DNA of 64,000 nt from Diplonema japonicum. Its lineage: Eukaryota; Protista; Euglenozoa: Diplonemea. The DNA is taken from positions 372,001 to 436,000 of the forward strand of contig OZ025683.1 of assembly GCA_964019335.1 (NCBI GenBank). Direction: 5' to 3'. The notes beneath the pieces are model-generated. The model saw nothing but the letters and a program-made list of their open reading frames with translations, did no database searches and was not told the DNA's origin. Positions 1 to 64,000 of this stretch are shown here, piece after piece; position 1 is the stretch's first letter; each line of letters opens with the position of its first letter. A program made the translations under genes and the position numbers.

Positions 1-2103
1 GAGATCGATGCCGACATCATTCAGGCCATAGAGGAGGACACTGGTGAAACGGATATGCGGTACTCCCTGTCCCCGGAGGACCACACACACACACCGTCAG
101 TTGCAGCTGCACCTGCTGCGCCTCCTGTTTTAACAGCGTCTTCTGAAAGGAACATCGCAACCCCGCACTCGATACCAGGGCTCATGCCCACCCCTGTTGT
201 GACACCTGTGCCTGAGGTCGAAGTGCAGGAACACGCTGAGTTCGAAGTTTCTGAGATCGGCGACAGTGATCTGACAGCAGAGCACAAACCGGGGCCCTAC
301 CCTGATACATTGCAGCAGATTTCGATGCACCCTGTGGAGCTCACTACAGTCAACTATGATGAGGGTGAGGTGGAAATTGCTGGACACGAGGTGATGGACG
401 CAAGGGGGGGGTTCGACTCCTCTGCGGAGATCCAACACGTCAGCTTGATGCGCGATGACAGCGAGGTGCTAAAGACTGGTGAGGCACAAGAGGCATTCCA
501 AGAAGAGACATACAACAGCGAGCAGGACAGCAAACCAAAGACGGAAGAGCCGCAAGTGGCAGCTCCTCGTCAGTTTGAAGAACCTGAAGTCATAGCAATA
601 TCTTCCTCCTGTGTTGTAAATGAGTCTCCGCAACCGAGGCAAGTGCCAGAACCGGTGCTAGAGCCGGAGATAGAACCAGAGCATGAATCTGAGTCCGAAT
701 TTGAGCCCCAACCTGAGCCTGAGCCTGAGCCCCAACCTGTGGAAGATGTGATGGAGGAAGATGTGAACCCAGCTGCAGCTGAACCTGTACCAGCGCCGGT
801 TGTTCTTGAGACAATTGAACCGAAAGCAGAACCTGAGCCAGAAGAACTGGAGCCGGAAACAGAACCGGAGGCAGAACATGAGACAGGACTAGGACCTGAA
901 CCAGGGACAGAATCTGAATTTGAGAAACACCTGAGCCCTAGCGGGAAGCCACCGCTGGACAGAAGCATTGTTAGGGACGAAGAGTTCAGGAAGCCCGACC
1001 TTCACACCCGAAGGTCAAGCATGCACGGAAGCGAAGCATCTTACTGCGACACGACGGACGACGAGGCGCACCACGAATGGTCAGACTGCTTGCAGCTACC
1101 CTCGCCCCGTAAGGCGCCAAGCAAGTTAGGGAAGGCCGTGAGCATAAACATCAAGGGGCTCCCGTTATTGCGCCCGCAGGAGACGGTTGTGGAAACGGCT
1201 GTTGTGCAGCCGCCGCCACCTGACGTCACACTGACGTCTGCTAGTCCCTTCCAGTCACCAATGCCGAAGCAAGCACAGTCACCAGCACCCGATGCAGGGG
1301 AAGTACCTGTACCTGAGATGAGTCTTGACAAGCACGAGGCGAGACAGGAGAGCGAAGAGGAGGAACTTGTTGGCCCTGTACCGCCATGCACGCTGCCATC
1401 AGGGAAAGGGAAGAAACAAAACTGTGTTAAAATTAAAGTCACGGGGCTGCCTAGTGCTACGCAACCTGAGGCGGGGGAGTTAAACAGGGAGCTAGTGAAA
1501 CTGAAGGAGGAAGAGACACAGGATGCGGTCCTCCCCCAGCAACCGCAGGTACAGCTGGCTCAGAAGCAAGCTACCGTGCCACAAGCTAGCAGTCCGGAAG
1601 AAGTGGAAGAGCAAAGGAAGAAAGATGAAATGGCGAAAAAGAACAGGACTATGGATTTGGAGCTGTTGGGGGGTGCGAAAGAGGTGATGAAAAAACAGAA
1701 AGTGACACAAGTAAAGGGCGACAGGGAGGTAATCATAAGCGGGTGTGTCTTGAAGCCGAAGGGACCTGCGAAGGTGAAGGTAGTTGTCGAGCAGAAGAAG
1801 TTCATCGTCATCAAGACCAAGCGCGCTCTGCGCAAGAGCAAGATTCTGTACTGTATCCCCACTATCTACACTGCGGCTCCTGAGAAACTGATCACAACAA
1901 ACCAAAGGGACCTCTTCATCTGGAATGTTTTCACCCCGGAAGGCTCCTCCGGCTGGATCTGCTTGCAGACGTCTAGCCCCGAAGCAGCATCCAAAGCTGC
2001 TGCCCATCTTACCAAAGCACTTCGCAACGCTATCTACGAGCGTAACAAACCCCAATCCGCTGAGAGCGGTGGGTCAGACAGCTCAAGATCCCCAAAATCT
2101 TAG
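1..2103 (+). CDS. 3' part of a large acidic, Glu/Pro-rich protein with a possible PH-like C-terminal domain (5' end outside window)
   Basis: Frame open from position 1 to TAG 2101-2103; long EP-rich low-complexity region, then a globular-looking C-terminus. Confidence 0.75.
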   Translation, partial: EIDADIIQAIEEDTGETDMRYSLSPEDHTHTPSVAAAPAAPPVLTASSERNIATPHSIPGLMPTPVVTPVPEVEVQEHAEFEVSEIGDSDLTAEHKPGPYPDTLQQISMHPVELTTVNYDEGEVEIAGHEVMDARGGFDSSAEIQHVSLMRDDSEVLKTGEAQEAFQEETYNSEQDSKPKTEEPQVAAPRQFEEPEVIAISSSCVVNESPQPRQVPEPVLEPEIEPEHESESEFEPQPEPEPEPQPVEDVMEEDVNPAAAEPVPAPVVLETIEPKAEPEPEELEPETEPEAEHETGLGPEPGTESEFEKHLSPSGKPPLDRSIVRDEEFRKPDLHTRRSSMHGSEASYCDTTDDEAHHEWSDCLQLPSPRKAPSKLGKAVSINIKGLPLLRPQETVVETAVVQPPPPDVTLTSASPFQSPMPKQAQSPAPDAGEVPVPEMSLDKHEARQESEEEELVGPVPPCTLPSGKGKKQNCVKIKVTGLPSATQPEAGELNRELVKLKEEETQDAVLPQQPQVQLAQKQATVPQASSPEEVEEQRKKDEMAKKNRTMDLELLGGAKEVMKKQKVTQVKGDREVIISGCVLKPKGPAKVKVVVEQKKFIVIKTKRALRKSKILYCIPTIYTAAPEKLITTNQRDLFIWNVFTPEGSSGWICLQTSSPEAASKAAAHLTKALRNAIYERNKPQSAESGGSDSSRSPKS

Positions 2104-2435
2104 ATTTTTATATATTTTTCTTCTTCTTCTTTTTTTTTTTTTTTTTTTTTTTTTTTTGCCAGGTTTACAACAATTAAAGTAGTGAGAATCTGTAGGTTCT
2201 CTATTCTTGTTTTCTTTTTCCGTATTATTATTTTAGACGAGTAGAGAGGGGGGGGGGGGGGGTGAAGAAAAAAACCGCACAAAAAGAATGAAACGCCAAA
2301 TAGAGCAAAGAAAAATGAGAGAAAAAAAAAAAAGAAACCGTATTTTTTTTTATCCTTCCCATACCCCCCATAGTATTCATTGCTTTATTCCCTGGCCGTT
2401 TTTCGCATAGAACTAAAACAGTGCGCCGCCGGGTG

Positions 2436-3161
2436 ATGGCGAACCCTGGGCTGGTCTTATGGCTGGCGGTTGGGGTGAATGAGTGTTTGTTAGATGCAGG
2501 GAAGGTGTGCAGCAGCGCGGGGCAGTACTGCGTTGACCCGACGCCGAACGGTGTGGAGGGTGAGGGTGGTTGGTGGTGCCACTGTGTCGAACCGTTCACG
2601 GAAGCAGCCATGGAGAGGCCGGCAGTATGCGGACAGGGAACGGCTCAAGGGGGAAACGAGCAACGCCCCACCGACGCGGTGATGCCCTCTGTCGTCAATG
2701 AGTACACACTCACAACATACGGCGGGACAGAAGGCTGGAAGAATAAAGTCGCAAGTCTTTTGAACATAGACCCCACCAGCCTCTCTGCTTCACAGTCTGG
2801 CGACCACGTCTGGCTGGCCTTCCATCCCCCCACTGCACAAGAGGCAATGACGCTCTTTTATGCTCAAACCCGGTGTTGCCCATTGCCCTGCACCACACAG
2901 CCCACCACTACCACCTCCGCTTTCTGTTCCACTTTGGGTATCACCTCCAATACACCTCTGAAGCTCGTTCCCTGCCTTTCCCTAACTCCCGTAGAATGCC
3001 CGTATCACCCTTCTTGTACCGTCGAAGGTTTGTTGTGCGTGAGAAAATCCACGCTGGACCCATTCGTAGGAGCTATATTGGGACCGTTGTTCGTCACGTT
3101 GGGGTGCATAGCCGCCGTGTTGGGGTTGTATAGGTTCAAGAGAATACCCATTTCGGTGTAA
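2436..3161 (+). CDS. Type I membrane protein with Cys-rich/EGF-like ectodomain
   Basis: Hydrophobic N-terminus (MANPGLVLWLAVGV), NEC..C..YC..WWCHC pattern, C-terminal TM helix followed by RFKR. Confidence 0.65.
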   Translation: MANPGLVLWLAVGVNECLLDAGKVCSSAGQYCVDPTPNGVEGEGGWWCHCVEPFTEAAMERPAVCGQGTAQGGNEQRPTDAVMPSVVNEYTLTTYGGTEGWKNKVASLLNIDPTSLSASQSGDHVWLAFHPPTAQEAMTLFYAQTRCCPLPCTTQPTTTTSAFCSTLGITSNTPLKLVPCLSLTPVECPYHPSCTVEGLLCVRKSTLDPFVGAILGPLFVTLGCIAAVLGLYRFKRIPISV

Positions 3162-3256
3162 AGGGGAATGGGGGGGAAATGTTGTATTGTTTTATTTAAA
3201 GAAGATTTTCTTCCACCCCCCCGTATCCCATGTGCCCAAGGCACCCCCTTTCCCAA

Positions 3257-3898
3257 ATGCTCGCCCTGCTGCACACAGCAGTGGTTGGTTTAGTGTGTTA
3301 TGACGCTTTAAACGCAACATCGTGGTGCGCTGGGTACTGCACTGTGGAGAGGACCGGAGGGGGATGGACGTCAGGGTGTGAAGTAGATGGGCCATGGGCC
3401 GGGATGTGCAGGGGAAGCAATGAGCTGGTCAAGGCAACCATCAACGGGATCATGCCTAGCAATGAGATGTGGTGCTGCGGAAGGGACGCTTGCAATGACG
3501 CAAGCCTGCTGTCCCCACTGCCCTCGGATGACAGCCAGAAAGGGTCTTTGCAATGCATTTCTTCCTGCTCTGGGGCGGACTGCAACCCTGCGTTCAATTC
3601 CACCTCTCAGAATTGTTCGTTCTGCACGGTGCAGCGGTTTGGGTCATCTTGGGTCCACTCGTGTTCCTCCACGCGGTTCTTGAACTGCACACCTACCCAT
3701 CACCAACCCAACCCGGGGTTCCTTTTCTGGTGCTGTTCGTCTCACCTATGTAACACCCTCCCACCTGGGTGGGACCCAACTGCTGTCACACCAATCGCAA
3801 CACCAGTAGACCCAACGGTCAACGAGGGCGGTGCGTTGCGGTATTGCAGATATTTTGTTTATGTATCCGTTGCCTTGGGGCTGCACCCTTTTTTCTAA
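3257..3898 (+). CDS. Secreted or membrane-anchored Cys-rich protein with two CCxxxxCN (Ly6/uPAR-like) modules
   Basis: Signal-like MLALLHTAVVGLVC; CCGRDACN and CCSSHLCN; hydrophobic C-terminus. Confidence 0.65.
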   Translation: MLALLHTAVVGLVCYDALNATSWCAGYCTVERTGGGWTSGCEVDGPWAGMCRGSNELVKATINGIMPSNEMWCCGRDACNDASLLSPLPSDDSQKGSLQCISSCSGADCNPAFNSTSQNCSFCTVQRFGSSWVHSCSSTRFLNCTPTHHQPNPGFLFWCCSSHLCNTLPPGWDPTAVTPIATPVDPTVNEGGALRYCRYFVYVSVALGLHPFF

Positions 3899-4016
3899 AA
3901 GGGGGAACAAAAAAAAAAAAGTTTTTTCTGTTTTTTTTTTTTTTTTTCTATTCCCCTTATTTTCTTTTTTTCTTCTCAAAAAAAAAAACTTTAAAATAGG
4001 GGATTAAGGACACAAG

Positions 4017-5447
4017 ATGGGACAAATGCTTCCGAAGCCGGTGACCACGAAGGTGGTCGAGCGCAAGGGAAACAAGAGGTTTAGGGTGGGTGTGAGCTGC
4101 ATGAACGGCTTTCGAGAACGAATGGAAGACGACCACACCATAGAGCTGCACGACGAATGGGGCTTCTTCGCAGTGTTCGATGGCCACGTGGGCCCTGCTT
4201 GTGCCGAGTTCATGGCGAAAGCCTTCCCAGAGCGCTTGCGGAATATGGTACAAAAACAAAAACCCCTACCTTACCTAAACACAGACAATACCTGTATCAG
4301 ATGAAGATCTTACCAAACTGAGTCTTGATCTCGATAGAGAATTCCTGGCCACTCAGGTATAGACGCCAAAAAGAAAAAAAAAAAAAAAAAAAAAAAAAAG
4401 ACCTTTTTACAATTCACAGTCTGAAGACGGCAGCACGGGAACGTACTTTACGGCAATTCCCATTGCTGATGGGAAGTACACTTTACAGGTATTGTGAACA
4501 ACATAAACCTTAACACAAACCACCGACAGGTAGGAAACGTGGGGGACAGCAGGGTGATTGTAGGAAAGGGTGGCGTGGCACACCCCATGACCACGGACCA
4601 CAAGCCGACCAACGAAGAGGAGAAGCAACGGATAGAACTAGCGGGCGGGCACGTAACCTCGAACAGGGTGGACGGGAGGCTTGCTGTGAGCAGGGCCTAC
4701 GGCGACGTCGAGTACAAGAAGGGCGACGACAACACCAAGCACAAGGTCATCGCAGTACCGCAGATCACCTACACGGAGGTGGGCCCTGCCGACTTCGTGT
4801 TTCTGTCATGCGATGGAGTCTTCGAGTCGCATTTCACAAACGAGGAGGTCATCGAGTTTGTGCACAACAAGCTAAAGACGACCAACGACCTCACAGAGGT
4901 GGCCTCTGCTGTCTGCCACGAGGCTCTGGAAAGGGGCTCCCGCGACAACATCTCTGCCATGATAGTCCAGTTTGCTGACGGGACAGACTACCAAAACCTT
5001 GCGGAGCAAAAGGAGCTCATTTTGGGGCCCTTCTCATCGCCCGAATCAACCCTCTTCACCACTGCTTACAAGGGGATGATCCACCCGCTTACGTTCCACG
5101 CCGCAATTGAGAAGCGCTTTGACTATGCAGTTGAGCTCCTTGAGAAGCGAATTGCATTCACCAAGACCACCGACAAGGGATGCGACTTGTCCACCCTTGA
5201 CGACACCGAGCTGCGTAAGCTCTTGATTTCTTTGTCTACAGGTCAGGACTACCCTAGCCTCGTGGCTTTTTCCAGACAGGAGCTCATGAGAGCGGTAGAG
5301 CAGGTTTCTTTTTTTTGGGGGGGGAGGGGAAAAAAAAGAAAAAAAAATACAGCGCAAGGCTGAAAAGACTATCATCCCTTTGGACATTATTGAGCTCAGG
5401 GAGGAGATTAGCAGTTACAACATTGAAGGGGTGGTGCCACCGAAGGT

Positions 5448-5479
<32 letters not shown>

Positions 5480-5651
5480 GAGAAGGGAGGGAGGGGAAGA
5501 AAAAAAAAAAATACAGATCTCTGATGAGGTTGCACGAAAGGAGTGGTTCAGAAACTTTGTAGAATTGATGGAGCAGAGGGAAAAACCTGATCCGCCACCG
5601 AGCCAAGTAGCTCTTCTTGCGCAGTTGTTGATGAACCAAGGCAACAAATAG
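4017..5651 (+). CDS. Protein phosphatase 2C (PPM family), 6 exons
   Basis: RERMED, FAVFDGH, NVGDSR, DHKP, LAVSRAYGD, SCDGVF and GSRDN motifs. GT-AG introns 4248-4284, 4357-4419, 4489-4529, 5304-5352 and 5446-5516 restore one frame to TAG 5649-5651. Confidence 0.92.
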
Positions 5652-6870
5652 AAATAAAAAAAATTCAGGGGGGAAAAAAAAAAAGGGTTGGGTTAAATAC
5701 ACGTTCCCCCCCCTCTTTTTTTTCAAAAAACTTTTTCCGTTTTGTATTTTCTTCCCCCCCCTTTCTTTTAAGGAACAAAGTACTTTTCTGTGTCTGATCT
5801 ACAAGGGCCCGTGGTTTGACGCAGTAGCCACGTGCTCAACCCATGCACAGGCTCTCTGAAAGGCCTTTGTGTCCTCGGTTTGGGCTCAAGGAACCAGCTG
5901 AGTATATTTTCCTTTCAACTTTTTTAACAATCTAAGGACGGAAAAAGTTTTTTGTTTTTAGAAGAAAAGAAGAAGAAAATTAACAGAAAAAAAAAAAAAA
6001 AAAAAAGAAAAAAAAAAGAAGAAAAAATATTATGTCTTCCCCCCCCCTTCAAAAGTGTACTTGGTCCCTTCCCGTTTCTCCACTCTCCACTCTTTCTTTC
6101 TTTCTTTTTTTTTTTTGATTTTCTTCTTGTATTACCGGTAAATGTGTTCTTTTTTGAAGGTCTTTCACGTTTTTTCTTTTTTTTTTTTTTTTTTTTGTTC
6201 ACACCGGTATTAACCCGTAGATGGTTAATTAAAAAGGAAATTAGTAGGCATTGTGAAGCCTACGCTTCCAATAGGTTCCACCCTCGGCTGTGAAAAACCA
6301 ACAAGCTACTACTACACTAACTGCTTATTTTCTTTTCTATCCCCTTGCCCTGCCACCTTCTCGTTTCAGCGGGCGGTTTTATTTTTATTCGGCAAAAGGG
6401 GGGGGTTTTTGTCAGTAAGAGAAAAAAAAAAAAAAAAAAAAAGGAACCAGCATCCCCCTCTCCCTAATAAGGTTTTTTTTTTGTTTTCTCTCTCCCGATA
6501 TCTACCCTTGTTAGCTTTTTGTTGTTTCTCTTTTTTTTTTTATTGACACAAATTAACAACATGCAAAAAAAAAAAAAAAAAAAGGGGGTGAGAGGGACAA
6601 GAAAGGGAGGAAAAAAAAAAAAAAAACTGGGACAATGAAAAAAAAAAAAAAAAGAAAGGAGAAAATACTGCTGGGGGGGAAATAAGGGGGGGTGGAAGGG
6701 GCACCCTTATTTTATATTTCTTTTATTATATAGTTTTTTTCTTTTTTATTTTTTTTGCTGGAACAAGTAAACAAATTTTTGAAAAGAAATGTTATTGCAA
6801 AAAAGAGTAGAGGCAGCTTGTCCGTTTATCCCTACTGTAGGTGAAACGGCTTGCACAAACAATCAGCCGA

Positions 6871-6908
<38 letters not shown>

Positions 6909-6910
<2 letters not shown>

Positions 6911-7962
6911 GAAGAGGCTGATCGAGAAGAGATCAACCTTCGTGGGGATGGAGGCAGGGGCGTGCCCGTCCACTAACTATTGGTGGAAAAATCTCCAGGC
7001 CCGGAGACCGTTGGTGTCCTTTAGGTTGCGGCGCATCATTAGTGGTGCAGTGTTCACAACTCACCCGAGGGGAGGGTGTGGGGGAGAAAATTGGATGGCC
7101 CTGGTGTGGAAAACCCAGCATTAGCGTGTGACGTTTGCGACCACCGGTCCCAGACAACGACCAGCATGACAGAGCATGCACTGTGGGAGTGCGAGCCGGC
7201 AAGGAGTGTGTTGGAAAGCGAGCAATACGCAGAGGTGAAGCGAGAAGGCCTCCCAGCTGCCACAGCCCTTCACGGGATAGTCCCAAGAGGGGCCGACAAA
7301 GCAGGGAAAGAACGTGCCAGGATGGTGCAACAATACCTCCTGAAAGTAGTGACGGTCCGTGACGCTAGAGCAGCGGAAAAAAGCAAGAGAGTGCTCACCT
7401 CCACCCTTGGGATGAGGTAACGACAGGGAGGCAACATGATGTTCCGACGAAGCGTTGCTGAAGGCGAACGGGGCGTCAGGCGCGGTCCTGACCTTTCATT
7501 TGAAGAACGTCCTCAAGTGGCCAAGAGGCCTACGATGGTACGATGGTAAGAAGAAAACTTCCGTCACTACAATGGAACTCGCCATAGACTATGAGCAGAC
7601 CACCCGCCGGTCGCTCATAGGTCCCCTCGACGATCAAGACCTGCTCACGGAGAAGGCCGCAAGGATGCGATACATCTTGGGTCGCATCCAGAAATGCTCA
7701 GCACGCTGTGGAAGGTGCATACCCTTCGACATCTTGGGGGCCCGACGGCACACGGCTACGACAGGAGACCACTCTTCTCCTCGAGCCAAACCCCCCCCTA
7801 CCTAGCACGACTCCAAGCAATGTTGCTCGCCCAGATGCCGTCCATCTCATCGCGACAAACAGCCACCGCAGGCACCAGGCAGCAACCGCAGAACGGTGAC
7901 CGATTAGTGTGAATTTCTACCTGAACAGTGAGCACCCCCATGCACACTGAAATTTTATCGAG
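6909..7962 (+). mobile_element. Decayed 3' fragment of an RLE-type non-LTR retrotransposon (CCHC knuckle + restriction-like endonuclease)
   Basis: CDVCDH..EHALWEC; after in-frame TAA 7418, RRGPDLSFE; after a frameshift, TMELAIDYE, EKAARMRY and IPFDILGAR; flanked by poly(T) runs. Confidence 0.55.
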
Positions 7963-8208
7963 TTTTTTTTTTTTTTTTTCCATCTCGGCCCGTGTGTGTT
8001 TTTTTTATGCCCCTTTTCCCATCCGGTTTTTTTTAGGGTCAATATTTTTTGAAGCAAAAAAAAAACCACCCCCCAAAAGTGAGTGACTTTGAGCATTTCT
8101 AAAATTTATAAAAAAAAAAAAAACTAATTTTTGATGAAATTGTTTATTTTTATTTATTATTTTTTTTTTAAGGCAATCAATGTAGGACAATTAATACCCA
8201 CCCATTGT

Positions 8209-8241
<33 letters not shown>

Positions 8242-8304
8242 ACACACACACACGCACACAAAAGGGGGGAGGGAAGAAAAACCCCATATGAACTGAGCAT
8301 AAAA

Positions 8305-11300
8305 ATGTTAATTGCACCTAGAGAAGTGATTAAGACATTAGATAGGGGCGGTCAGGGCCTGCTCGGGGTACTTGATGTGTGGGGGTGCGCGGAAAGAGGA
8401 ACAGATGGGATAAAGGTAACGAAGTGCGAGGTGCTGAGCATCTCAATTGAGAAAATGGGAAACAAAAAAGACGGCCGGGTACTCATCCGTAGGATCAGCG
8501 AGAAGATCACCGACTTCAAAGGAGTGGTGGCCACCCTCAGGGAGAGGGACGCCGCCTTCATAAAACCACTCCTGAAGGCAGAAAAAATACGGTGTTTGGC
8601 ATGGTGCGACGAGGACAGATCCCTCCTGGGGTTCACAGATCTGTTCAAAATTAAAATTGCGATCACCGCAGAAACCAACTTATCTTCATCAGTTGCGCCT
8701 TCCATCACCGGTGTCGCCACTGCCACCGGAACAATCAAGCAAAACATGCAAGATAAGACACAAGGTGCAGCTTCAAAAGATATCAGAATTGCTGTCTCAA
8801 AACTGTTCAAAAGACTTACATCCACGACACCACCGCCAGTTCCTCGATGCAGACGTCTAGAAGAGGACTTCAAAAAAGATCAAATCGAGGTTTTCTTCTC
8901 ACCGAAGAATATTACCACCCAGCAGCCACAACAGCACCATGAAATAGTCATCGATGACTCCATCAATACATCAGAACTTACGCAGGTTCTCGCGGAAGAA
9001 GAGCTGTCCACCGAAGAGGCCGAACAGCCGAAAACTGTCGTCACACAACTGCACCCTCACCAGAAGCGTGCACTTCACTGGATGGCATCAAGGGAAGAAG
9101 GCACAGAAGTAGCCGAGTCTTTTAAAAACCTGATTTTATGGGATACCTACACCCTCCCTTACCGTGTGGGGTATCATCAGATTAATGGAAAGCTAGTCGA
9201 AGCTAAAATGTGGGCGAACAACCCCACCAACCGAGTCTGGGTGAACCAGTGGAGCGGCGAGGTGCTTAACATTGAGCCTCCAAAACCACCACCTGCTAAG
9301 GGAGGCGTTCTTGCCGACGAGATGGGCCTTGGCAAGACCCTCACGATGCTTGCCCTGCTGTCCAAAACATTCAAAACAAACACACGGGAAGCTTCTCTGA
9401 AACGGAAACGCAGTGTCTCTGTGGACTCTGATAAAACAAACGTCAGCATCTCTTCCGACAGGACGTTCATCGATGTTGATGGAGGCTCCTCTTCAGACCC
9501 CTTTGAGGACCTCGACGATGCACCCCCAACAAAGTGGGGCCTCCCATCCTCCAGCGATTCCCAAGAGGAGCGGACTTTGATCGTCGCACCCGTGTCCCTC
9601 CTCACGCATTGGGCTGACGAAGCCACAAGGCACTTGTCCAAAAACTGTGCTCGTGTCCACCATTACCACGGCAACAAGCGGGGGAAGAGCTCTGAGGAGT
9701 TGAAGCGGTACAACATCGTGCTGACCTCGTACACGGTGGTGGGGTTGGAGTGGCAGAAGATCGCAAAAATGGGCAACAAAATAGACCCAAACAGGTTCAG
9801 CGCGGGCACGTTGCCGGAGGAAAAGTCAGCGTTGTTGCCGCAGAAGACGATCCCACCGCTGTTCGGGGTGCACTGGGACAGGATCATCTTGGACGAGGCG
9901 CACACCATACGCGAGGCCACCACACAGTGGTCGCAGGGCTGCACGGCACTGCGTGGAACGAAGCGGTGGTGCGTCACAGGCACTCCTGTGCAGAACAAAC
10001 TAGACGACCTCTGGTCCCTGTTGCGCTTCCTCAAGATCCCCGTGCTGTCGGAGCACGTCCTGTGGACCAAGCTCATCGGCCGCCCCCTCGAGGCGGGTGC
10101 CGACACTGTCAAAGGCGTCACACCTGACGACGACGTTGAGATCTCTGACTTCTCTGATACCACTGCTGCCATCGAGCGCATCAAGAGCATGCTCCGCGTG
10201 CTTGTCCTGCGCAGGGAGAAGAAGAACATCTCCGACGTGGGCCTCCCCCCGAAGACGGAGACTGTTGTGCGGTTGGACTTCACAGACGACGAAAGACCTT
10301 TCTACGAGGTGCTCAGCAAACTGATGCAAGACAAGTTCAACGGCTGGCTGAAGACAGGCGAGCTCGGCAAGAAGAGAGCCAACGTGCTCGAGATGCTTCT
10401 CCGACTGCGGCAGGCCACTGACCACCCATACCTTGTCATCAACGGCATCAGCAGGATGCAGGGGCTCATGAGCGACACTGCGTACCTCGCTGCCTTCGTC
10501 ACCTCTCTCAAGACGGACGCCGACGGCGACGACTACCGACTGAAGCTGGCGAGGAAGATCGAAGGCCTCGGATCGACGACAGAAGCCGTGCAGACGCTGT
10601 CCGAGAGCAAGACATGTCCAGCATGCCAGGACACAGTCGACCTGAACGACCCGTCGCTCCTCCCGTGTGGGCACTCCTACTGCTACGACTGCGCGCGGCA
10701 GACAGTCACGTTGACTGGGAGGTGCAAAACATGCGCGGCCCCTGCAACAGTACACCAGCTAATCCGCCCTCTAGGTCCGGAGAACCTCAGGCACGTCGAC
10801 CCCGGAAAAAATTGGAAACCAAGCAGCAAGGTGGTCCGGCTGCTGAAGGATCTAAAAGCACTGGGACGGGGCAACAAGGCTGTGGTGTTCAGCCAGTTCA
10901 CGTCGATGCTGGACATCGTGGAGATCGCACTGACAAGGGAGAAAATAGGACACTCCAGACTGGATGGCAGCATGGATGTCAGGAAGAGGGACAAATCTGT
11001 TGAAATGCTGCGAACAGACCCGCAGTGCGTGTGCATCTTGGTATCCCTGAAGGCGGGGGGTGTCGGGCTAAACCTATCGGCAGCCAACACCGTGATCCTG
11101 CTGGACCCATGGTGGAACCCCGCATCAGAGGCACAGGCCATGGACCGTGTGCATCGTGTAGGCCAGACAAAGCCCGTCACTGCCTTACGCTACATCATCT
11201 CGGATACAGTGGAAGAGAGACTCCTCATGGTGCAGCACAGGAAGAAGTCCCTATCTGACGGCCTACTGGGGGACTTTAGCATTACTCAGAACAAGCTGAC

Positions 11301-11340
11301 GCTGGATGACCTCAAGACACTCTTTGGCTTCGATCAATAG
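8305..11340 (+). CDS. SNF2-family helicase with embedded RING finger (Rad5/Rad16/HLTF-like)
   Basis: LADEMGLGKT, ILDEAH, TGTPVQN; RING CPAC..PCGHSYCYDC..CKTC; VFSQF, GGVGLNL, QAMDRVHRVGQ. Start placed at ATG 8305. Confidence 0.93.
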   Translation: MLIAPREVIKTLDRGGQGLLGVLDVWGCAERGTDGIKVTKCEVLSISIEKMGNKKDGRVLIRRISEKITDFKGVVATLRERDAAFIKPLLKAEKIRCLAWCDEDRSLLGFTDLFKIKIAITAETNLSSSVAPSITGVATATGTIKQNMQDKTQGAASKDIRIAVSKLFKRLTSTTPPPVPRCRRLEEDFKKDQIEVFFSPKNITTQQPQQHHEIVIDDSINTSELTQVLAEEELSTEEAEQPKTVVTQLHPHQKRALHWMASREEGTEVAESFKNLILWDTYTLPYRVGYHQINGKLVEAKMWANNPTNRVWVNQWSGEVLNIEPPKPPPAKGGVLADEMGLGKTLTMLALLSKTFKTNTREASLKRKRSVSVDSDKTNVSISSDRTFIDVDGGSSSDPFEDLDDAPPTKWGLPSSSDSQEERTLIVAPVSLLTHWADEATRHLSKNCARVHHYHGNKRGKSSEELKRYNIVLTSYTVVGLEWQKIAKMGNKIDPNRFSAGTLPEEKSALLPQKTIPPLFGVHWDRIILDEAHTIREATTQWSQGCTALRGTKRWCVTGTPVQNKLDDLWSLLRFLKIPVLSEHVLWTKLIGRPLEAGADTVKGVTPDDDVEISDFSDTTAAIERIKSMLRVLVLRREKKNISDVGLPPKTETVVRLDFTDDERPFYEVLSKLMQDKFNGWLKTGELGKKRANVLEMLLRLRQATDHPYLVINGISRMQGLMSDTAYLAAFVTSLKTDADGDDYRLKLARKIEGLGSTTEAVQTLSESKTCPACQDTVDLNDPSLLPCGHSYCYDCARQTVTLTGRCKTCAAPATVHQLIRPLGPENLRHVDPGKNWKPSSKVVRLLKDLKALGRGNKAVVFSQFTSMLDIVEIALTREKIGHSRLDGSMDVRKRDKSVEMLRTDPQCVCILVSLKAGGVGLNLSAANTVILLDPWWNPASEAQAMDRVHRVGQTKPVTALRYIISDTVEERLLMVQHRKKSLSDGLLGDFSITQNKLTLDDLKTLFGFDQ

Positions 11341-11549
11341 AGGACGCATTTGCGTTTTTATCCCAGAATTATCTGAATGGGTTCTCTATTTTTATCTTTT
11401 TCAGCTCTGAAATGCCCCTCGAAAAGGACAAAAAAAAAAAAGTTCAGTAGAGAGATTATTTTGTAACGCATAACACGCATAACATTCTCATTGATACCTA
11501 CATAAAAAAAGTGTTTTTTTGTTCATCAAAAAAAAAAAAAAAAAAAAAA

Positions 11550-11828
11550 ATGTGCACTACGTACCAGGAGTTCGGTGACAAGCTCGACCGCCTTGATGCT
11601 GAGTTCGGCAAGAAGATGGAGGAGCAGAATAAAAAGTTCTTTTCTGACAAGCCGGACGAGACCACACTGTCGCCTGAGATGAAGGAGCACTACGACAAGT
11701 TCGAGAAGATGATCAAAGAGCACACTGACAAGTTCAACAAGAAGATGAAGGACCACTCCTCCCATTTCAAGCAAAAGTTCCAGGAACTCCTTGAGCAGCA
11801 GAAGAATGCCCAGTTCCCTGGTAAGTAA
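11550..11828 (+). CDS. KMP11: Kinetoplastid membrane protein-11 homologue (92 aa)
   Basis: TTYQEF..KLDRLDAEF..KKFFSDKPDETTLSPEMKEHY..KFQELLEQQKNAQFPGK; canonical 92-aa length. Confidence 0.97.
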   Translation: MCTTYQEFGDKLDRLDAEFGKKMEEQNKKFFSDKPDETTLSPEMKEHYDKFEKMIKEHTDKFNKKMKDHSSHFKQKFQELLEQQKNAQFPGK

Positions 11829-12232
11829 GATTGTTGTTGATGATATGCTTTTTTATTATATTCCCCCCCCCCCTTTTTTTCATACTAGAAAAAGAGAGAG
11901 AAAAAAGGGAGGATAGCTTGGCTTTATTAAAGAGTAAGTTTGGGCAGCCCCCTTTTCTTTTTTTTACTAATCCCTATGAAAAAAAAATTTTTTTTTAAAA
12001 AAAAAGCGAAAATTTAGTTTTTTTTTTTTATTATTATTACCTTTGATACAAAACAAAAAACTTGTGCTGAGATAATCTATAAAAAAAAAAAGAGAGAGAG
12101 ATAAATTTTAAAAAAAAAAGAAAAAGCTTTTAACAAAAAAACTTCTATTTTTTTGTTAAACTTGTTTCCCTCCCTTCGTGAAAGTCAACTCCTATTCATG
12201 TCGGTCAACTGAATGAAACGTTTCCGGTGACC

Positions 12233-12276
<44 letters not shown>

Positions 12277-12379
12277 AACTTTGTCACATTAAACGTCCCC
12301 CCCCCCCCCTCGGTAAAAAAAATTCAAAAAAAACTCTATCTTCAGCATTGAAAGAAAAAAAAAAAAAAAAAAAAAAAAC

Positions 12380-13933
12380 ATGGAGGTCAGCATAAAAAAC
12401 AGCCTCTCCGGAGAGTGGTTAACCATCGTCGCCAGCGAGGGCGACAACGAGACAGATGTCAAGAACAAAGTAGCGGAGGCTGCCGGGCTGCCCGCCGACA
12501 AATTCAAACTGCTTCTCAACGGGAAGGAGGTCTTGGGGGGTATCTTCATAGCAACCGGTGACGACGAGCTGCTTATAGAACCTTCGAAACACCTCATCGC
12601 CCAAAAGTACTTCTCAGATATGAACAAACAGGCCGACATCCTCGACGCAGTACGTACCAGCAACCTTCTAGAAATTAACTACTGTCATGACCTGGACCCA
12701 ACCTCTGTCAATACAGCACACGCTCCAAACTTCACCACACCAGTATGTCTGGCAACACATCTGTGCCTAGACGAGGTAGCCTCACTTCTCCTCTCCCTCG
12801 GAGCCGACGCTTTGCAACAAGACAAACCAGGCTGGAACATGGCTCACTACGCCGCGTTCTCTGGGTCCATCCCACTACTCAAGCAAGCATTCACCGCAGG
12901 ATGCCCTATGCTAGGCAAAACAGGTAAAGGAATGACCGTCTTCCACATCGCAGCGAACAGAATGGGAACAGAAGTACTGGAATATCTCATGAAGATCGAC
13001 GAGGATAGAAAGGCTCGGGTCGGGGATACTGACAATTCAGGTTGGACGATGCTGCACTACGCGGCGAACTCTGGTAGGTTCGAGAACGCAAGAATACTAG
13101 TGGACACCTACAACCATCCTGTAGACGTGCATGATGTTACAAAACACGCTCCTCTACACTACGCGTCGGCAGCGGGCGATGTTGAATTCTGTTCATGGTT
13201 GCTCGGCAAGGGCGCGTCTGTAAAACAGACCCACGCGAGGAAAAGCACCCCGTTACACTTTGCAGCTCAAGCAGGCCACGCTGACATCACCTCTCTTCTC
13301 ATTCAGCACGGAGCAGATCTTACCGTCGTCGATAAAACTGGTAAAACCCCATTACACAGAGCCTGTATAAAACCCTCGATGGATGTGATAGGATGCCTCA
13401 TCGAACATGGGTCAGATGCATCTGCATTAGACAGCCTTGGCGACAGCATCCTGTCGTTGCTCACCGTCCAGTCTGTTCCCAGTGTTGACGTTGTAAGGGT
13501 TGCGTTGGAGAAAGGAGGAGAAAAAGCGGTTCGCGCAATAAATTCCAAGACCAAAATGACACCGCTACACAACGCTGCGAGAAGGGATTCTCTTAGCGGT
13601 TTAATTGAGCCTATGGTCAGGATGGGCGGGGACGTGAACGCCAAGGAGGGTAAGAATGGGTCCACTCCGCTTCACCTTGCATGCAGAGAGGGTAACGAGG
13701 GCTGTGTGGGTGCACTTTTGAGTTTTGCCGATCCAACCGTCACAGACAAAGAGGGGAACACCGCGTTGCATATTTCCATCGCTTCAACATGGCATCCAGA
13801 GGTGCCGCTCATGTTGGTCGGTGCTTTCCCGGAGATGAAAAGTATAAGGAACACGAAGGGTCTCACCCCGCTCGAGCTAGCTGACGCTCTATATCCCTCT
13901 ACTCATGAGCTAACGGGTCTTTTGAGTGAGTGA
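12380..13933 (+). CDS. Ankyrin-repeat protein with N-terminal ubiquitin-like domain
   Basis: Ubl-like N-terminus (VKNKVAEAAGLPADKFKLLLNGKEV); many G-x-TPLH-x-A ankyrin repeats. Confidence 0.9.
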   Translation: MEVSIKNSLSGEWLTIVASEGDNETDVKNKVAEAAGLPADKFKLLLNGKEVLGGIFIATGDDELLIEPSKHLIAQKYFSDMNKQADILDAVRTSNLLEINYCHDLDPTSVNTAHAPNFTTPVCLATHLCLDEVASLLLSLGADALQQDKPGWNMAHYAAFSGSIPLLKQAFTAGCPMLGKTGKGMTVFHIAANRMGTEVLEYLMKIDEDRKARVGDTDNSGWTMLHYAANSGRFENARILVDTYNHPVDVHDVTKHAPLHYASAAGDVEFCSWLLGKGASVKQTHARKSTPLHFAAQAGHADITSLLIQHGADLTVVDKTGKTPLHRACIKPSMDVIGCLIEHGSDASALDSLGDSILSLLTVQSVPSVDVVRVALEKGGEKAVRAINSKTKMTPLHNAARRDSLSGLIEPMVRMGGDVNAKEGKNGSTPLHLACREGNEGCVGALLSFADPTVTDKEGNTALHISIASTWHPEVPLMLVGAFPEMKSIRNTKGLTPLELADALYPSTHELTGLLSE

Positions 13934-14200
13934 TGATTTTTTTCCCCCTCCCCCCCACCGTGCAACAATTATTTTATCTAACCCTACTCTTTGTTGTTTG
14001 TAACAGATTTTTTCCTCCACGCCGTTCTCTCTCTTTTTTTTTTCTCCCTTTTTTTTATTCTCGCGTTCAGCACCGTCTACCAGAAGGTTGACAGATAACC
14101 CCTGCAGCTCACGGTAAAGCTCGTCCTGCGTTTCTGCAGCCAAAAATGTTGTTCGAGTTATATTTCACCCATAGGAGGAAAAAGAAAAAAGGGAAAAAAA

Positions 14201-15594
14201 ATGGAGCTCAACACGCTGACCGCAGTGTCCCCTGTCGACGGGAGGTACAGGAGGCACACAAAGGGCCTGGTGGACTACTTCTCGGAGTACGGGCTGATGA
14301 AGTACAGGGTCCACGTTGAGGTGGAGTACTTCGCAAGGCTGATGAAGACGATCCCGCACGGGAAGGACGTGACGGACGAACAGGTGGAGAAGCTGAGAGG
14401 GCTGGTGAAGAACTTCGACGAGGAGAGCGCGAAGGAGATCAAGAAGACAGAGTCCGTGACCAACCACGACATCAAAGCGGTGGAGTACTTCATCAAGGAG
14501 AGGATGGAGGAATGCGGGCTTGCCGACTGCAAGGAGTGGATCCACTTCGCCCTCACTTCCCAGGACATCAACAACACCTCCATCCCTCTTCTCATGAAGG
14601 ACGCTATTGAGAAATCGTACCTCCCTGCCGTGGAAGCGTTTCTAACAACCCTTAAGGATCTGATCCCGACGTGGGATGTACCGATGCTGGCTAGAACACA
14701 CGGCCAGCCAGCGTCGCCGACGAACATGGCGAAGGAGATGAAGGTTTTCGTTGAAAGGATTGAACAGCAGGTTAAGTTGTTGAAGGCGATCCCGCACAGC
14801 TGCAAGTTCGGCGGTGCCACTGGGAACATGAACGCGCACGTTGTCTGCTTCGGGGAGATCGACTGGAAGAGCTTTGCAAACAGCTTCACCAAGGAGTCGC
14901 TCGGCCTTGACAGACAGCAGTACACCACTCAGATTGAGCACTATGACAACATGGCTGCCATCTTCGACGCAATGAGGAGAATCAACACCATTCTGATCGA
15001 CTTCTCAAGGGACGTCTGGAGCTATGTGTCGCTTGAGTACTTCAAGCAGAAGATCATCGCGGGTGAGATCGGGTCTTCCGCCATGCCGCACAAGGTGAAC
15101 CCCCTTGACTTCGAAAACGCTGAGGGTAACCTTGGCATTGCCAACGCCATCTTCGACCACCTTGCCATGAAGCTCCCCATCTCCCGACTTCAGCGTGACT
15201 TGACCGACTCCACCGTTCTCAGGAACATCGGTGTTCCCTTTGGCCACACCATGATCTCTTTTGCCAGTCTTCAGAGGGGTCTCGGAAAGCTTATTCTTAA
15301 CAAGGATGCTATCGCCCGTGACCTTGACAATAACTGGGCCGTCGTCAGCGAGGCGATCCAGAACATTCTCAGGAGGGAGAGGTACCCCAAGCCGTACGAG
15401 GCGCTGAAGGAGCTCACGAGGAAGAACGAAAAGGTCACCGAGAAGTCCATTCACGAGTTCATTGGGACGCTTAACGTGACGCAGGAGATCAAGGACGAGC
15501 TCCTCAAGGTATGGAGAACGGAGTTTTTTTTTTTTTATAAAAAAAATGAAATAAAAAACAGATCACCCCTTTCAACTACATCGGTTACAAATAA
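14201..15594 (+). CDS. purB: Adenylosuccinate lyase, 2 exons
   Basis: LTAVSPVDGRY, TNHDIKAVEY, GSSAMPHKVNP and SRLQRDLTDSTVLRN; intron 15509-15561 gives the conserved terminus ITPFNYIG. Confidence 0.96.
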
Positions 15595-15982
15595 GCTGGG
15601 TGTCAAAAAAAAAAAAAGATTTTTTTTCTTCTTCTTTCCCTCTTTAATATATTCTATCAGCACATTGGTCATACCTCTTTTTTTTTTTCCCTTTTTTCTT
15701 TTCTCTTTTTTTCTTCTTCTTTTTTTTTTTTTTTTATATTTTGGGTGTGTCGTGCCTGTTTTGTAACGCATTAAGGCATGTTCATTAGTTTCTTTTTTAT
15801 TTTTCTTATTATTATTTTCTCTTTTTATATATATATATCCCCCCCCCCCTTCTAACAAAAATATAAAAAAAAATTAAGGTGTGCGTGAGGGGGAGGTTTT
15901 TTTTTTTTTTTTCTTTCTTCTTCTTTCCCCCCTTTATATATATATGACCGTTGGAAAAAAGAAAGACGACAAAATATAAGCA

Positions 15983-18841
15983 ATGCCCGGACATGACGGG
16001 GAACGGAGAGGCACCCAACTGGGGTTCCTAACGGGGTCTTTAATGCCCAACGACATAGACGACAGAACGGAGGAATCGATATCTATACTGAAAGGAATTG
16101 AATCACCGAAACCAAGGGACAGAAGAGAGAGCAGAATGTTCAATTCGACCGACGCTCACGGACGACGAAGAAGCAGTAGAAGAAGAAGTTCACTCCACCC
16201 AGGAAAACGATTATCTCTGTTTGAACCTCCTGTCATGAGCCTTTCCGCTTCACTCCCGATTAAACTCAACCCTGTCATCCCAACAGAAATAGCTGCTTTA
16301 TGGACAATGATCGATGTTCACTCAAAAGGATATCTCAACTTCGAAGAAGTCGAGTATTTATTGGACGACCTGGGCGTTGTCATGGACGATTGGAAGGAAA
16401 CAGAATTTTTTCACAAGGTAGACACCAACCATGACGGCCGCGTCTCGCTCGAAGAATTTAGCTCAACGTATTTATTTTTCAAGGAATCTGACAAGTTTCT
16501 CTACGCGTGGTCTTCTGTCCATCTAGCATGCAACATCGCTGCAAGACAAGGCATTACCGACACCTCAATCGCTGTTCGGTCATGGCACCGTTATGATCAG
16601 AATAACGATGAATGTCTAGACGAAAAGGAGGTTGTCTTGCTGTTGAAGGATCTCAACATCGAAGTCACCCCGGCAAGGGTCGCGGAGTTCATGCACGAGA
16701 TGGACACTGATAAATCGGGATTCATTGAATTTCAAGAATTCGTCGATCTCTTTTCGTTAGATTCTGCGGGGAATCTTTACGGCCCCGAACCACCACAAGA
16801 CCCATTAAATGTCATTCTCTCTGAGGTTCGTAACGTCCGAGCAGGCATAGAATTCTACACAAACAACAAGCTCCTCACCACGGAACAACGCGAAGCAGAC
16901 AATTTGAAACGTGTTAAAGAATGGTACGACCAGTACTACAGCGGAATCCTTCTTATGTACGGTCAGGTGAATGTCCTGATACCGACCTTTCTCATTTTTA
17001 TAAACGCGATTTCCTTTGAAAGGTCGTACGCGTGGATCACCCCTTACCTCCTCCTCACCGATCTGGTGTACTTTTGGTTCATATACATGAAGTTTAAACT
17101 GCCTCGTGTGAACCATTTGGGTCTGCTTGTCACGTCTAAAGAAGATATCCGCGGACAGTACCTACGTTCTTACGAGTTCGTGAAGGACATCATCATGATG
17201 ACACCACTCGATCTGATCGTTGGAGCGGTATGGGCACCCGGGTTTCTCCACCCGTTGTTTCGATTGAACAAATTGATTTTCTTGTTAGACGTTAACGAGA
17301 TTTTTTATAAGTGCTTGGCGAGGGTGTTGGGTCCTACATGGTGGAGGATAGCCAACGCGTTGTATTGGTGGAGCATGCTCGCACATTGTGTAGCATGTTT
17401 CTTCCTCCTCATCGCGAGGGAAGAAGGCGACGAAGGGACAAAAGTCATGCTCACAGTACAGAATTTTTCAACACTACCCGAATCACACAGATACCTCCAA
17501 GCCTACAGCTACGCCGTCAACACCATGGCGGGGCTGAGCAGAGGTACCTTCCCACCAGGCGATCTTCAACAAATCTTCGCGTTAATAACATGCCTGCTCG
17601 GTGTATGGGTGTACGCATTGATGCTCGCAGTCGTTGCCCTTGCTCTCTCCGCGGTGACTCAAAAATCCAAGTTCGCGCAATATCTCGACAACGCGAAGGA
17701 TGTTTTGATGTCGGAGACACAGGCTCAAAGATTAACGGAGAACTTTGTTGATGAGGCGTTGACACACCACAGGCACGTCTTCGCCACAACAGGTCTCATC
17801 TCATTGGACGAGAATATTCTTGAAGAAGTCCCATTGCAGCTCGACGTGGCTCTTTCCTTAGTACGTGGCCGAGACACTATATGTAAGGTTCCTATATTTC
17901 AGGGAGCGTGTGATGATGATGAATATGTCTACGCGTTGGAGCGGTCTCTACAGCCTCGTATTGTGCCGCCTTTGTATGATATAATAAGCGAGGGTGAGGT
18001 GGGGACAGAGATGTATTTTATATCACACGGGGAGTGCGAGGTTCTTGTCAAGAACACGCCTGTTCATTTGTTGAAGGCAGGGTCTTTCTTTGGGGAGATC
18101 GCGTTGATGGCGTCGTGCCCGCGTACCGCCACTATCCGTGCTAAGACGTTTTGCAACCTCCTTGTTTTGAACAAGGACAGCTTCAGTGCGGTGATGTCTA
18201 TGTTCCCGGAGCCTATGCAGCTTATCGAAAACCGAGCCCGCGACCGGATCCGAGCAATGATGCAAATGGAACGAGAAGAACGATCTAAAAAAATCAAAAC
18301 CGATCTGGGAAGATCCGCTTTACGATTGGCCGTTACTGCTACAAATAGAAACCCCGTTGATTTTTACCTGGAAGGGTCGGACAGTGATGAAAGCGATGAC
18401 AGGGCGGTTCGGGTTAAAAAGAATTCGGATCATGAAGATGAAGAAGAAGAAGAGGAATTTGCTTGGCTCGCTTCCCGTCCCTTGGGTGGGAATACTGACG
18501 AAACACCAAACACAAGTAGTGAAAGTTTGCCCGTTAACCCGCTTCGGAGCAGGCGAAGGATTAATCGGTCTGACACTGGGAGTAGCAATGCTTTGCGAAG
18601 GCCGTTACCCCACACCATGTCCTTCCCGGAGGTCCGGAAGGTAGAGTCGTTCCACACCAAGACGACTGGAACGTCGTCACCCATTACCTCGCCTCCAGCA
18701 GACAAGCCTCCGCCGCCGCCGCCTGACCCTTTTAAGGTCTGCCCTTCCCTCCCGCTGCCCACTGCGAGTTTCCCAAGCCCGCACTCGGAAAAAGAAGTTT
18801 TTTTTAAGTCACCCGAATCATCGTTTGCGACTAGCAAGTGA
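15983..18841 (+). CDS. Cyclic-nucleotide-binding-domain ion channel with N-terminal EF-hands
   Basis: EF-hand loops (DTNHDGRVSLEE, DQNNDECLDEKE, DTDKSGFIEFQE); multi-TM region; cNBD EMYFISHG..FFGEIAL..RTATIRA. Confidence 0.88.
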   Translation: MPGHDGERRGTQLGFLTGSLMPNDIDDRTEESISILKGIESPKPRDRRESRMFNSTDAHGRRRSSRRRSSLHPGKRLSLFEPPVMSLSASLPIKLNPVIPTEIAALWTMIDVHSKGYLNFEEVEYLLDDLGVVMDDWKETEFFHKVDTNHDGRVSLEEFSSTYLFFKESDKFLYAWSSVHLACNIAARQGITDTSIAVRSWHRYDQNNDECLDEKEVVLLLKDLNIEVTPARVAEFMHEMDTDKSGFIEFQEFVDLFSLDSAGNLYGPEPPQDPLNVILSEVRNVRAGIEFYTNNKLLTTEQREADNLKRVKEWYDQYYSGILLMYGQVNVLIPTFLIFINAISFERSYAWITPYLLLTDLVYFWFIYMKFKLPRVNHLGLLVTSKEDIRGQYLRSYEFVKDIIMMTPLDLIVGAVWAPGFLHPLFRLNKLIFLLDVNEIFYKCLARVLGPTWWRIANALYWWSMLAHCVACFFLLIAREEGDEGTKVMLTVQNFSTLPESHRYLQAYSYAVNTMAGLSRGTFPPGDLQQIFALITCLLGVWVYALMLAVVALALSAVTQKSKFAQYLDNAKDVLMSETQAQRLTENFVDEALTHHRHVFATTGLISLDENILEEVPLQLDVALSLVRGRDTICKVPIFQGACDDDEYVYALERSLQPRIVPPLYDIISEGEVGTEMYFISHGECEVLVKNTPVHLLKAGSFFGEIALMASCPRTATIRAKTFCNLLVLNKDSFSAVMSMFPEPMQLIENRARDRIRAMMQMEREERSKKIKTDLGRSALRLAVTATNRNPVDFYLEGSDSDESDDRAVRVKKNSDHEDEEEEEEFAWLASRPLGGNTDETPNTSSESLPVNPLRSRRRINRSDTGSSNALRRPLPHTMSFPEVRKVESFHTKTTGTSSPITSPPADKPPPPPPDPFKVCPSLPLPTASFPSPHSEKEVFFKSPESSFATSK

Positions 18842-19364
18842 ATGGGCTAGGACGGCCGCGGCCGAGTCTTGATATAGGTTGGTAGCTACTATACAATAAT
18901 AATAAAAAAAAAAAATTCTATAACGCTTACGTTCGCCCTTCATTTTTGTGTGTTGTGTGTTTTATATGGGCAAGAAAATTTTTCGAATTGGGAATATAAA
19001 GGAAAAAAAAAAAAAAAAAAAAAAAACTTAATAATAATAAGCAAAAAGAAATAAAAAACTGGAAGATATTTCCTTTTTTTTTTTAAAAAAAAAAGAAGGA
19101 AAGGATTAAATTAATTTACCACCCCCCCTATGTTTGAAGGTGTTTTTTTTGTTTGGGGCTTTTCGTTTTGGAACAATTTTTGCAATTACTTACTTCAGGC
19201 TCTTTAAGAGATTTGATTATGGTAAACAGATCATAAACTGAAGAGGATGCAGAGGGGGGGGGATGAAAGCTGTCCCTACAATATCAATCTAATTAATGAT
19301 GCTGTCGGCTTCTTTCATAATTTTTAAAAAAAAGGTACCATCGTTTTTTTTTTTTTTATTATTT

Positions 19365-19946
19365 CACTCTTCAGAAATTACTTCACGCACTGGGGGGCCC
19401 ATTACTTCACGCTAAATCTCATTACTTCACGGTGAAATAATGGCCTGTTTTCCGTGAAGTAATAGGGGGTTTCCGTTAAATAATATGCCTCGGTAGGCCA
19501 ATTTTTGCCTCGGTTCGGTTCCCAGTGGGGCTACTTTTTCCTCTCAGTTTGCTATTTCCCCCCAGGTTCAGCTCAATTGGTCAACTTTTGCCTCGGCTCA
19601 GTTCCAAGTTGGACTACTTTTTCCTCCCAATTTGCCCACTTTTGGCTAGGCCTTGTTCCCAGTTTCTGTGGGTAACTCTTCTGTGGGTAAGGGTAACTTA
19701 GTCAGCTTACCCAAGCTCCCCAAAAGACTTCAAAATACCGAAGCAGCAGAAAAAAAGGAGCCAGCGGCCGCGCTAGGTATGGGAAGGCCTGATTAGAGAT
19801 GGTGACAGTGGCAATGCCAGCGACAGCGGCAGCTCTTAGTCAACAAAAGGAGGGAAAACAACTTGTATTGTAACCTTTGTAACCCCTCTCTTGTTGTACC
19901 CCTTGTCACCCTGTTGTGCCCCTCGTGGTGAAGTAATTTCAGAGTG
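19365..19946. mobile_element. MITE-like element with CACT..AGTG termini and subterminal ATTACTTCACG repeats
   Basis: Left CACTCT(TCA)GAAATTACTTCAC vs right GTGAAGTAATTTCAGAGTG; motif at 19377, 19401, 19421 and inverted at 19453; ~50-bp internal direct repeat (19502/19586); no clear TSD. Confidence 0.6.
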
Positions 19947-20432
19947 TCGTGAAATAAAACCACTTACCTACCGCCAAGTAATGCTTTACCGACCTCGAGG
20001 TAACGGTAAAGTCATTACTTGTTGGCAGTAAATAGCTATTTTTTTTTTTTGGCGGGCCGTTGCTAACCACTTCGTTCCTATCATAGTGATTTTTTTTTTT
20101 TTTTTTTTTTTTTTTTGGTGGGGATCGTTGTTTTAGCGTTTTCGTTCTTCCTTGCCCCTCTCCCAACCATCTTTGTGATTGCCGCCTTTTTATTGGGGGG
20201 AGCAGCAAGACCAAAGTCTTCGGGCTTAGGTCTCACCTCACCTTAGGCAAGTCAAAATGAGACAGGCTGTGCATTTTTTTGCCTACTCACAAGTAATTAT
20301 TTTTATGCAAAACACAACACAACACAACGGGTAACAGAAGAATGCAGAAGGGTGTGCCAAGTGACGGGTCTAAAAAAATACTAGCGCAAAGCTGAGTACT
20401 TAACCTCACGGCACATCCTTTTGTCTTCTAAG

Positions 20433-20482
<50 letters not shown>

Positions 20483-20889
20483 TTCTTCGTCCCTGTCCCG
20501 AAGCCACTACCCTATTCGTTAGTTCGAGTTGGGATTACTGTAAAGGAAGAAATTGCCGTGTCTCCTTCTTTTCTCAGTGTTTACCAAACAAAGAGTAGCG
20601 GTATACAGCCGCAGTACTTTTGTTTTCAGAACTGTCTCCCCTCCCCCCCCTCAGAAAAGTGAAATATCAAATCTTTCTTCCCTTTTACTATGTTCGTGCG
20701 CTCGGCTTTTTTTTTTCCCGCCCCCCCCTTTTTTTTTGTCGTGAAAAAAAAAAACGCGCCTATGTGTTTTCAATATTTGTCAAAAGTCCATTTTTTTTTT
20801 GTTCCATATTTTATTCCGTATTTTTAGTTCCTCTTGTGCTCCCCACGTAGCCCGGGTGCCCAAAGGACCAGAGTTGGATTGAATCTTGG

Positions 20890-20929
<40 letters not shown>

Positions 20930-21324
20930 GACCCGGCTTCACGCAGATCGGCCCCACCAAAGTAGGCGGCTGCATCCTCGTAGGCCTTCACTCATGTGCG
21001 CATGAATGAATGAAAATGCGGTGTTGTTGGGAAGTAACACTAAAATGTCTAGTTTGACGGTGTTTGAAACGATATTGAAATATATTTGGGGCGTGGGAAA
21101 AAAAAAAAAGAAAAAAAAAAGAGGAGGGAAAAAAAAAAACACCCTCCCCCACTCCCTCTTACACCTTTGTTTGGTGACAAAGTATTTATTAGTTATTCTT
21201 TTTACCTGCTCAGCGTTTGCCATATTTTTTTTTTTTTTTAAATTGTTTTTTAATAATTGGTTCAGGGCAGGGCAGGAGGGGGAACTTTCCCTTCTTTTTA
21301 ATTTTTCTTGTGTGTGGCTGGTTA

Positions 21325-21357
<33 letters not shown>

Positions 21358-22679
21358 TTTGATCACATGCTTCACTAGTTTCCCCTCCTCTCTCTCTCCC
21401 CCCCCAAGAAAAAGATTTTTTGTTTGTTATTATCGGCTCCCCGCGCTTCATTACACCATCACTCTCCCTACATTATAGTTGTAATTTTTTTTTTCTCTCC
21501 TTTTTTCGCAACTGGCAATTTGACTGCTTCGATTCCCCCGGCTTGTTTTTATCGACAATTGAATAAATAGTTTCATCTTGTGGCTATGCCGTACCAAGAA
21601 AAAAATAAAAAAATGATCCAGACTTTTTAAGCGAAAAGGTATTACAATAAGTATGGGCCGGGGGGGGTTTTTTTTTGAATTGTTTGTTCTGATGCATGCG
21701 AGGTATGCACTGATTGTCACACTGACGGAAAGGATTATTTTTGTCAAAAAAAAAAAGATTTTTTTTTTCATCTTACAGTTCTCCTATTCATAATTAATAT
21801 TTCTGCCAGAGACTCGGGTCTCGAGTGAATTTATCCCCACCCCGCCCTCTTTTTTGTGTGTATGGATTGCTGCAAACGTCCTCCCCTTATCATGGCGAGC
21901 CCTCCCCCCCTTTTTTTTTGTTACAAATATTTATCTTTCAAAAAATGATTTTATAACTATATGCAACTTGTGCCGAGCAAAAAACTTTCGCAGCTTTTTA
22001 AAAATCTTTTTTGCTCGTGCGAACAACAAAAAAGTAAAATGCCGCCGAAGACTGCCAAAGCGGGTGGAGAGAGGGTTGGATCACCCACCTCCCCGCCTCC
22101 GTGCCAGACGCCAGGCCGGAGTGAGGCGACCCCTAGGCGAACAACAAAGACATATATAGTCATAAAGAATTATTTTTAAAAAAACGAAAATCCATGTCCC
22201 AGGTTAGTTCTCATCATCTTTATAGCAACACTGCCCGTAGACTTCGAGAAGCTCCGTTAACAGAGCTGAGATCGACGTAACGGTTTTAAGAAATATGCGA
22301 GAAAAAGGGAGGGAGAGCACATTTTTTTTTTCCTACTTTGAGTTTTTTACATTTCTTTTTTGTTGTTCTTCTTTGTCACTGTGACAAAAAAAAATTATTT
22401 CTTTCTTCGTTTTGCCCCCCCCCCCCCCCCCCCCCGCCCTTTTTTATTTATACCGTTAATGTTTGTTCCACCCAAACAACAACACTACTTTTACAACAAT
22501 AACAACATCAAAAAAAATCCCAATTTTTTTTTTCATTTCTTCAGATTTATATTTTTATTTTATTTTTTTTAAAAAAAGTTTTTTATTTCATTTTTCTTAG
22601 TTTATGTTTATGTTTCTCCCCCCCCCTCCCCCACCTCCCCCTTCGTATCTCTTCTTATTTTTCATCATTTTATACCTTC

Positions 22680-22713
<34 letters not shown>

Positions 22714-22740
22714 ACCACCAACTGTAAGGGGGGGAAAAAA

Positions 22741-24052
22741 ATGAAACTCGCAGTGAACACTGCAAAGCTCCTCCGAAATGTTCCCCTTCCAGACGAGATA
22801 GCCACTGTTCACGATGCAGCGGTTGTAGTAGATCTGGGAAGCGGAATGTTAAAAGCCGGCTTCAGCGGCGACGACGCACCGAGATACGTGGTCCCAACCG
22901 TGGAAGGCAAACCACAAAAAACAGAGGGAAAACCCGGAAAATCAGAACTCAAAGAAACCTATGTCTGCAGCGAAGCCTACAAGCTCCGAGAAAAGCTGGA
23001 CCTGGCGTACCCTATAAACAAAGGCCTAGTAACCGACTGGGGCGACCCACTCTCCATGAAGGATAGGACCGAGGGCCCCATAGAGAGGATCATCACCCAC
23101 GTGTACGACGATCTGTTAAAGGTGAACATGCAGGATCAGAACCAACCCCTTCTGTTATCCGAACCCGTTCTGACAGATCTGTCGCCTGCAAAGGAAAACA
23201 GAGAAAGAATGTGCGAAGTCCTCTTCGAGTCCCTAGGGATACCCGCCCTCTACATCGCCCAGTCACCAGTACTATCTCTGTACAGCTCCGGTCGGACAAC
23301 CGGCATGGTCATTGAAATGGGCTACGGCACATGCCACACCGCCCCTATATTCGAAGGTTTTCCCTTGTTCCACTCTATATTACAGCTGAACTTCGGAGGT
23401 GCAGATTTGACTAAAATGGTGGTTAACATGCTCACGGAACAGGGCACGAAATTTGCAAAATGCCACGAGAAATTTATAGGGGACTTCGTTAAGGAGACGT
23501 TATGCGAGGTTGCCGCCGACAGGGAGTCGTACGAGCTTAGCGTTGGCTCAAAAGACGATGAAGCCACACACGTTCTCCCTGATGGTGTACGGGTGAAGCT
23601 TGACAGCAGAAGGTGGTCCATTGCCGAGTCTCTATTCAGGCCGTCGCTTTTGCTTGGCGACGCCGACACCCAAAAGGGGATCCACCAGCTTGCGATAGAC
23701 TCTGTTCGAAAATGCGACCCCGACATCGCCTCCTCTCTGCACCACAATGTTGTCCTTTCGGGGGGTACCAGTCTGATCCGAGGCATGCCGGAGCGGATAG
23801 AAACCGCCCTCCTCGACCTCATCCCCAACGAGAAGGTCAAGGTCTATGCATCGACAGAGCGGTCCCAGGCGACGTGGATTGGAGGCTCGATCCTTGCGTC
23901 CTTGCCCACGTTCCAAGACCTTTGGGTCACTCGTGCTGACTATGATGAGTATGGGCAGTCGCACCCGGTATGTCATTTGATTTGGGAAGGAAAAAAAAAA
24001 AAAAAAAAAACAGGGGCAAAGGCGTCACATCATTCATAGGAATTGCTTTTAG
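22741..24052 (+). CDS. Divergent actin-related protein, 2 exons
   Basis: VVDLGSGMLKAGFSGDDAP, VVLSGG and WIGGSILASLPTFQ; intron 23968-24013 gives the actin-like end IIHRNCF. Confidence 0.93.
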
Positions 24053-24295
24053 AGGGTGGGGGGAGTTTTTTTTTTGTTGATGTGCATAAGAAAAAGAAAG
24101 GAGGGGAACGAAAGTTGTGGAAGAAATTCCAAAAAAAGAAGAGAGATGAGATGGGGTTGGGGGGGGGGGGGGGGGATCGGTAACTTTTTTCCCTTTTAAA
24201 TATAACTGAACTATTTTTATGGTTTTTTTTTTTTTTTTTTTCTCTTTTTCCTTCTAAGCCTCGGGAGCACCCAAACGATCTGTCAGGTGGGGGAG

Positions 24296-25579
24296 ATGGC
24301 CTCGACAACAAGCGAGTATGGTGGGAGCCACGGGGATGCACGGATAGCCAAGATGGCAGAGGAGATCGGGACACTTGTGGGGTACATGGAGGCGGCCATC
24401 GCCGACACGGAGGACGGAAGCGTGCTGGGGAGCTTTGTGCAAGGCAACGAAAACTGGGAGACCCTGCTGGGGCAGGTGCGGGTGGTCATGCAAGGCAAGC
24501 TTAACCAACGGAAACGGCAGCAGCAGCCCCTTCCTCCCGCCCCTCCTTCCCAACGAACCTACGTCGAAACCTTCTACTCCTCCTCTCGCAACTCTAAGAA
24601 AAAGCACCTCTCACACCAAGAAGAAAACCCTGAACATGACGGGTACATCTCAAAACACCTCTCACAGCACAGCCAGCCTTGCCAGGAGCCGCAAGAGGAA
24701 GAAGGAGATGCGTACAATTCATATGGACAACAACACCAACAACAACCCAAACGAGAAGAGGAAGAAGAAGAAGAGTACTATAGCAATGCACCACAACACC
24801 GGGGCCTGCAGGGGGAAGGGGTAGGCGTAGCTTCCGATGAATACGGGCACCTTTTGGAACGACGACAACAAGAACGTTACCAAGAAGAAGAAGAAGAAGA
24901 TTATGATGAACTCGGCAGCACACCACACCCACATCTCTCTCAGCACCGCGGACACCGCCCTTACCGGGAAGAGGAAGAACAGGAAGAGGTTGGCCGCGAC
25001 ATTACTGCACAAAACCAACGCCTAACCTACCAAGTTCCACAGGTGGAGGAGGAACATGCCGCATACTATGGACATCTCTTGCAACAACAACAACAACAAC
25101 AACAACAACCTTACCGAGAAACAGACGAGGAAGAAGAAGAATATGACGAGCAGAGCAGCACACCACACCAGCATCTCTCTCAGCACCACGAATTTGCCTC
25201 TTACCCAGAAGAGGGGTATGAAGAATATGATGGAGACGCCAAGCATCAAAATGATGAAGGGGACGGGCCCGCAGGCAGGCTAGCTTATGACGAGGACGGT
25301 GATGTGGTTCTGTGCACGGGAGGGCATGTGCTGAAGGTGACTAAAGTAGGCAAGGGGCCGGGGTGTTCTGGCTACGCCTCGCACCGGTGCAACCTGTGCA
25401 ACAGCACAGGCCTCACAGTGCATATTCTGCGATGCGACATTTGTGACTTCGATAGATGCATACAATGCCCTTGCTATGACGCGGAGGAGGAAGAGGAGGA
25501 GCAAGCCTTCCCCGCCCCTGCCCCTGCCCCAAAACCACCGAACTACATCCTCTCCCATCCTATCTACGACGATCTTTAG
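24296..25579 (+). CDS. Glu/Gln/His-rich protein with C-terminal Cys-rich zinc-finger-like motif
   Basis: Long ORF with internal repeats; C-terminal CNLC..RCDICDFDRCIQC. Confidence 0.7.
   Translation: MASTTSEYGGSHGDARIAKMAEEIGTLVGYMEAAIADTEDGSVLGSFVQGNENWETLLGQVRVVMQGKLNQRKRQQQPLPPAPPSQRTYVETFYSSSRNSKKKHLSHQEENPEHDGYISKHLSQHSQPCQEPQEEEGDAYNSYGQQHQQQPKREEEEEEEYYSNAPQHRGLQGEGVGVASDEYGHLLERRQQERYQEEEEEDYDELGSTPHPHLSQHRGHRPYREEEEQEEVGRDITAQNQRLTYQVPQVEEEHAAYYGHLLQQQQQQQQQPYRETDEEEEEYDEQSSTPHQHLSQHHEFASYPEEGYEEYDGDAKHQNDEGDGPAGRLAYDEDGDVVLCTGGHVLKVTKVGKGPGCSGYASHRCNLCNSTGLTVHILRCDICDFDRCIQCPCYDAEEEEEEQAFPAPAPAPKPPNYILSHPIYDDL
24885..25187 (+). repeat. Intragenic diverged repeat encoding EEEEYDE.xSTPHxHLSQH
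   Basis: Near-identical ~60-bp blocks at ~24885-24947 and ~25130-25187. Confidence 0.75.
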
Positions 25580-25770
25580 ATATTGCCCGAGAAGCTTTAG
25601 AAATTTGAGTGCGTTTTTTATTTTTATTAGTACCCCCCCCTATTGTAAATGTCTTTCCCCCCATTCTTTTACTTCTGTTTTGTACACTACGATTTTTTTT
25701 TTTTCATGTTTTTTTTTTTTTTTTTTTTTTTTTTCTAATGTATTTCCTACCACAGAAGGGGAGAGGAGAA

Positions 25771-26284
25771 ATGGGGTATTTACCGATACTAGAAGCAGCG
25801 GTGACAGGGGCATTGGCAGCCGATAAAGGTATGGGGGAGAGAAATAATCAATACCCCCCCCCCCCCCCCCTTCCCCTCATTAGATTCACGAGATCACCAC
25901 GAGTTGAAACGAAAAACTGCAAGATGGGAACACAGGGTGAAGGTGCTGAACCAAGAGCAAGTAGAGCAGGGTCTGCGGCAGACAGACATACAGCGAGCGG
26001 TGCAGAAGGTCAGGCTAGCTGAGGCGAATCGGCAGAATGTCATGGCCAACCTCGCAACAGGCAAAGCGGCTATCAGCGATGTGCAACGTTACTCTGTTGT
26101 GGCTCCGCCTCCCGTAGCCAGCTCCCTCCTCCTAGCAGAACATTCTAAAAACATAACCGCGAGAAAAATACTCGGAAATAGGCACAAAACCCACACTACC
26201 GAACACCGCCACATCGGCCAGCACCAACAAGGGCATCACCACACGTACCGACACCATCACTTGATACCCCACCCTGTGCATTGA
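25771..26284 (+). CDS. Hypothetical protein with His-rich C-terminus, 2 exons
   Basis: Intron 25829-25883 (GTATG..TAG) joins ATG 25771 in frame to the 25904-26284 ORF. Confidence 0.6.
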
Positions 26285-26397
26285 ATTCTTTTTTTTTTTT
26301 TATTTCTTTTTTTTTTTTTTTTTTTCTTCTTCGTTCTTTTTTAGTTTACACGTCGAGAAAAGGTGTTTTTTTACACGTTTCCATTTAGTTGAAAGGG

Positions 26398-26432
<35 letters not shown>

Positions 26433-26549
26433 CTAAAACCTCAAACCAAAAAAAAAAAAAAGAAAACCGCGAAAGGAGGCAGGGAAAAAAAAAAAAAAAG
26501 AAAAGAAAAAAAAAAAAATACTGATTCCAAAAAAAAAAGAAGAAAAAAA

Positions 26550-27425
26550 ATGGAGGACGACCTGGAGTGCATCATGGTTGTAGTTAAGTCCGTCACGGGG
26601 GACCTGTACGACTTGGTGGTCGACAGGAAAGGAACGGTGGCCGATGTCAAAGAGGCTTTCGAGGACCAGCACGAGATCCCCGCAGAGGAGCAGCGACTGA
26701 TTTATAAAGGGTGTGTTCTGAACCAATACATGAGCTTGGACAACCTAGGGGTACGGGAAGGCGACACATTGTACTACAGCAGAAGCAAAAAGGAAAAACC
26801 GCAGCAGCTTACACTGCCGAAAGAGGAAACCCCAGACCCCCAGAACGCGATGATGGCGCCCATCTTGGACATGTTAGGAAACAACCCCGAGATGATGCGG
26901 TCAATGATGACAGCTGCAAACCCGAATCTTTCAAAGGCAATGGAAACGAACCCACAAATAGCTGCTGTTATGAACGACCCAAATACCATGAAACAAGCTG
27001 CAGAGATGATGCGCAACCCAGGGTTGATGCAAGAAATGTCTCGGAATATGGACAGACAGGTCACACAGATCATGAACACCCCTGGGGGTTCGCAGCACCT
27101 CGAGCGTGCGTTTCACGATTTAGAGAGCACGGGGCCGACTCTACCCGAAATGCACTTCCAACCTTCTATTCCTGCGCCGCCTCCCAACATCCCTCTTCCC
27201 AATCCGTGGAGCAACCAGCAGCCTGTGATGCCAGTTGTACCACAAGCTATACCTCAGCAAGATTACTCATCTCAGGTATGGGGGGGGGGAAATTTTAAAA
27301 AAAAAAATTCTTAGCTGCGGTATATGAACGAAATGGGTTTCAACGACAATCATGCTAACCTGCTAGCGCTGCAGGCCACCAATGGCGATGTTGACAGTGC
27401 TGTGAATAGGTTGCTTAATAAATGA
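26550..27425 (+). CDS. Ubiquilin/Dsk2-like UBL-STI1-UBA protein, 2 exons
   Basis: UBL (QRLIYKG), NP/M-rich STI1 region; intron 27276-27314 adds the UBA domain EMGF..ANLLALQATNGDVDSAVNRLL. Confidence 0.92.
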
Positions 27426-27488
27426 TGTGTTTTCTTTTTCTTTTTTTTAGGCGATCCTGTCACATACTGCAGGTTCCCTTCAAAGACA

Positions 27489-27523
<35 letters not shown>

Positions 27524-28642
27524 CGCGAGCGCGGCCGGTGAGCGCAAAAACGCATACCTTAAAAGAATAGTTTTTTTTTTTTTTTTTTTTTTTTTGTTTC
27601 TAAAGGAAAGAAAGAGAAAAAGAAAAGCGTGCGAGATATATATATTTTCTTTTTTTTTTTTTTTTTTTTTTTAACCTAGCTCTGTGGTGGGCGGATTGCT
27701 TTTTTTTTTTTTTTTTTTTTTCCTTCTTTTTTTACAGTATTCTCCCCCCTCCCCTCCCCCGGCCTCATGAAGAACGCAAGGACAAAGACGTCAGCATGCA
27801 GTCCTCCTAACTTTGATGTCGGGGGGAAAGCAAACAAAAACTGGAGAATAAGAAAGAAAAAAAAGAGAAGAAGAAAAAGAAAACCATGTATTTCGGGGTG
27901 CCGTTGGGGGAAACTTTGTTTGGACATCGGGAGCCAGACTGCCTACCCCCCCCTACTTTTATCTCTCGTTTTTTTCCCTTCTTTTTTCCCCTTTCTTCTT
28001 ATTTAGGGAGTTAGGGTTTTTAGAGGGGTGAGAGGGCAGTTTTTCAGGGGATACAGCGACACTCGCAGCGCTGGCCTCCCCACTGGGGCAAAAGAAAAAA
28101 AAAAAAAGAAAAAAAAACCCTCCACCTATATGGTCGAATTCCCTGTTCGCATTCGCCCCCTCCCCCCCTACGGGATACATTAAAAATCTAAAAAAAAAAA
28201 GAAAATGATATCTGTTTCTTTATTTTTGCATCACCTTTTTTTTTTTTTCTTCCCTATATTGGGCAATACTCTGGTAACCCCCCCCCCCCCCCCCCCCCCC
28301 CATCCAGTCCTTTTTGGGAGGTGAGGTAAACTCTTTTTTTTTTTCTTAAACTCTCTTCGGGGGGCGGTCTGGCTTTCTGACAACAGACACCAGAAGGACG
28401 CGATGCCACCGTGCTTAATGTTGATAAGCAACACCCTCAAAAAATGTTTCCTGTAAATGTAGCCTTCTGGCCTTCAATGCCACCCTTCTTCGTTAGGAAG
28501 GAGCATTGCTGTCTCATGCACGAACTTCCCATCGGGAGTTGTTCTAGCGGGAGAGGGGGGGAAGGCGGCATCCAAAAGCCGATTTAGGTACTTTTCTTGG
28601 GGATTAAGCGAATTACCCTTGTCTCTTTTCTTTTTCTTCTTT

Positions 28643-28689
<47 letters not shown>

Positions 28690-29435
28690 TAAAGAACAAG
28701 GTTAATAAAGGAGATCAACGGAGAGTGTTTTTGAGTTGCAAACCCCAATGTACAAACGGCCCAGTTTTTTTATTTATTTTTTTTTTTAATTGATGTATAA
28801 GTTCGGTGATGGGAAAAAGGGAGAGAAAGAAGATGGAAGGAAGAAGAAAAAAAAAAGATTGGGTGCCAGTGCGCACAAACGAAGTGGTTTGTTTCTCTTT
28901 CCTTTTTTTTTTTTTTTTATTTTATTATTTTTTTTTTATTTCTCTCTCCAAATCTCTTTTTTATTTTTTTATTTTTCTTCTTCTCTTTCCCACCCCTTCC
29001 CCCTTCTAAAACGGAAACTTCTGCTGGTTTTCTTATTTGCCGACTTATCTCTAAAAAAAAAAAGAAAGAAAAAAAAAAAAAACGGTAATTATTTTTCTTA
29101 TAAGTTTTACAGTATTTGTTTTTCTCCAACAACCCCTCGCATTAAGAAAAAAAGGGGGGCAAAAAGAGAAGCACCCAAAAAAAAAAAAAAAAAAACTCCC
29201 CCAAAAAAAAAAATCTTTCCCGCGGGTTTACAGGCCTCTTCTTCTTTTTTTTTTTTTTTTTTCTTTTTTTTTTTTGAGAAAAAAAAAAAATCGAAGAAAA
29301 AAAAAAAAAGAAAGAAGAAGAAGAAAAAAAAAACCCACACAAAAAAAAAAAAACACTTTTTTTTTTCTTCTATTTATTCTTAAGACACGACCACATAAAA
29401 CACATCACAAAAGGAGAGAGGGGAAAAAAAAAAGA

Positions 29436-29831
29436 ATGGCGGAATCTAGAACAATAATACAATACATAATTGTGCGAGAAGATCTTGCCCGAGACCTACA
29501 CTGGGCAGCGGGTGCTGTTGTGGCGCAGTGTTGCCATGCTTCTACAGCAGCAATATGGGAAAATGCAGACGACGATCTGACTAAAGAATATCTGCACCCT
29601 GACAATATCAATAGAATGCACAAGGTGGTGCTGAAATGCAAGAATCTCTCCGAGCTTTTGAAGCTACAAACCAAGGTGAAAGAAAACGGAATCCCCCACA
29701 AACTATGGCTGGAGCTCCCCGAGGAAACACCCACAGCGTTGGCCACAAAACCCATCATAAAAGAAGAATTTTGTGGCGTATTCAAGAAGATGCAGCTGTA
29801 CAGAGATAACATTGTGAAAGCGGTTGGTTGA
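29436..29831 (+). CDS. PTH2-family peptidyl-tRNA hydrolase, PTRHD1-like
   Basis: QYIIVREDL..GAVVAQCCHAS..MHKVVL..HKLWLELPE..PTALATKP. Confidence 0.88.
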   Translation: MAESRTIIQYIIVREDLARDLHWAAGAVVAQCCHASTAAIWENADDDLTKEYLHPDNINRMHKVVLKCKNLSELLKLQTKVKENGIPHKLWLELPEETPTALATKPIIKEEFCGVFKKMQLYRDNIVKAVG

Positions 29832-29906
29832 AGAATTTTTTTTTTTTTCCCTTTTTTTTCCCCTTCTCCATCGACAAGAAAACCAAGGGAGAAAAAAAAA
29901 AAAAAA

Positions 29907-30311
29907 ATGGAAACCAAAGAAACATGGTGGGACCAACGCATCCAGCAGCGGCTGCAGTCCCACCGGAGACCTGAAGGATGGAAATCCTGTGAGGTGCCCT
30001 TGAAGCCATCTCGTGAGACCGTCAACTTCGACGTGCTTCTCAAAGAGCAACGGAAGCAGCACCAAGCCCTTCTAGCTGCTGACCAAGCCTACCGATCGAC
30101 CCTTTCCTCCCTGCCCCCGTTGCCCGAGGAGTGGTCCCGACCTGCCCCTCGCAATTGTTCCCTGCCATACGGGAAGAAATCGTTTTTCGCTTGCCTCCGC
30201 TCGACCGAGGTGAAAACCCCGTGTCCTCCTCCCAAGGAACCACCCCTTCCCGCTGAGCCCGTGCTGCCACAGCTTGACGCTGCGTTCTTCCCTGTCCCAA
30301 AGGTTCGCTGA
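29907..30311 (+). CDS. Hypothetical Pro-rich protein (possibly a 5' exon of the next gene)
   Basis: ATG after an A-tract, coding-like composition, no recognised domain. Confidence 0.5.
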   Translation: METKETWWDQRIQQRLQSHRRPEGWKSCEVPLKPSRETVNFDVLLKEQRKQHQALLAADQAYRSTLSSLPPLPEEWSRPAPRNCSLPYGKKSFFACLRSTEVKTPCPPPKEPPLPAEPVLPQLDAAFFPVPKVR

Positions 30312-30348
30312 TGGATGTATCCTTTTTTATTTTTTATTTTTGTGTATT

Positions 30349-30384
<36 letters not shown>

Positions 30385-30440
30385 CCGTTTCACTCCACAA
30401 CATACCCCTCTCCAGAAGGCAGGGTCGCAGCGGACATCAA

Positions 30441-31559
30441 ATGAACCCTCAAGACATCTTCGGCATGATGGGCGGTGGTGGGATGAACATGGCAGACCTG
30501 TTCGGCGGCGGTATGGGAGGTGGTGGTATGGGCGGCGGTGTAAGGAAAAGAAGGGGCAGGGACGTCGGTGTGAGGGTGCCGGTCGACTTGGAGACGCTGT
30601 ACACCGGGGGGAAGAAGGACGTCACCGAACTACCGAGAACATGCCTGTGCCCGGGGTGCAAGGGGACGGGGAGCAAGAATGCGAAGAAAAACGAGTGCTC
30701 CGACTGCGGAGGGAAAGGGATGAAACTGATCAGAAGGATGCTCGGCCCCGGCATGGTCCAGCAAATGCAGGTCCCGTGCGACAAGTGCGAAGGGCAGGGC
30801 AACGTGATCAAGGAAAAGGACAAATGCAAAGAGTGCAACGGGCAGAAGTGCAAGGAAGTGGAGAGAACGCTCAAGGTGAAGATCACCCGTGGGATGAAGG
30901 ACGGGACCCAAATCCCCTTTGAGGGAGAAGGCGACCACACCCCCGACATCGACATCCCCGGCGCGGTGGTGGTTGTCCTTCAGCAAGAACCCCACAAGAA
31001 GTTCCAAAGAGAGGGCGACGACCTCATCATGAACCAGACCATCACCCTGCAGGAGGCACTTATGGGATGCGCCTTTGAACTCGTTCATCTTGATGGCCGA
31101 AAGTTGTACGTGCGATCCCCTAAGGACAAGGTCATTGTGCCTGATATGAAGCTTGTACTGAAGGGTGAGGGTATGCCCTCTGAACACGACGATAAGAGGG
31201 GCGACCTCATCGTCACCTTCTCCTTGGAGTTCCCCAGAACGCTTGATGACGAACAATGTGAAATGCTCAAGAAATGCCTTCCTTCTGGGATCAAGCAGGA
31301 CAAGGACCACCCGGTGTGTAATTGGGGAAATGGAGGTGGGGGGGGGAAAAAAAAATTTTTTTTTAATAGGCTGGTGAGGAACCGGAAGAGTGCTTCATGG
31401 ATGACTACACCACCGAGACCTGGAAGCAGATGGCGAAGATTGGTGAGGATGAAGAAGAAGATGAAGAAGAAGAGGGTGGCACTCAGGTATGTGGGGGGGG
31501 GGGGGGGGGGAAATATTTCACGAAAAAAAAAATAGACGGCGAGGTGTGCGACCCAGTAG
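30441..31559 (+). CDS. Type I DnaJ/Hsp40 (DNAJA-like), J domain not found; at least 3 exons
   Basis: G/F region, four CxxCxGxG-type repeats, C-terminal domains; introns 31314-31369 and 31487-31535 give the CaaX end CATQ. Confidence 0.85.
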
Positions 31560-32490
31560 GTGAATTTGGAAAAAAAGAAAAAAATCTAACCTTTGGTTTT
31601 ATCCCCCCCCCCCCAACCAAGAAGCCCACACACTACCTGTCGGTTTTGTTTTTTTTTGTTCATTATTTTTTATTTCTCTACTACCCCCTTTTTTTTACTA
31701 TTGTTTTCCTTTTTTTTTTAGAAAAAAAAAATCAAATTCTGAGAACAAAAAGAAAATATGGAGCATAATCGACTGCAGGTAAAAAAAAAAAGAAAGAAAA
31801 AAGGGGGAAAAAAAATAAAATAATAAAAAAACACCCCTCTTTTTTTAAGAAACCCGCACACTCATCCTTTCCTGTCCTTTTTTATCTTCCCCTATCGTTT
31901 TTTTTTGTTTTTTTTACATCATTCTCCCCCCCCCCCCCCCCGTCCCGTAATTTTTTCACACAAAACAGTGTTTTCCTCCTGATTGTTCAAAAAGAAAAAA
32001 AGAGGGAATAAGAAGAGATAAAAAAAAAGTAGGGAGTATGGAGGGGGGGAAAAAATGTGATCTATTTTTTTAGTACTTCCCTTTATTTTTTTTTCGCTTT
32101 TCCTTCCAAAAAGCTTTGAAGAGGAAGAAAAAAATCCACCCCCCCCCCTTTGGTTTCTTCCCATATCCTCTCCCTTAAAGAAAGGACATAGTATTTTTTT
32201 TTTTTGCTTTATTTTTTTCGGTTAAAAATTATCTTCCTTACTTATTGGTTTTTTTTTTTCTTATTTTTTTTTTTTTTAAATGGAGAATGTCAAAATAGGG
32301 GTACAGAATTTAGGATTTGAATGGGTCTTAACAACTACAGAAAAAGGTATTATGTGTAATCTGGAAGAAAAAAAAATTTTTTTTTTTTGTCACTCCGGCA
32401 ATTCTTATGGACTTAAGACGGCCAGGGCTAAATTCTGTACCCCTCTTTTATAAGAAGATTCCCTATAGGAAATTACGTTTGTTAGTTCTC

Positions 32491-32684
32491 ATGGCGAAGA
32501 GGACGCGGAGACATGAAGCAACCATGAGCGATGCGCTGGGAGAGGCCTTTGTGTTGATTGCAGTTTTGATCACTGTCACTGTTGCTATAATGTTGATGTG
32601 GAGAAGGTTCTGGAGCCCGGTCAGGCAGTACAGTGACTACTTGGAAAACAGAACACCTCTACCTAAAGGGTTTATGAGAAAGTG

Positions 32685-32685
<1 letters not shown>
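32491..32685 (+). CDS. Small single-pass membrane protein, paralogue 1
   Basis: 64 aa with one TM helix; clear protein-level match to the adjacent ORF. Confidence 0.75.
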
Positions 32686-32716
<31 letters not shown>

Positions 32717-32718
<2 letters not shown>

Positions 32719-32914
32719 GCCGACCCGGCGGCTTCGCAAAGGTGACATCTCTGCCGCCGACTCTCTTGGTGAAGCCTTCGTCCTTTTGCTGGTGTTGTGC
32801 ATTCTGACCATATGCATAATGCTGATGTGGAAACGGTTTTGGAACCCGGTTAAGCAGTACAGCGATCACCTTGAGAACAAAACCCCCCTTCCTAAGGGGT
32901 TCATGAAGAATTGA
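32717..32914 (+). CDS. Small single-pass membrane protein, paralogue 2
   Basis: 65 aa; shares LGEAFVL, IMLMW.RFW.PV.QYSD.LEN.TPLPKGFM with paralogue 1. Confidence 0.75.
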
Positions 32915-33044
32915 GGTGGAGAGAGAAGAAGAAAAAAAGGAGGGGGAACTTTTGTAAAATATAGAACATAGACCCCCCTCTTTTTTTTTTTCCGTTCTCC
33001 CTGAACTCGAAAAAAAAAAGAAAAAGGGGGGGAATAAAAAAAAA

Positions 33045-33186
33045 ATGTCTCAAGCATCATGTAAAATAGCAGTGCTGCTGTCGGGAAGCGGCAGCACACT
33101 GCAAAATATCTTCAACCATATCGATAATGGGTGCATGACCGGGGTGGCGGTGGAACTCGTGGTTTCTTCGAGGGTATCGTTTCTCT

Positions 33187-33226
<40 letters not shown>

Positions 33227-33804
33227 TCACTTAAGGCTGACGCGTACGGCTTGGAAAGAGCGAAACAACGCCAGGTGCCGACAGTGGTTGTGGAATCAAA
33301 GAGGTATCCCCCCCCCCCCCCCCTTATTCCAAAAAAATTAGGTTTAGAGACACGGAAACGAAGGTAACGGACTGGAAATGCATGTCCGCAGAAATATGCG
33401 AAATTTTGAAGAAGCATGAGATCGACCTTGTGATCCTTGCAGGGTATATGTGCATGTTTATTGTGCCTCCTGAGTATAACAACAAGGTCATGAATGTTCA
33501 CCCAGCCCTTATCCCTGCCTTCTCTGGCCAGGGTATGTATGGCGACCGTGTGCACAAGGCCGTTGTGTCGCGGGGTGCCAAACTCACAGGGTGCACGGTG
33601 CACTTTGTCACCAATGAATACGACGATGGCCCGATCATTCTCCAGAAGCACATGCCTGTGACATCCTCGATGTCGTGGGAGGAGGTGCAGAATGGTGTGC
33701 AGCAGCTTGAAAGACAAGCGTACCCGGAAGCCATCTTTTTGTACGCAGCAGGGAGGCTCGACGTCAAGGACGGGCTTGTGACCATCAAAGAATCCTCCCG
33801 GTGA
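33045..33804 (+). CDS. purN: Phosphoribosylglycinamide formyltransferase (stand-alone), 3 exons
   Basis: IAVLLSGSGSTLQ, ADAYGLERA, LAGYM, NVHPALIPAF and GCTVHFVTNEYDDGPII; introns 33174-33235 and 33304-33341. Confidence 0.94.
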
Positions 33805-34079
33805 TCTGATTTTGAATTTTTTTTTTTTTTTTTTTTCACACATACAGTGTTCTTTTCTAATCTCCCAAAAAAAAAAAAAAAAAAAAAAACGGAGAGTTTC
33901 ATTCTATATATCTATTTTTTTTTTCTTTCGAGAAAGTGCCTTGACGTCGGGGAAAAGAAAACGGAGGGATGGGGGAGAAAAAAAAATCTCTAGTAATAGC
34001 CCGTATTCTGTTGTCCAGTTCTTCTTCCAAAAAAAAAAAATCTGAATCCTTAAAGGAGGGAGGGGGGGGGGGGGGGGAA

Positions 34080-34910
34080 ATGAGCAAATTCTGCCAACTC
34101 GTGATGGGCCCCGCGGGGAGCGGGAAATCAACGTACTGTAGAGTGATGCAAGAACACGGGAAGCAGTTGGGACGCACAGTCCATGTCATCAACATGGACC
34201 CGGCGTGCGAAGAATTTACCTATCAGGCGTCAGGCGACATCCGCGAGCTGATCACAGTAGATGAGGTACTTGACGAACAGCTACTTGGGCCCAACGGAGG
34301 ACTCCTCTACGCATTCGAGTACATGATAGAAAACGCCACATGGCTGGAGGACCAGATCGACGATTTTACTGAGGACTACATCATCATGGACCTCCCCGGT
34401 CAAATAGAGCTTTTCACCCATGTGGGTGTCCTCCCACAAATGATCAAATCCCTGCAATCTCAAGGGTACCATGTAGGCGGGGTGTATCTAATGGACTCTA
34501 GTGTCGTGCTTTCTGACATCAACAAATATATAGCTAGCACCATAACCTGTCTTTCTGCGATGCTTCTCTTGGAGATACCCCATGTGAATTTGCTTTCTAA
34601 AATGGACCTTACCAAGCGGGTCGCGCCGATAGATCAGATATCGGAGTACTTGACTTGTGATTGGGAGCGGTTGCTGGCGGACCCCCGGCGGAGGGAGGAG
34701 ATCCCCCCCAGGCTGCTCTCGTTGACCGTGACCATCGGGTCCTTGCTAGACCAGTTCCCCATGGTGTCCTACCACCCTTTGGACGTGACGGACATCGGGT
34801 CCGTATCCTCTGTGATGTGCCTTGTCGACAGGATCCTGCAGTACGAAGACGACGATGAAGGTCGGGAGAGGAAAGAGAACGAAGAAGAGGAACAACAGCA
34901 CGAGGAGTGA
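34080..34910 (+). CDS. GPN3: GPN-loop GTPase (GPN3-like)
   Basis: QLVMGPAGSGKSTYC, NMDPA, LGPNGGL, DLPGQIELFTH, PHVNLLSKMDL. Confidence 0.88.
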   Translation: MSKFCQLVMGPAGSGKSTYCRVMQEHGKQLGRTVHVINMDPACEEFTYQASGDIRELITVDEVLDEQLLGPNGGLLYAFEYMIENATWLEDQIDDFTEDYIIMDLPGQIELFTHVGVLPQMIKSLQSQGYHVGGVYLMDSSVVLSDINKYIASTITCLSAMLLLEIPHVNLLSKMDLTKRVAPIDQISEYLTCDWERLLADPRRREEIPPRLLSLTVTIGSLLDQFPMVSYHPLDVTDIGSVSSVMCLVDRILQYEDDDEGRERKENEEEEQQHEE

Positions 34911-35037
34911 AGTGGGAAAAAAAAAAAAGAAAAAAGAAAAAAAAAAAATCATCCTTTTTTTTTTTTTTTTTTTTTTTATAAACGCCATTCCCCCCACAAA
35001 AAGAAGAAAAAAAAAAAGCACAGATGATGGGGGAGAA

Positions 35038-36237
35038 ATGTCTGAAGACACGATCATCAACAACATCCTGCGGATTATTCCTTGCGGGGGGTCTCTGCAC
35101 ATCTATGATCTAGCACGGTGGTGGGAGAGCGAGAGCCTTGGCAGGTTGTGGGGCGACCCGGATGTGTTTGTCTCCCGACGGCACGACATCTTCACGTACC
35201 GCGCAGGGCTTGTGAGCGTGGCACGGCATGGTGTGGACTGGAGCACAAGCCTGCGGGACGACTTGCGTGCCTCAACAGAAGGCATCCGCCACACAAAGAT
35301 GTCACGCACTGACGCTGCACCCGTTGCCACCACTTATGTCTCGCCCAAGCGGGGCCTCAGTGTCAGCACACCCACCTTGACAGCACTTCAACGTGCTGTG
35401 GACCGCAAGGGCCCCATGTCACCAGCACCTGTGGCCGTGTCCACCAAGACAACCCCCACCACCCTCCCTCGGCCTCCTGCACAGAAAAACGTTGACAATG
35501 GGCTTCTTATCGCGACATACGGAGGTGTGCTTGCCAGCCTGCGGATGATACAGAACCAGGGGGACAGAGAGGTCTTGAAGTGTGCGTTGGACTCTTCTGC
35601 AGAGATCGTCAACGACAAGGATGCTTTCAAGGCGCTTGTTTTGGAGTGGATCGACGAGAAGTACGGGTCGCAGTTGGAGAAAACACACCCCACGGCACCA
35701 CCACCACCACCCGCCACCCCCGACTACGAGGTGCCATACACCCCTCACCAGGAGTACAAGGGTGTTGTTGACCTAGTGACGTCAAGCGGTGGGAAGTACG
35801 AGCTGTCTGTTGGTGCCAGTACCGTTGGGTTGGGGAGCACTGGGAACTTCATTGCCAAAGGTGCACGGCCCTTTGCTACACAGAAGGAGGTCTCCCCGTG
35901 GGTGGGCGTTCAGTTCCATGAACTATCCGTGAAGCCTACCCACTACACTCTGGCATACCACCCTTGCAGCGGTGTGCTACCCCCTTTGAATTGGTGTCTT
36001 GAAGGTCTTGTCGACCCCACCACTGGGCATGGGCAGTGGCAAACCCTCTCGTCACATGAAGAAGACGCCTCGTACGGCCCGCCCGGCAACAACGAAGTCG
36101 TTGTCTCCTTCAAGCTCCAGCCCGCCACAGGGTATTACAAAGCCTTCCGCATCAGGCTCACGCCTACTGGAGCACCGCAAACCCTTCCCGTGTCGGGGTT
36201 TGAGATCTATGGTGCTGTTCAGGTGGACAGAACGTGA
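35038..36237 (+). CDS. Protein with C-terminal F5/8-type-C / galactose-binding-like domain
   Basis: SVKPTHYTL..NWCLEG..WQTLSSH..YKAFRI..SGFEIYG. Confidence 0.7.
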   Translation: MSEDTIINNILRIIPCGGSLHIYDLARWWESESLGRLWGDPDVFVSRRHDIFTYRAGLVSVARHGVDWSTSLRDDLRASTEGIRHTKMSRTDAAPVATTYVSPKRGLSVSTPTLTALQRAVDRKGPMSPAPVAVSTKTTPTTLPRPPAQKNVDNGLLIATYGGVLASLRMIQNQGDREVLKCALDSSAEIVNDKDAFKALVLEWIDEKYGSQLEKTHPTAPPPPPATPDYEVPYTPHQEYKGVVDLVTSSGGKYELSVGASTVGLGSTGNFIAKGARPFATQKEVSPWVGVQFHELSVKPTHYTLAYHPCSGVLPPLNWCLEGLVDPTTGHGQWQTLSSHEEDASYGPPGNNEVVVSFKLQPATGYYKAFRIRLTPTGAPQTLPVSGFEIYGAVQVDRT

Positions 36238-36436
36238 GGCGTTTTGTCTCTTCTTTTTTTTTTTGAAGTTTTAAAATCTTTTTTTTCTTCCCCCCCCCCT
36301 TCACGCCCCCTTACATGTACGTCCGGTTTCTTTTTTAGAGTATTGTTTTTTCTCCCAAACCTTTTTTTTTTTCTTTCCCCACCTCCTTAATTTACAAAAC
36401 AAATCAAATTCCCCCCCTCCCCCACCACCCACAGGG

Positions 36437-37446
36437 ATGACTGTCAAAAGGACGTTCACATGCATAGGGGGCGAAGAGAAGCCCAACAAGGCTGACAGGG
36501 TGGGTGTGGAGATAGAGGACCCCGACATGGGGAACCAGCTGTGCGAACTGTTCACCAGAATCCTGACAGCACCGTGCGACGACAGGGAGAAGGACGAGAA
36601 GGAGGGCGACGACGATGAGATGCCAAGGTCGCCCAAGGCACCTGCGACAACGGACAACATAGGTGACACACAATACGCATGGCAGAACGTGCTCCCCATC
36701 CGGGAGTCCCCTTACTGGGTGGGGAGGTACGTTGAGATAACATGCCCTATACAATACGAGCACCCCACGACAGGGGTGGTCGCACCAGGGACATTAGCCA
36801 AGATTCAAAACCCCCCTGACGTAGAAGGAGAGATGGAGGTGGTCTTGTCCGACGGCAGAGAAATAGACGTTTTCAAAGAAGAAGTCCTGCTTCTTGATTT
36901 ACAAGAGAGCATGGTCATCGCTGCCTTGGTGATCCTCCGGACAGAAGCCGTTCTCGCATCTTATCAAGCTACTATCAGGCGTAGGTTGGAACGGGTCAGA
37001 CAGCAGGTTGTGGCTGATTTTGAAGCAGCATTGGTACTGCGTCCTCCTGGGTTGGAGCTGCTCCCGCAGAAGGGGCGGGAAGAAGCGTTTAGGCTGCATG
37101 TGGACAACACCTACACATCCAATATGAAAGCTGTCCTCCATGATAGATATAAGAAGATGTACGGTAAAGCTTATATTGAGATCGTGGGGCCATCGGACCC
37201 TACACCATCTCAAAAGAAAGGGAGGAAGGTAGGTGCTGCATTGGTGGCTGCGGCCACCATCGTTGCTATCTCTGGAATCTGCCAGACTGATGTTGTTCCG
37301 TTACATTTCGATTACAGCAAGGTATGGGGGTGGGAAGGGAGGGGGAAAATTTTTTTTGTAAACAGACCTTCTCCCCTAGAGGCAGCCGTAGAAAGCGCAC
37401 TTCGCGTCACCGCCGACCGATTTTGGCTGTTGTTCCTCAAGCGTGA
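36437..37446 (+). CDS. Hypothetical protein, 2 exons
   Basis: Long coding-like ORF; intron 37322-37365 (GTATG..CAG) leads to TGA 37444-37446. Confidence 0.65.
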
Positions 37447-38062
37447 TTTTTTTTTCTTTTTTTTTTTTCTGTTCTCTCCTCTCTCCATGTACACTTCATT
37501 TTTGCGTTTTTTTTTTTTCTTGTTGTAGTTCTCAGGGGAAGGGGGGGGGGAGGGTTGTTTGTTTCTACGCGTTTTCATTTTTTTTTCCCGTAAGAAGAAG
37601 AAGGAAAAGAAGAAGAAGAAGAAAGAGAGGGGGGAAAAAAAAGAAAACTATGTGACATATGTTCCCGATTTTCAGCAGGAGAAAAAAAAAAAAAAAAAAG
37701 CAACGATGCAAAGCGGCTTTTTTTTTTCTTCTTTTTTTTTTTCTTCGAGGTGTTATATTACCCTCGAAAAAAAAAAATGAGAAAAAAGAAAACGAATAGG
37801 TTCTAAATGGGATTTTTACACAAAGGGGGGTTTCGAGAGATTTCCCCCAAGATTCCAAGGCAAACCCGGGAGGGAAAAAAAAAAAAAAATAGGAAGAAGA
37901 AAGGCAGAGACAACCCCCTTTGAGGGTCAACAACAAACAACGGGGGGTAGTGTTCAATTATTCTTGTCTCCGCCAGAGCAACAGACTTTTTTTTTTTCAG
38001 TAGATAACATGGAAATATAAGAAGCTACAACTCGGCCTCCTTTAACTCTTATATATATATAT

Positions 38063-39087
38063 GAGCTCGTCCGAAAAAAAATGTCAACACTTTTTTGGGC
38101 ACCTCCGAAAATTTCTTGTTTTGATTATTTGAGCAAAAAAAGGGCAGCATGCAACCATAGGAAGATGACATATATGGTGTACATGACGCCGTTCTTTCAA
38201 TTGCGATGCTTGTTTTGCCATGAGGGTGGCAGGCTTTGCAACCGGCTGCCCCCGGGAAGCGAAAAACAGAGGTCAGAAAAACGACGAAAAATGTTTAAAA
38301 TGCAGTTTAAAAGCTTGAAATGCAGCACCTAGGTGCATAAAAGTGGTGAACACACACCTTTGTGACCCCTGGGTACAACCCAGGGTCGGGTTACTGTTAA
38401 AAGTACTTAGCGAAAAATATATGGCGTTGCATAGCCCCCCAAAAACCGGGTTTGTTAGCCCTATTTTTTGCTTTTTCGAGGGTTCCTAAGGGAATTGGCC
38501 TAAAAGGCCCATTCCTTCCTGAAAACCCAATTCTTAACACTTGCCTGCTCAACATCAGTATCTTTGGGGCCAAATATGCATTCTCTACCCATCTGCTGAG
38601 GTTTGTCTTTTTTTTTCTTACTCATGACAAATTAAAGGTTGAGAAGTTTACTGTTAAAAGGCCCTTAAGGGATTTGGGCATTGTAGCCTAAAATAGGCCA
38701 AAATGGCAGTATTTTCTCCACCCCATTTTAATGGTGATAAAGAGCCCAAACCACCCAAAATGACCCCTTAAGCTTCACAGATTTCCCATCTGCGTCCATT
38801 TCTTCTCGCTTTTCATTGAAGAAAGCAAAAAAAGGAATATGGAGCCTGGGTCATTTACAATTTCCGGATGCCAAAAACTAAAAAAAAGCCATTCTAAAAA
38901 GCATGTTTTTGCACGCGCGTTTTAAAAATGAAACAAACGGCGCGCATTGTGACCTATATGGTGAACACACTTAGACCGCAATTCTGCACACAAAGTGGTG
39001 TCGGGCTACTTTTGTACTTAGAAATTTTCCCAGGATTTTCCGTTGCAAAAGAGGGTCATTTGTTGACATTTTTTTCCGGACGAGCTC
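38063..39087. mobile_element. Non-autonomous TIR DNA transposon, Sola-like (GAG..CTC termini), 1025 bp
   Basis: 27-bp TIRs at 38063-38089 and 39061-39087 with one mismatch; ATATAT on both flanks; homopolymer-poor interior with no transposase ORF. Confidence 0.85.
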
Positions 39088-39398
39088 ATATATTCTTTTT
39101 AAAAAAAGAGTCGACAAAGCTCCGTTCGGCTTTAACCTTCTACAGGGCATCGCCAACTTTGCACAAACAAAATGTCGAAATTGAATGGCGAATGCTCTAA
39201 CGCTGCGTGCTCATGACAACATTTCCCAACATCTAGCTTCTCGAATTTTCTCCCCCCCCCCCCCATCATTATGAATTTTACATTTATTTAAACTGAGACA
39301 AACAGAGGACACCTATATGGAAATATAAACAGCAGGAAATAAGTTGGCGAGAATGGCTTTTTCGCTCAATTGGTGCAGCTCCGAGAAAAAAAACATTG

Positions 39399-39436
<38 letters not shown>

Positions 39437-40402
39437 TTTTCTCCTTTCCCTCCCCCCGATTTTGATGGGGAAAAAGAAAAATTTAAAAAACGAGGTATTG
39501 GGAAACATTGGGCCTCTCTCTTCTTCTTTTTTTTTTCTATTCTCCCTTTACTTTCTGTTTTGAAGTGACAGAAATTTTATGGAAGTGTCCCTATAAAATA
39601 CCCTCTAACCTTTTATGTCAATAATGTCTTGAGTGTTTTCCTTTTTTTTCTTTTTCTTTTTCTTTTTTTTTCTGTAAAATGTTTTGTTTCGCAATGAGTA
39701 ACCCATTATGTGAGCGAGGGAGGCAGAAAGGTCAAAGGGAAAGAAAGAAGGGGGGGGGGGGGGGGGGGAAGCGAGAAAAAAAGGAAAAGGAAAAAGAAGG
39801 AAGTGAACAGAGGAGGTGGTATATGTCTTTTTTTTTTATTTGTTTCTTCTTCTACTTCCCGTTCCATTTCTTTTTTTAAAAAATCTTTTTTCTTCCTTTA
39901 CCTTTCTCCCCGTTGGTTTGCAATTTTTTTTCTGTTCTCTATTTATGTAGATAGTAGCACTGTTGATTTTTTTTTGGCTTCAGAAAATTAAGAGAAGGGT
40001 AGGGGTCAAAAAAAAGAGAAAAGAAAAGAAGAAACAGATAAAGATTTTTTTAAAGGCAAGGCAATGAACTTGCACACGCATGAGGTAGCTCAAAAAAAAA
40101 AAAAGGAAAAACGGAAAAACGAAAAAAGGATTCACGTCACATTAGGAAAAAAGGGTCCCCATTTTTTTTCTTTTTTTTTTTCTCCGTTTCCAATTTAAAA
40201 AAAAAAAAAAAACCCCACAATATCCACACACTGCACGCACAATGCTACCATATGTTCCTGGTTACTGATATTCTTCTTCATGATTCGATGATATTTTCTC
40301 CCCCTCTTTCCTTCCAAACCCCATCATCACAGACAGTGGGACCACCGAGGGCCAAACCAGCCCCGTCCCACCTAACCCTCAAAAAAAAAAAAAAAAAAGA
40401 AA

Positions 40403-42670
40403 ATGATCATCAGCTACATGAGGGCAGCATCAAGGAAAGCTGCGGTGCGGTCCGCACGGCGATTTTTCGGAGCGGACAGCCACACACTGTCTGACATGTT
40501 GAAGGGCGACATGGCAAAACCTGTGCGGCAAGGCAACGAGCCAGGAGAGCACCTTCACGAAGAGGTCCCGCCAGTCTTCAGGCGCCGGCATCACAACTTC
40601 ATCGACAAAATCACATTTCTTGCCAAAGCAGGAGACGGTGGCACCGGTGGGATCTTCTGGTACCGCTTCAAAAACAACCCATTCGCGGGCCCTGCAGGCG
40701 GACATGGCGGCGACGGTGGCCACGTGCGAGGGCAGTGCACCGACAGGTACCATTGCCTTGCACATCTCATCAAAGGTGCTTACATCACCTTCGACCCTGA
40801 AAACCCCGACGAACCAGTAGGCGTCTGCACGGCAGGAATGGGCATCAACGGGGACAGATCAGGAATGGGGGGCAATTTCGGACATCCTATCTTGCTGCCC
40901 TTGCCGCTGGGCACTGTAATCGTCGATGCCGATACCAACAGAGAACTGGTAGAGCTGACCAGAGTGGGGGAACTCTTCACCTTCGCCGAAGGTGGGAAGG
41001 GCGGGAAGGGCAACCAAAACCTCTCCAACCCCGTCATGACCTCTCCCGACTTCGCGGAGATGGGCCACTCTGGCGAGTCAAAGCTGTACACCCTCGAGCT
41101 TCGTTCCATTGCTGACATCGCCATGATAGGCCCTCCGAACAGTGGGAAGTCATCCCTCCTGGGTACCATGTCGCGAGGTGCCCCAGAGCCCTCCGACAAG
41201 CCCTTCAGCTCATGGAAGCCTTCCGTGGGTAAGGTCATGGCGGATGAGTCATTCCACTACTCGATGGTGGACCTGCCCCCACTCACAAAGGGTGCGCATC
41301 GATCGGAGACCCACCGGACCGGGAACGAGTTCCTCCGCCACGCCATCCGTGCTAACAGCTTGATCTATGTCGTGGACAGCACCTCTGCCATCCCTCTTCA
41401 CGAGGTCATCGCCAACATGCAGGAGGAGCTTGAATACTACGAAGAGGGTCTCTCCCACAAAGCCATCGCCGTCGCTGTGACCAAGATGGACATTGTGGTT
41501 GACGAGCGCAGCAGGACCCCCACCTGGGACAGGGTCACTGACCTCCAGCAGCGCATCAACCTCCCTGTCTTCCCCGTCTCCGCGCACACCAAGAAGGGTG
41601 TCCTCGACTTCGCGCTGTACCTCGCAAAGATGAACCGCGGCTTCGTGACGCAGAAGGAAGCAGACGAAGCAGAACGTATGCCGTGCAAACAAAAGAAACA
41701 ACCACAACCACGCTTAACACAACAGGAACCCGCAGCATGAAGGAGGATGTCAATGCGCTGGAGCAAATGCGGCTTGCGGAGACAAAACAAATCATCCTGC
41801 AGCGGGTGCAGGATTTCCACATGGGGCGGGCTGTGGAGGACGTCCTAGAGGAGAGGATCCGTGGGAGGCCCAACACAAACGAGGCAGGGAGGTCGCGTAT
41901 CGAACTGGCGAAGGACATGGTATACGAAAACGAGTACAATGGGCACGAAGAAGGCGGGGGGAGCACAGTGAAGATCACAGAGGTGGAAGAAGGGGTGGGT
42001 GAGCCGTTTGTAATGATGGATGAGGTGAACGACAGTGAAGTGCAGCCTGAGGACTGGGCAGTGGGCGGGATGGAGGACCTGGCCAGCGACAGAAGAACGA
42101 AGATTTACAAGTCGACTGACATGTGGAGCAACTTAGCGCTCGGCACAGATGAGATCGAAGAACAAAAGAGGTTGGAACTTCGAAAGGATGCAGAGGCTGC
42201 TTCCATTGCCGGCGCTTCTCTGACTGAGATCTCCAGACCCGAGTACATCAGGGACAGGTTCAAGGGGATCGATGCCACTCCTGACGATACAGAAATGGCA
42301 AGAAGGCACTTCGAGCGTGCTGCTGAGAAGCTTGAGTCTGTGCAGACACGCAAGCTCTTCCAGCCTAAGATCTACGACAACATTGCCGTCCACAAGGACG
42401 AGCCTGTTTACAGCCCTCCTGAGCTTCTGTCCCCTGGCCAAAAAGCCTTGAAGGAAGTCCTGGCAGACGGAGATCGCAAAACGGTATAAAACCATATCAA
42501 CACTAGACTCAACACCACCACAGGGGTTCGCGAAGCCCACACCGATGGACTACGATTTCAAGACACACAATGTCGACCAGGAGTTCCTCGACACCATGCG
42601 GGACAGCGCTGAGCAGCTGTTCGAACCGAGGGAGGCGGCCAGCCCGCTGGTGAAACCGAAAAACGAATGA
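40403..42670 (+). CDS. Obg/CgtA-family GTPase, probably mitochondrial, with long C-terminal extension; 3 exons
   Basis: FIDKI..AGDGGTG, GGKGGKGN, LELRSIADIAMIGPPNSGKSS, TKMD and SAH; Arg-rich presequence-like N-terminus; introns 41676-41725 and 42484-42523 join the separate ORF pieces. Confidence 0.88.
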
Positions 42671-42727
42671 GATAGAAAGCATATTACAACGCATCCTCGG
42701 GACACACAACACCACAGGGGCGGGTTC

Positions 42728-43819
42728 ATGGACCACTCGGTGCTGCGAGTGGCTGTTCAGCCCGGTTCGCTGGAGGCCGCAGCTCGGCAATTCCCTGCTG
42801 CAGGCTATTTCACACATCACAAATCCCTCCTTTCAGCAGAGGGTCTTGCCCAGTGCATTGAGGCACTGGAATCTGTTCTGAAGAGGGAACCGAACACTGA
42901 GGACTCTGGGGTTGCGCCAAGCAGTAATGTTGATGTTCCCATTACGCAAGCCACAAAGCTCCCCAGGCAGCACATCAGCACGCTGGATCAAAACGACAAG
43001 CGGCGCAAGCAGACGATGCACGCCATTAACGTGCACCGTGCGAGCAGCACCCTACGAGAGCTTGCCTCCAGCCCTGCAATTGGAGATTTGGTGTGTCGCT
43101 GCATGCAATGGCCGTCGACGAGGCTCGCGCAGGACCAGGTCTGGTACAAGCCTGCAGGTGCAAAGCCGCTGAGCTTCCACCGCGACACGACATACTTCGA
43201 TATGGTGCCGAAGGAGGTGTGCACAGTGTGGATCCCCTTCGATGACTTATCGACACCTGAAAAAGCTGACAAACTGGGGGCCTTGCAGTACTGTCCGGGC
43301 TCGCACCTCTGGGGCGATGGCAGGACGGGGTCAGCGAACCAGTTCTTTGACCAAGACTACACCGCGCTGCTTCGAGACGCTGGGCGCCGAGCGGGTGTCC
43401 TTGAACTGATGGAGCGGCAGGATTCTGAACTTGGGGCGAGTATCCAAGAACGGACAGCTGAGACAGCACGAATCTTGAAAATCGACCTTGTCTGTGTGGA
43501 AGCTGGCGGGTGCAGTATCCACGACGGGCGGACATGGCATGGGAGTGGGGCAAACACAGCAACACCGCCAAGCGTACCTAGCAAGAAGAAGCCAGCACCA
43601 AAACATGCAGCAGACCCATCAAAGCTCAAAGGAGACACCCAGGGACTGCGTCGGGGGATCGGGATCCATTATGTGTGTGGAGACGCACGGTTCGCCGCAG
43701 GTCCTCTTGGATCACTATGGGCGCCTTACAGGCCGCCAGATGCACTGCTGGCTGATGATGGAACAGCAGCGTTGCCCGATGAATATTTCCCTGTTGTGTG
43801 GCCAGTTGCCACGAGTTGA
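42728..43819 (+). CDS. Phytanoyl-CoA dioxygenase (PhyH)-family 2OG-Fe(II) oxygenase
   Basis: WYKP..FHRD..Y, VWIPFDD, GALQYCPGSH, WHGSGAN, RRGIGIHY. Confidence 0.85.
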   Translation: MDHSVLRVAVQPGSLEAAARQFPAAGYFTHHKSLLSAEGLAQCIEALESVLKREPNTEDSGVAPSSNVDVPITQATKLPRQHISTLDQNDKRRKQTMHAINVHRASSTLRELASSPAIGDLVCRCMQWPSTRLAQDQVWYKPAGAKPLSFHRDTTYFDMVPKEVCTVWIPFDDLSTPEKADKLGALQYCPGSHLWGDGRTGSANQFFDQDYTALLRDAGRRAGVLELMERQDSELGASIQERTAETARILKIDLVCVEAGGCSIHDGRTWHGSGANTATPPSVPSKKKPAPKHAADPSKLKGDTQGLRRGIGIHYVCGDARFAAGPLGSLWAPYRPPDALLADDGTAALPDEYFPVVWPVATS

Positions 43820-43955
43820 AGAATGGGGGGAAGAAGGTAAAAATTGTCAACGGAAGAAGAAATGGTGTTCGCTTTTTCGTGATTGATTAAACACTGTACA
43901 TCACAGGGGGAACTGTGCCGCCCAAAAAAAAAGGGGGGGAAGAGGAGGGGGGGAA

Positions 43956-46042
43956 ATGGAAGACTATCGTCAAGTGGCAGGTGGCCACGTGAACTTCAGG
44001 CAGGACACGAGGGGTTCTGTGCTAGACATATTTACAGGTGCAACCCCACATTGCGCTTACGTACAAGAAGTGAAAGTAGCAAGCGAATTCAATGAGAAGT
44101 GCACAGTACAGCTGCTGCGTAACCACTCCGTGAGTGTCCTGCGTTTCGCCACCATCGATGATAGGGTCTGGTTCACAACCAAACTGCGCATGCTGCAGGC
44201 AAGGCATGCATTGGACCAAGGCGAGAGACGGAGGCAGGATGCTGAGATCGAACGACTTGAAAAAATGAAGCAACGAGAGTTGGAAAAGAAGCTAGAATTT
44301 GAAAGAGAAAAACAAAGAAGGGAGATGGAGATGGACCAAGAAAGACGGAGAGAGAGGGAGCGAAGGGCGCATGAAATGGAACAGGGGCGGTATGCAGGGG
44401 CCAATCCGACGAGCAGGCTCACGAGAGCTGACCCACAAGTTGGTGGTGCCGCGGGGAGGCTTGCTGGGGGTGACGCTGAAGCACGAGCTTCAAGAGTGCA
44501 CACGGGAACTCACAACAGGCCGAAGAGACCGGACGTGTACACCGGTGCAACAGGTGTGGCCAGACCATTAAGGTCTAACTCCAGCGGAAGACGGACAGGG
44601 ACAGGGCCATACGGGACAGGGGCCCCTGCACCAGGGGTGCGTCCCATTGGGACAGAAAATATGAGTCGTCCTGTCTCTGGAGTGGTCCCTCTGCCCACCA
44701 CGGCAAGCTCCTCGTCACGTCCCTCCTCTTCCTACCATACCTCGAACCCCGTCTCCACTTCTGCCCCTCCTGCCCCAAGCGGTTCGTCCAGTGGGGGTAC
44801 GCACCAATTCCCTTCAAGTTTAGAAGCTGAAGAAGAGATGATCCGCAGGGCCATGGAACTCTCAAAAGCAGACTCAGGGAGCAACCTCACACAGAGGCCG
44901 CCTGCCCGCCCTGCCCCATCTGCAGCTCCCGCACCCAAAACAACCTCAAAACCTACGGAGGAAGAGTTGGATCAATTCAGGGTATGCTCTTCCTTTTAAT
45001 AATAATAAAATAAATAAACACCCAGTTACTGGAGGAGCTTGGGGAAGGCGCACAAGGATCGATATTCAGGGGGGAGACAATGGATGGGAGGAAACAATTC
45101 GTGCTGAAAAAAGTAAAATGCAAGTATGGAACGGAAGGGGGAGGGAAGACCACACACAACCCATCAGATCGAAAGAGGAAATGGACCGAACACACATATG
45201 GGCGCTGCAGTTCAAGATGAACATCCAGCATGACAATATTGTGGAGTACATCAAAGTGGACACCGAACCGGGGAGCAACAACGTATGCCTTAAATGTCAA
45301 ATGCACCTTCTTACCACTCGTTCAGGTGACGATTGCGATGCCGCTGTACCAAGAGCAGGACTTGGAGAAGTACATTGCCACGGCACCAGGGAAGATCGAC
45401 CAGAACGTGATCCTGAGCTTCACGCGTCAGATCGCAAGCGCGTTGAGTTATTTACACGACCTGCAGCTGAACTCAAAGCCTTTGGTGCACCGGGATTTAA
45501 AACCAGCTAACGTTCTGCTGGCGGAGAACAAAAAGAAATGTGTTTTGATAGACTTCGACTCGTGGGGGAAGGCAGGGAAGGCGGACTGTGAAGGCACCAT
45601 GGAGTTCACAGCACCGGAAACGATTAAAAAAGGAGAAGCGACAGGTGTTTCAGATGTGTGGTCTCTTGGTGCGATATTGTTTCTGCTGTTGGCGTTGCCT
45701 CCCTTTCCGATGGTATGGGGAAGAAAAAAAAAAAGAAAAGAAAAAAAAAAGAGAAAAAAAAAACAGCTCTACTGCCCTTCCAGCAAGGAGAACCTTCTGT
45801 TAAACGCCGAAGAATGGGGAACCGATCCCGAGATGCTTGCTGAAAGGATTCGACATGACATTCCGCGGTCGTACGACAAAATGCTTGTTGAGCTCTGTGT
45901 TTCTCTGCTCTGCCCCGACCCGGTCCGCCGCCCAGGGGCCAAGGAAGCTCTTAAACGGGTAGATGATATCCGAGCTCGCCTAGAGAGGGATAGGACATAT
46001 TCTGGTTACGAAGCTATCTCTGTCCCTGCTCAGTACAGATGA
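43956..46042 (+). CDS. Ser/Thr protein kinase with N-terminal extension, coiled coil and UIM-like motif; 5 exons
   Basis: LGEGAQG, VLKK, HRDLKPAN, APE and DVWSLG; UIM-like EEEMIRRAMELS; introns 44982-45025, 45124-45167, 45283-45325 and 45713-45766. Confidence 0.87.
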
Positions 46043-46645
46043 GAACAAAAAGGGGAGGGGATAAAAATAAAAAAATAAAAATAAAAAAATACACATTCTT
46101 TTATTCTGTCTGACCTTTTAGCCCACACACTTTTTTTTTTTTGTGTTTTTCTTGTTCCTTTAGATATGCCGTTTCTTTTAATTTTTAATATAAACATTTT
46201 AGAGGGGGGGGGGGAGTATTGCCTTGTGCAGAGTTTTTTTAAAGAAAGATTTCTTTTTTAAAAAAGAAGGGGGGAGGGTGGTGGGGGTGGAGAAAAAAAA
46301 TACATTTTTTCAAAAAAAATAAATGAACGGGGGTAATTTAAAAAAAAAAAAAAAGAGGAGGAGAAAGAAAAGTAAGAAGGAGAGAGAACAAAGAAGGGGG
46401 GAAATCCGAACCTTTTGAATAAATTTTAAATCTTTTTTTTTTTTAACTTTGTGGTTTCGCTCGTTCTCTTTTTCTCCTTTGTGTATTCCCCCCTCCTTCC
46501 CTACGTCTCCTCTTTTTTTTCTTCTTCTTTGTTCCATCAATCACCCTCACCGTGGCCCTCCACTAATTCCCACTGTTCGATTCACCCTTTAAAAAAAAAA
46601 AAAAAAAAAAAAAGAGGGAAACAAGCAAAAGGAAATGTTTGGGCA

Positions 46646-46683
<38 letters not shown>

Positions 46684-47029
46684 CTCTGGTCGTCTGTTTT
46701 GAAAAAAAGAAAAATTGTATTCAATATATTGTCAGTACCAAAGGCTATTCATGGCAACGCGGTTCGTTGATTTTATACAGTTTTTTTTCTTTTTTTTTTT
46801 TTTTTTTTTTTTTTTTTCCCCTTGGGATTAACACTCCTCCGTGCCACAACCATGTATTTTCGCTAGTGCGCACAAAAACAGGCAAGAGCGCTGTTCGGAA
46901 AAGTTTTTTTCTTTTTTTGTTTGTTCTTTGTTTTTTTTTTTTTTTTTCTTCTTTTTCCTTCCTCTCTTTTCCTTTGCTAACAAATAAAGAAGGGAGGGGG
47001 GGGTCCCCCGGGGAGGGAAAAAAAAAAGA

Positions 47030-47356
47030 ATGGGAAAGCTAAGCCAAGACCAGGCCATTGTGATGGTAGCAATTTGCATCACTACCATTCTACTGGCGAT
47101 CGTGTTGTTCACAATTTTCTTGGACAAGGTCGCACGGAGGAGGCAGGCAGCCTTACGGGGGGAAGACGCAAAGGAAAAAGGCCCCCGCCCAGTGACAGTA
47201 GCAGACGTGACTTACGAGCAAAGTGTGAACATACAGACAAGGCAGCATGAGTCCCCATACATAGACACTAAGCCAGCAACAGCAGTGACCTTTCAACACT
47301 CCCCGACGTCCAGCTGGAGCCCTGCGAAGCCAAACCCACTCCACACTACGTATGAC

Positions 47357-47393
<37 letters not shown>

Positions 47394-47460
47394 GTTCCTT
47401 CCCCACAGACGCCCAGACGGGCCTGTATTTACTCACCAAATAGAAAAGCCTATGTACTAG
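47030..47460 (+). CDS. Small single-pass membrane protein, 2 exons
   Basis: N-terminal TM helix followed by RRR; intron 47350-47408. Confidence 0.65.
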
Positions 47461-47548
47461 ATGATGATGTTTAGAAAAAAATATATTCTCCTTTTTTTTT
47501 TTTTTTTTTTCCTCTCCCGTCCCCTTTGCAGTCACCCAAGGGGACCAT

Positions 47549-48100
47549 ATGGCATGCTTGGATGAAAATTGGAAAGCGCGGATTACACAGTTGCTGCACT
47601 GGGCAGTGGAGGAGGAGAAGGACGACGGGGACATCCACCTTTCGTTGAGCTGCTACTGTGAGGCAATTGTGATGTTGCACAGGAAAGTCAGCATGGTGGG
47701 AGAGGACGAGGGTATGAAGGCAGCTGCGAAGGAGACGCTTCAGAACTGGTGTCGCAGGGCGCTGCTCCTGCAAACTGTGATAGGAGAGATGGGGGTGAGG
47801 ACTTCAACTCACCCTTTGCTCAAGGCGATACCCTCTGTGAGCCTCGAGGAAGGCGACGGGTGCACCTTTACCACTTCACATGTCGATCCTCTTCTGAAGG
47901 ACCCGAATGTGAATCCCACACCGCACCCTGTCCCGACACAGGACGCAGCTGCCTTCCTTGACATGCCCCTTCCCCCTTCTACACCGCCCTCCGACCCACG
48001 GCCACCCCCGTCGGCACCCAACGCTGCTAACACAGACGGTGACTTTGCCAATGTTTTCGACACGTTTCTCAAAAAACATAGCAACGATAAAGAGATTTGA
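47549..48100 (+). CDS. Hypothetical protein with possible MIT-like N-terminal domain
   Basis: AVEEEK..Y.EAI.ML..RRA.LL helical pattern; Pro-rich tail. Confidence 0.6.
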   Translation: MACLDENWKARITQLLHWAVEEEKDDGDIHLSLSCYCEAIVMLHRKVSMVGEDEGMKAAAKETLQNWCRRALLLQTVIGEMGVRTSTHPLLKAIPSVSLEEGDGCTFTTSHVDPLLKDPNVNPTPHPVPTQDAAAFLDMPLPPSTPPSDPRPPPSAPNAANTDGDFANVFDTFLKKHSNDKEI

Positions 48101-48425
48101 GAAGAAAGAGTGTGAGAAGAGAAAAAAAGAATAAAGAAAAAAAAAAAGCACACAAACAATCGATGTTTCCCTCGCGAGAAAGAAGTTCCTCCTGCTTTTC
48201 AGGTCCGCAGTTTGTGTGATGACTTCGGCAAATATGAAACTTGTCTTTCAGAAAGCAAACTGTTGATCTGAAATTGTTCGAAGGGCTTCGTTCCTTGCAG
48301 ACTTATCTTTCTGGCCATATTTCCTTTTTTTTTTTTTTCAAGTGTTTTCTCGCTGAGAGCCGAAGGAGAGGAGAGGGAGGCCATAAGCTAATGACAGGTG
48401 TCTGCAAACATTGGCACACGCAAAT

Positions 48426-48689
48426 GGGCCAAGAAACAACCTCCCGGGAGGCAGCCACAGGGAAGGCCGGGAGGGCGCAGGGCGCAGCAAGAGAACGCCC
48501 CTGCGTTCAGCCTCGAGGGGACCGCCCCGAATGTAATCAGCCAGGTCGGCTGTCCCAGGAAGGGGGAACGGAGCACCGAAGGGAAGGTTCAGCCCATGTG
48601 GTGGCCCTCTCGGTTACTCCAGACAAAAGACTGGACACACCCCGCCCCCCACCCCCACTTTCCCCCAGTGGTTATTATTGCAAAAAAAA
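48426..48689 (+). mobile_element. Orphan structured 3' end (5'-truncated copy) related to retroelement 1, abutting tRNA-Pro
   Basis: Homologous to 55041-55291, with identical blocks ATGTAATCAGCCA, CTCCAGACAAAAGACTGGA and CCCCCAGTGGTTATTATTGCAAAAAAAA. Confidence 0.7.
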
Positions 48690-48693
48690 CACC

Positions 48694-48765
48694 GGCTCGG
48701 TGGTCTAGTGGCATGATTCTCGCTTAGGGTGCGAGAGGTCCCGGGTTCAATTCCCGGCCGAGCCC
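48694..48765 (+). tRNA. tRNA-Pro(AGG)
   Basis: Acceptor GGCTCGG/CCGAGCC; anticodon arm CTCGC-TTAGGGT-GCGAG; GGTTCAATTCC; T-run terminator follows. Confidence 0.98.
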
Positions 48766-48824
48766 ATTTTTTCCCCCCCAAAGAGGTTCCTACACTTCCC
48801 TGGCCTGGGTTCCTTGGCGATTTG

Positions 48825-48836
48825 ACATCAGCCTCT
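48825..48836 (+). repeat. Left target-site duplication ACATCAGCCTCT
   Basis: Identical 12-mer at 61525-61536. Confidence 0.85.
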
Positions 48837-48839
48837 TAC

Positions 48840-48877
<38 letters not shown>

Positions 48878-51800
48878 AAAACAACACTTCAATCATGTCG
48901 AAAGACGGAGAAAGGGACAGGGGGAGGGGTAAAGACAAGGCGAAGGACAGGGAGAGGGAGAGAGAGGATGGAAGACAAGGACAAGGACGGAAGCGGGATG
49001 ATGACCGCCAATCCGAGGGAGACCTCGATAAGGTGATGAGCTGCGAACACAAGCAGCTGTCCAAGAAGAGGCAGACCTCGGGGTCATGCCTGGGCTGCGG
49101 GCAGGAGACATCGGGAGTCGGGAAGAGGTGGACCTGTCTGGAATGCGGAGCATTCTTTTGCGCTGAGTGCAAGGCAGCCGGCACCCCCTCCCCAGAGAAG
49201 AGGGAAAGGAAAAACGGAGCGCAGGTGAAGGGTGAGGCTAAGAACCTCATGTCAGCCTACGATGCATCTCTCATGGCATCGAGGGTCCCACTCCCTGACC
49301 GAAACGAACACCTCAGCGGCCATTCATGCCTCCGTGGCCTCCAACGATTCCAGCGCCGCCAATGCGGCCAACAGAGCCACCGTGGCTTCCAATGCTGCCT
49401 CTGCAGCCAACCAAGCCCCTGCGGCTAACAGCGACTCCGCGGCACCTAATGCCGCCAACGCCGCCACTGCGGCCAAACGCGCCCACGAGGCCACCAACAC
49501 CACCAACGCCGCTGCTGCGGCCAACAGCTCCGCCAACGCCGCTACCGCGGCCAGCAACACCGCCACTGCGGCCAAACACGCCCCCGGGGCCAACAAGAAA
49601 GCCGAAACCACGACCGAGACCGCCGCGTCCACGCCGGCCAAAATTGTTTCAGATACCTGGGAGGAGAAGCGGGTCTCGCTGGTCCCCGAACTATGGGACG
49701 GCGAAGTGGTACACCCAGGGAAGACAGGGGGGAAATCCCGAGGGGTCATCCTTACAAGGAACCCGGAGGTCTTCCTCAAGCACCACACCAACAAGCACGG
49801 ATCATGGACAGTGCTCTCACTGAAGCCCTTCCCAGGGTCCTCATCTGCCACCTTGTTCACCAAACAGGGTATCAAGACAATGCACCTTATTGAGCTTAAG
49901 GGCGACGGTCCACCACCCCCGAAGTACACTGCTCCTAGAACACCGAGGCCGTCATCTACATGAAGGTTAAGGCCGGCACAATGGACGAAGCGAGGAAGAC
50001 AGCCCTAGCTCACGGAAGGAAGATCGAGACCGGACTGAAGGACTCAGCCGTGTTCCCCAGCAGGGACAACCCCGTACCTCCGAACAAAAGGGGCCCCAAC
50101 ACTCTCTCTCACAAGGTTGGCCTGAGAATACAGACGACCAGCCTCCAAGCTCTACTCCGCTAATCAGGGGACGGCTTCCTGATCGAAGTTCCCAGACACA
50201 CGTTACCAGCCGAGGCGGTCCCTGTTCCAGCCGCCACCATCAGCGAAGCGTACCAAATGGCCCTCAAGGCAGGAGGCCCGGCCCTTGGCGTCATGTCGGT
50301 CAGGGGGGGGTGGGCGATCAGGTGCGCCTCCGGCGACGCCGCCGAACTGGAAAGCGCGCTCGCCTCGTGCGACATCGACGTCACCCTGTCTCAGAGGTAC
50401 GTCCTGGAGGGTGTCCCCGGCCACGTCCGTCAAGATGAAACGGACATGATCCCGAAGGACATGGGCTGGAACGCCAAGGTGGTCGGCAGGAGGTTCGCCA
50501 AGGTCGACGGCAGGAAGGTCATGTTCTTGCAAGTGGTCGCCTCGCAGCCCCCCCCGTACTCGATCTTCCAGTACGGCGACAGGCTCCTGAAGTGCCACGC
50601 GAAGGGCAGCTTCCCGGAGGCCTTCATCAAGACCTTCCCTAAAAAGGAGGCACAGCCGGAGGTCATGCAGCAGCAGGGGACCCGAAAAACGGCTGCCGAA
50701 GTGGTCAGGAACGGCACCGCCTCCACTTCCACACCCCACCCTTCCACTCCCACACCGAAGACGCGCGAGGCACAGAAGAAAACAACGGGCGGAAAAGCAA
50801 AGGACAATGCCCCCAAAGGTACCAAGCGGGAGAAGCCAGCTGCATTCAGCGCGGAACTGGTGGAGGAAGTCGTGAGGCGGGTACTTGCCGCGCTGCTGAA
50901 GGGGGACCCCTCGGAGACCAGGCCGCCAAACTCACCCAAAACGCCAACCTGCAAGAAGAAACGGCTCTTGGTAGCCGTTCCCAAAAGATGTTAACCACGG
51001 GCCCTGTGGGGTCCCTCCGCCCCTCCGAGTTGTAACGTGGAACTGCAACTCGGTAAGGGGAGCCAAGACGACGACGCTGCTTCACCAAGCGAGAAAGAGG
51101 GAACTGGACGTCATCGCCATTCAGGAAACGAAGCTGGTACCAGCAGATGAATTCCAAGCTCTAGGATATCAAGTCTTCAGAAAAGACCGACCCAACCGAA
51201 CCAACAACGGCAGGGGAGGAGGCGTCGTAACTCTGGTCAAGAGAGATCTACAGGCCAGGGAGGTAGAATGTATGGTTTCCGAAGACGTGGAAAGGCTCGA
51301 CGTCGAGGTGCGACAACTCCAAGGCGATCATCAGCAACTACTACTGCCCACCCAGAAGCGGACAGACACTTCAACCGTCTGATCTGCCCCAAGGAGACGA
51401 CTACATCGCATGTGGCGACTTCAACGCGCACCACACTAGCTGGGACCACGCAGCGAAGAACAACGACAGAGGCTGGACCGTCTGGGAGTGGGCGGAGAAC
51501 AAAGAATTCATCCTATGGAACAGGCCAAACTGCCGCACATGGACGAGAGGAGGGAGCAAATCGGTACTCGACCTGGTCTTCAGCAGGGACAGATGGGAAC
51601 CCAAGACGCCTTGCCACCTGGGCTCCTGGGGCTCCGACCACACGCCTCTTCAGTTTGAAGTCCCCTTTCCGAGGCCAACGAGGAGAACGTACACGCCTGA
51701 GCTTTACAACTTCCGAAAGGCTGACTGGAAGGCTTTCCAGGACTTTGTGGACGGGAAGCTGCGGGGACTGGAAGGATGCAAACAGGTCACGACCTTTGCT

Positions 51801-54800
51801 AGGAGGATTCAGGAAGCCCTAAGCGAAGCCGCTGCGCGACACATACCTCGACACAGGTGCTTCCCTGAGAGGAAACCCTGGTGGGACAGCGAACTCGACG
51901 CAGCCTTCGAAGCCAGGGACACTCTCAGGAATGCCATCCTCAGAGGCGAATCTGACGAACACGACGAACTGGCTGACCTCAACAAAACTGTCAACGAAAC
52001 GGTAAGGATGTCCAAAGAGAAGTCCTGGAAGAGCCTTTGCTCCAAATTCTGCTCCTCTAAGAACCTACCTTCGGCATTCAAAGCAGTTAAAGAGCTCGAC
52101 GGCAGGTCCTGGAGGCCACCGATGCCCCCCCTTCAGCAAGGCAGCTCTCTGCTCACTGGCAACAAAGCAAAGGCCGATCGCCTCGGACGATATTACGAGA
52201 CGATCTGCGGAGACGACACAGTACCCGGACTCGACACGTCTGGGCTGACACAGAGACCCTTCGAGGGCGGGACGGGCTGCTTCACCATGGACGAACTGAC
52301 AAGGCAACTACACAGGACGAACTCGAAAAGCGCTGCTGGCGAAGACGGTGTCTTCAACGCGATGCTGACGCGACTGGGTGGGGTGTCTCAAAGCGTCATT
52401 CTACAACTGTTCAACCTCTCCTGGGCGAACGGACAAGTCCCGGACACGTGGAAACAGGCGTTGGTCGTCCCGATTCCGAAGCCAGGCAAAGACCCCACGG
52501 AGATTGAGTCCTACCGCCCCATCAGCCTGACAAGCTGCCTAGGTAAACTCATGGAAAGGATGGTCGAAGCCCGCGTAACGTTCCTCCTCGACTCCCCAAC
52601 GACGACGGTTGAAGGACTTCACCCCGCCCAAGCCGGGTTCAGGAAGGGGAGGTCCACCGAAGAGCAAGTCGCTGCCATCGTGCAACACGTAGCGACGAAG
52701 AGAGATGCGGACGTAAAAGAGGCCAGCCTCACCATACTCTTCGACTTTTCGAAGGCGTTCGACAGGGTAAACCACAAAGCCCTGATACAGAAGATGACGC
52801 AGAAGCGCTTCCCTGCAGCCACACCAAGTGGGTTGCCTCCTTCCTGGAGTCCAGGACAGCAAGAGTTATCGTAGAAGGTGTCAAGGGGTCCCCCTTCAAA
52901 GTCAAGAGCGGCGTTCCTCAGGGTTCTGTGCTCGGTCCGGTCCTATTCACCGTATTCGTAGACGACCTTGCGAGGGAACTCGAGGGAATGACTGGTCTCA
53001 CCACGATCTACGCCGACGAAGTCGCGGTGGTAGTATCTGCCACGACGAGGACTGAGCTTGAAGCAAGGGCCACAGCGGTAGTGGGTGCGGTAGAAGACTG
53101 GTGCCCCCGATGGGGGATGCAGCTGAGCAGGGAGAAGACTTTATTCGTCTCCACGCCCAAGTGCGAACCGTACGACTTCCACGTCTACTTCCCCTCGACC
53201 ACGAAAACACACTCAGGGTTGGAGTTTTGGCAATCGAAGCTCAAGGGCCGACTCATCACAGGAGGACCTTCTCATCTGGTGGGTAGAAGGCTCTTAGCCG
53301 TGAACCGCACAGCCACGACATATCGCGACATTTCCTCGCTCGTCACCAGCAGGCTGGTATACGACTTCACAACGGCCGTGACAGTCGAGAGACGTGACAG
53401 AGCCAAATACCTGGGGATCACCCTGGACGCCGACTTAACCTTCGAAGCCCATGCTCGAGACATTGTCAAGAGGTACGACAAGCGCATTCGCATACTGCGG
53501 CTCCTCTCCGGTTCATCCTGGGGCAGTTCTGCTGCATCACTCAGATCCTTGTACCTGGCCTATGTCCTGCCGGTGTTCACCTACTCGATAGGCATCTTCT
53601 TCGCGATGATGACCACCCAGGACAGGAAGACGATGTGCACGAAGCACGCGGAGGCGGCCCGTCGTATCACAGGGTGCGTCAAAAACACCTCCACCTCAGC
53701 CGTCATGTGCGAAGCCCGCTTACGCCCCCTCGACCTGATGGCCGATGCAGCGTCTGCTGTCCTTGGCAGAGGGCGCTAAGATGGGAAGGGACCCCGGTGA
53801 ACAAAGTGGTCAGGGGTGCGGCGACCACAGGATGGACGAAAAGAGCGCTGGACACAGCAAGGAAATCCGGGCTCGGAACGGCGGCCTCCCAGCTCTTAGG
53901 GAGCACAACGAAGGCACCACCCTGGGTGGAAGGTATCCGAGTAGACCCCTGCGCCACCGACACACGGAGGGCCCTACCCGACGACGTAAGGGCGGCTGCG
54001 GCTGCGAAAAAACTGGCCGAGATTCCCAGCGATGCCTTGGTTGTGTACACGGACGGCTCGGTAGCAGGAGGAAGAGGAGGTGCAGGGGTCGCCATCAAGG
54101 TCCCTGGCCTGGACTTCACCCTCACCACCTCGCATGGGGCCGGCGCGGTCTCCACACCCATGTGCGCCGAAGGCACCGCTATCCTGAAGGGGCTGCAGGA
54201 AGCCGGGGAGGTGTACAGGACGGCCGCGAGTCTGCGGGGGCGCCCCCTCTACCTGCTCACGGACTCCCAATCGATGCTAAGGGGGCTCGCTGGTGGCCCC
54301 GGCCGGCAGAGGGAAATCGCGGACAGACGGATCTGGGACGCCGCTTCGTGGCTCAGGACCAAGCGCTCTGGAGACGTGCATTTCTGGTTTGTTCCCTCTC
54401 ACTGCGGTGTAGCGGGGAACGAACTCGCTGACGGAGCTGCCAGGGACGGTCTGGCGAAACAATCCTGTGGAGTCAGCTACCGCTCCAGCAAAGCGGCCGT
54501 GAAGGCATGGCTGAGGGGAGCAACGCGCGCGAGGTACGGCAACGACGCTCCAGGCCATCACAGCCTCGTTACGAATGGCGACAGTCTCCCACTCCCTCCC
54601 CTCTGTAGGAGGGACGAGGTCCAGATCATACGACTCCGGACCGGGCAAACTCCCCTGATGAGAGGGTACCTACAGCTCAGGGGCCCCCTCAGGGCTTCGA
54701 GGGATCACCACCTCACCTGCCCCGCATGCGGCGTTCACTCTCCGCTAGACGCCGATCACCTGCTCAGGAGCTGTCCTTCTCTGGCCCCCGCTGCGAGAAC

Positions 54801-55291
54801 CTTCTTCGACACCAGGCTGCCGCTCCGCGCGCTGCTTTCCAAGCACTCCGCCGAGGTCTGCGCCTTCATCGAGGCCTCCGGGCTCTTAACATGGTCCGAG
54901 TGTGGGATCCTCCCCCCGACCAACGCTGCTCAAGGGTGAACATGAGCCCAAAATAGACCCCCCCCTTTTTCCCTTTTACCTTTTCCATTTCCCAAACTCT
55001 CTCTCCCCCCCCCCCACACACACACACACACACTCAAAACGGGCCAAAGAACGCCTCCCAAGAGATGGTCACGGATGGCAGGGAGGGCGCAGGCGCAGCT
55101 CGAGGTCTTCTGCGTTGAATTTTGAGGGGTTCGCCCCGCATGTAATCAGCCAAGTCGGCTGTCCCACGCAAGGGGAACGGAGAGCCAGAGGGATGGTCCA
55201 ACCCAAGTGGAGGCCCTCTTGGTTCCTCCAGACAAAAGACTGGAACACACCCCCCCAGTTTCCCCCCAGTGGTTATTATTGCAAAAAAAAA
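48837..55291 (+). mobile_element. Non-LTR retrotransposon 1 (ORF1 + APE-RT-RNaseH-CCHC), degenerate
   Basis: Broken ORF1 48895-50994 with CxxC motifs; APE (VVTWNCNS, IQETK, GDFNAHH) from ~51020; RT (YRPISLTS, DFSKAFD, GVPQGSVLGP, YADE); RNase H (YTDGS, TDSQS, VPSHCGVAGNELAD); frameshifts at ~51315, ~52820 and ~53765; structured 3' UTR and A-tail. Confidence 0.92.
55041..55291 (+). other. Structured 3' terminal RNA of retroelement 1
   Basis: Series of hairpins with compensatory changes relative to 48426-48689; G-U pairs favour the + strand. Confidence 0.7.
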
Positions 55292-55343
55292 CGCAAGGTA
55301 GGGAACGCTTAAAAAACAAAAAAAAACGCAAAGGTAGGGAAGG

Positions 55344-55373
<30 letters not shown>

Positions 55374-55374
<1 letters not shown>

Positions 55375-56594
55375 TGTCAAGTGACAAAATGACGAAGCCG
55401 AGCAAGGCGGGCGCCTCCAAGGGGCCCCTACCGGACGGGAGCGAGCCCGACCAAGACCCGCCGCAGCTAGTGCTGCAAACCACCGAGGTGGTGATCAGAA
55501 AGACCCCCCCCGAGACGACCCCCAAGACGAAGCCCACCCGGAAGCACTACGACGCAGTCGTAGCCCCGCTTGCCCCCAAGCCCACGTGGGCGGCCTTCAT
55601 TGCGCAGGCTGGACTGGGGAAGTCGATGAGGTTCGACGGTGTCCTAGGCACCATCGTAACCACAGGGACTCCCCCTCTTCAGTCCTACTCAGTGAGGGAC
55701 GGAGACACTACCCATAAGGTGGTGTTCGAGGAGCAGAAGGGATCCTTTAAAAGGAAACTACCGGGTGGGTCTCGTAGAGGGACCAAAATAGACTTCCGCA
55801 GGGAGTTCGGGGGGGCGAGCTGGTCGCAGGTGTGGGAGCTGGCCGACGAGAAGGAGGGGAGGAAGAAGAAGGCGAGAGAGGAGAAGGGGGCCAAAGCCGC
55901 AAAAAGGAAGGCCGAGGCCAGGGAAAGAGAGGAGAAGCTGGAGGCGAGGATCCAGGCGCTGGAGAGCGCCGAGAAGGAAGAGGGAGGCGGGATGGAGGAC
56001 GACTGGGGCTGGAGGGAAGCCATGGACAGGCGGATTGCCGAGTTGGAGCAGGCGAGGGAACAGGCCGGGCTGTGGGAGAAGGCGTGCGAGAGGAAGGTGG
56101 AAGAGGTGGAGATGAGAGGGGTGCGTACGGACGAGAGGACTGAGGAGCTGAACAGGAGGGTGGGCCTGGTGGAGGGCGAGCTTGGTGGCCTGAGGGGGGA
56201 GATTTCTTCCTTGAAGGCGTCATCGGAGAGGACGGAGCGGTCGGTGGAGGAGCTGAAGCAAGGGATGAACAGATTACTCATCCACTTGACTACAGGAGCC
56301 CCCCCACCAGGAACCTCCGAGGAGGCAGACGGGTCCCCAGAACAGAGGGGACACGTGCCGTCCACCGATGGCGCTGACGAGGGGACTGACACCCCAGACT
56401 GCCCCAGGCACGCTGCGACACCGGAGAGAAAGGGTACCGTAGCACCTTTATGCTACGACACCCCCCCACCAGCCGAAAGGCTCGTAGGAGTTGCCACAAC
56501 AAGGCAGACAACCCTACACACCACCCCCTCGCAGACAACGCCCCTGCACAAGGTGAACCCTCCCGTAAAAAGGAAGGTTGAAGGCCAGTACTAA
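55374..56594 (+). CDS. Retroelement 2 ORF1, coiled-coil (gag-like) protein
   Basis: 406 aa with a long heptad-rich charged region, directly upstream of pol. Confidence 0.75.
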
Positions 56595-59500
56595 GGGCCG
56601 TGCAATCTCATTCAACACCCCTTTCACCCCCTTTCCCACACCGTCTCTCACTCCCTGTCCCTACTCCCAAACCCCCAACACTACACCCCATCTAAACGAA
56701 GATGAAGTACTACCCAGCCTCTCAAGCCCTGGAAGCTGGGGTGACCGCAAAGGCAGCACATCATCACCACATCACCATCCCTCATCTTTCCCTCTCTCCA
56801 CGCACAATTCCTCCCCAAACAAGCACTCACAAACTCCCGTCACCGGTGACGAAGTATTACCCAGTATCCAAAGGCCTGGACCTAGGGGTGACCACACAGG
56901 CAATCTTCACATTCGCAGAAATCCCGCAGCCAGAGGTCCGCACGGAAAACACTTACTGAGCTGCGGGGACATAGAAGCGAACCCCGGTCCAACCACCGAA
57001 AAGACAACAAGAGTTGAACACTCTCTCCCTCCCGTCCCCTCTACTTCCTCTCTCTCACAGGCACACTCCAACACAACACCACCACCCAACAACATCAACG
57101 TACTGTCTCTCAATGTCAGATCCCTAACGGTGAGCACCACAGCGCAGCTGCTGAAGGGCATTGAGACACACAACATCGACGTGCTCCTACTCCAAGAGAC
57201 TTTCCTGAGGCCGTCGAAAGATATAACCGGAGTCTTCACTGGGTTCAAGGCATACCGCCGAGACCGAACACGACCGGTGAAAAGAGGAAAGCAAATCAGC
57301 GGAGGGGGTCTCGTCACACTGGTCAGAGAATCGATACCGTCGAAACAGATCGAAGTTCTTCAGAAACCCAGCGACGTGACGGAAAGACTCGACGTAGAGA
57401 TCTCGCTGCCCAACCGGAAGCCGTACAGACTCGTCAACCTGTACCTGCCTCCGACAACGGGTAGAGACGGCGACGACAGACCACCCCCCGAGAAATATTT
57501 CCGCCCGGCAGAGCTGCCTCATGACAGTTACACCATCATCGCCGGTGACATGAACGCCCACCACACGATGTGGGACAAAAGGGGCACTCCGAATAAGCTG
57601 GGAGAAATACTGCACAGCTGGATGCTGCGATGGGGCTACAGCACATGGAACAAGAGCAGCGAAGCCACGATCCTGAACCCGTCAGGAAACCCAACCTCTC
57701 CGGACATGGTAATGAGCGGCGCAGAGTTCGACAAATCTTCTTGGAGGACGTTGCCAGCAATGGGCTCAGACCACGTTCCGATGTTCTTCAGTCTGAGAGG
57801 GGGAGTCAGCCAACCGACCAGAAGAGTACTCTACTCTTGGGGGAAGGAGGCAAGGAGCGCGTACAGGGAGACGATGGAAGAAAAGTGCAGCAGGCTGCTC
57901 AGGGCCAGAGACCCGATAAGGCTAAACGCTGAGTTTCGCACACTTCTTCTTCTATCGGCAACCGAATCGTGCGTCCCCAGGAAAGGACAGAAGAAAGGGA
58001 AGGTTTGGTGGAACGACGAGATTGACGCACTCGCAAGGCGACGAAGCACACTGAAGGCGAAGCTGTTGTCCGAGGATCACGACGGGAACGACGAAGACCT
58101 GGCACGTCTAGCGGCGATGGAGGCTGAGCTGGACAGGGCGATAACGAGCGGGAAGCAGGCTGCCTGGGGCGACTACACCAAGAAGTTGTCCAAGGACGGA
58201 AACCTGACGCAAGCCTTCTCGGTCATCCGCAGATTCGACGGTCGCAGCGAGAAGCCACCAATAGCCCCGCTCCGACGAGGAAACGGTATCGCCACCACCG
58301 ACAGGGAGAAGGCCAGTGTACTCGTCGAACACTACGCGAGGGCCTGCTCCCCAAGGACGACTGCCAAGTCGGAGGAAGTGATCACCACCATCAAGAAGGA
58401 CGCGAAGCCCGGGACAGACAACGACTTCCCCCTGGTAACGAAGGACGAGCTGGACTCGGTGCTGCGAAGGCTGAAGAAGGGCAAGGCTCCGGGCCCAGAC
58501 GGCATCTACAACGAAATGCTGAAGTACCTGGGACCGGTGGCCAGGGAAGTTCAACTCCTCCTCTACAACTCATCCCTCCAGACCGGTGTCGTCCCTGCCG
58601 AATGGAGGCGGTCTTCCATCATCCCCCTCATGAAAAAGGGCAAAGACCAATCCGAACCCGCCTCGTACAGGCCGATCGCGCTGACGTCAAACATCGTGAA
58701 GACGTTGGAGCGAATAGTCAAGGACAGGATGTGCTTCCTGCAGGACACAGGACGGGTAAGGCAATTGCACACATCGCAGGCGGGTTTCCGGAAAGGGAGG
58801 TCCACGGAGGAAAACGTGCTGTACGCCGCCTCAAAGCTCAAAAGTGTCAGACTGAGCCAAGGTCTGGGGGGTCTCCTGCTGTTCGACTTCAAAGGAGCCT
58901 TCGACACAGTCTGGCACAAGGGAGTGATCGCAAAGCTGATAGGCGACGGATACCCTCCCAAGCTCGTGAAATGGATCACCTCTTTCCTCGACCAACGTAA
59001 AGCCTCCGTCTGTGTGAACGGGGAACACGGCTGCGTGAAGACAATGACAGGGGGCGTACCCCAAGGCACCATCCTGGCCCCGCAGCTCTTTTCCATCTAC
59101 GTCAACGACCTGGCCAGGTTGTACAGGAAGGCTGGAATCGACGCGGTAGTGTACGCAGACGACATAGCGATAGTGCTGGAGGCGGGGAGTCCTGCCGAGC
59201 TGAACAAGAAGGTGCAACGCGCGGTGAGCCTCACGGAGCGATGGTGCGAGACGTTCTCGATGAAACTGTCCCAGGAAAAGACAGAGTTCATGCCGGTAGA
59301 GGGACAGTTCTGGAACTCGCACGACAGTCTCGCAAACCTCATCAACGCCCGCTTCCCCTCGAGTGGGGCGAAAGTCAAGGTGGTACGCGAGGCTAAATAT
59401 CTTGGCGTCACCTTCGACGAAAGCATGAACTTCCACGAGCATGTGCAGAAGGTGAAGGGAAAGATCAACAGCCGTCTTCGCCTGCTGCGCAAACTCGCCG

Positions 59501-60906
59501 GAACAAGGTGGGGCTGCCGCAAGCACACCCTAAGGACGCTGTACCTGACGTACGTCCAACCGGTTCTGCGCTACTGTCTCGGTGCTTACGGCAACTTCGT
59601 GGGACATGCTGCTCTGGCCGAGTTCGACTCGCTACAATACACAGCAGCGAGGTTGATAACGGGATGCTTCGACAAGACTTCCGCGACGGTGACCAGGTCA
59701 GAGGCGGGCATCTGGGAGATTGAATCCTTGCTGGAACACGACACCCTGGTGCTCTACGAGAAGGCACAGCGTCAACCGGGGACGACAGCGGAGAAGGCAA
59801 CAAAGATATCCGGGGGTCAGATGTGGTACGGGAAAAGCTGGCGAAACACCGCGCTCGACTTGGCGAAGAGTCACGGGATGCCGGAACGCGAAGACCTACC
59901 ACACCACTCAGTCACTCAGAGCGCAGACCTGCAGCTCCCTCCATGGGTCCAACCCAAAGTCCTGTTCCACCCCGACCTAGTCCGCAAGGTACACAAGAAG
60001 GACGAAAAAAGTCTCAAACTCCGAGCGGCCTTCGAATCGATCAGGAGGCACGGCATCCCAGATGTGATCGTCTACACCGACGGGTCAGTCACCGGACACA
60101 GGAACGGCGGTTCGGCAGCTGTGATAAGGATCGGGTCTGACACACCGAAGCAGGCTCGCAAGAGCGGAGGAGCAGTGACTTCGGCCTACCGATGCGAACT
60201 GAAAGCGCTGAACCTGGGGCTGCAATTGACACTGTACCATACCCGGAGACAAGGTGTGACGACCGGAGTAGTGCTGCTGTGCTCGGACTCCCAGTCGGTG
60301 ATCAGAAGACTGATGCAGGGCCACAGAGAGATGAGGCAGAAGGAGGAACTGCTGGCTTGGAAATGGCTGGACGCGCTTGACCGCCAAGGCCTCTCCACCA
60401 TCATCCAGTACGTTCCCGGACACTGCGGCCTACCAGGTAACGAGCAAGCCGACCGACACGCCAAACGCGCCGCAAAGGAGTCGACACCGGACGGACCGAC
60501 GGACCTGATGACCACAAAGAGCCTCATCAAGAGGTCGGTGAACCGCGACTGGGCAGCCTCGTGGGAGAAGACGGGTCGGGACAAGAAGTACCGAGAGGAG
60601 ATCGGCGCGAGGTACCTCCCCTTGAAGGAACTGTCCTGCAGACACGATGAGGTACAGATAACGAGACTGCGAACGGGCAGGAGCCACCTGACTTGCGGTT
60701 TCCTGTCGAAACCCGTCCAGAATGACATACGTTGCCTCTCGTGCCATTCGATCCAGGACAGACACCATCTGCTGATCGGGTGCCCAGCTGGAGACAAGGT
60801 CCGCGAAGAGATCTTCGGGGATGACATCCCCACGACCACGAAGGAGATGCTCACAATGAGGGTGAGTGAAACCGCCTCCTACCTGAAGAGGATGGACCTC
60901 ATCTGA
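56569..60906 (+). CDS. Retroelement 2 ORF2 polyprotein: 2A-like peptide, AP endonuclease, reverse transcriptase, RNase H, CCHC
   Basis: LLSCGDIEANPGP; VLSLNVRSL, LQET, GDMNAHH, SDH; APGPDG, YRPIALTS, DFKGAFD, GVPQG, YADD, YLGV; YTDGS, SDSQS, VPGHCGLPGNEQAD; CLSC..HLLIGC. No ATG before the APE domain. Confidence 0.93.
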   Translation, partial: KGRLKASTKGRAISFNTPFTPFPTPSLTPCPYSQTPNTTPHLNEDEVLPSLSSPGSWGDRKGSTSSPHHHPSSFPLSTHNSSPNKHSQTPVTGDEVLPSIQRPGPRGDHTGNLHIRRNPAARGPHGKHLLSCGDIEANPGPTTEKTTRVEHSLPPVPSTSSLSQAHSNTTPPPNNINVLSLNVRSLTVSTTAQLLKGIETHNIDVLLLQETFLRPSKDITGVFTGFKAYRRDRTRPVKRGKQISGGGLVTLVRESIPSKQIEVLQKPSDVTERLDVEISLPNRKPYRLVNLYLPPTTGRDGDDRPPPEKYFRPAELPHDSYTIIAGDMNAHHTMWDKRGTPNKLGEILHSWMLRWGYSTWNKSSEATILNPSGNPTSPDMVMSGAEFDKSSWRTLPAMGSDHVPMFFSLRGGVSQPTRRVLYSWGKEARSAYRETMEEKCSRLLRARDPIRLNAEFRTLLLLSATESCVPRKGQKKGKVWWNDEIDALARRRSTLKAKLLSEDHDGNDEDLARLAAMEAELDRAITSGKQAAWGDYTKKLSKDGNLTQAFSVIRRFDGRSEKPPIAPLRRGNGIATTDREKASVLVEHYARACSPRTTAKSEEVITTIKKDAKPGTDNDFPLVTKDELDSVLRRLKKGKAPGPDGIYNEMLKYLGPVAREVQLLLYNSSLQTGVVPAEWRRSSIIPLMKKGKDQSEPASYRPIALTSNIVKTLERIVKDRMCFLQDTGRVRQLHTSQAGFRKGRSTEENVLYAASKLKSVRLSQGLGGLLLFDFKGAFDTVWHKGVIAKLIGDGYPPKLVKWITSFLDQRKASVCVNGEHGCVKTMTGGVPQGTILAPQLFSIYVNDLARLYRKAGIDAVVYADDIAIVLEAGSPAELNKKVQRAVSLTERWCETFSMKLSQEKTEFMPVEGQFWNSHDSLANLINARFPSSGAKVKVVREAKYLGVTFDESMNFHEHVQKVKGKINSRLRLLRKLAGTRWGCRKHTLRTLYLTYVQPVLRYCLGAYGNFVGHAALAEFDSLQYTAARLITGCFDKTSATVTRSEAGIWEIESLLEHDTLVLYEKAQRQPGTTAEKATKISGGQMWYGKSWRNTALDLAKSHGMPEREDLPHHSVTQSADLQLPPWVQPKVLFHPDLVRKVHKKDEKSLKLRAAFESIRRHGIPDVIVYTDGSVTGHRNGGSAAVIRIGSDTPKQARKSGGAVTSAYRCELKALNLGLQLTLYHTRRQGVTTGVVLLCSDSQSVIRRLMQGHREMRQKEELLAWKWLDALDRQGLSTIIQYVPGHCGLPGNEQADRHAKRAAKESTPDGPTDLMTTKSLIKRSVNRDWAASWEKTGRDKKYREEIGARYLPLKELSCRHDEVQITRLRTGRSHLTCGFLSKPVQNDIRCLSCHSIQDRHHLLIGCPAGDKVREEIFGDDIPTTTKEMLTMRVSETASYLKRMDLI

Positions 60907-60951
60907 GACTCTCACGACCGCCGAGCCGCTGACCGCAATCGCAGGACGTAG

Positions 60952-60987
<36 letters not shown>

Positions 60988-61524
60988 AACAGAAAAAAGT
61001 GAACCAAAAAGTACTAGTGAACCCTCTCCCCCTCCCCCTGTGTTTCCCATTATTACCCTGTCGTGCACCCCAACTTCTGTCTTCACCTTTCCCCGCCCCT
61101 TCACACATCCCCCCGTATCATTTCCCTTTGTTTTGAATTTTCTAAGGCTCCGCCGCCCAACAAAGCTGGCTGAAGGGGATGCCTCCGTGCCAGTGTGCCG
61201 CTCGTGAGGGCGAGCACGGACGAGGTACCCCACTCCTCAAAAACCCGGAGGTTCGCCCGAAGGGTGCTGGCTTGGGAAGCGGGCTGGAGAGCTGCCGGGG
61301 TCACGGAGGTGGGCGAAGTCGCGAACACTGGAGCCCACGAACCGGCCCCACCTCCGTCCTCGGTACGTATGGATAGTTTAGCGGAAGTTTCAAGGTTATC
61401 ACATTCCTTTCCTTTCCCCCTTTCGTTAGATACAGGGAGACCCTTGGTCCACCTGTTCTGTCCCCCCCCCCCCCAGCCTTTGCTTCGCACGTCAGTGGTT
61501 CATTTATTATTATTATAAAAAAAA

Positions 61525-61536
61525 ACATCAGCCTCT
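61525..61536 (+). repeat. Right target-site duplication ACATCAGCCTCT, overlapping tRNA-Tyr nt 1-5
   Basis: Identical to 48825-48836. Confidence 0.85.
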
Positions 61537-61614
61537 CGTAGCTCAATTGGTAGAGCGCGCGACTGTAGAATATTAGCCATCGCGCGGCCGCTGGTTCGAT
61601 TCCGGCCGAGAGGA
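61532..61614 (+). tRNA. tRNA-Tyr(GTA) with 10-nt intron 61569-61578
   Basis: Acceptor CCTCTCG/CGAGAGG; D arm GCTC/GAGC; anticodon stem CGCGA/TCGCG with intron after position 37; GGTTCGATTCC; T-run terminator. Confidence 0.97.
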
Positions 61615-61655
61615 TTTTTTACAATTTTTACAAGGTAAGGGGCGGTTGGAATAAA

Positions 61656-62384
61656 ATGCCTGTCAGACGAGCAAGGATGTCGGACTTGCTGTCCATGCAA
61701 AATTGCAACCTGAACTGCTTGCCGGAGAATTATCAAATGAAATACTACATCTATCACGCGTTTTGTTGGCCGCAATTGTTGCACGTGCACGAGGACTTCA
61801 ACGGGAAGACTGACGGGTACGTGCTGGCGAAGATGGAGGAAGACGCAGGGCAGGACGATAGCCCCGAGCATGGGCACATCACATCTTTGTCGGTGCTGAG
61901 GTCTGCGAGGAAGCTGGGTGTCGCGTCGCAGGTGATGATGAAGGCAAAGGACAATGTGCAAAGCATATTTGATGGGAAGTTCATTGTGCTTCACGTGAGA
62001 ATCACAAACGAAGCAGCGATACACCTATACCAAGAGACCCTAGGGTTCAAAGTCCATATGATAGATGAAGCCTATTACGGTGATGATGAGGACGCTTACG
62101 AGATGAAGTTAATTTTCGACCATGATCCCTATGGTGCGACTGTGAAACAAATCAGTAAAAACCCTAGACATGACGGTATCCTCGAATGGCCCGAAATCAA
62201 CCCCGAAGGCAAACTGAAGTACAACGATTACTACATTAACATGAAGAAGGAGGAAGCCGAGAGAGCCGCCACAGCCACCAGCAACAACACAGACACGAAC
62301 AGCACCCCTCTCGTCACTTCTGACCTCCAAACTCCGTCTGGTCAGAACAGGTCCAAGAACAGGAAGAAGAAGAAGAAGAAGTAA
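61656..62384 (+). CDS. NAA10: N-alpha-acetyltransferase NatA catalytic subunit (Ard1)
   Basis: MQNCNLNCLPENYQMKYY, GYVLAKMEE, HGHITSLSV, LHVR, YYGDDEDAYEM. Confidence 0.95.
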   Translation: MPVRRARMSDLLSMQNCNLNCLPENYQMKYYIYHAFCWPQLLHVHEDFNGKTDGYVLAKMEEDAGQDDSPEHGHITSLSVLRSARKLGVASQVMMKAKDNVQSIFDGKFIVLHVRITNEAAIHLYQETLGFKVHMIDEAYYGDDEDAYEMKLIFDHDPYGATVKQISKNPRHDGILEWPEINPEGKLKYNDYYINMKKEEAERAATATSNNTDTNSTPLVTSDLQTPSGQNRSKNRKKKKKK

Positions 62385-62829
62385 GCAAATATGAGTTGCC
62401 ATCAAATCCGAACGCCGGCGCGTATCCCCCCTCTCATCGGTTTTCTCCTCCGGGGCAATAGCTCAAGTTCCTTTTTTTTAATAAGAGTGCAGGAATAAAA
62501 GACAACAGGCGCTTTTCCTTTTTTTCTTCTTCCCCACATTATTTCTTTTTCGTTGCCGAACCATTTATTTATCTTCTATTGGAACCAACCCCGCCAGTTC
62601 TTAATACTTCTTTTTTTCTTACCCCCCCCCCCTCGTTCTTTTCTCTATTTCTCCATTTAGTGTGTATTATCAAAAACAATTTCTTCCCAGTCCCCAGAAA
62701 CTGTTTTGCTTTTCTTTTTCTACCTTTTCTTTTTCTTTTTCTTTCTTTCTTCCATAGTGTGTTGTTTTCCCTTATTTAAATCCACACCCACTCTGTCGGT
62801 ACTACAAAACACACTCAGGGGTGTGGGAG

Positions 62830-64000
62830 ATGAAGGTTTCTCTCGTCACCTTATCGTTGCTCGCAGTATGTCTGTGTGAAAGAGTGCGATGGCATGACAC
62901 AAAGCAAGGAGTTTGCGTGGATAGACGAGGGAAATTCTACCACACGTTGAGGAAAAGGATATCTAAGGAGGAATGTTTTAAGAATGCTGAGTTCGACGGT
63001 CCCGGTCCTGGTGTAGAGGCTTTACTCATCGGTAAAGGTGGTTATTGCGATATCCTCGTTGACCCTGGGTTCCTTCCCATTTATTTTGGGAGACAAGGTT
63101 TCTGGCCTGTGAAACAGCCTACGGACATCGGGTTCGGACCTGTAGGCGGGAATATCACCATGGAGGGATGGGAGTGCTACCCTCAAGTGGAAGCTTGCAA
63201 TGTGAAAGAAAGAACGGGTAACGATTTCAAAATATGCGACAACGGAGACATTGTAGGACGGGATCCTTACAATAAGTGTAGATTTTACAACTGTGAAGTG
63301 GAAGAAACCGAGTCTCCGACCACCGACTCACCCTTCACAGCTAATCCTGCGCCTCCCGAGCCCCCTATCCCGGCAGCATGCGCGTGCGAAAAGGCAAGGC
63401 TTAAGGAGGACTTCCCCGAAACCAACTGGAGCTCGATTCCTTGGTACTGCGCAAAGATAAGCAGCAACGCAACCTCCATTTCATGCAGACCTATGGAGGT
63501 AGTCCCGACCACGGGCCTTCCCACAGGCTCCTGTCATGAAGGGTGGCTAGAGTGCCCCGGGTCTGTCGCTTCTTCAGTCCTCGATCCTGTCAATCTTGGT
63601 GCGCGTTGTGGTTGCGGGTTTTATTCCGGAAGGACCACCGCCTTTGAGTCCCTTTTGTGCATCGATCCCTCTGATAGCACAAAGGACAGCAAAGTTGGGA
63701 AGCTGTGCTCCCTCCCCTCTTCGACAGGCACCTGCGCACCTGGACTGGTTCCCTGCGGCAGCCCGCGTCTCCCAAGCATCTACTTCAACACTACTATCAA
63801 CGCTCTAGATGAGGGGTCCCCGGGATGGGAGTGGCGCATTAAGTCCAGGCTGAGCTACGCCATGTCAACGGACATGAAGAAGGTCGAGGTACGTTATCTA
63901 ATAACTCACTTTTTTACCACTACTTTTTTTTTCCTTCTTACTTGCAGCTACTCGGGATGTGCCCAAAGAGCGCATGTCCAGGTGGCAGATGCCCCCTCAC
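62830..64000 (+). CDS. Secreted Cys-rich protein, runs off the window end
   Basis: Signal-like MKVSLVTLSLLAVCLC; frame open to the window end (absent from the ORF track); probable intron 63889-63947. Confidence 0.7.
   Translation, partial: MKVSLVTLSLLAVCLCERVRWHDTKQGVCVDRRGKFYHTLRKRISKEECFKNAEFDGPGPGVEALLIGKGGYCDILVDPGFLPIYFGRQGFWPVKQPTDIGFGPVGGNITMEGWECYPQVEACNVKERTGNDFKICDNGDIVGRDPYNKCRFYNCEVEETESPTTDSPFTANPAPPEPPIPAACACEKARLKEDFPETNWSSIPWYCAKISSNATSISCRPMEVVPTTGLPTGSCHEGWLECPGSVASSVLDPVNLGARCGCGFYSGRTTAFESLLCIDPSDSTKDSKVGKLCSLPSSTGTCAPGLVPCGSPRLPSIYFNTTINALDEGSPGWEWRIKSRLSYAMSTDMKKVEVRYLITHFFTTTFFFLLTCSYSGCAQRAHVQVADAPS

Follow-up and report, generated by a model that had tools for sequence, protein, structure and literature searches.

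Homing to tRNA genes is a textbook safe haven for transposons in compact genomes, and to our knowledge yeasts, for LTR elements, and dictyostelids are the only organisms in which it has been elucidated. Saccharomyces Ty3 and its relatives (Tj1, Tyl3, Ylt1) integrate a few bp from the Pol III start site under the guidance of TFIIIB, and for the TRE5-A element of Dictyostelium discoideum the ORF1 protein binds TFIIIB and targeting requires the B box. The trypanosomatid elements ingi and L1Tc carry a 2A-type peptide, produce duplications of ~12 bp and are not known to be tRNA-specific. According to the sections of PMC5911963 that deal with TRE5-A, this element inserts about 48 bp (40–54) upstream of tRNA genes in the opposite orientation, belongs to an L1-like group and has a zinc-finger domain where the diplonemid elements described below have RNase H. 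The closest known analogue of the latter is NLTR-A of Dictyostelium purpureum, which in the available text of Spaller et al. 2016 (PMC5006619) and of PMC5911963 is the sole LINE previously described at near-zero distance from tRNA genes. NLTR-A is a single family of 28 copies, 16 of them measured, in an amoebozoan host, and the same text of PMC5006619 describes no SINE riders or multi-family guild. In our literature search, no publication described tRNA targeting for Euglenozoa; for D. papillatum, the genome paper counts about 2,500 retroelement gene models besides 211 tRNA genes, and its available text does not link the two (PMC10161547).

In the genome analysed here, assigned to a diplonemid by its spliced leader and by closest relatives in Diplonema transcriptomes and entered through a 64-kb stretch of one contig (the window), several related LINEs and short riders insert, as judged from their sequences, 1–13 nt before tRNA genes, in the same direction as the gene and leaving it unbroken. 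In contrast to NLTR-A, this system comprises five tail families, a 2A peptide and copies that bear a spliced leader, and it occupies 37% of the sampled tRNA genes. Like TRE5-A, its LINEs are of the APE type and target tRNA genes whatever the tRNA identity. They share with Ty3 and its relatives the same positional precision and a gene that stays functional, whereas the latter are LTR elements unrelated in sequence that use an integrase instead of target-primed reverse transcription and follow no such orientation rule. The likeness to ingi and L1Tc lies in the euglenozoan host, the APE–RT–RNase H order, the 2A-type peptide and the ~12-bp duplications.

Two LINEs between tRNA-Pro and tRNA-Tyr

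All features of the locus lie on the forward strand. Within the window the 12-mer ACATCAGCCTCT occurs exactly twice, at 48825–48836 and 61525–61536, where shuffled sequences lead one to expect none, and the pair encloses 12.7 kb occupied by two APE–RT–RNase H LINEs. Its left copy consists of 7 nt of flank followed by tRNA-Tyr nt 1–5, and its right copy ends in CCTCT, the first five positions of tRNA-Tyr(GTA) (61532–61614; Rfam 58 bits, ARAGORN with introns), which has an 11-nt intron and appears to have been the target of both LINEs in turn. The region 48766–48836 is unique in the genome, and deletion of 48837–61536 would put tRNA-Tyr 66 nt from tRNA-Pro(AGG) (48694–48765; ARAGORN, Rfam 55 bits). 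The latter is the apparent target of a 5′-truncated, 275-nt 3′ end of an A-family LINE (48415–48689), recognized by its tail motif and ending in CAGTGGTTATTATTGC and A8, which is 95.5% identical to the 3′ end of an A-like element at locus L136 and 78–81% identical to other A copies. The CAGTGGTT..A(n) end stands 6 nt (CATCAG) before tRNA-Tyr and 4 nt (CACC, 48690–48693) before tRNA-Pro. These results bear out what an earlier, sequence-only reading had said of the 12-mer at both positions around the retroelements, of its last 5 nt as the start of tRNA-Tyr, of the effect of removing the insert and of the tail distances; the fragment upstream of tRNA-Pro is likewise present, but its homology begins at 48415 rather than at the proposed 48426.

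The first LINE, element A (48837–55291), is an older full-length copy of ~6.45 kb that begins with TACTCTT and A31 and ends in the tail CAGTGGTTATTATTGC and A9. Its ORF1 starts at 48895 and has a FYVE-like zinc finger, and its APE/RT/RNase H region is split into at least three frames. The 5′ region is common to three other copies at 96–98% identity, and the 3′ end is 92–95% identical to the nearest copies. Element B (55328–61525), a young LINE of ~6.2 kb, opens with GCAAAGGTAGGGAAGGCTT and A27. The element 5′ ends consist of short purine-rich leaders with long A runs. Element B encodes ORF1 (55374–56594) and an ORF2 of 1442 aa (56578–60906), followed by a 3′ UTR and the tail CAGTGGTTCATT(TAT)n and A9; 3′ UTR sequence showed one conserved hairpin with few compensatory changes. 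ORF2 contains a 2A-like stop-go motif, DIEANPGP (aa 131–138; 56968–56991), an APE-type endonuclease domain (57103–57783; Pfam PF03372/PF14529), a reverse transcriptase domain (58639–59415; Pfam PF00078, E 1e-36; PDB L1 ORF2p, E 6e-17) that also matches R2 in the PDB search, an RNase H domain (60061–60474; Pfam PF00075, E 1e-14) and a Cys/His motif, CLSC..H..C, from aa 1386 onward. This domain order, with the Cys/His motif at the C terminus, is the one expected of the ingi/L1Tc clade. With respect to the Pr77/HDV-like ribozyme of ingi/L1Tc, no Rfam ribozyme matches the 5′ ends here, although Rfam may lack a model of the L1Tc ribozyme. With the threshold relaxed (E up to 0.5), 48300–61700 gave the two tRNAs with no other match and no ribozyme, and 13 further loci yielded neither a ribozyme nor any other RNA family. 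Other genomic copies of element B match it at 99.0–99.7% identity over as much as 6.2 kb, most of them with open ORFs, and at least 28 B 3′ ends occur in the genome at 96–100% identity. Across the genome, several of the related LINEs and riders are apparently still active.

The arrangement of repeats within the block points to the order of the two insertions. The 10-mer AAAAAAAAAC at 55283–55292, formed by the end of A's tail and the first nt of the old spacer, recurs at 55318–55327 and 61517–61526 in the geometry seen in other B copies and is read as the left copy of B's own target-site duplication. After its first occurrence, 55293–55327 holds an incomplete and slightly divergent repeat of the first ~25 nt of B and then the second A9C. 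The same arrangement was observed at loci L131 and L135. The 12-bp duplication (−7 to +5) is assigned to element A, which inserted first, and element B entered later between A's tail and the tRNA, making its own duplication, A9C, from A's tail and one spacer nt. The block is very probably a two-storey stack, produced by two successive targeted insertions before one tRNA-Tyr, and one case of a genome-wide system. That the whole 12.7-kb block was retrotransposed or moved as one unit, with the 12-bp duplication as its single-event footprint, would account for a duplication that encloses both elements with no copy of it between them. It is nevertheless highly improbable: the A–B junction is found nowhere else in the genome; A carries frameshifts and matches its relatives at 92–98% identity, against an intact B at 99–100%; B is flanked at both ends by its own A9C in a geometry that matches eight other B insertions; and the same outer-duplication pattern occurs in other stacks with unrelated elements (L136, L124). 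The earlier proposal of a 12.7-kb block with a 12-bp target-site duplication at tRNA-Tyr therefore stands as regards the duplication, and one insertion gives way to two.

Other stacks are consistent with successive insertion. New insertions enter between the previous tail and the tRNA, which yields head-to-tail stacks with the youngest copy beside the gene, and distal copies are more diverged (at locus L122, 95.8% for the distal and 99.1% for the proximal copy). In four public sequencing runs, contigs compared with 60600–62600 break at both tRNA-Tyr, which is multi-copy, and element B, which is a high-identity repeat; in these runs no empty allele was seen, and the loose A-type-tail end at 61519 matches a paralogous tRNA-Tyr locus (L099) rather than an empty site.

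Element 3′ ends and tRNA genes across the genome

The association was examined in both directions. Starting from tRNA genes, the 63 best tRNA matches were taken with their flanks, giving a top-scoring subset of 71 tRNAs chosen regardless of elements, and any of the five tail motifs lay within 80 nt upstream on the same strand in 26 of these 71 (37%). The three control configurations (downstream or opposite strand) had 0/71, and the motif density in the same flanks predicts ~0.18 tRNAs with a tail by chance (Poisson P ~1e-46; Fisher P 2e-9). Starting from the elements, 65 A/B-type 3′ ends were found by sequence: 21 adjoin a tRNA directly and 33 adjoin another element head-to-tail (a few of these 33 calls rest on the overlap of a locus with its own entry in the comparison library and not on a second copy), together 54/65. 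With additional sequence, six of the stacks could be followed to their ends, which lie at tRNA-Ala, Ile, Val, Val, Pro and Thr. Among the remaining 11 ends, several adjoin either tRNA-like units with A and B boxes, which score below the Rfam tRNA thresholds, or a stack ending at tRNA-Ser, and ~6 of the 65 are without explanation. All loci examined together comprise 60 occupied tRNA loci with 31 anticodons, and the gap between A-tail and tRNA is 1–13 nt in 57 of 58 measured cases, with modes at 3–7 and 9–13. Contigs of public runs from three studies also join the B tail to different tRNA 5′ ends. Both tests agree with the sequence-only reading of co-directional insertion at the start regions of diverse tRNA genes, and neither of the observations named there as refuting it, copies placed independently of tRNAs or a motif that is a promoter element, was made.

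One A-type end (locus L090) lies beside the gene for a spliced-leader RNA, a type of gene that Pol II transcribes in kinetoplastids. For 22 5S rRNA genes, compared by coordinates only, none adjoins an A/B tail among the matches listed.

The association could in principle arise otherwise. If insertion merely preferred A/T-rich DNA, purifying selection could spare the tRNA-adjacent copies and old tails could then act as magnets, and the A-tail already in place does supply part of the target for later insertions. This account is hard to credit, since the duplications made at virgin sites (ACATCAGCCTCT, CGGCGGTTGTAA, TTGGGCGTG) are not rich in A, the strict co-orientation (26/26 versus 0) and nucleotide-scale spacing go beyond what selection alone could produce, copies 99–100% identical are too young to have been sifted, and many long A and T runs in the genome, for example at 45.7–47.5 kb of the window, have no element tails. 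Still less probable, and already contradicted by the data, is a reading in which the elements carry tRNA genes with them by 3′ transduction, or in which the motif is a tRNA promoter element and no transposon at all. A few tail–spacer–tRNA combinations do recur unchanged, such as GCATC with tRNA-Ile in L006 and L043. Against this, the same tRNA species has different spacers by locus (CATCAG, TGTAAG and TCGAAG for tRNA-Tyr), the tRNAs are followed by T-run terminators and not A-tails, left-hand duplications hold only the first 2–39 nt of the tRNA, and uninserted paralogues with native upstream sequence exist. The motif always terminates element homology, 150 to 6,200 nt long and at 99% identity over up to 6.2 kb.

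Target-site duplications and the positional cue

Target-site duplications are 9–12 nt long and lie between about −19 and −1, and some reach into the tRNA gene, to +2, +4, +5 and once +39; in these the duplicated copy restores the tRNA 5′ end, as the earlier reading had supposed for the gene downstream. Duplications of 12 bp occur in two cases, element A of the window and locus L133, where CGGCGGTTGTAA, positions −12 to −1 of tRNA-Ile, flanks a 6.3-kb element; the others are of 9–11 bp. Further duplications are GAAAAATATT (L126), GCAAAAAAAAA (L123) and TTGGGCGTG (L064). The stack at L124 repeats TGTA(GGCG), the spacer with tRNA-Thr nt 1–4, while L109 retains TTAACAGC (+2 of tRNA-Val) and L111 retains tRNA-Asp nt 1–39 ahead of the next element.

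Most probably, a diplonemid LINE clade (2A peptide, APE, RT, RNase H) and its riders integrate by target-primed reverse transcription directly upstream of tRNA genes, always in the orientation of the tRNA. The first nick would fall on the tRNA template strand about 5–19 nt upstream, and the second on the coding strand 9–12 nt or more further downstream, positions that A-rich duplications blur. Position would be cued by the Pol III pre-initiation complex of TFIIIB and TFIIIC, bound at the internal A and B boxes, rather than by the DNA sequence at the nick, and insertions would be tolerated because this internal promoter is untouched. The 31 occupied tRNA species share no upstream sequence, and their spacers and duplications are unrelated in sequence. 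Tethering by TFIIIB/TFIIIC is a reasonable analogy with TRE5-A and Ty3.

An AGTGG motif resembling the A box occurs in the tails of four of the five families. A role for this motif in priming, by RNA-guided pairing with the A box of the tRNA, was rejected on geometry: the tail of the RNA would extend into the gene instead of towards the nick and would go uncopied. The targeting could also be real and yet be cued by the DNA of the tRNA gene itself, through the A-box region (+8 to +19) or DNA shape, with a cut at fixed distance and no Pol III factor. The tight distance to +1, the occupation of degenerate tRNA-like units with A and B boxes, and the hint from AGTGG of a protein with affinity for A-box-like sequence give this alternative some weight. 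On indirect grounds we consider it unlikely, though clearly less so than those above: the occupied tRNAs represent 31 anticodons and vary in D-arm sequence, the ORF1 proteins differ (FYVE-like in A, coiled coil in B) and have no evident DNA-binding module in common, and the mechanistically studied tRNA-targeting elements covered in the available text of PMC5911963 use Pol III factors. TRE5-A serves here as the mechanistic model.

Relatives and possible origin of the tRNA-targeting LINEs

The five LINE tail families that use the tRNA target are accompanied by SINE-like riders, which are short, A-tailed and share 3′ ends with them. ORF2, compared for four families, is 28–42% identical with the same domain order, and family D has the 2A motif VETNPGP. 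The nearest homologues are Diplonema transcripts (38–44%), and a FastTree tree of available relatives places the families and transcripts of Diplonema japonicum and D. ambulator in a single clade; in this tree, in which no labelled reference clades were included, the only neighbours are Diplonema transcripts and metagenomic ORFs. The 37 homologues returned by a word-limited search include no ingi/L1Tc protein, no dictyostelid element and no named LINE clade, and the ESM Atlas gave generic RT clusters only. The earlier label 'Ingi-like' agrees with the domain order but draws no support from these homologues. A metagenome scan gave 80 distant relatives without a tRNA in any, 16 of them with enough downstream sequence, suggesting that the tRNA habit is not general to the wider clade. 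Diplonema transcripts nest in the clade, from which tRNA targeting is predicted for D. japonicum, D. ambulator and probably also D. papillatum.

The evidence is evenly poised on whether nucleotide-precise, orientation-specific integration at the start site arose independently in, and is ancestral to, this diplonemid LINE clade with its five tail families and SINE-like riders, some of them active. Besides the origins in fungi and dictyostelids it would then be a third, and no other would precede it in Discoba; in over a third of tRNA genes, AT-rich (TTA)n-A(n) tails would stand in place of the native upstream region, where they may serve as upstream promoter context. If independent, the system offers a test of the repeated evolution of Pol III complex reading, in this case by target-primed reverse transcription and directly at the start site. 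Natural replicates for nick geometry exist in dozens of B copies that are 99% identical and have clean duplications, and the stacks record insertion order. The system also bears on diplonemid genome architecture, with its polycistronic transcription and trans-splicing: some element copies bear the spliced leader, suggesting that element RNAs go through the trans-splicing pathway.

Two LINE insertions upstream of tRNA-Tyr

The window carries a tRNA-Pro(AGG) gene at 48694-48765 and an intron-containing tRNA-Tyr(GTA) gene at 61532-61614, both recognized by Rfam and ARAGORN. The 12-mer ACATCAGCCTCT is present in two copies in the window (48825-48836 and 61525-61536), against a chance expectation of none, and because tRNA-Tyr begins at 61532, the last nucleotides of the right copy are nucleotides 1-5 of this tRNA. 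Between the copies lie two LINEs, an older, frameshifted element A (48837-55291) and a young element B (55328-61525), which encodes an ORF1 of 406 aa and an ORF2 of 1442 aa in which a 2A motif accompanies APE, RT and RNase H domains. An A-type 3′ fragment of 275 nt (48415-48689) ends 4 nt upstream of tRNA-Pro. The 64-kb window contains three tail motifs (a tail being the element 3′ motif and its A-run), two immediately before its two tRNAs and one at the A/B junction, and all features that a sequence-only reading had described at this locus are present.

That reading treated the 12-bp duplication as bracketing a single inserted block. The duplication does enclose both A and B, but it is the footprint of A only, B being a later, separate insertion at the same gene, because B has its own AAAAAAAAAC pair (55283-55292 and again 61517-61526), A is degenerate, other copies match B at 99-100% identity, the tRNA-proximal copy in stacks is less diverged than the distal one, and the genome holds no second A-B junction. 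Insertion of B between the tail of A and the spacer CATCAG (the nucleotides between the last A and tRNA +1) fits the AAAAAAAAAC pair. Insertion of A and B as a single unit is contradicted by the unique junction and by B's own duplication.

Within the window, 45700-47520 is dense in long runs of A (at most 23) and of T (at most 33), spaced by ~110-130 nt, a series with no similarity to the elements analysed here. Elsewhere in the genome, CCACCGGCG occurs at about 92-100 and about 6676-6684 of locus L136 (G000:C25:507100-517099), around a 6.5-kb three-element block; the sequence downstream of this block (GGCGTCAGGCTAGCC...) contains no recognised tRNA and no Rfam family. At L006 (G000:C1:167868-170422), the stretch between tRNA-Ile and tRNA-Thr contains ~830 nt from the 5′ part of an A copy whose 3′ end is missing, with the native tRNA-Thr upstream region on both sides; this arrangement is probably a recombination or deletion product.

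Element tails and tRNA genes across the genome

The assembly (62.5 Mb, 132 contigs) was sampled at its best 63 Rfam tRNA hits, picked irrespective of elements and taken with 700-nt flanks, in which ARAGORN identified 71 tRNAs. In 26 of the 71 (37%), a tail from one of five retroelement types lies on the same strand as the tRNA and no more than 80 nt upstream of it, whereas the motif density in the rest of these flanks predicts 0.18. Positions downstream of the 71 tRNAs and on the opposite strand gave no tail. The commonest tail, S3, accounts for 14 of the 26 occupied tRNAs. All fetched loci together comprise 60 distinct occupied tRNA loci with 31 anticodons, and the last tail A and tRNA +1 are separated by 1-13 nt in 57 of the 58 cases measured, with modes at 3-7 and 9-13.

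Genome searches with the B and A 3′ ends gave about 40 scored hits each, and surroundings were fetched for 65 A/B-type ends, all reaching the tail. A tRNA directly adjoins 21 of these ends and another retroelement (its 5′ end or interior) adjoins 33, a few of which were called from overlap of the locus itself with the comparison library rather than from a second copy. Six stacks extended with extra sequence all terminate at a tRNA (L131, Ala; L133, Ile; L135, Val; L137, Val; L123, Pro; L124, Thr). The remaining 11 ends were initially unclassified, and about five still are; among the 11, L064 proved to be a stack terminating at tRNA-Ser, L097 a truncated LINE, and the L090 end adjoins a spliced-leader RNA gene. 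The ends at L066, L098, L115 and L117 adjoin tRNA-like units with A and B boxes.

The proposal of a co-directional system before many different tRNAs is thus borne out from both starting points. As a result of these tRNA-started and element-started tests, two objections to it fall away, namely that copies are inserted independently of tRNAs and that the tail motif is a free-standing promoter box. Selection alone as the cause of the tRNA association is contradicted, as is 3′ transduction of tRNA genes.

The tRNA-like units directly after tails (L064, L117, L021, L098, L115, L066) fail tRNA models. At L064 the unit forms the head of an A-tailed SINE of ~190 nt that has TTGGGCGTG on either side and lies 2 nt upstream of tRNA-Ser, and at L117 and L021 it lies in tandem repeats. 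At L090 (G000:C102:195199-195699), T18 separates an A-type tail lacking an A-run from the spliced-leader RNA gene, of which the exon end TTTCTGTACTTTATTG occurs in duplicate.

Duplications, 5′ junctions and a model of insertion

Clean duplications are present at other loci too. An element of 6.3 kb at L133 lies between copies of CGGCGGTTGTAA, which occupies -12 to -1 of tRNA-Ile; GAAAAATATT spans -16 to -7 (L126); L123 has GCAAAAAAAAA and L064 has TTGGGCGTG. TGTA(GGCG), comprising the spacer and tRNA-Thr nucleotides 1-4, is retained across serial insertions (L124), TTAACAGC reaches +2 of tRNA-Val (L109), and tRNA-Asp nucleotides 1-39 stand ahead of the next element at L111. Gene-entering, tRNA-regenerating duplications like that of the window are therefore recurrent. 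In nine B copies the duplication has its downstream end 4-9 nt (mostly 4-7) before +1, and its upstream part is usually an earlier resident's A-tail.

At the level of sequence, these data establish the position, strict co-orientation, independence of tRNA identity, duplication geometry and stacking of the insertions. Insertion would proceed by TPRT: the tRNA's template strand would be nicked first, between a few and ~19 nt upstream, and the second nick would fall 9-12 nt or more downstream of the first. The positional cue would be the Pol III complex assembled at the internal promoter; we infer this from the best-supported analogy, that with TRE5-A, which shows an ORF1-TFIIIB interaction and B-box dependence, and with Ty3, for which the Pol III complex is the positional cue (PMC5911963). 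Direct reading of the tRNA-gene DNA itself may instead provide the cue, though with less probability than recognition of the Pol III complex.

A 37-nt spliced leader ending CAGTTTCTGTACTTTATTG precedes two elements, one of them a B copy. At L119 (G000:C44:58200-65400, minus strand) a full-length B copy carries the complete leader fused at its 5′ end; the leader-fused element of L114 (C3:788099-788599) is found without leader in L138. From these fusions, element RNAs would seem to be trans-spliced, or the RT to switch template to SL RNA, before retroposition. The 'Euglenozoa 14' leader is presumably of the Diplonema type. The leader found here differs from it at two positions (PMC3795323). Taken with the Diplonema relatives of the elements, the leader identifies the host as a diplonemid.

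Three independent full-length copies (window 55283-55346, L135, L131) show the duplication, the first 18-30 nt of the 5′ UTR, the duplication again and then the full element. There are 2-3 differences between the two UTR pieces, although the bodies are 99-100% identical to other copies. The doubled UTR start looks like an error-prone by-product of 5′-end joining.

Element families and relatives

The ORF2 proteins of LINE families A to E share 28-42% identity and a common architecture, the 2A motif being found also in family D. The S3 tail is shared by LINEs C and D and by riders, short A-tailed SINE-like elements of ~240-400 nt with the same 3′ ends. ORF1 varies by family: that of B has a coiled coil only, and that of A a FYVE-like zinc finger below the Pfam cut-off (E 7e-5 and 8e-4; window 48895-49425 and L136 40-2166). 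The closest database relatives are transcriptome ORFs of Diplonema japonicum (44%) and D. ambulator (38-39%). In a FastTree analysis of available sequences, Diplonema transcript ORFs nest among the genome's families in one well-supported clade, whose sister group consists of unnamed metagenomic ORFs. No tRNA was found near 80 metagenomic relatives (22-31% identity), 16 of which extend 700 nt or more past the end of ORF2.

The 'Ingi-like' label given to the elements from sequence inspection is tentative. The APE-RT-RNase H domain order and the 12-bp duplications fit Ingi; a word-limited search found no ingi/L1Tc protein among 37 homologues, and 48300-61700 gave no Rfam ribozyme hit (E up to 0.5; the L1Tc ribozyme is perhaps not modelled in Rfam).

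Among known elements, NLTR-A of Dictyostelium purpureum comes closest: this APE-RT-RNase H LINE is located 2-6 bp before mature tRNA sequences, a specificity termed previously unobserved when it was described (PMC5006619). The diplonemid elements resemble NLTR-A in their mode of action but belong to another eukaryotic supergroup and form a diversified guild with riders and spliced-leader-bearing copies. A literature search turned up no description of tRNA targeting in Euglenozoa, and the matching passages of the D. papillatum genome paper draw no link between retroelements and tRNA genes (PMC10161547).

In four of the five tail families (A, B, F4, F5), an AGTGG motif resembling the tRNA A-box core lies 15-45 nt before the A-tail (in the window at 48666, 55267 and 61493); S3 has CATTGG in its place. 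AGTGG may be a commonly descended RT-recognition element or a functional mimic. A conserved 11-bp hairpin ~45-70 nt before the B-type tail (window 61370-61516; B-variant tails L085, L087, L086, L029 and L020), in which three pairs are preserved by double changes, could be an RT-recognition stem.
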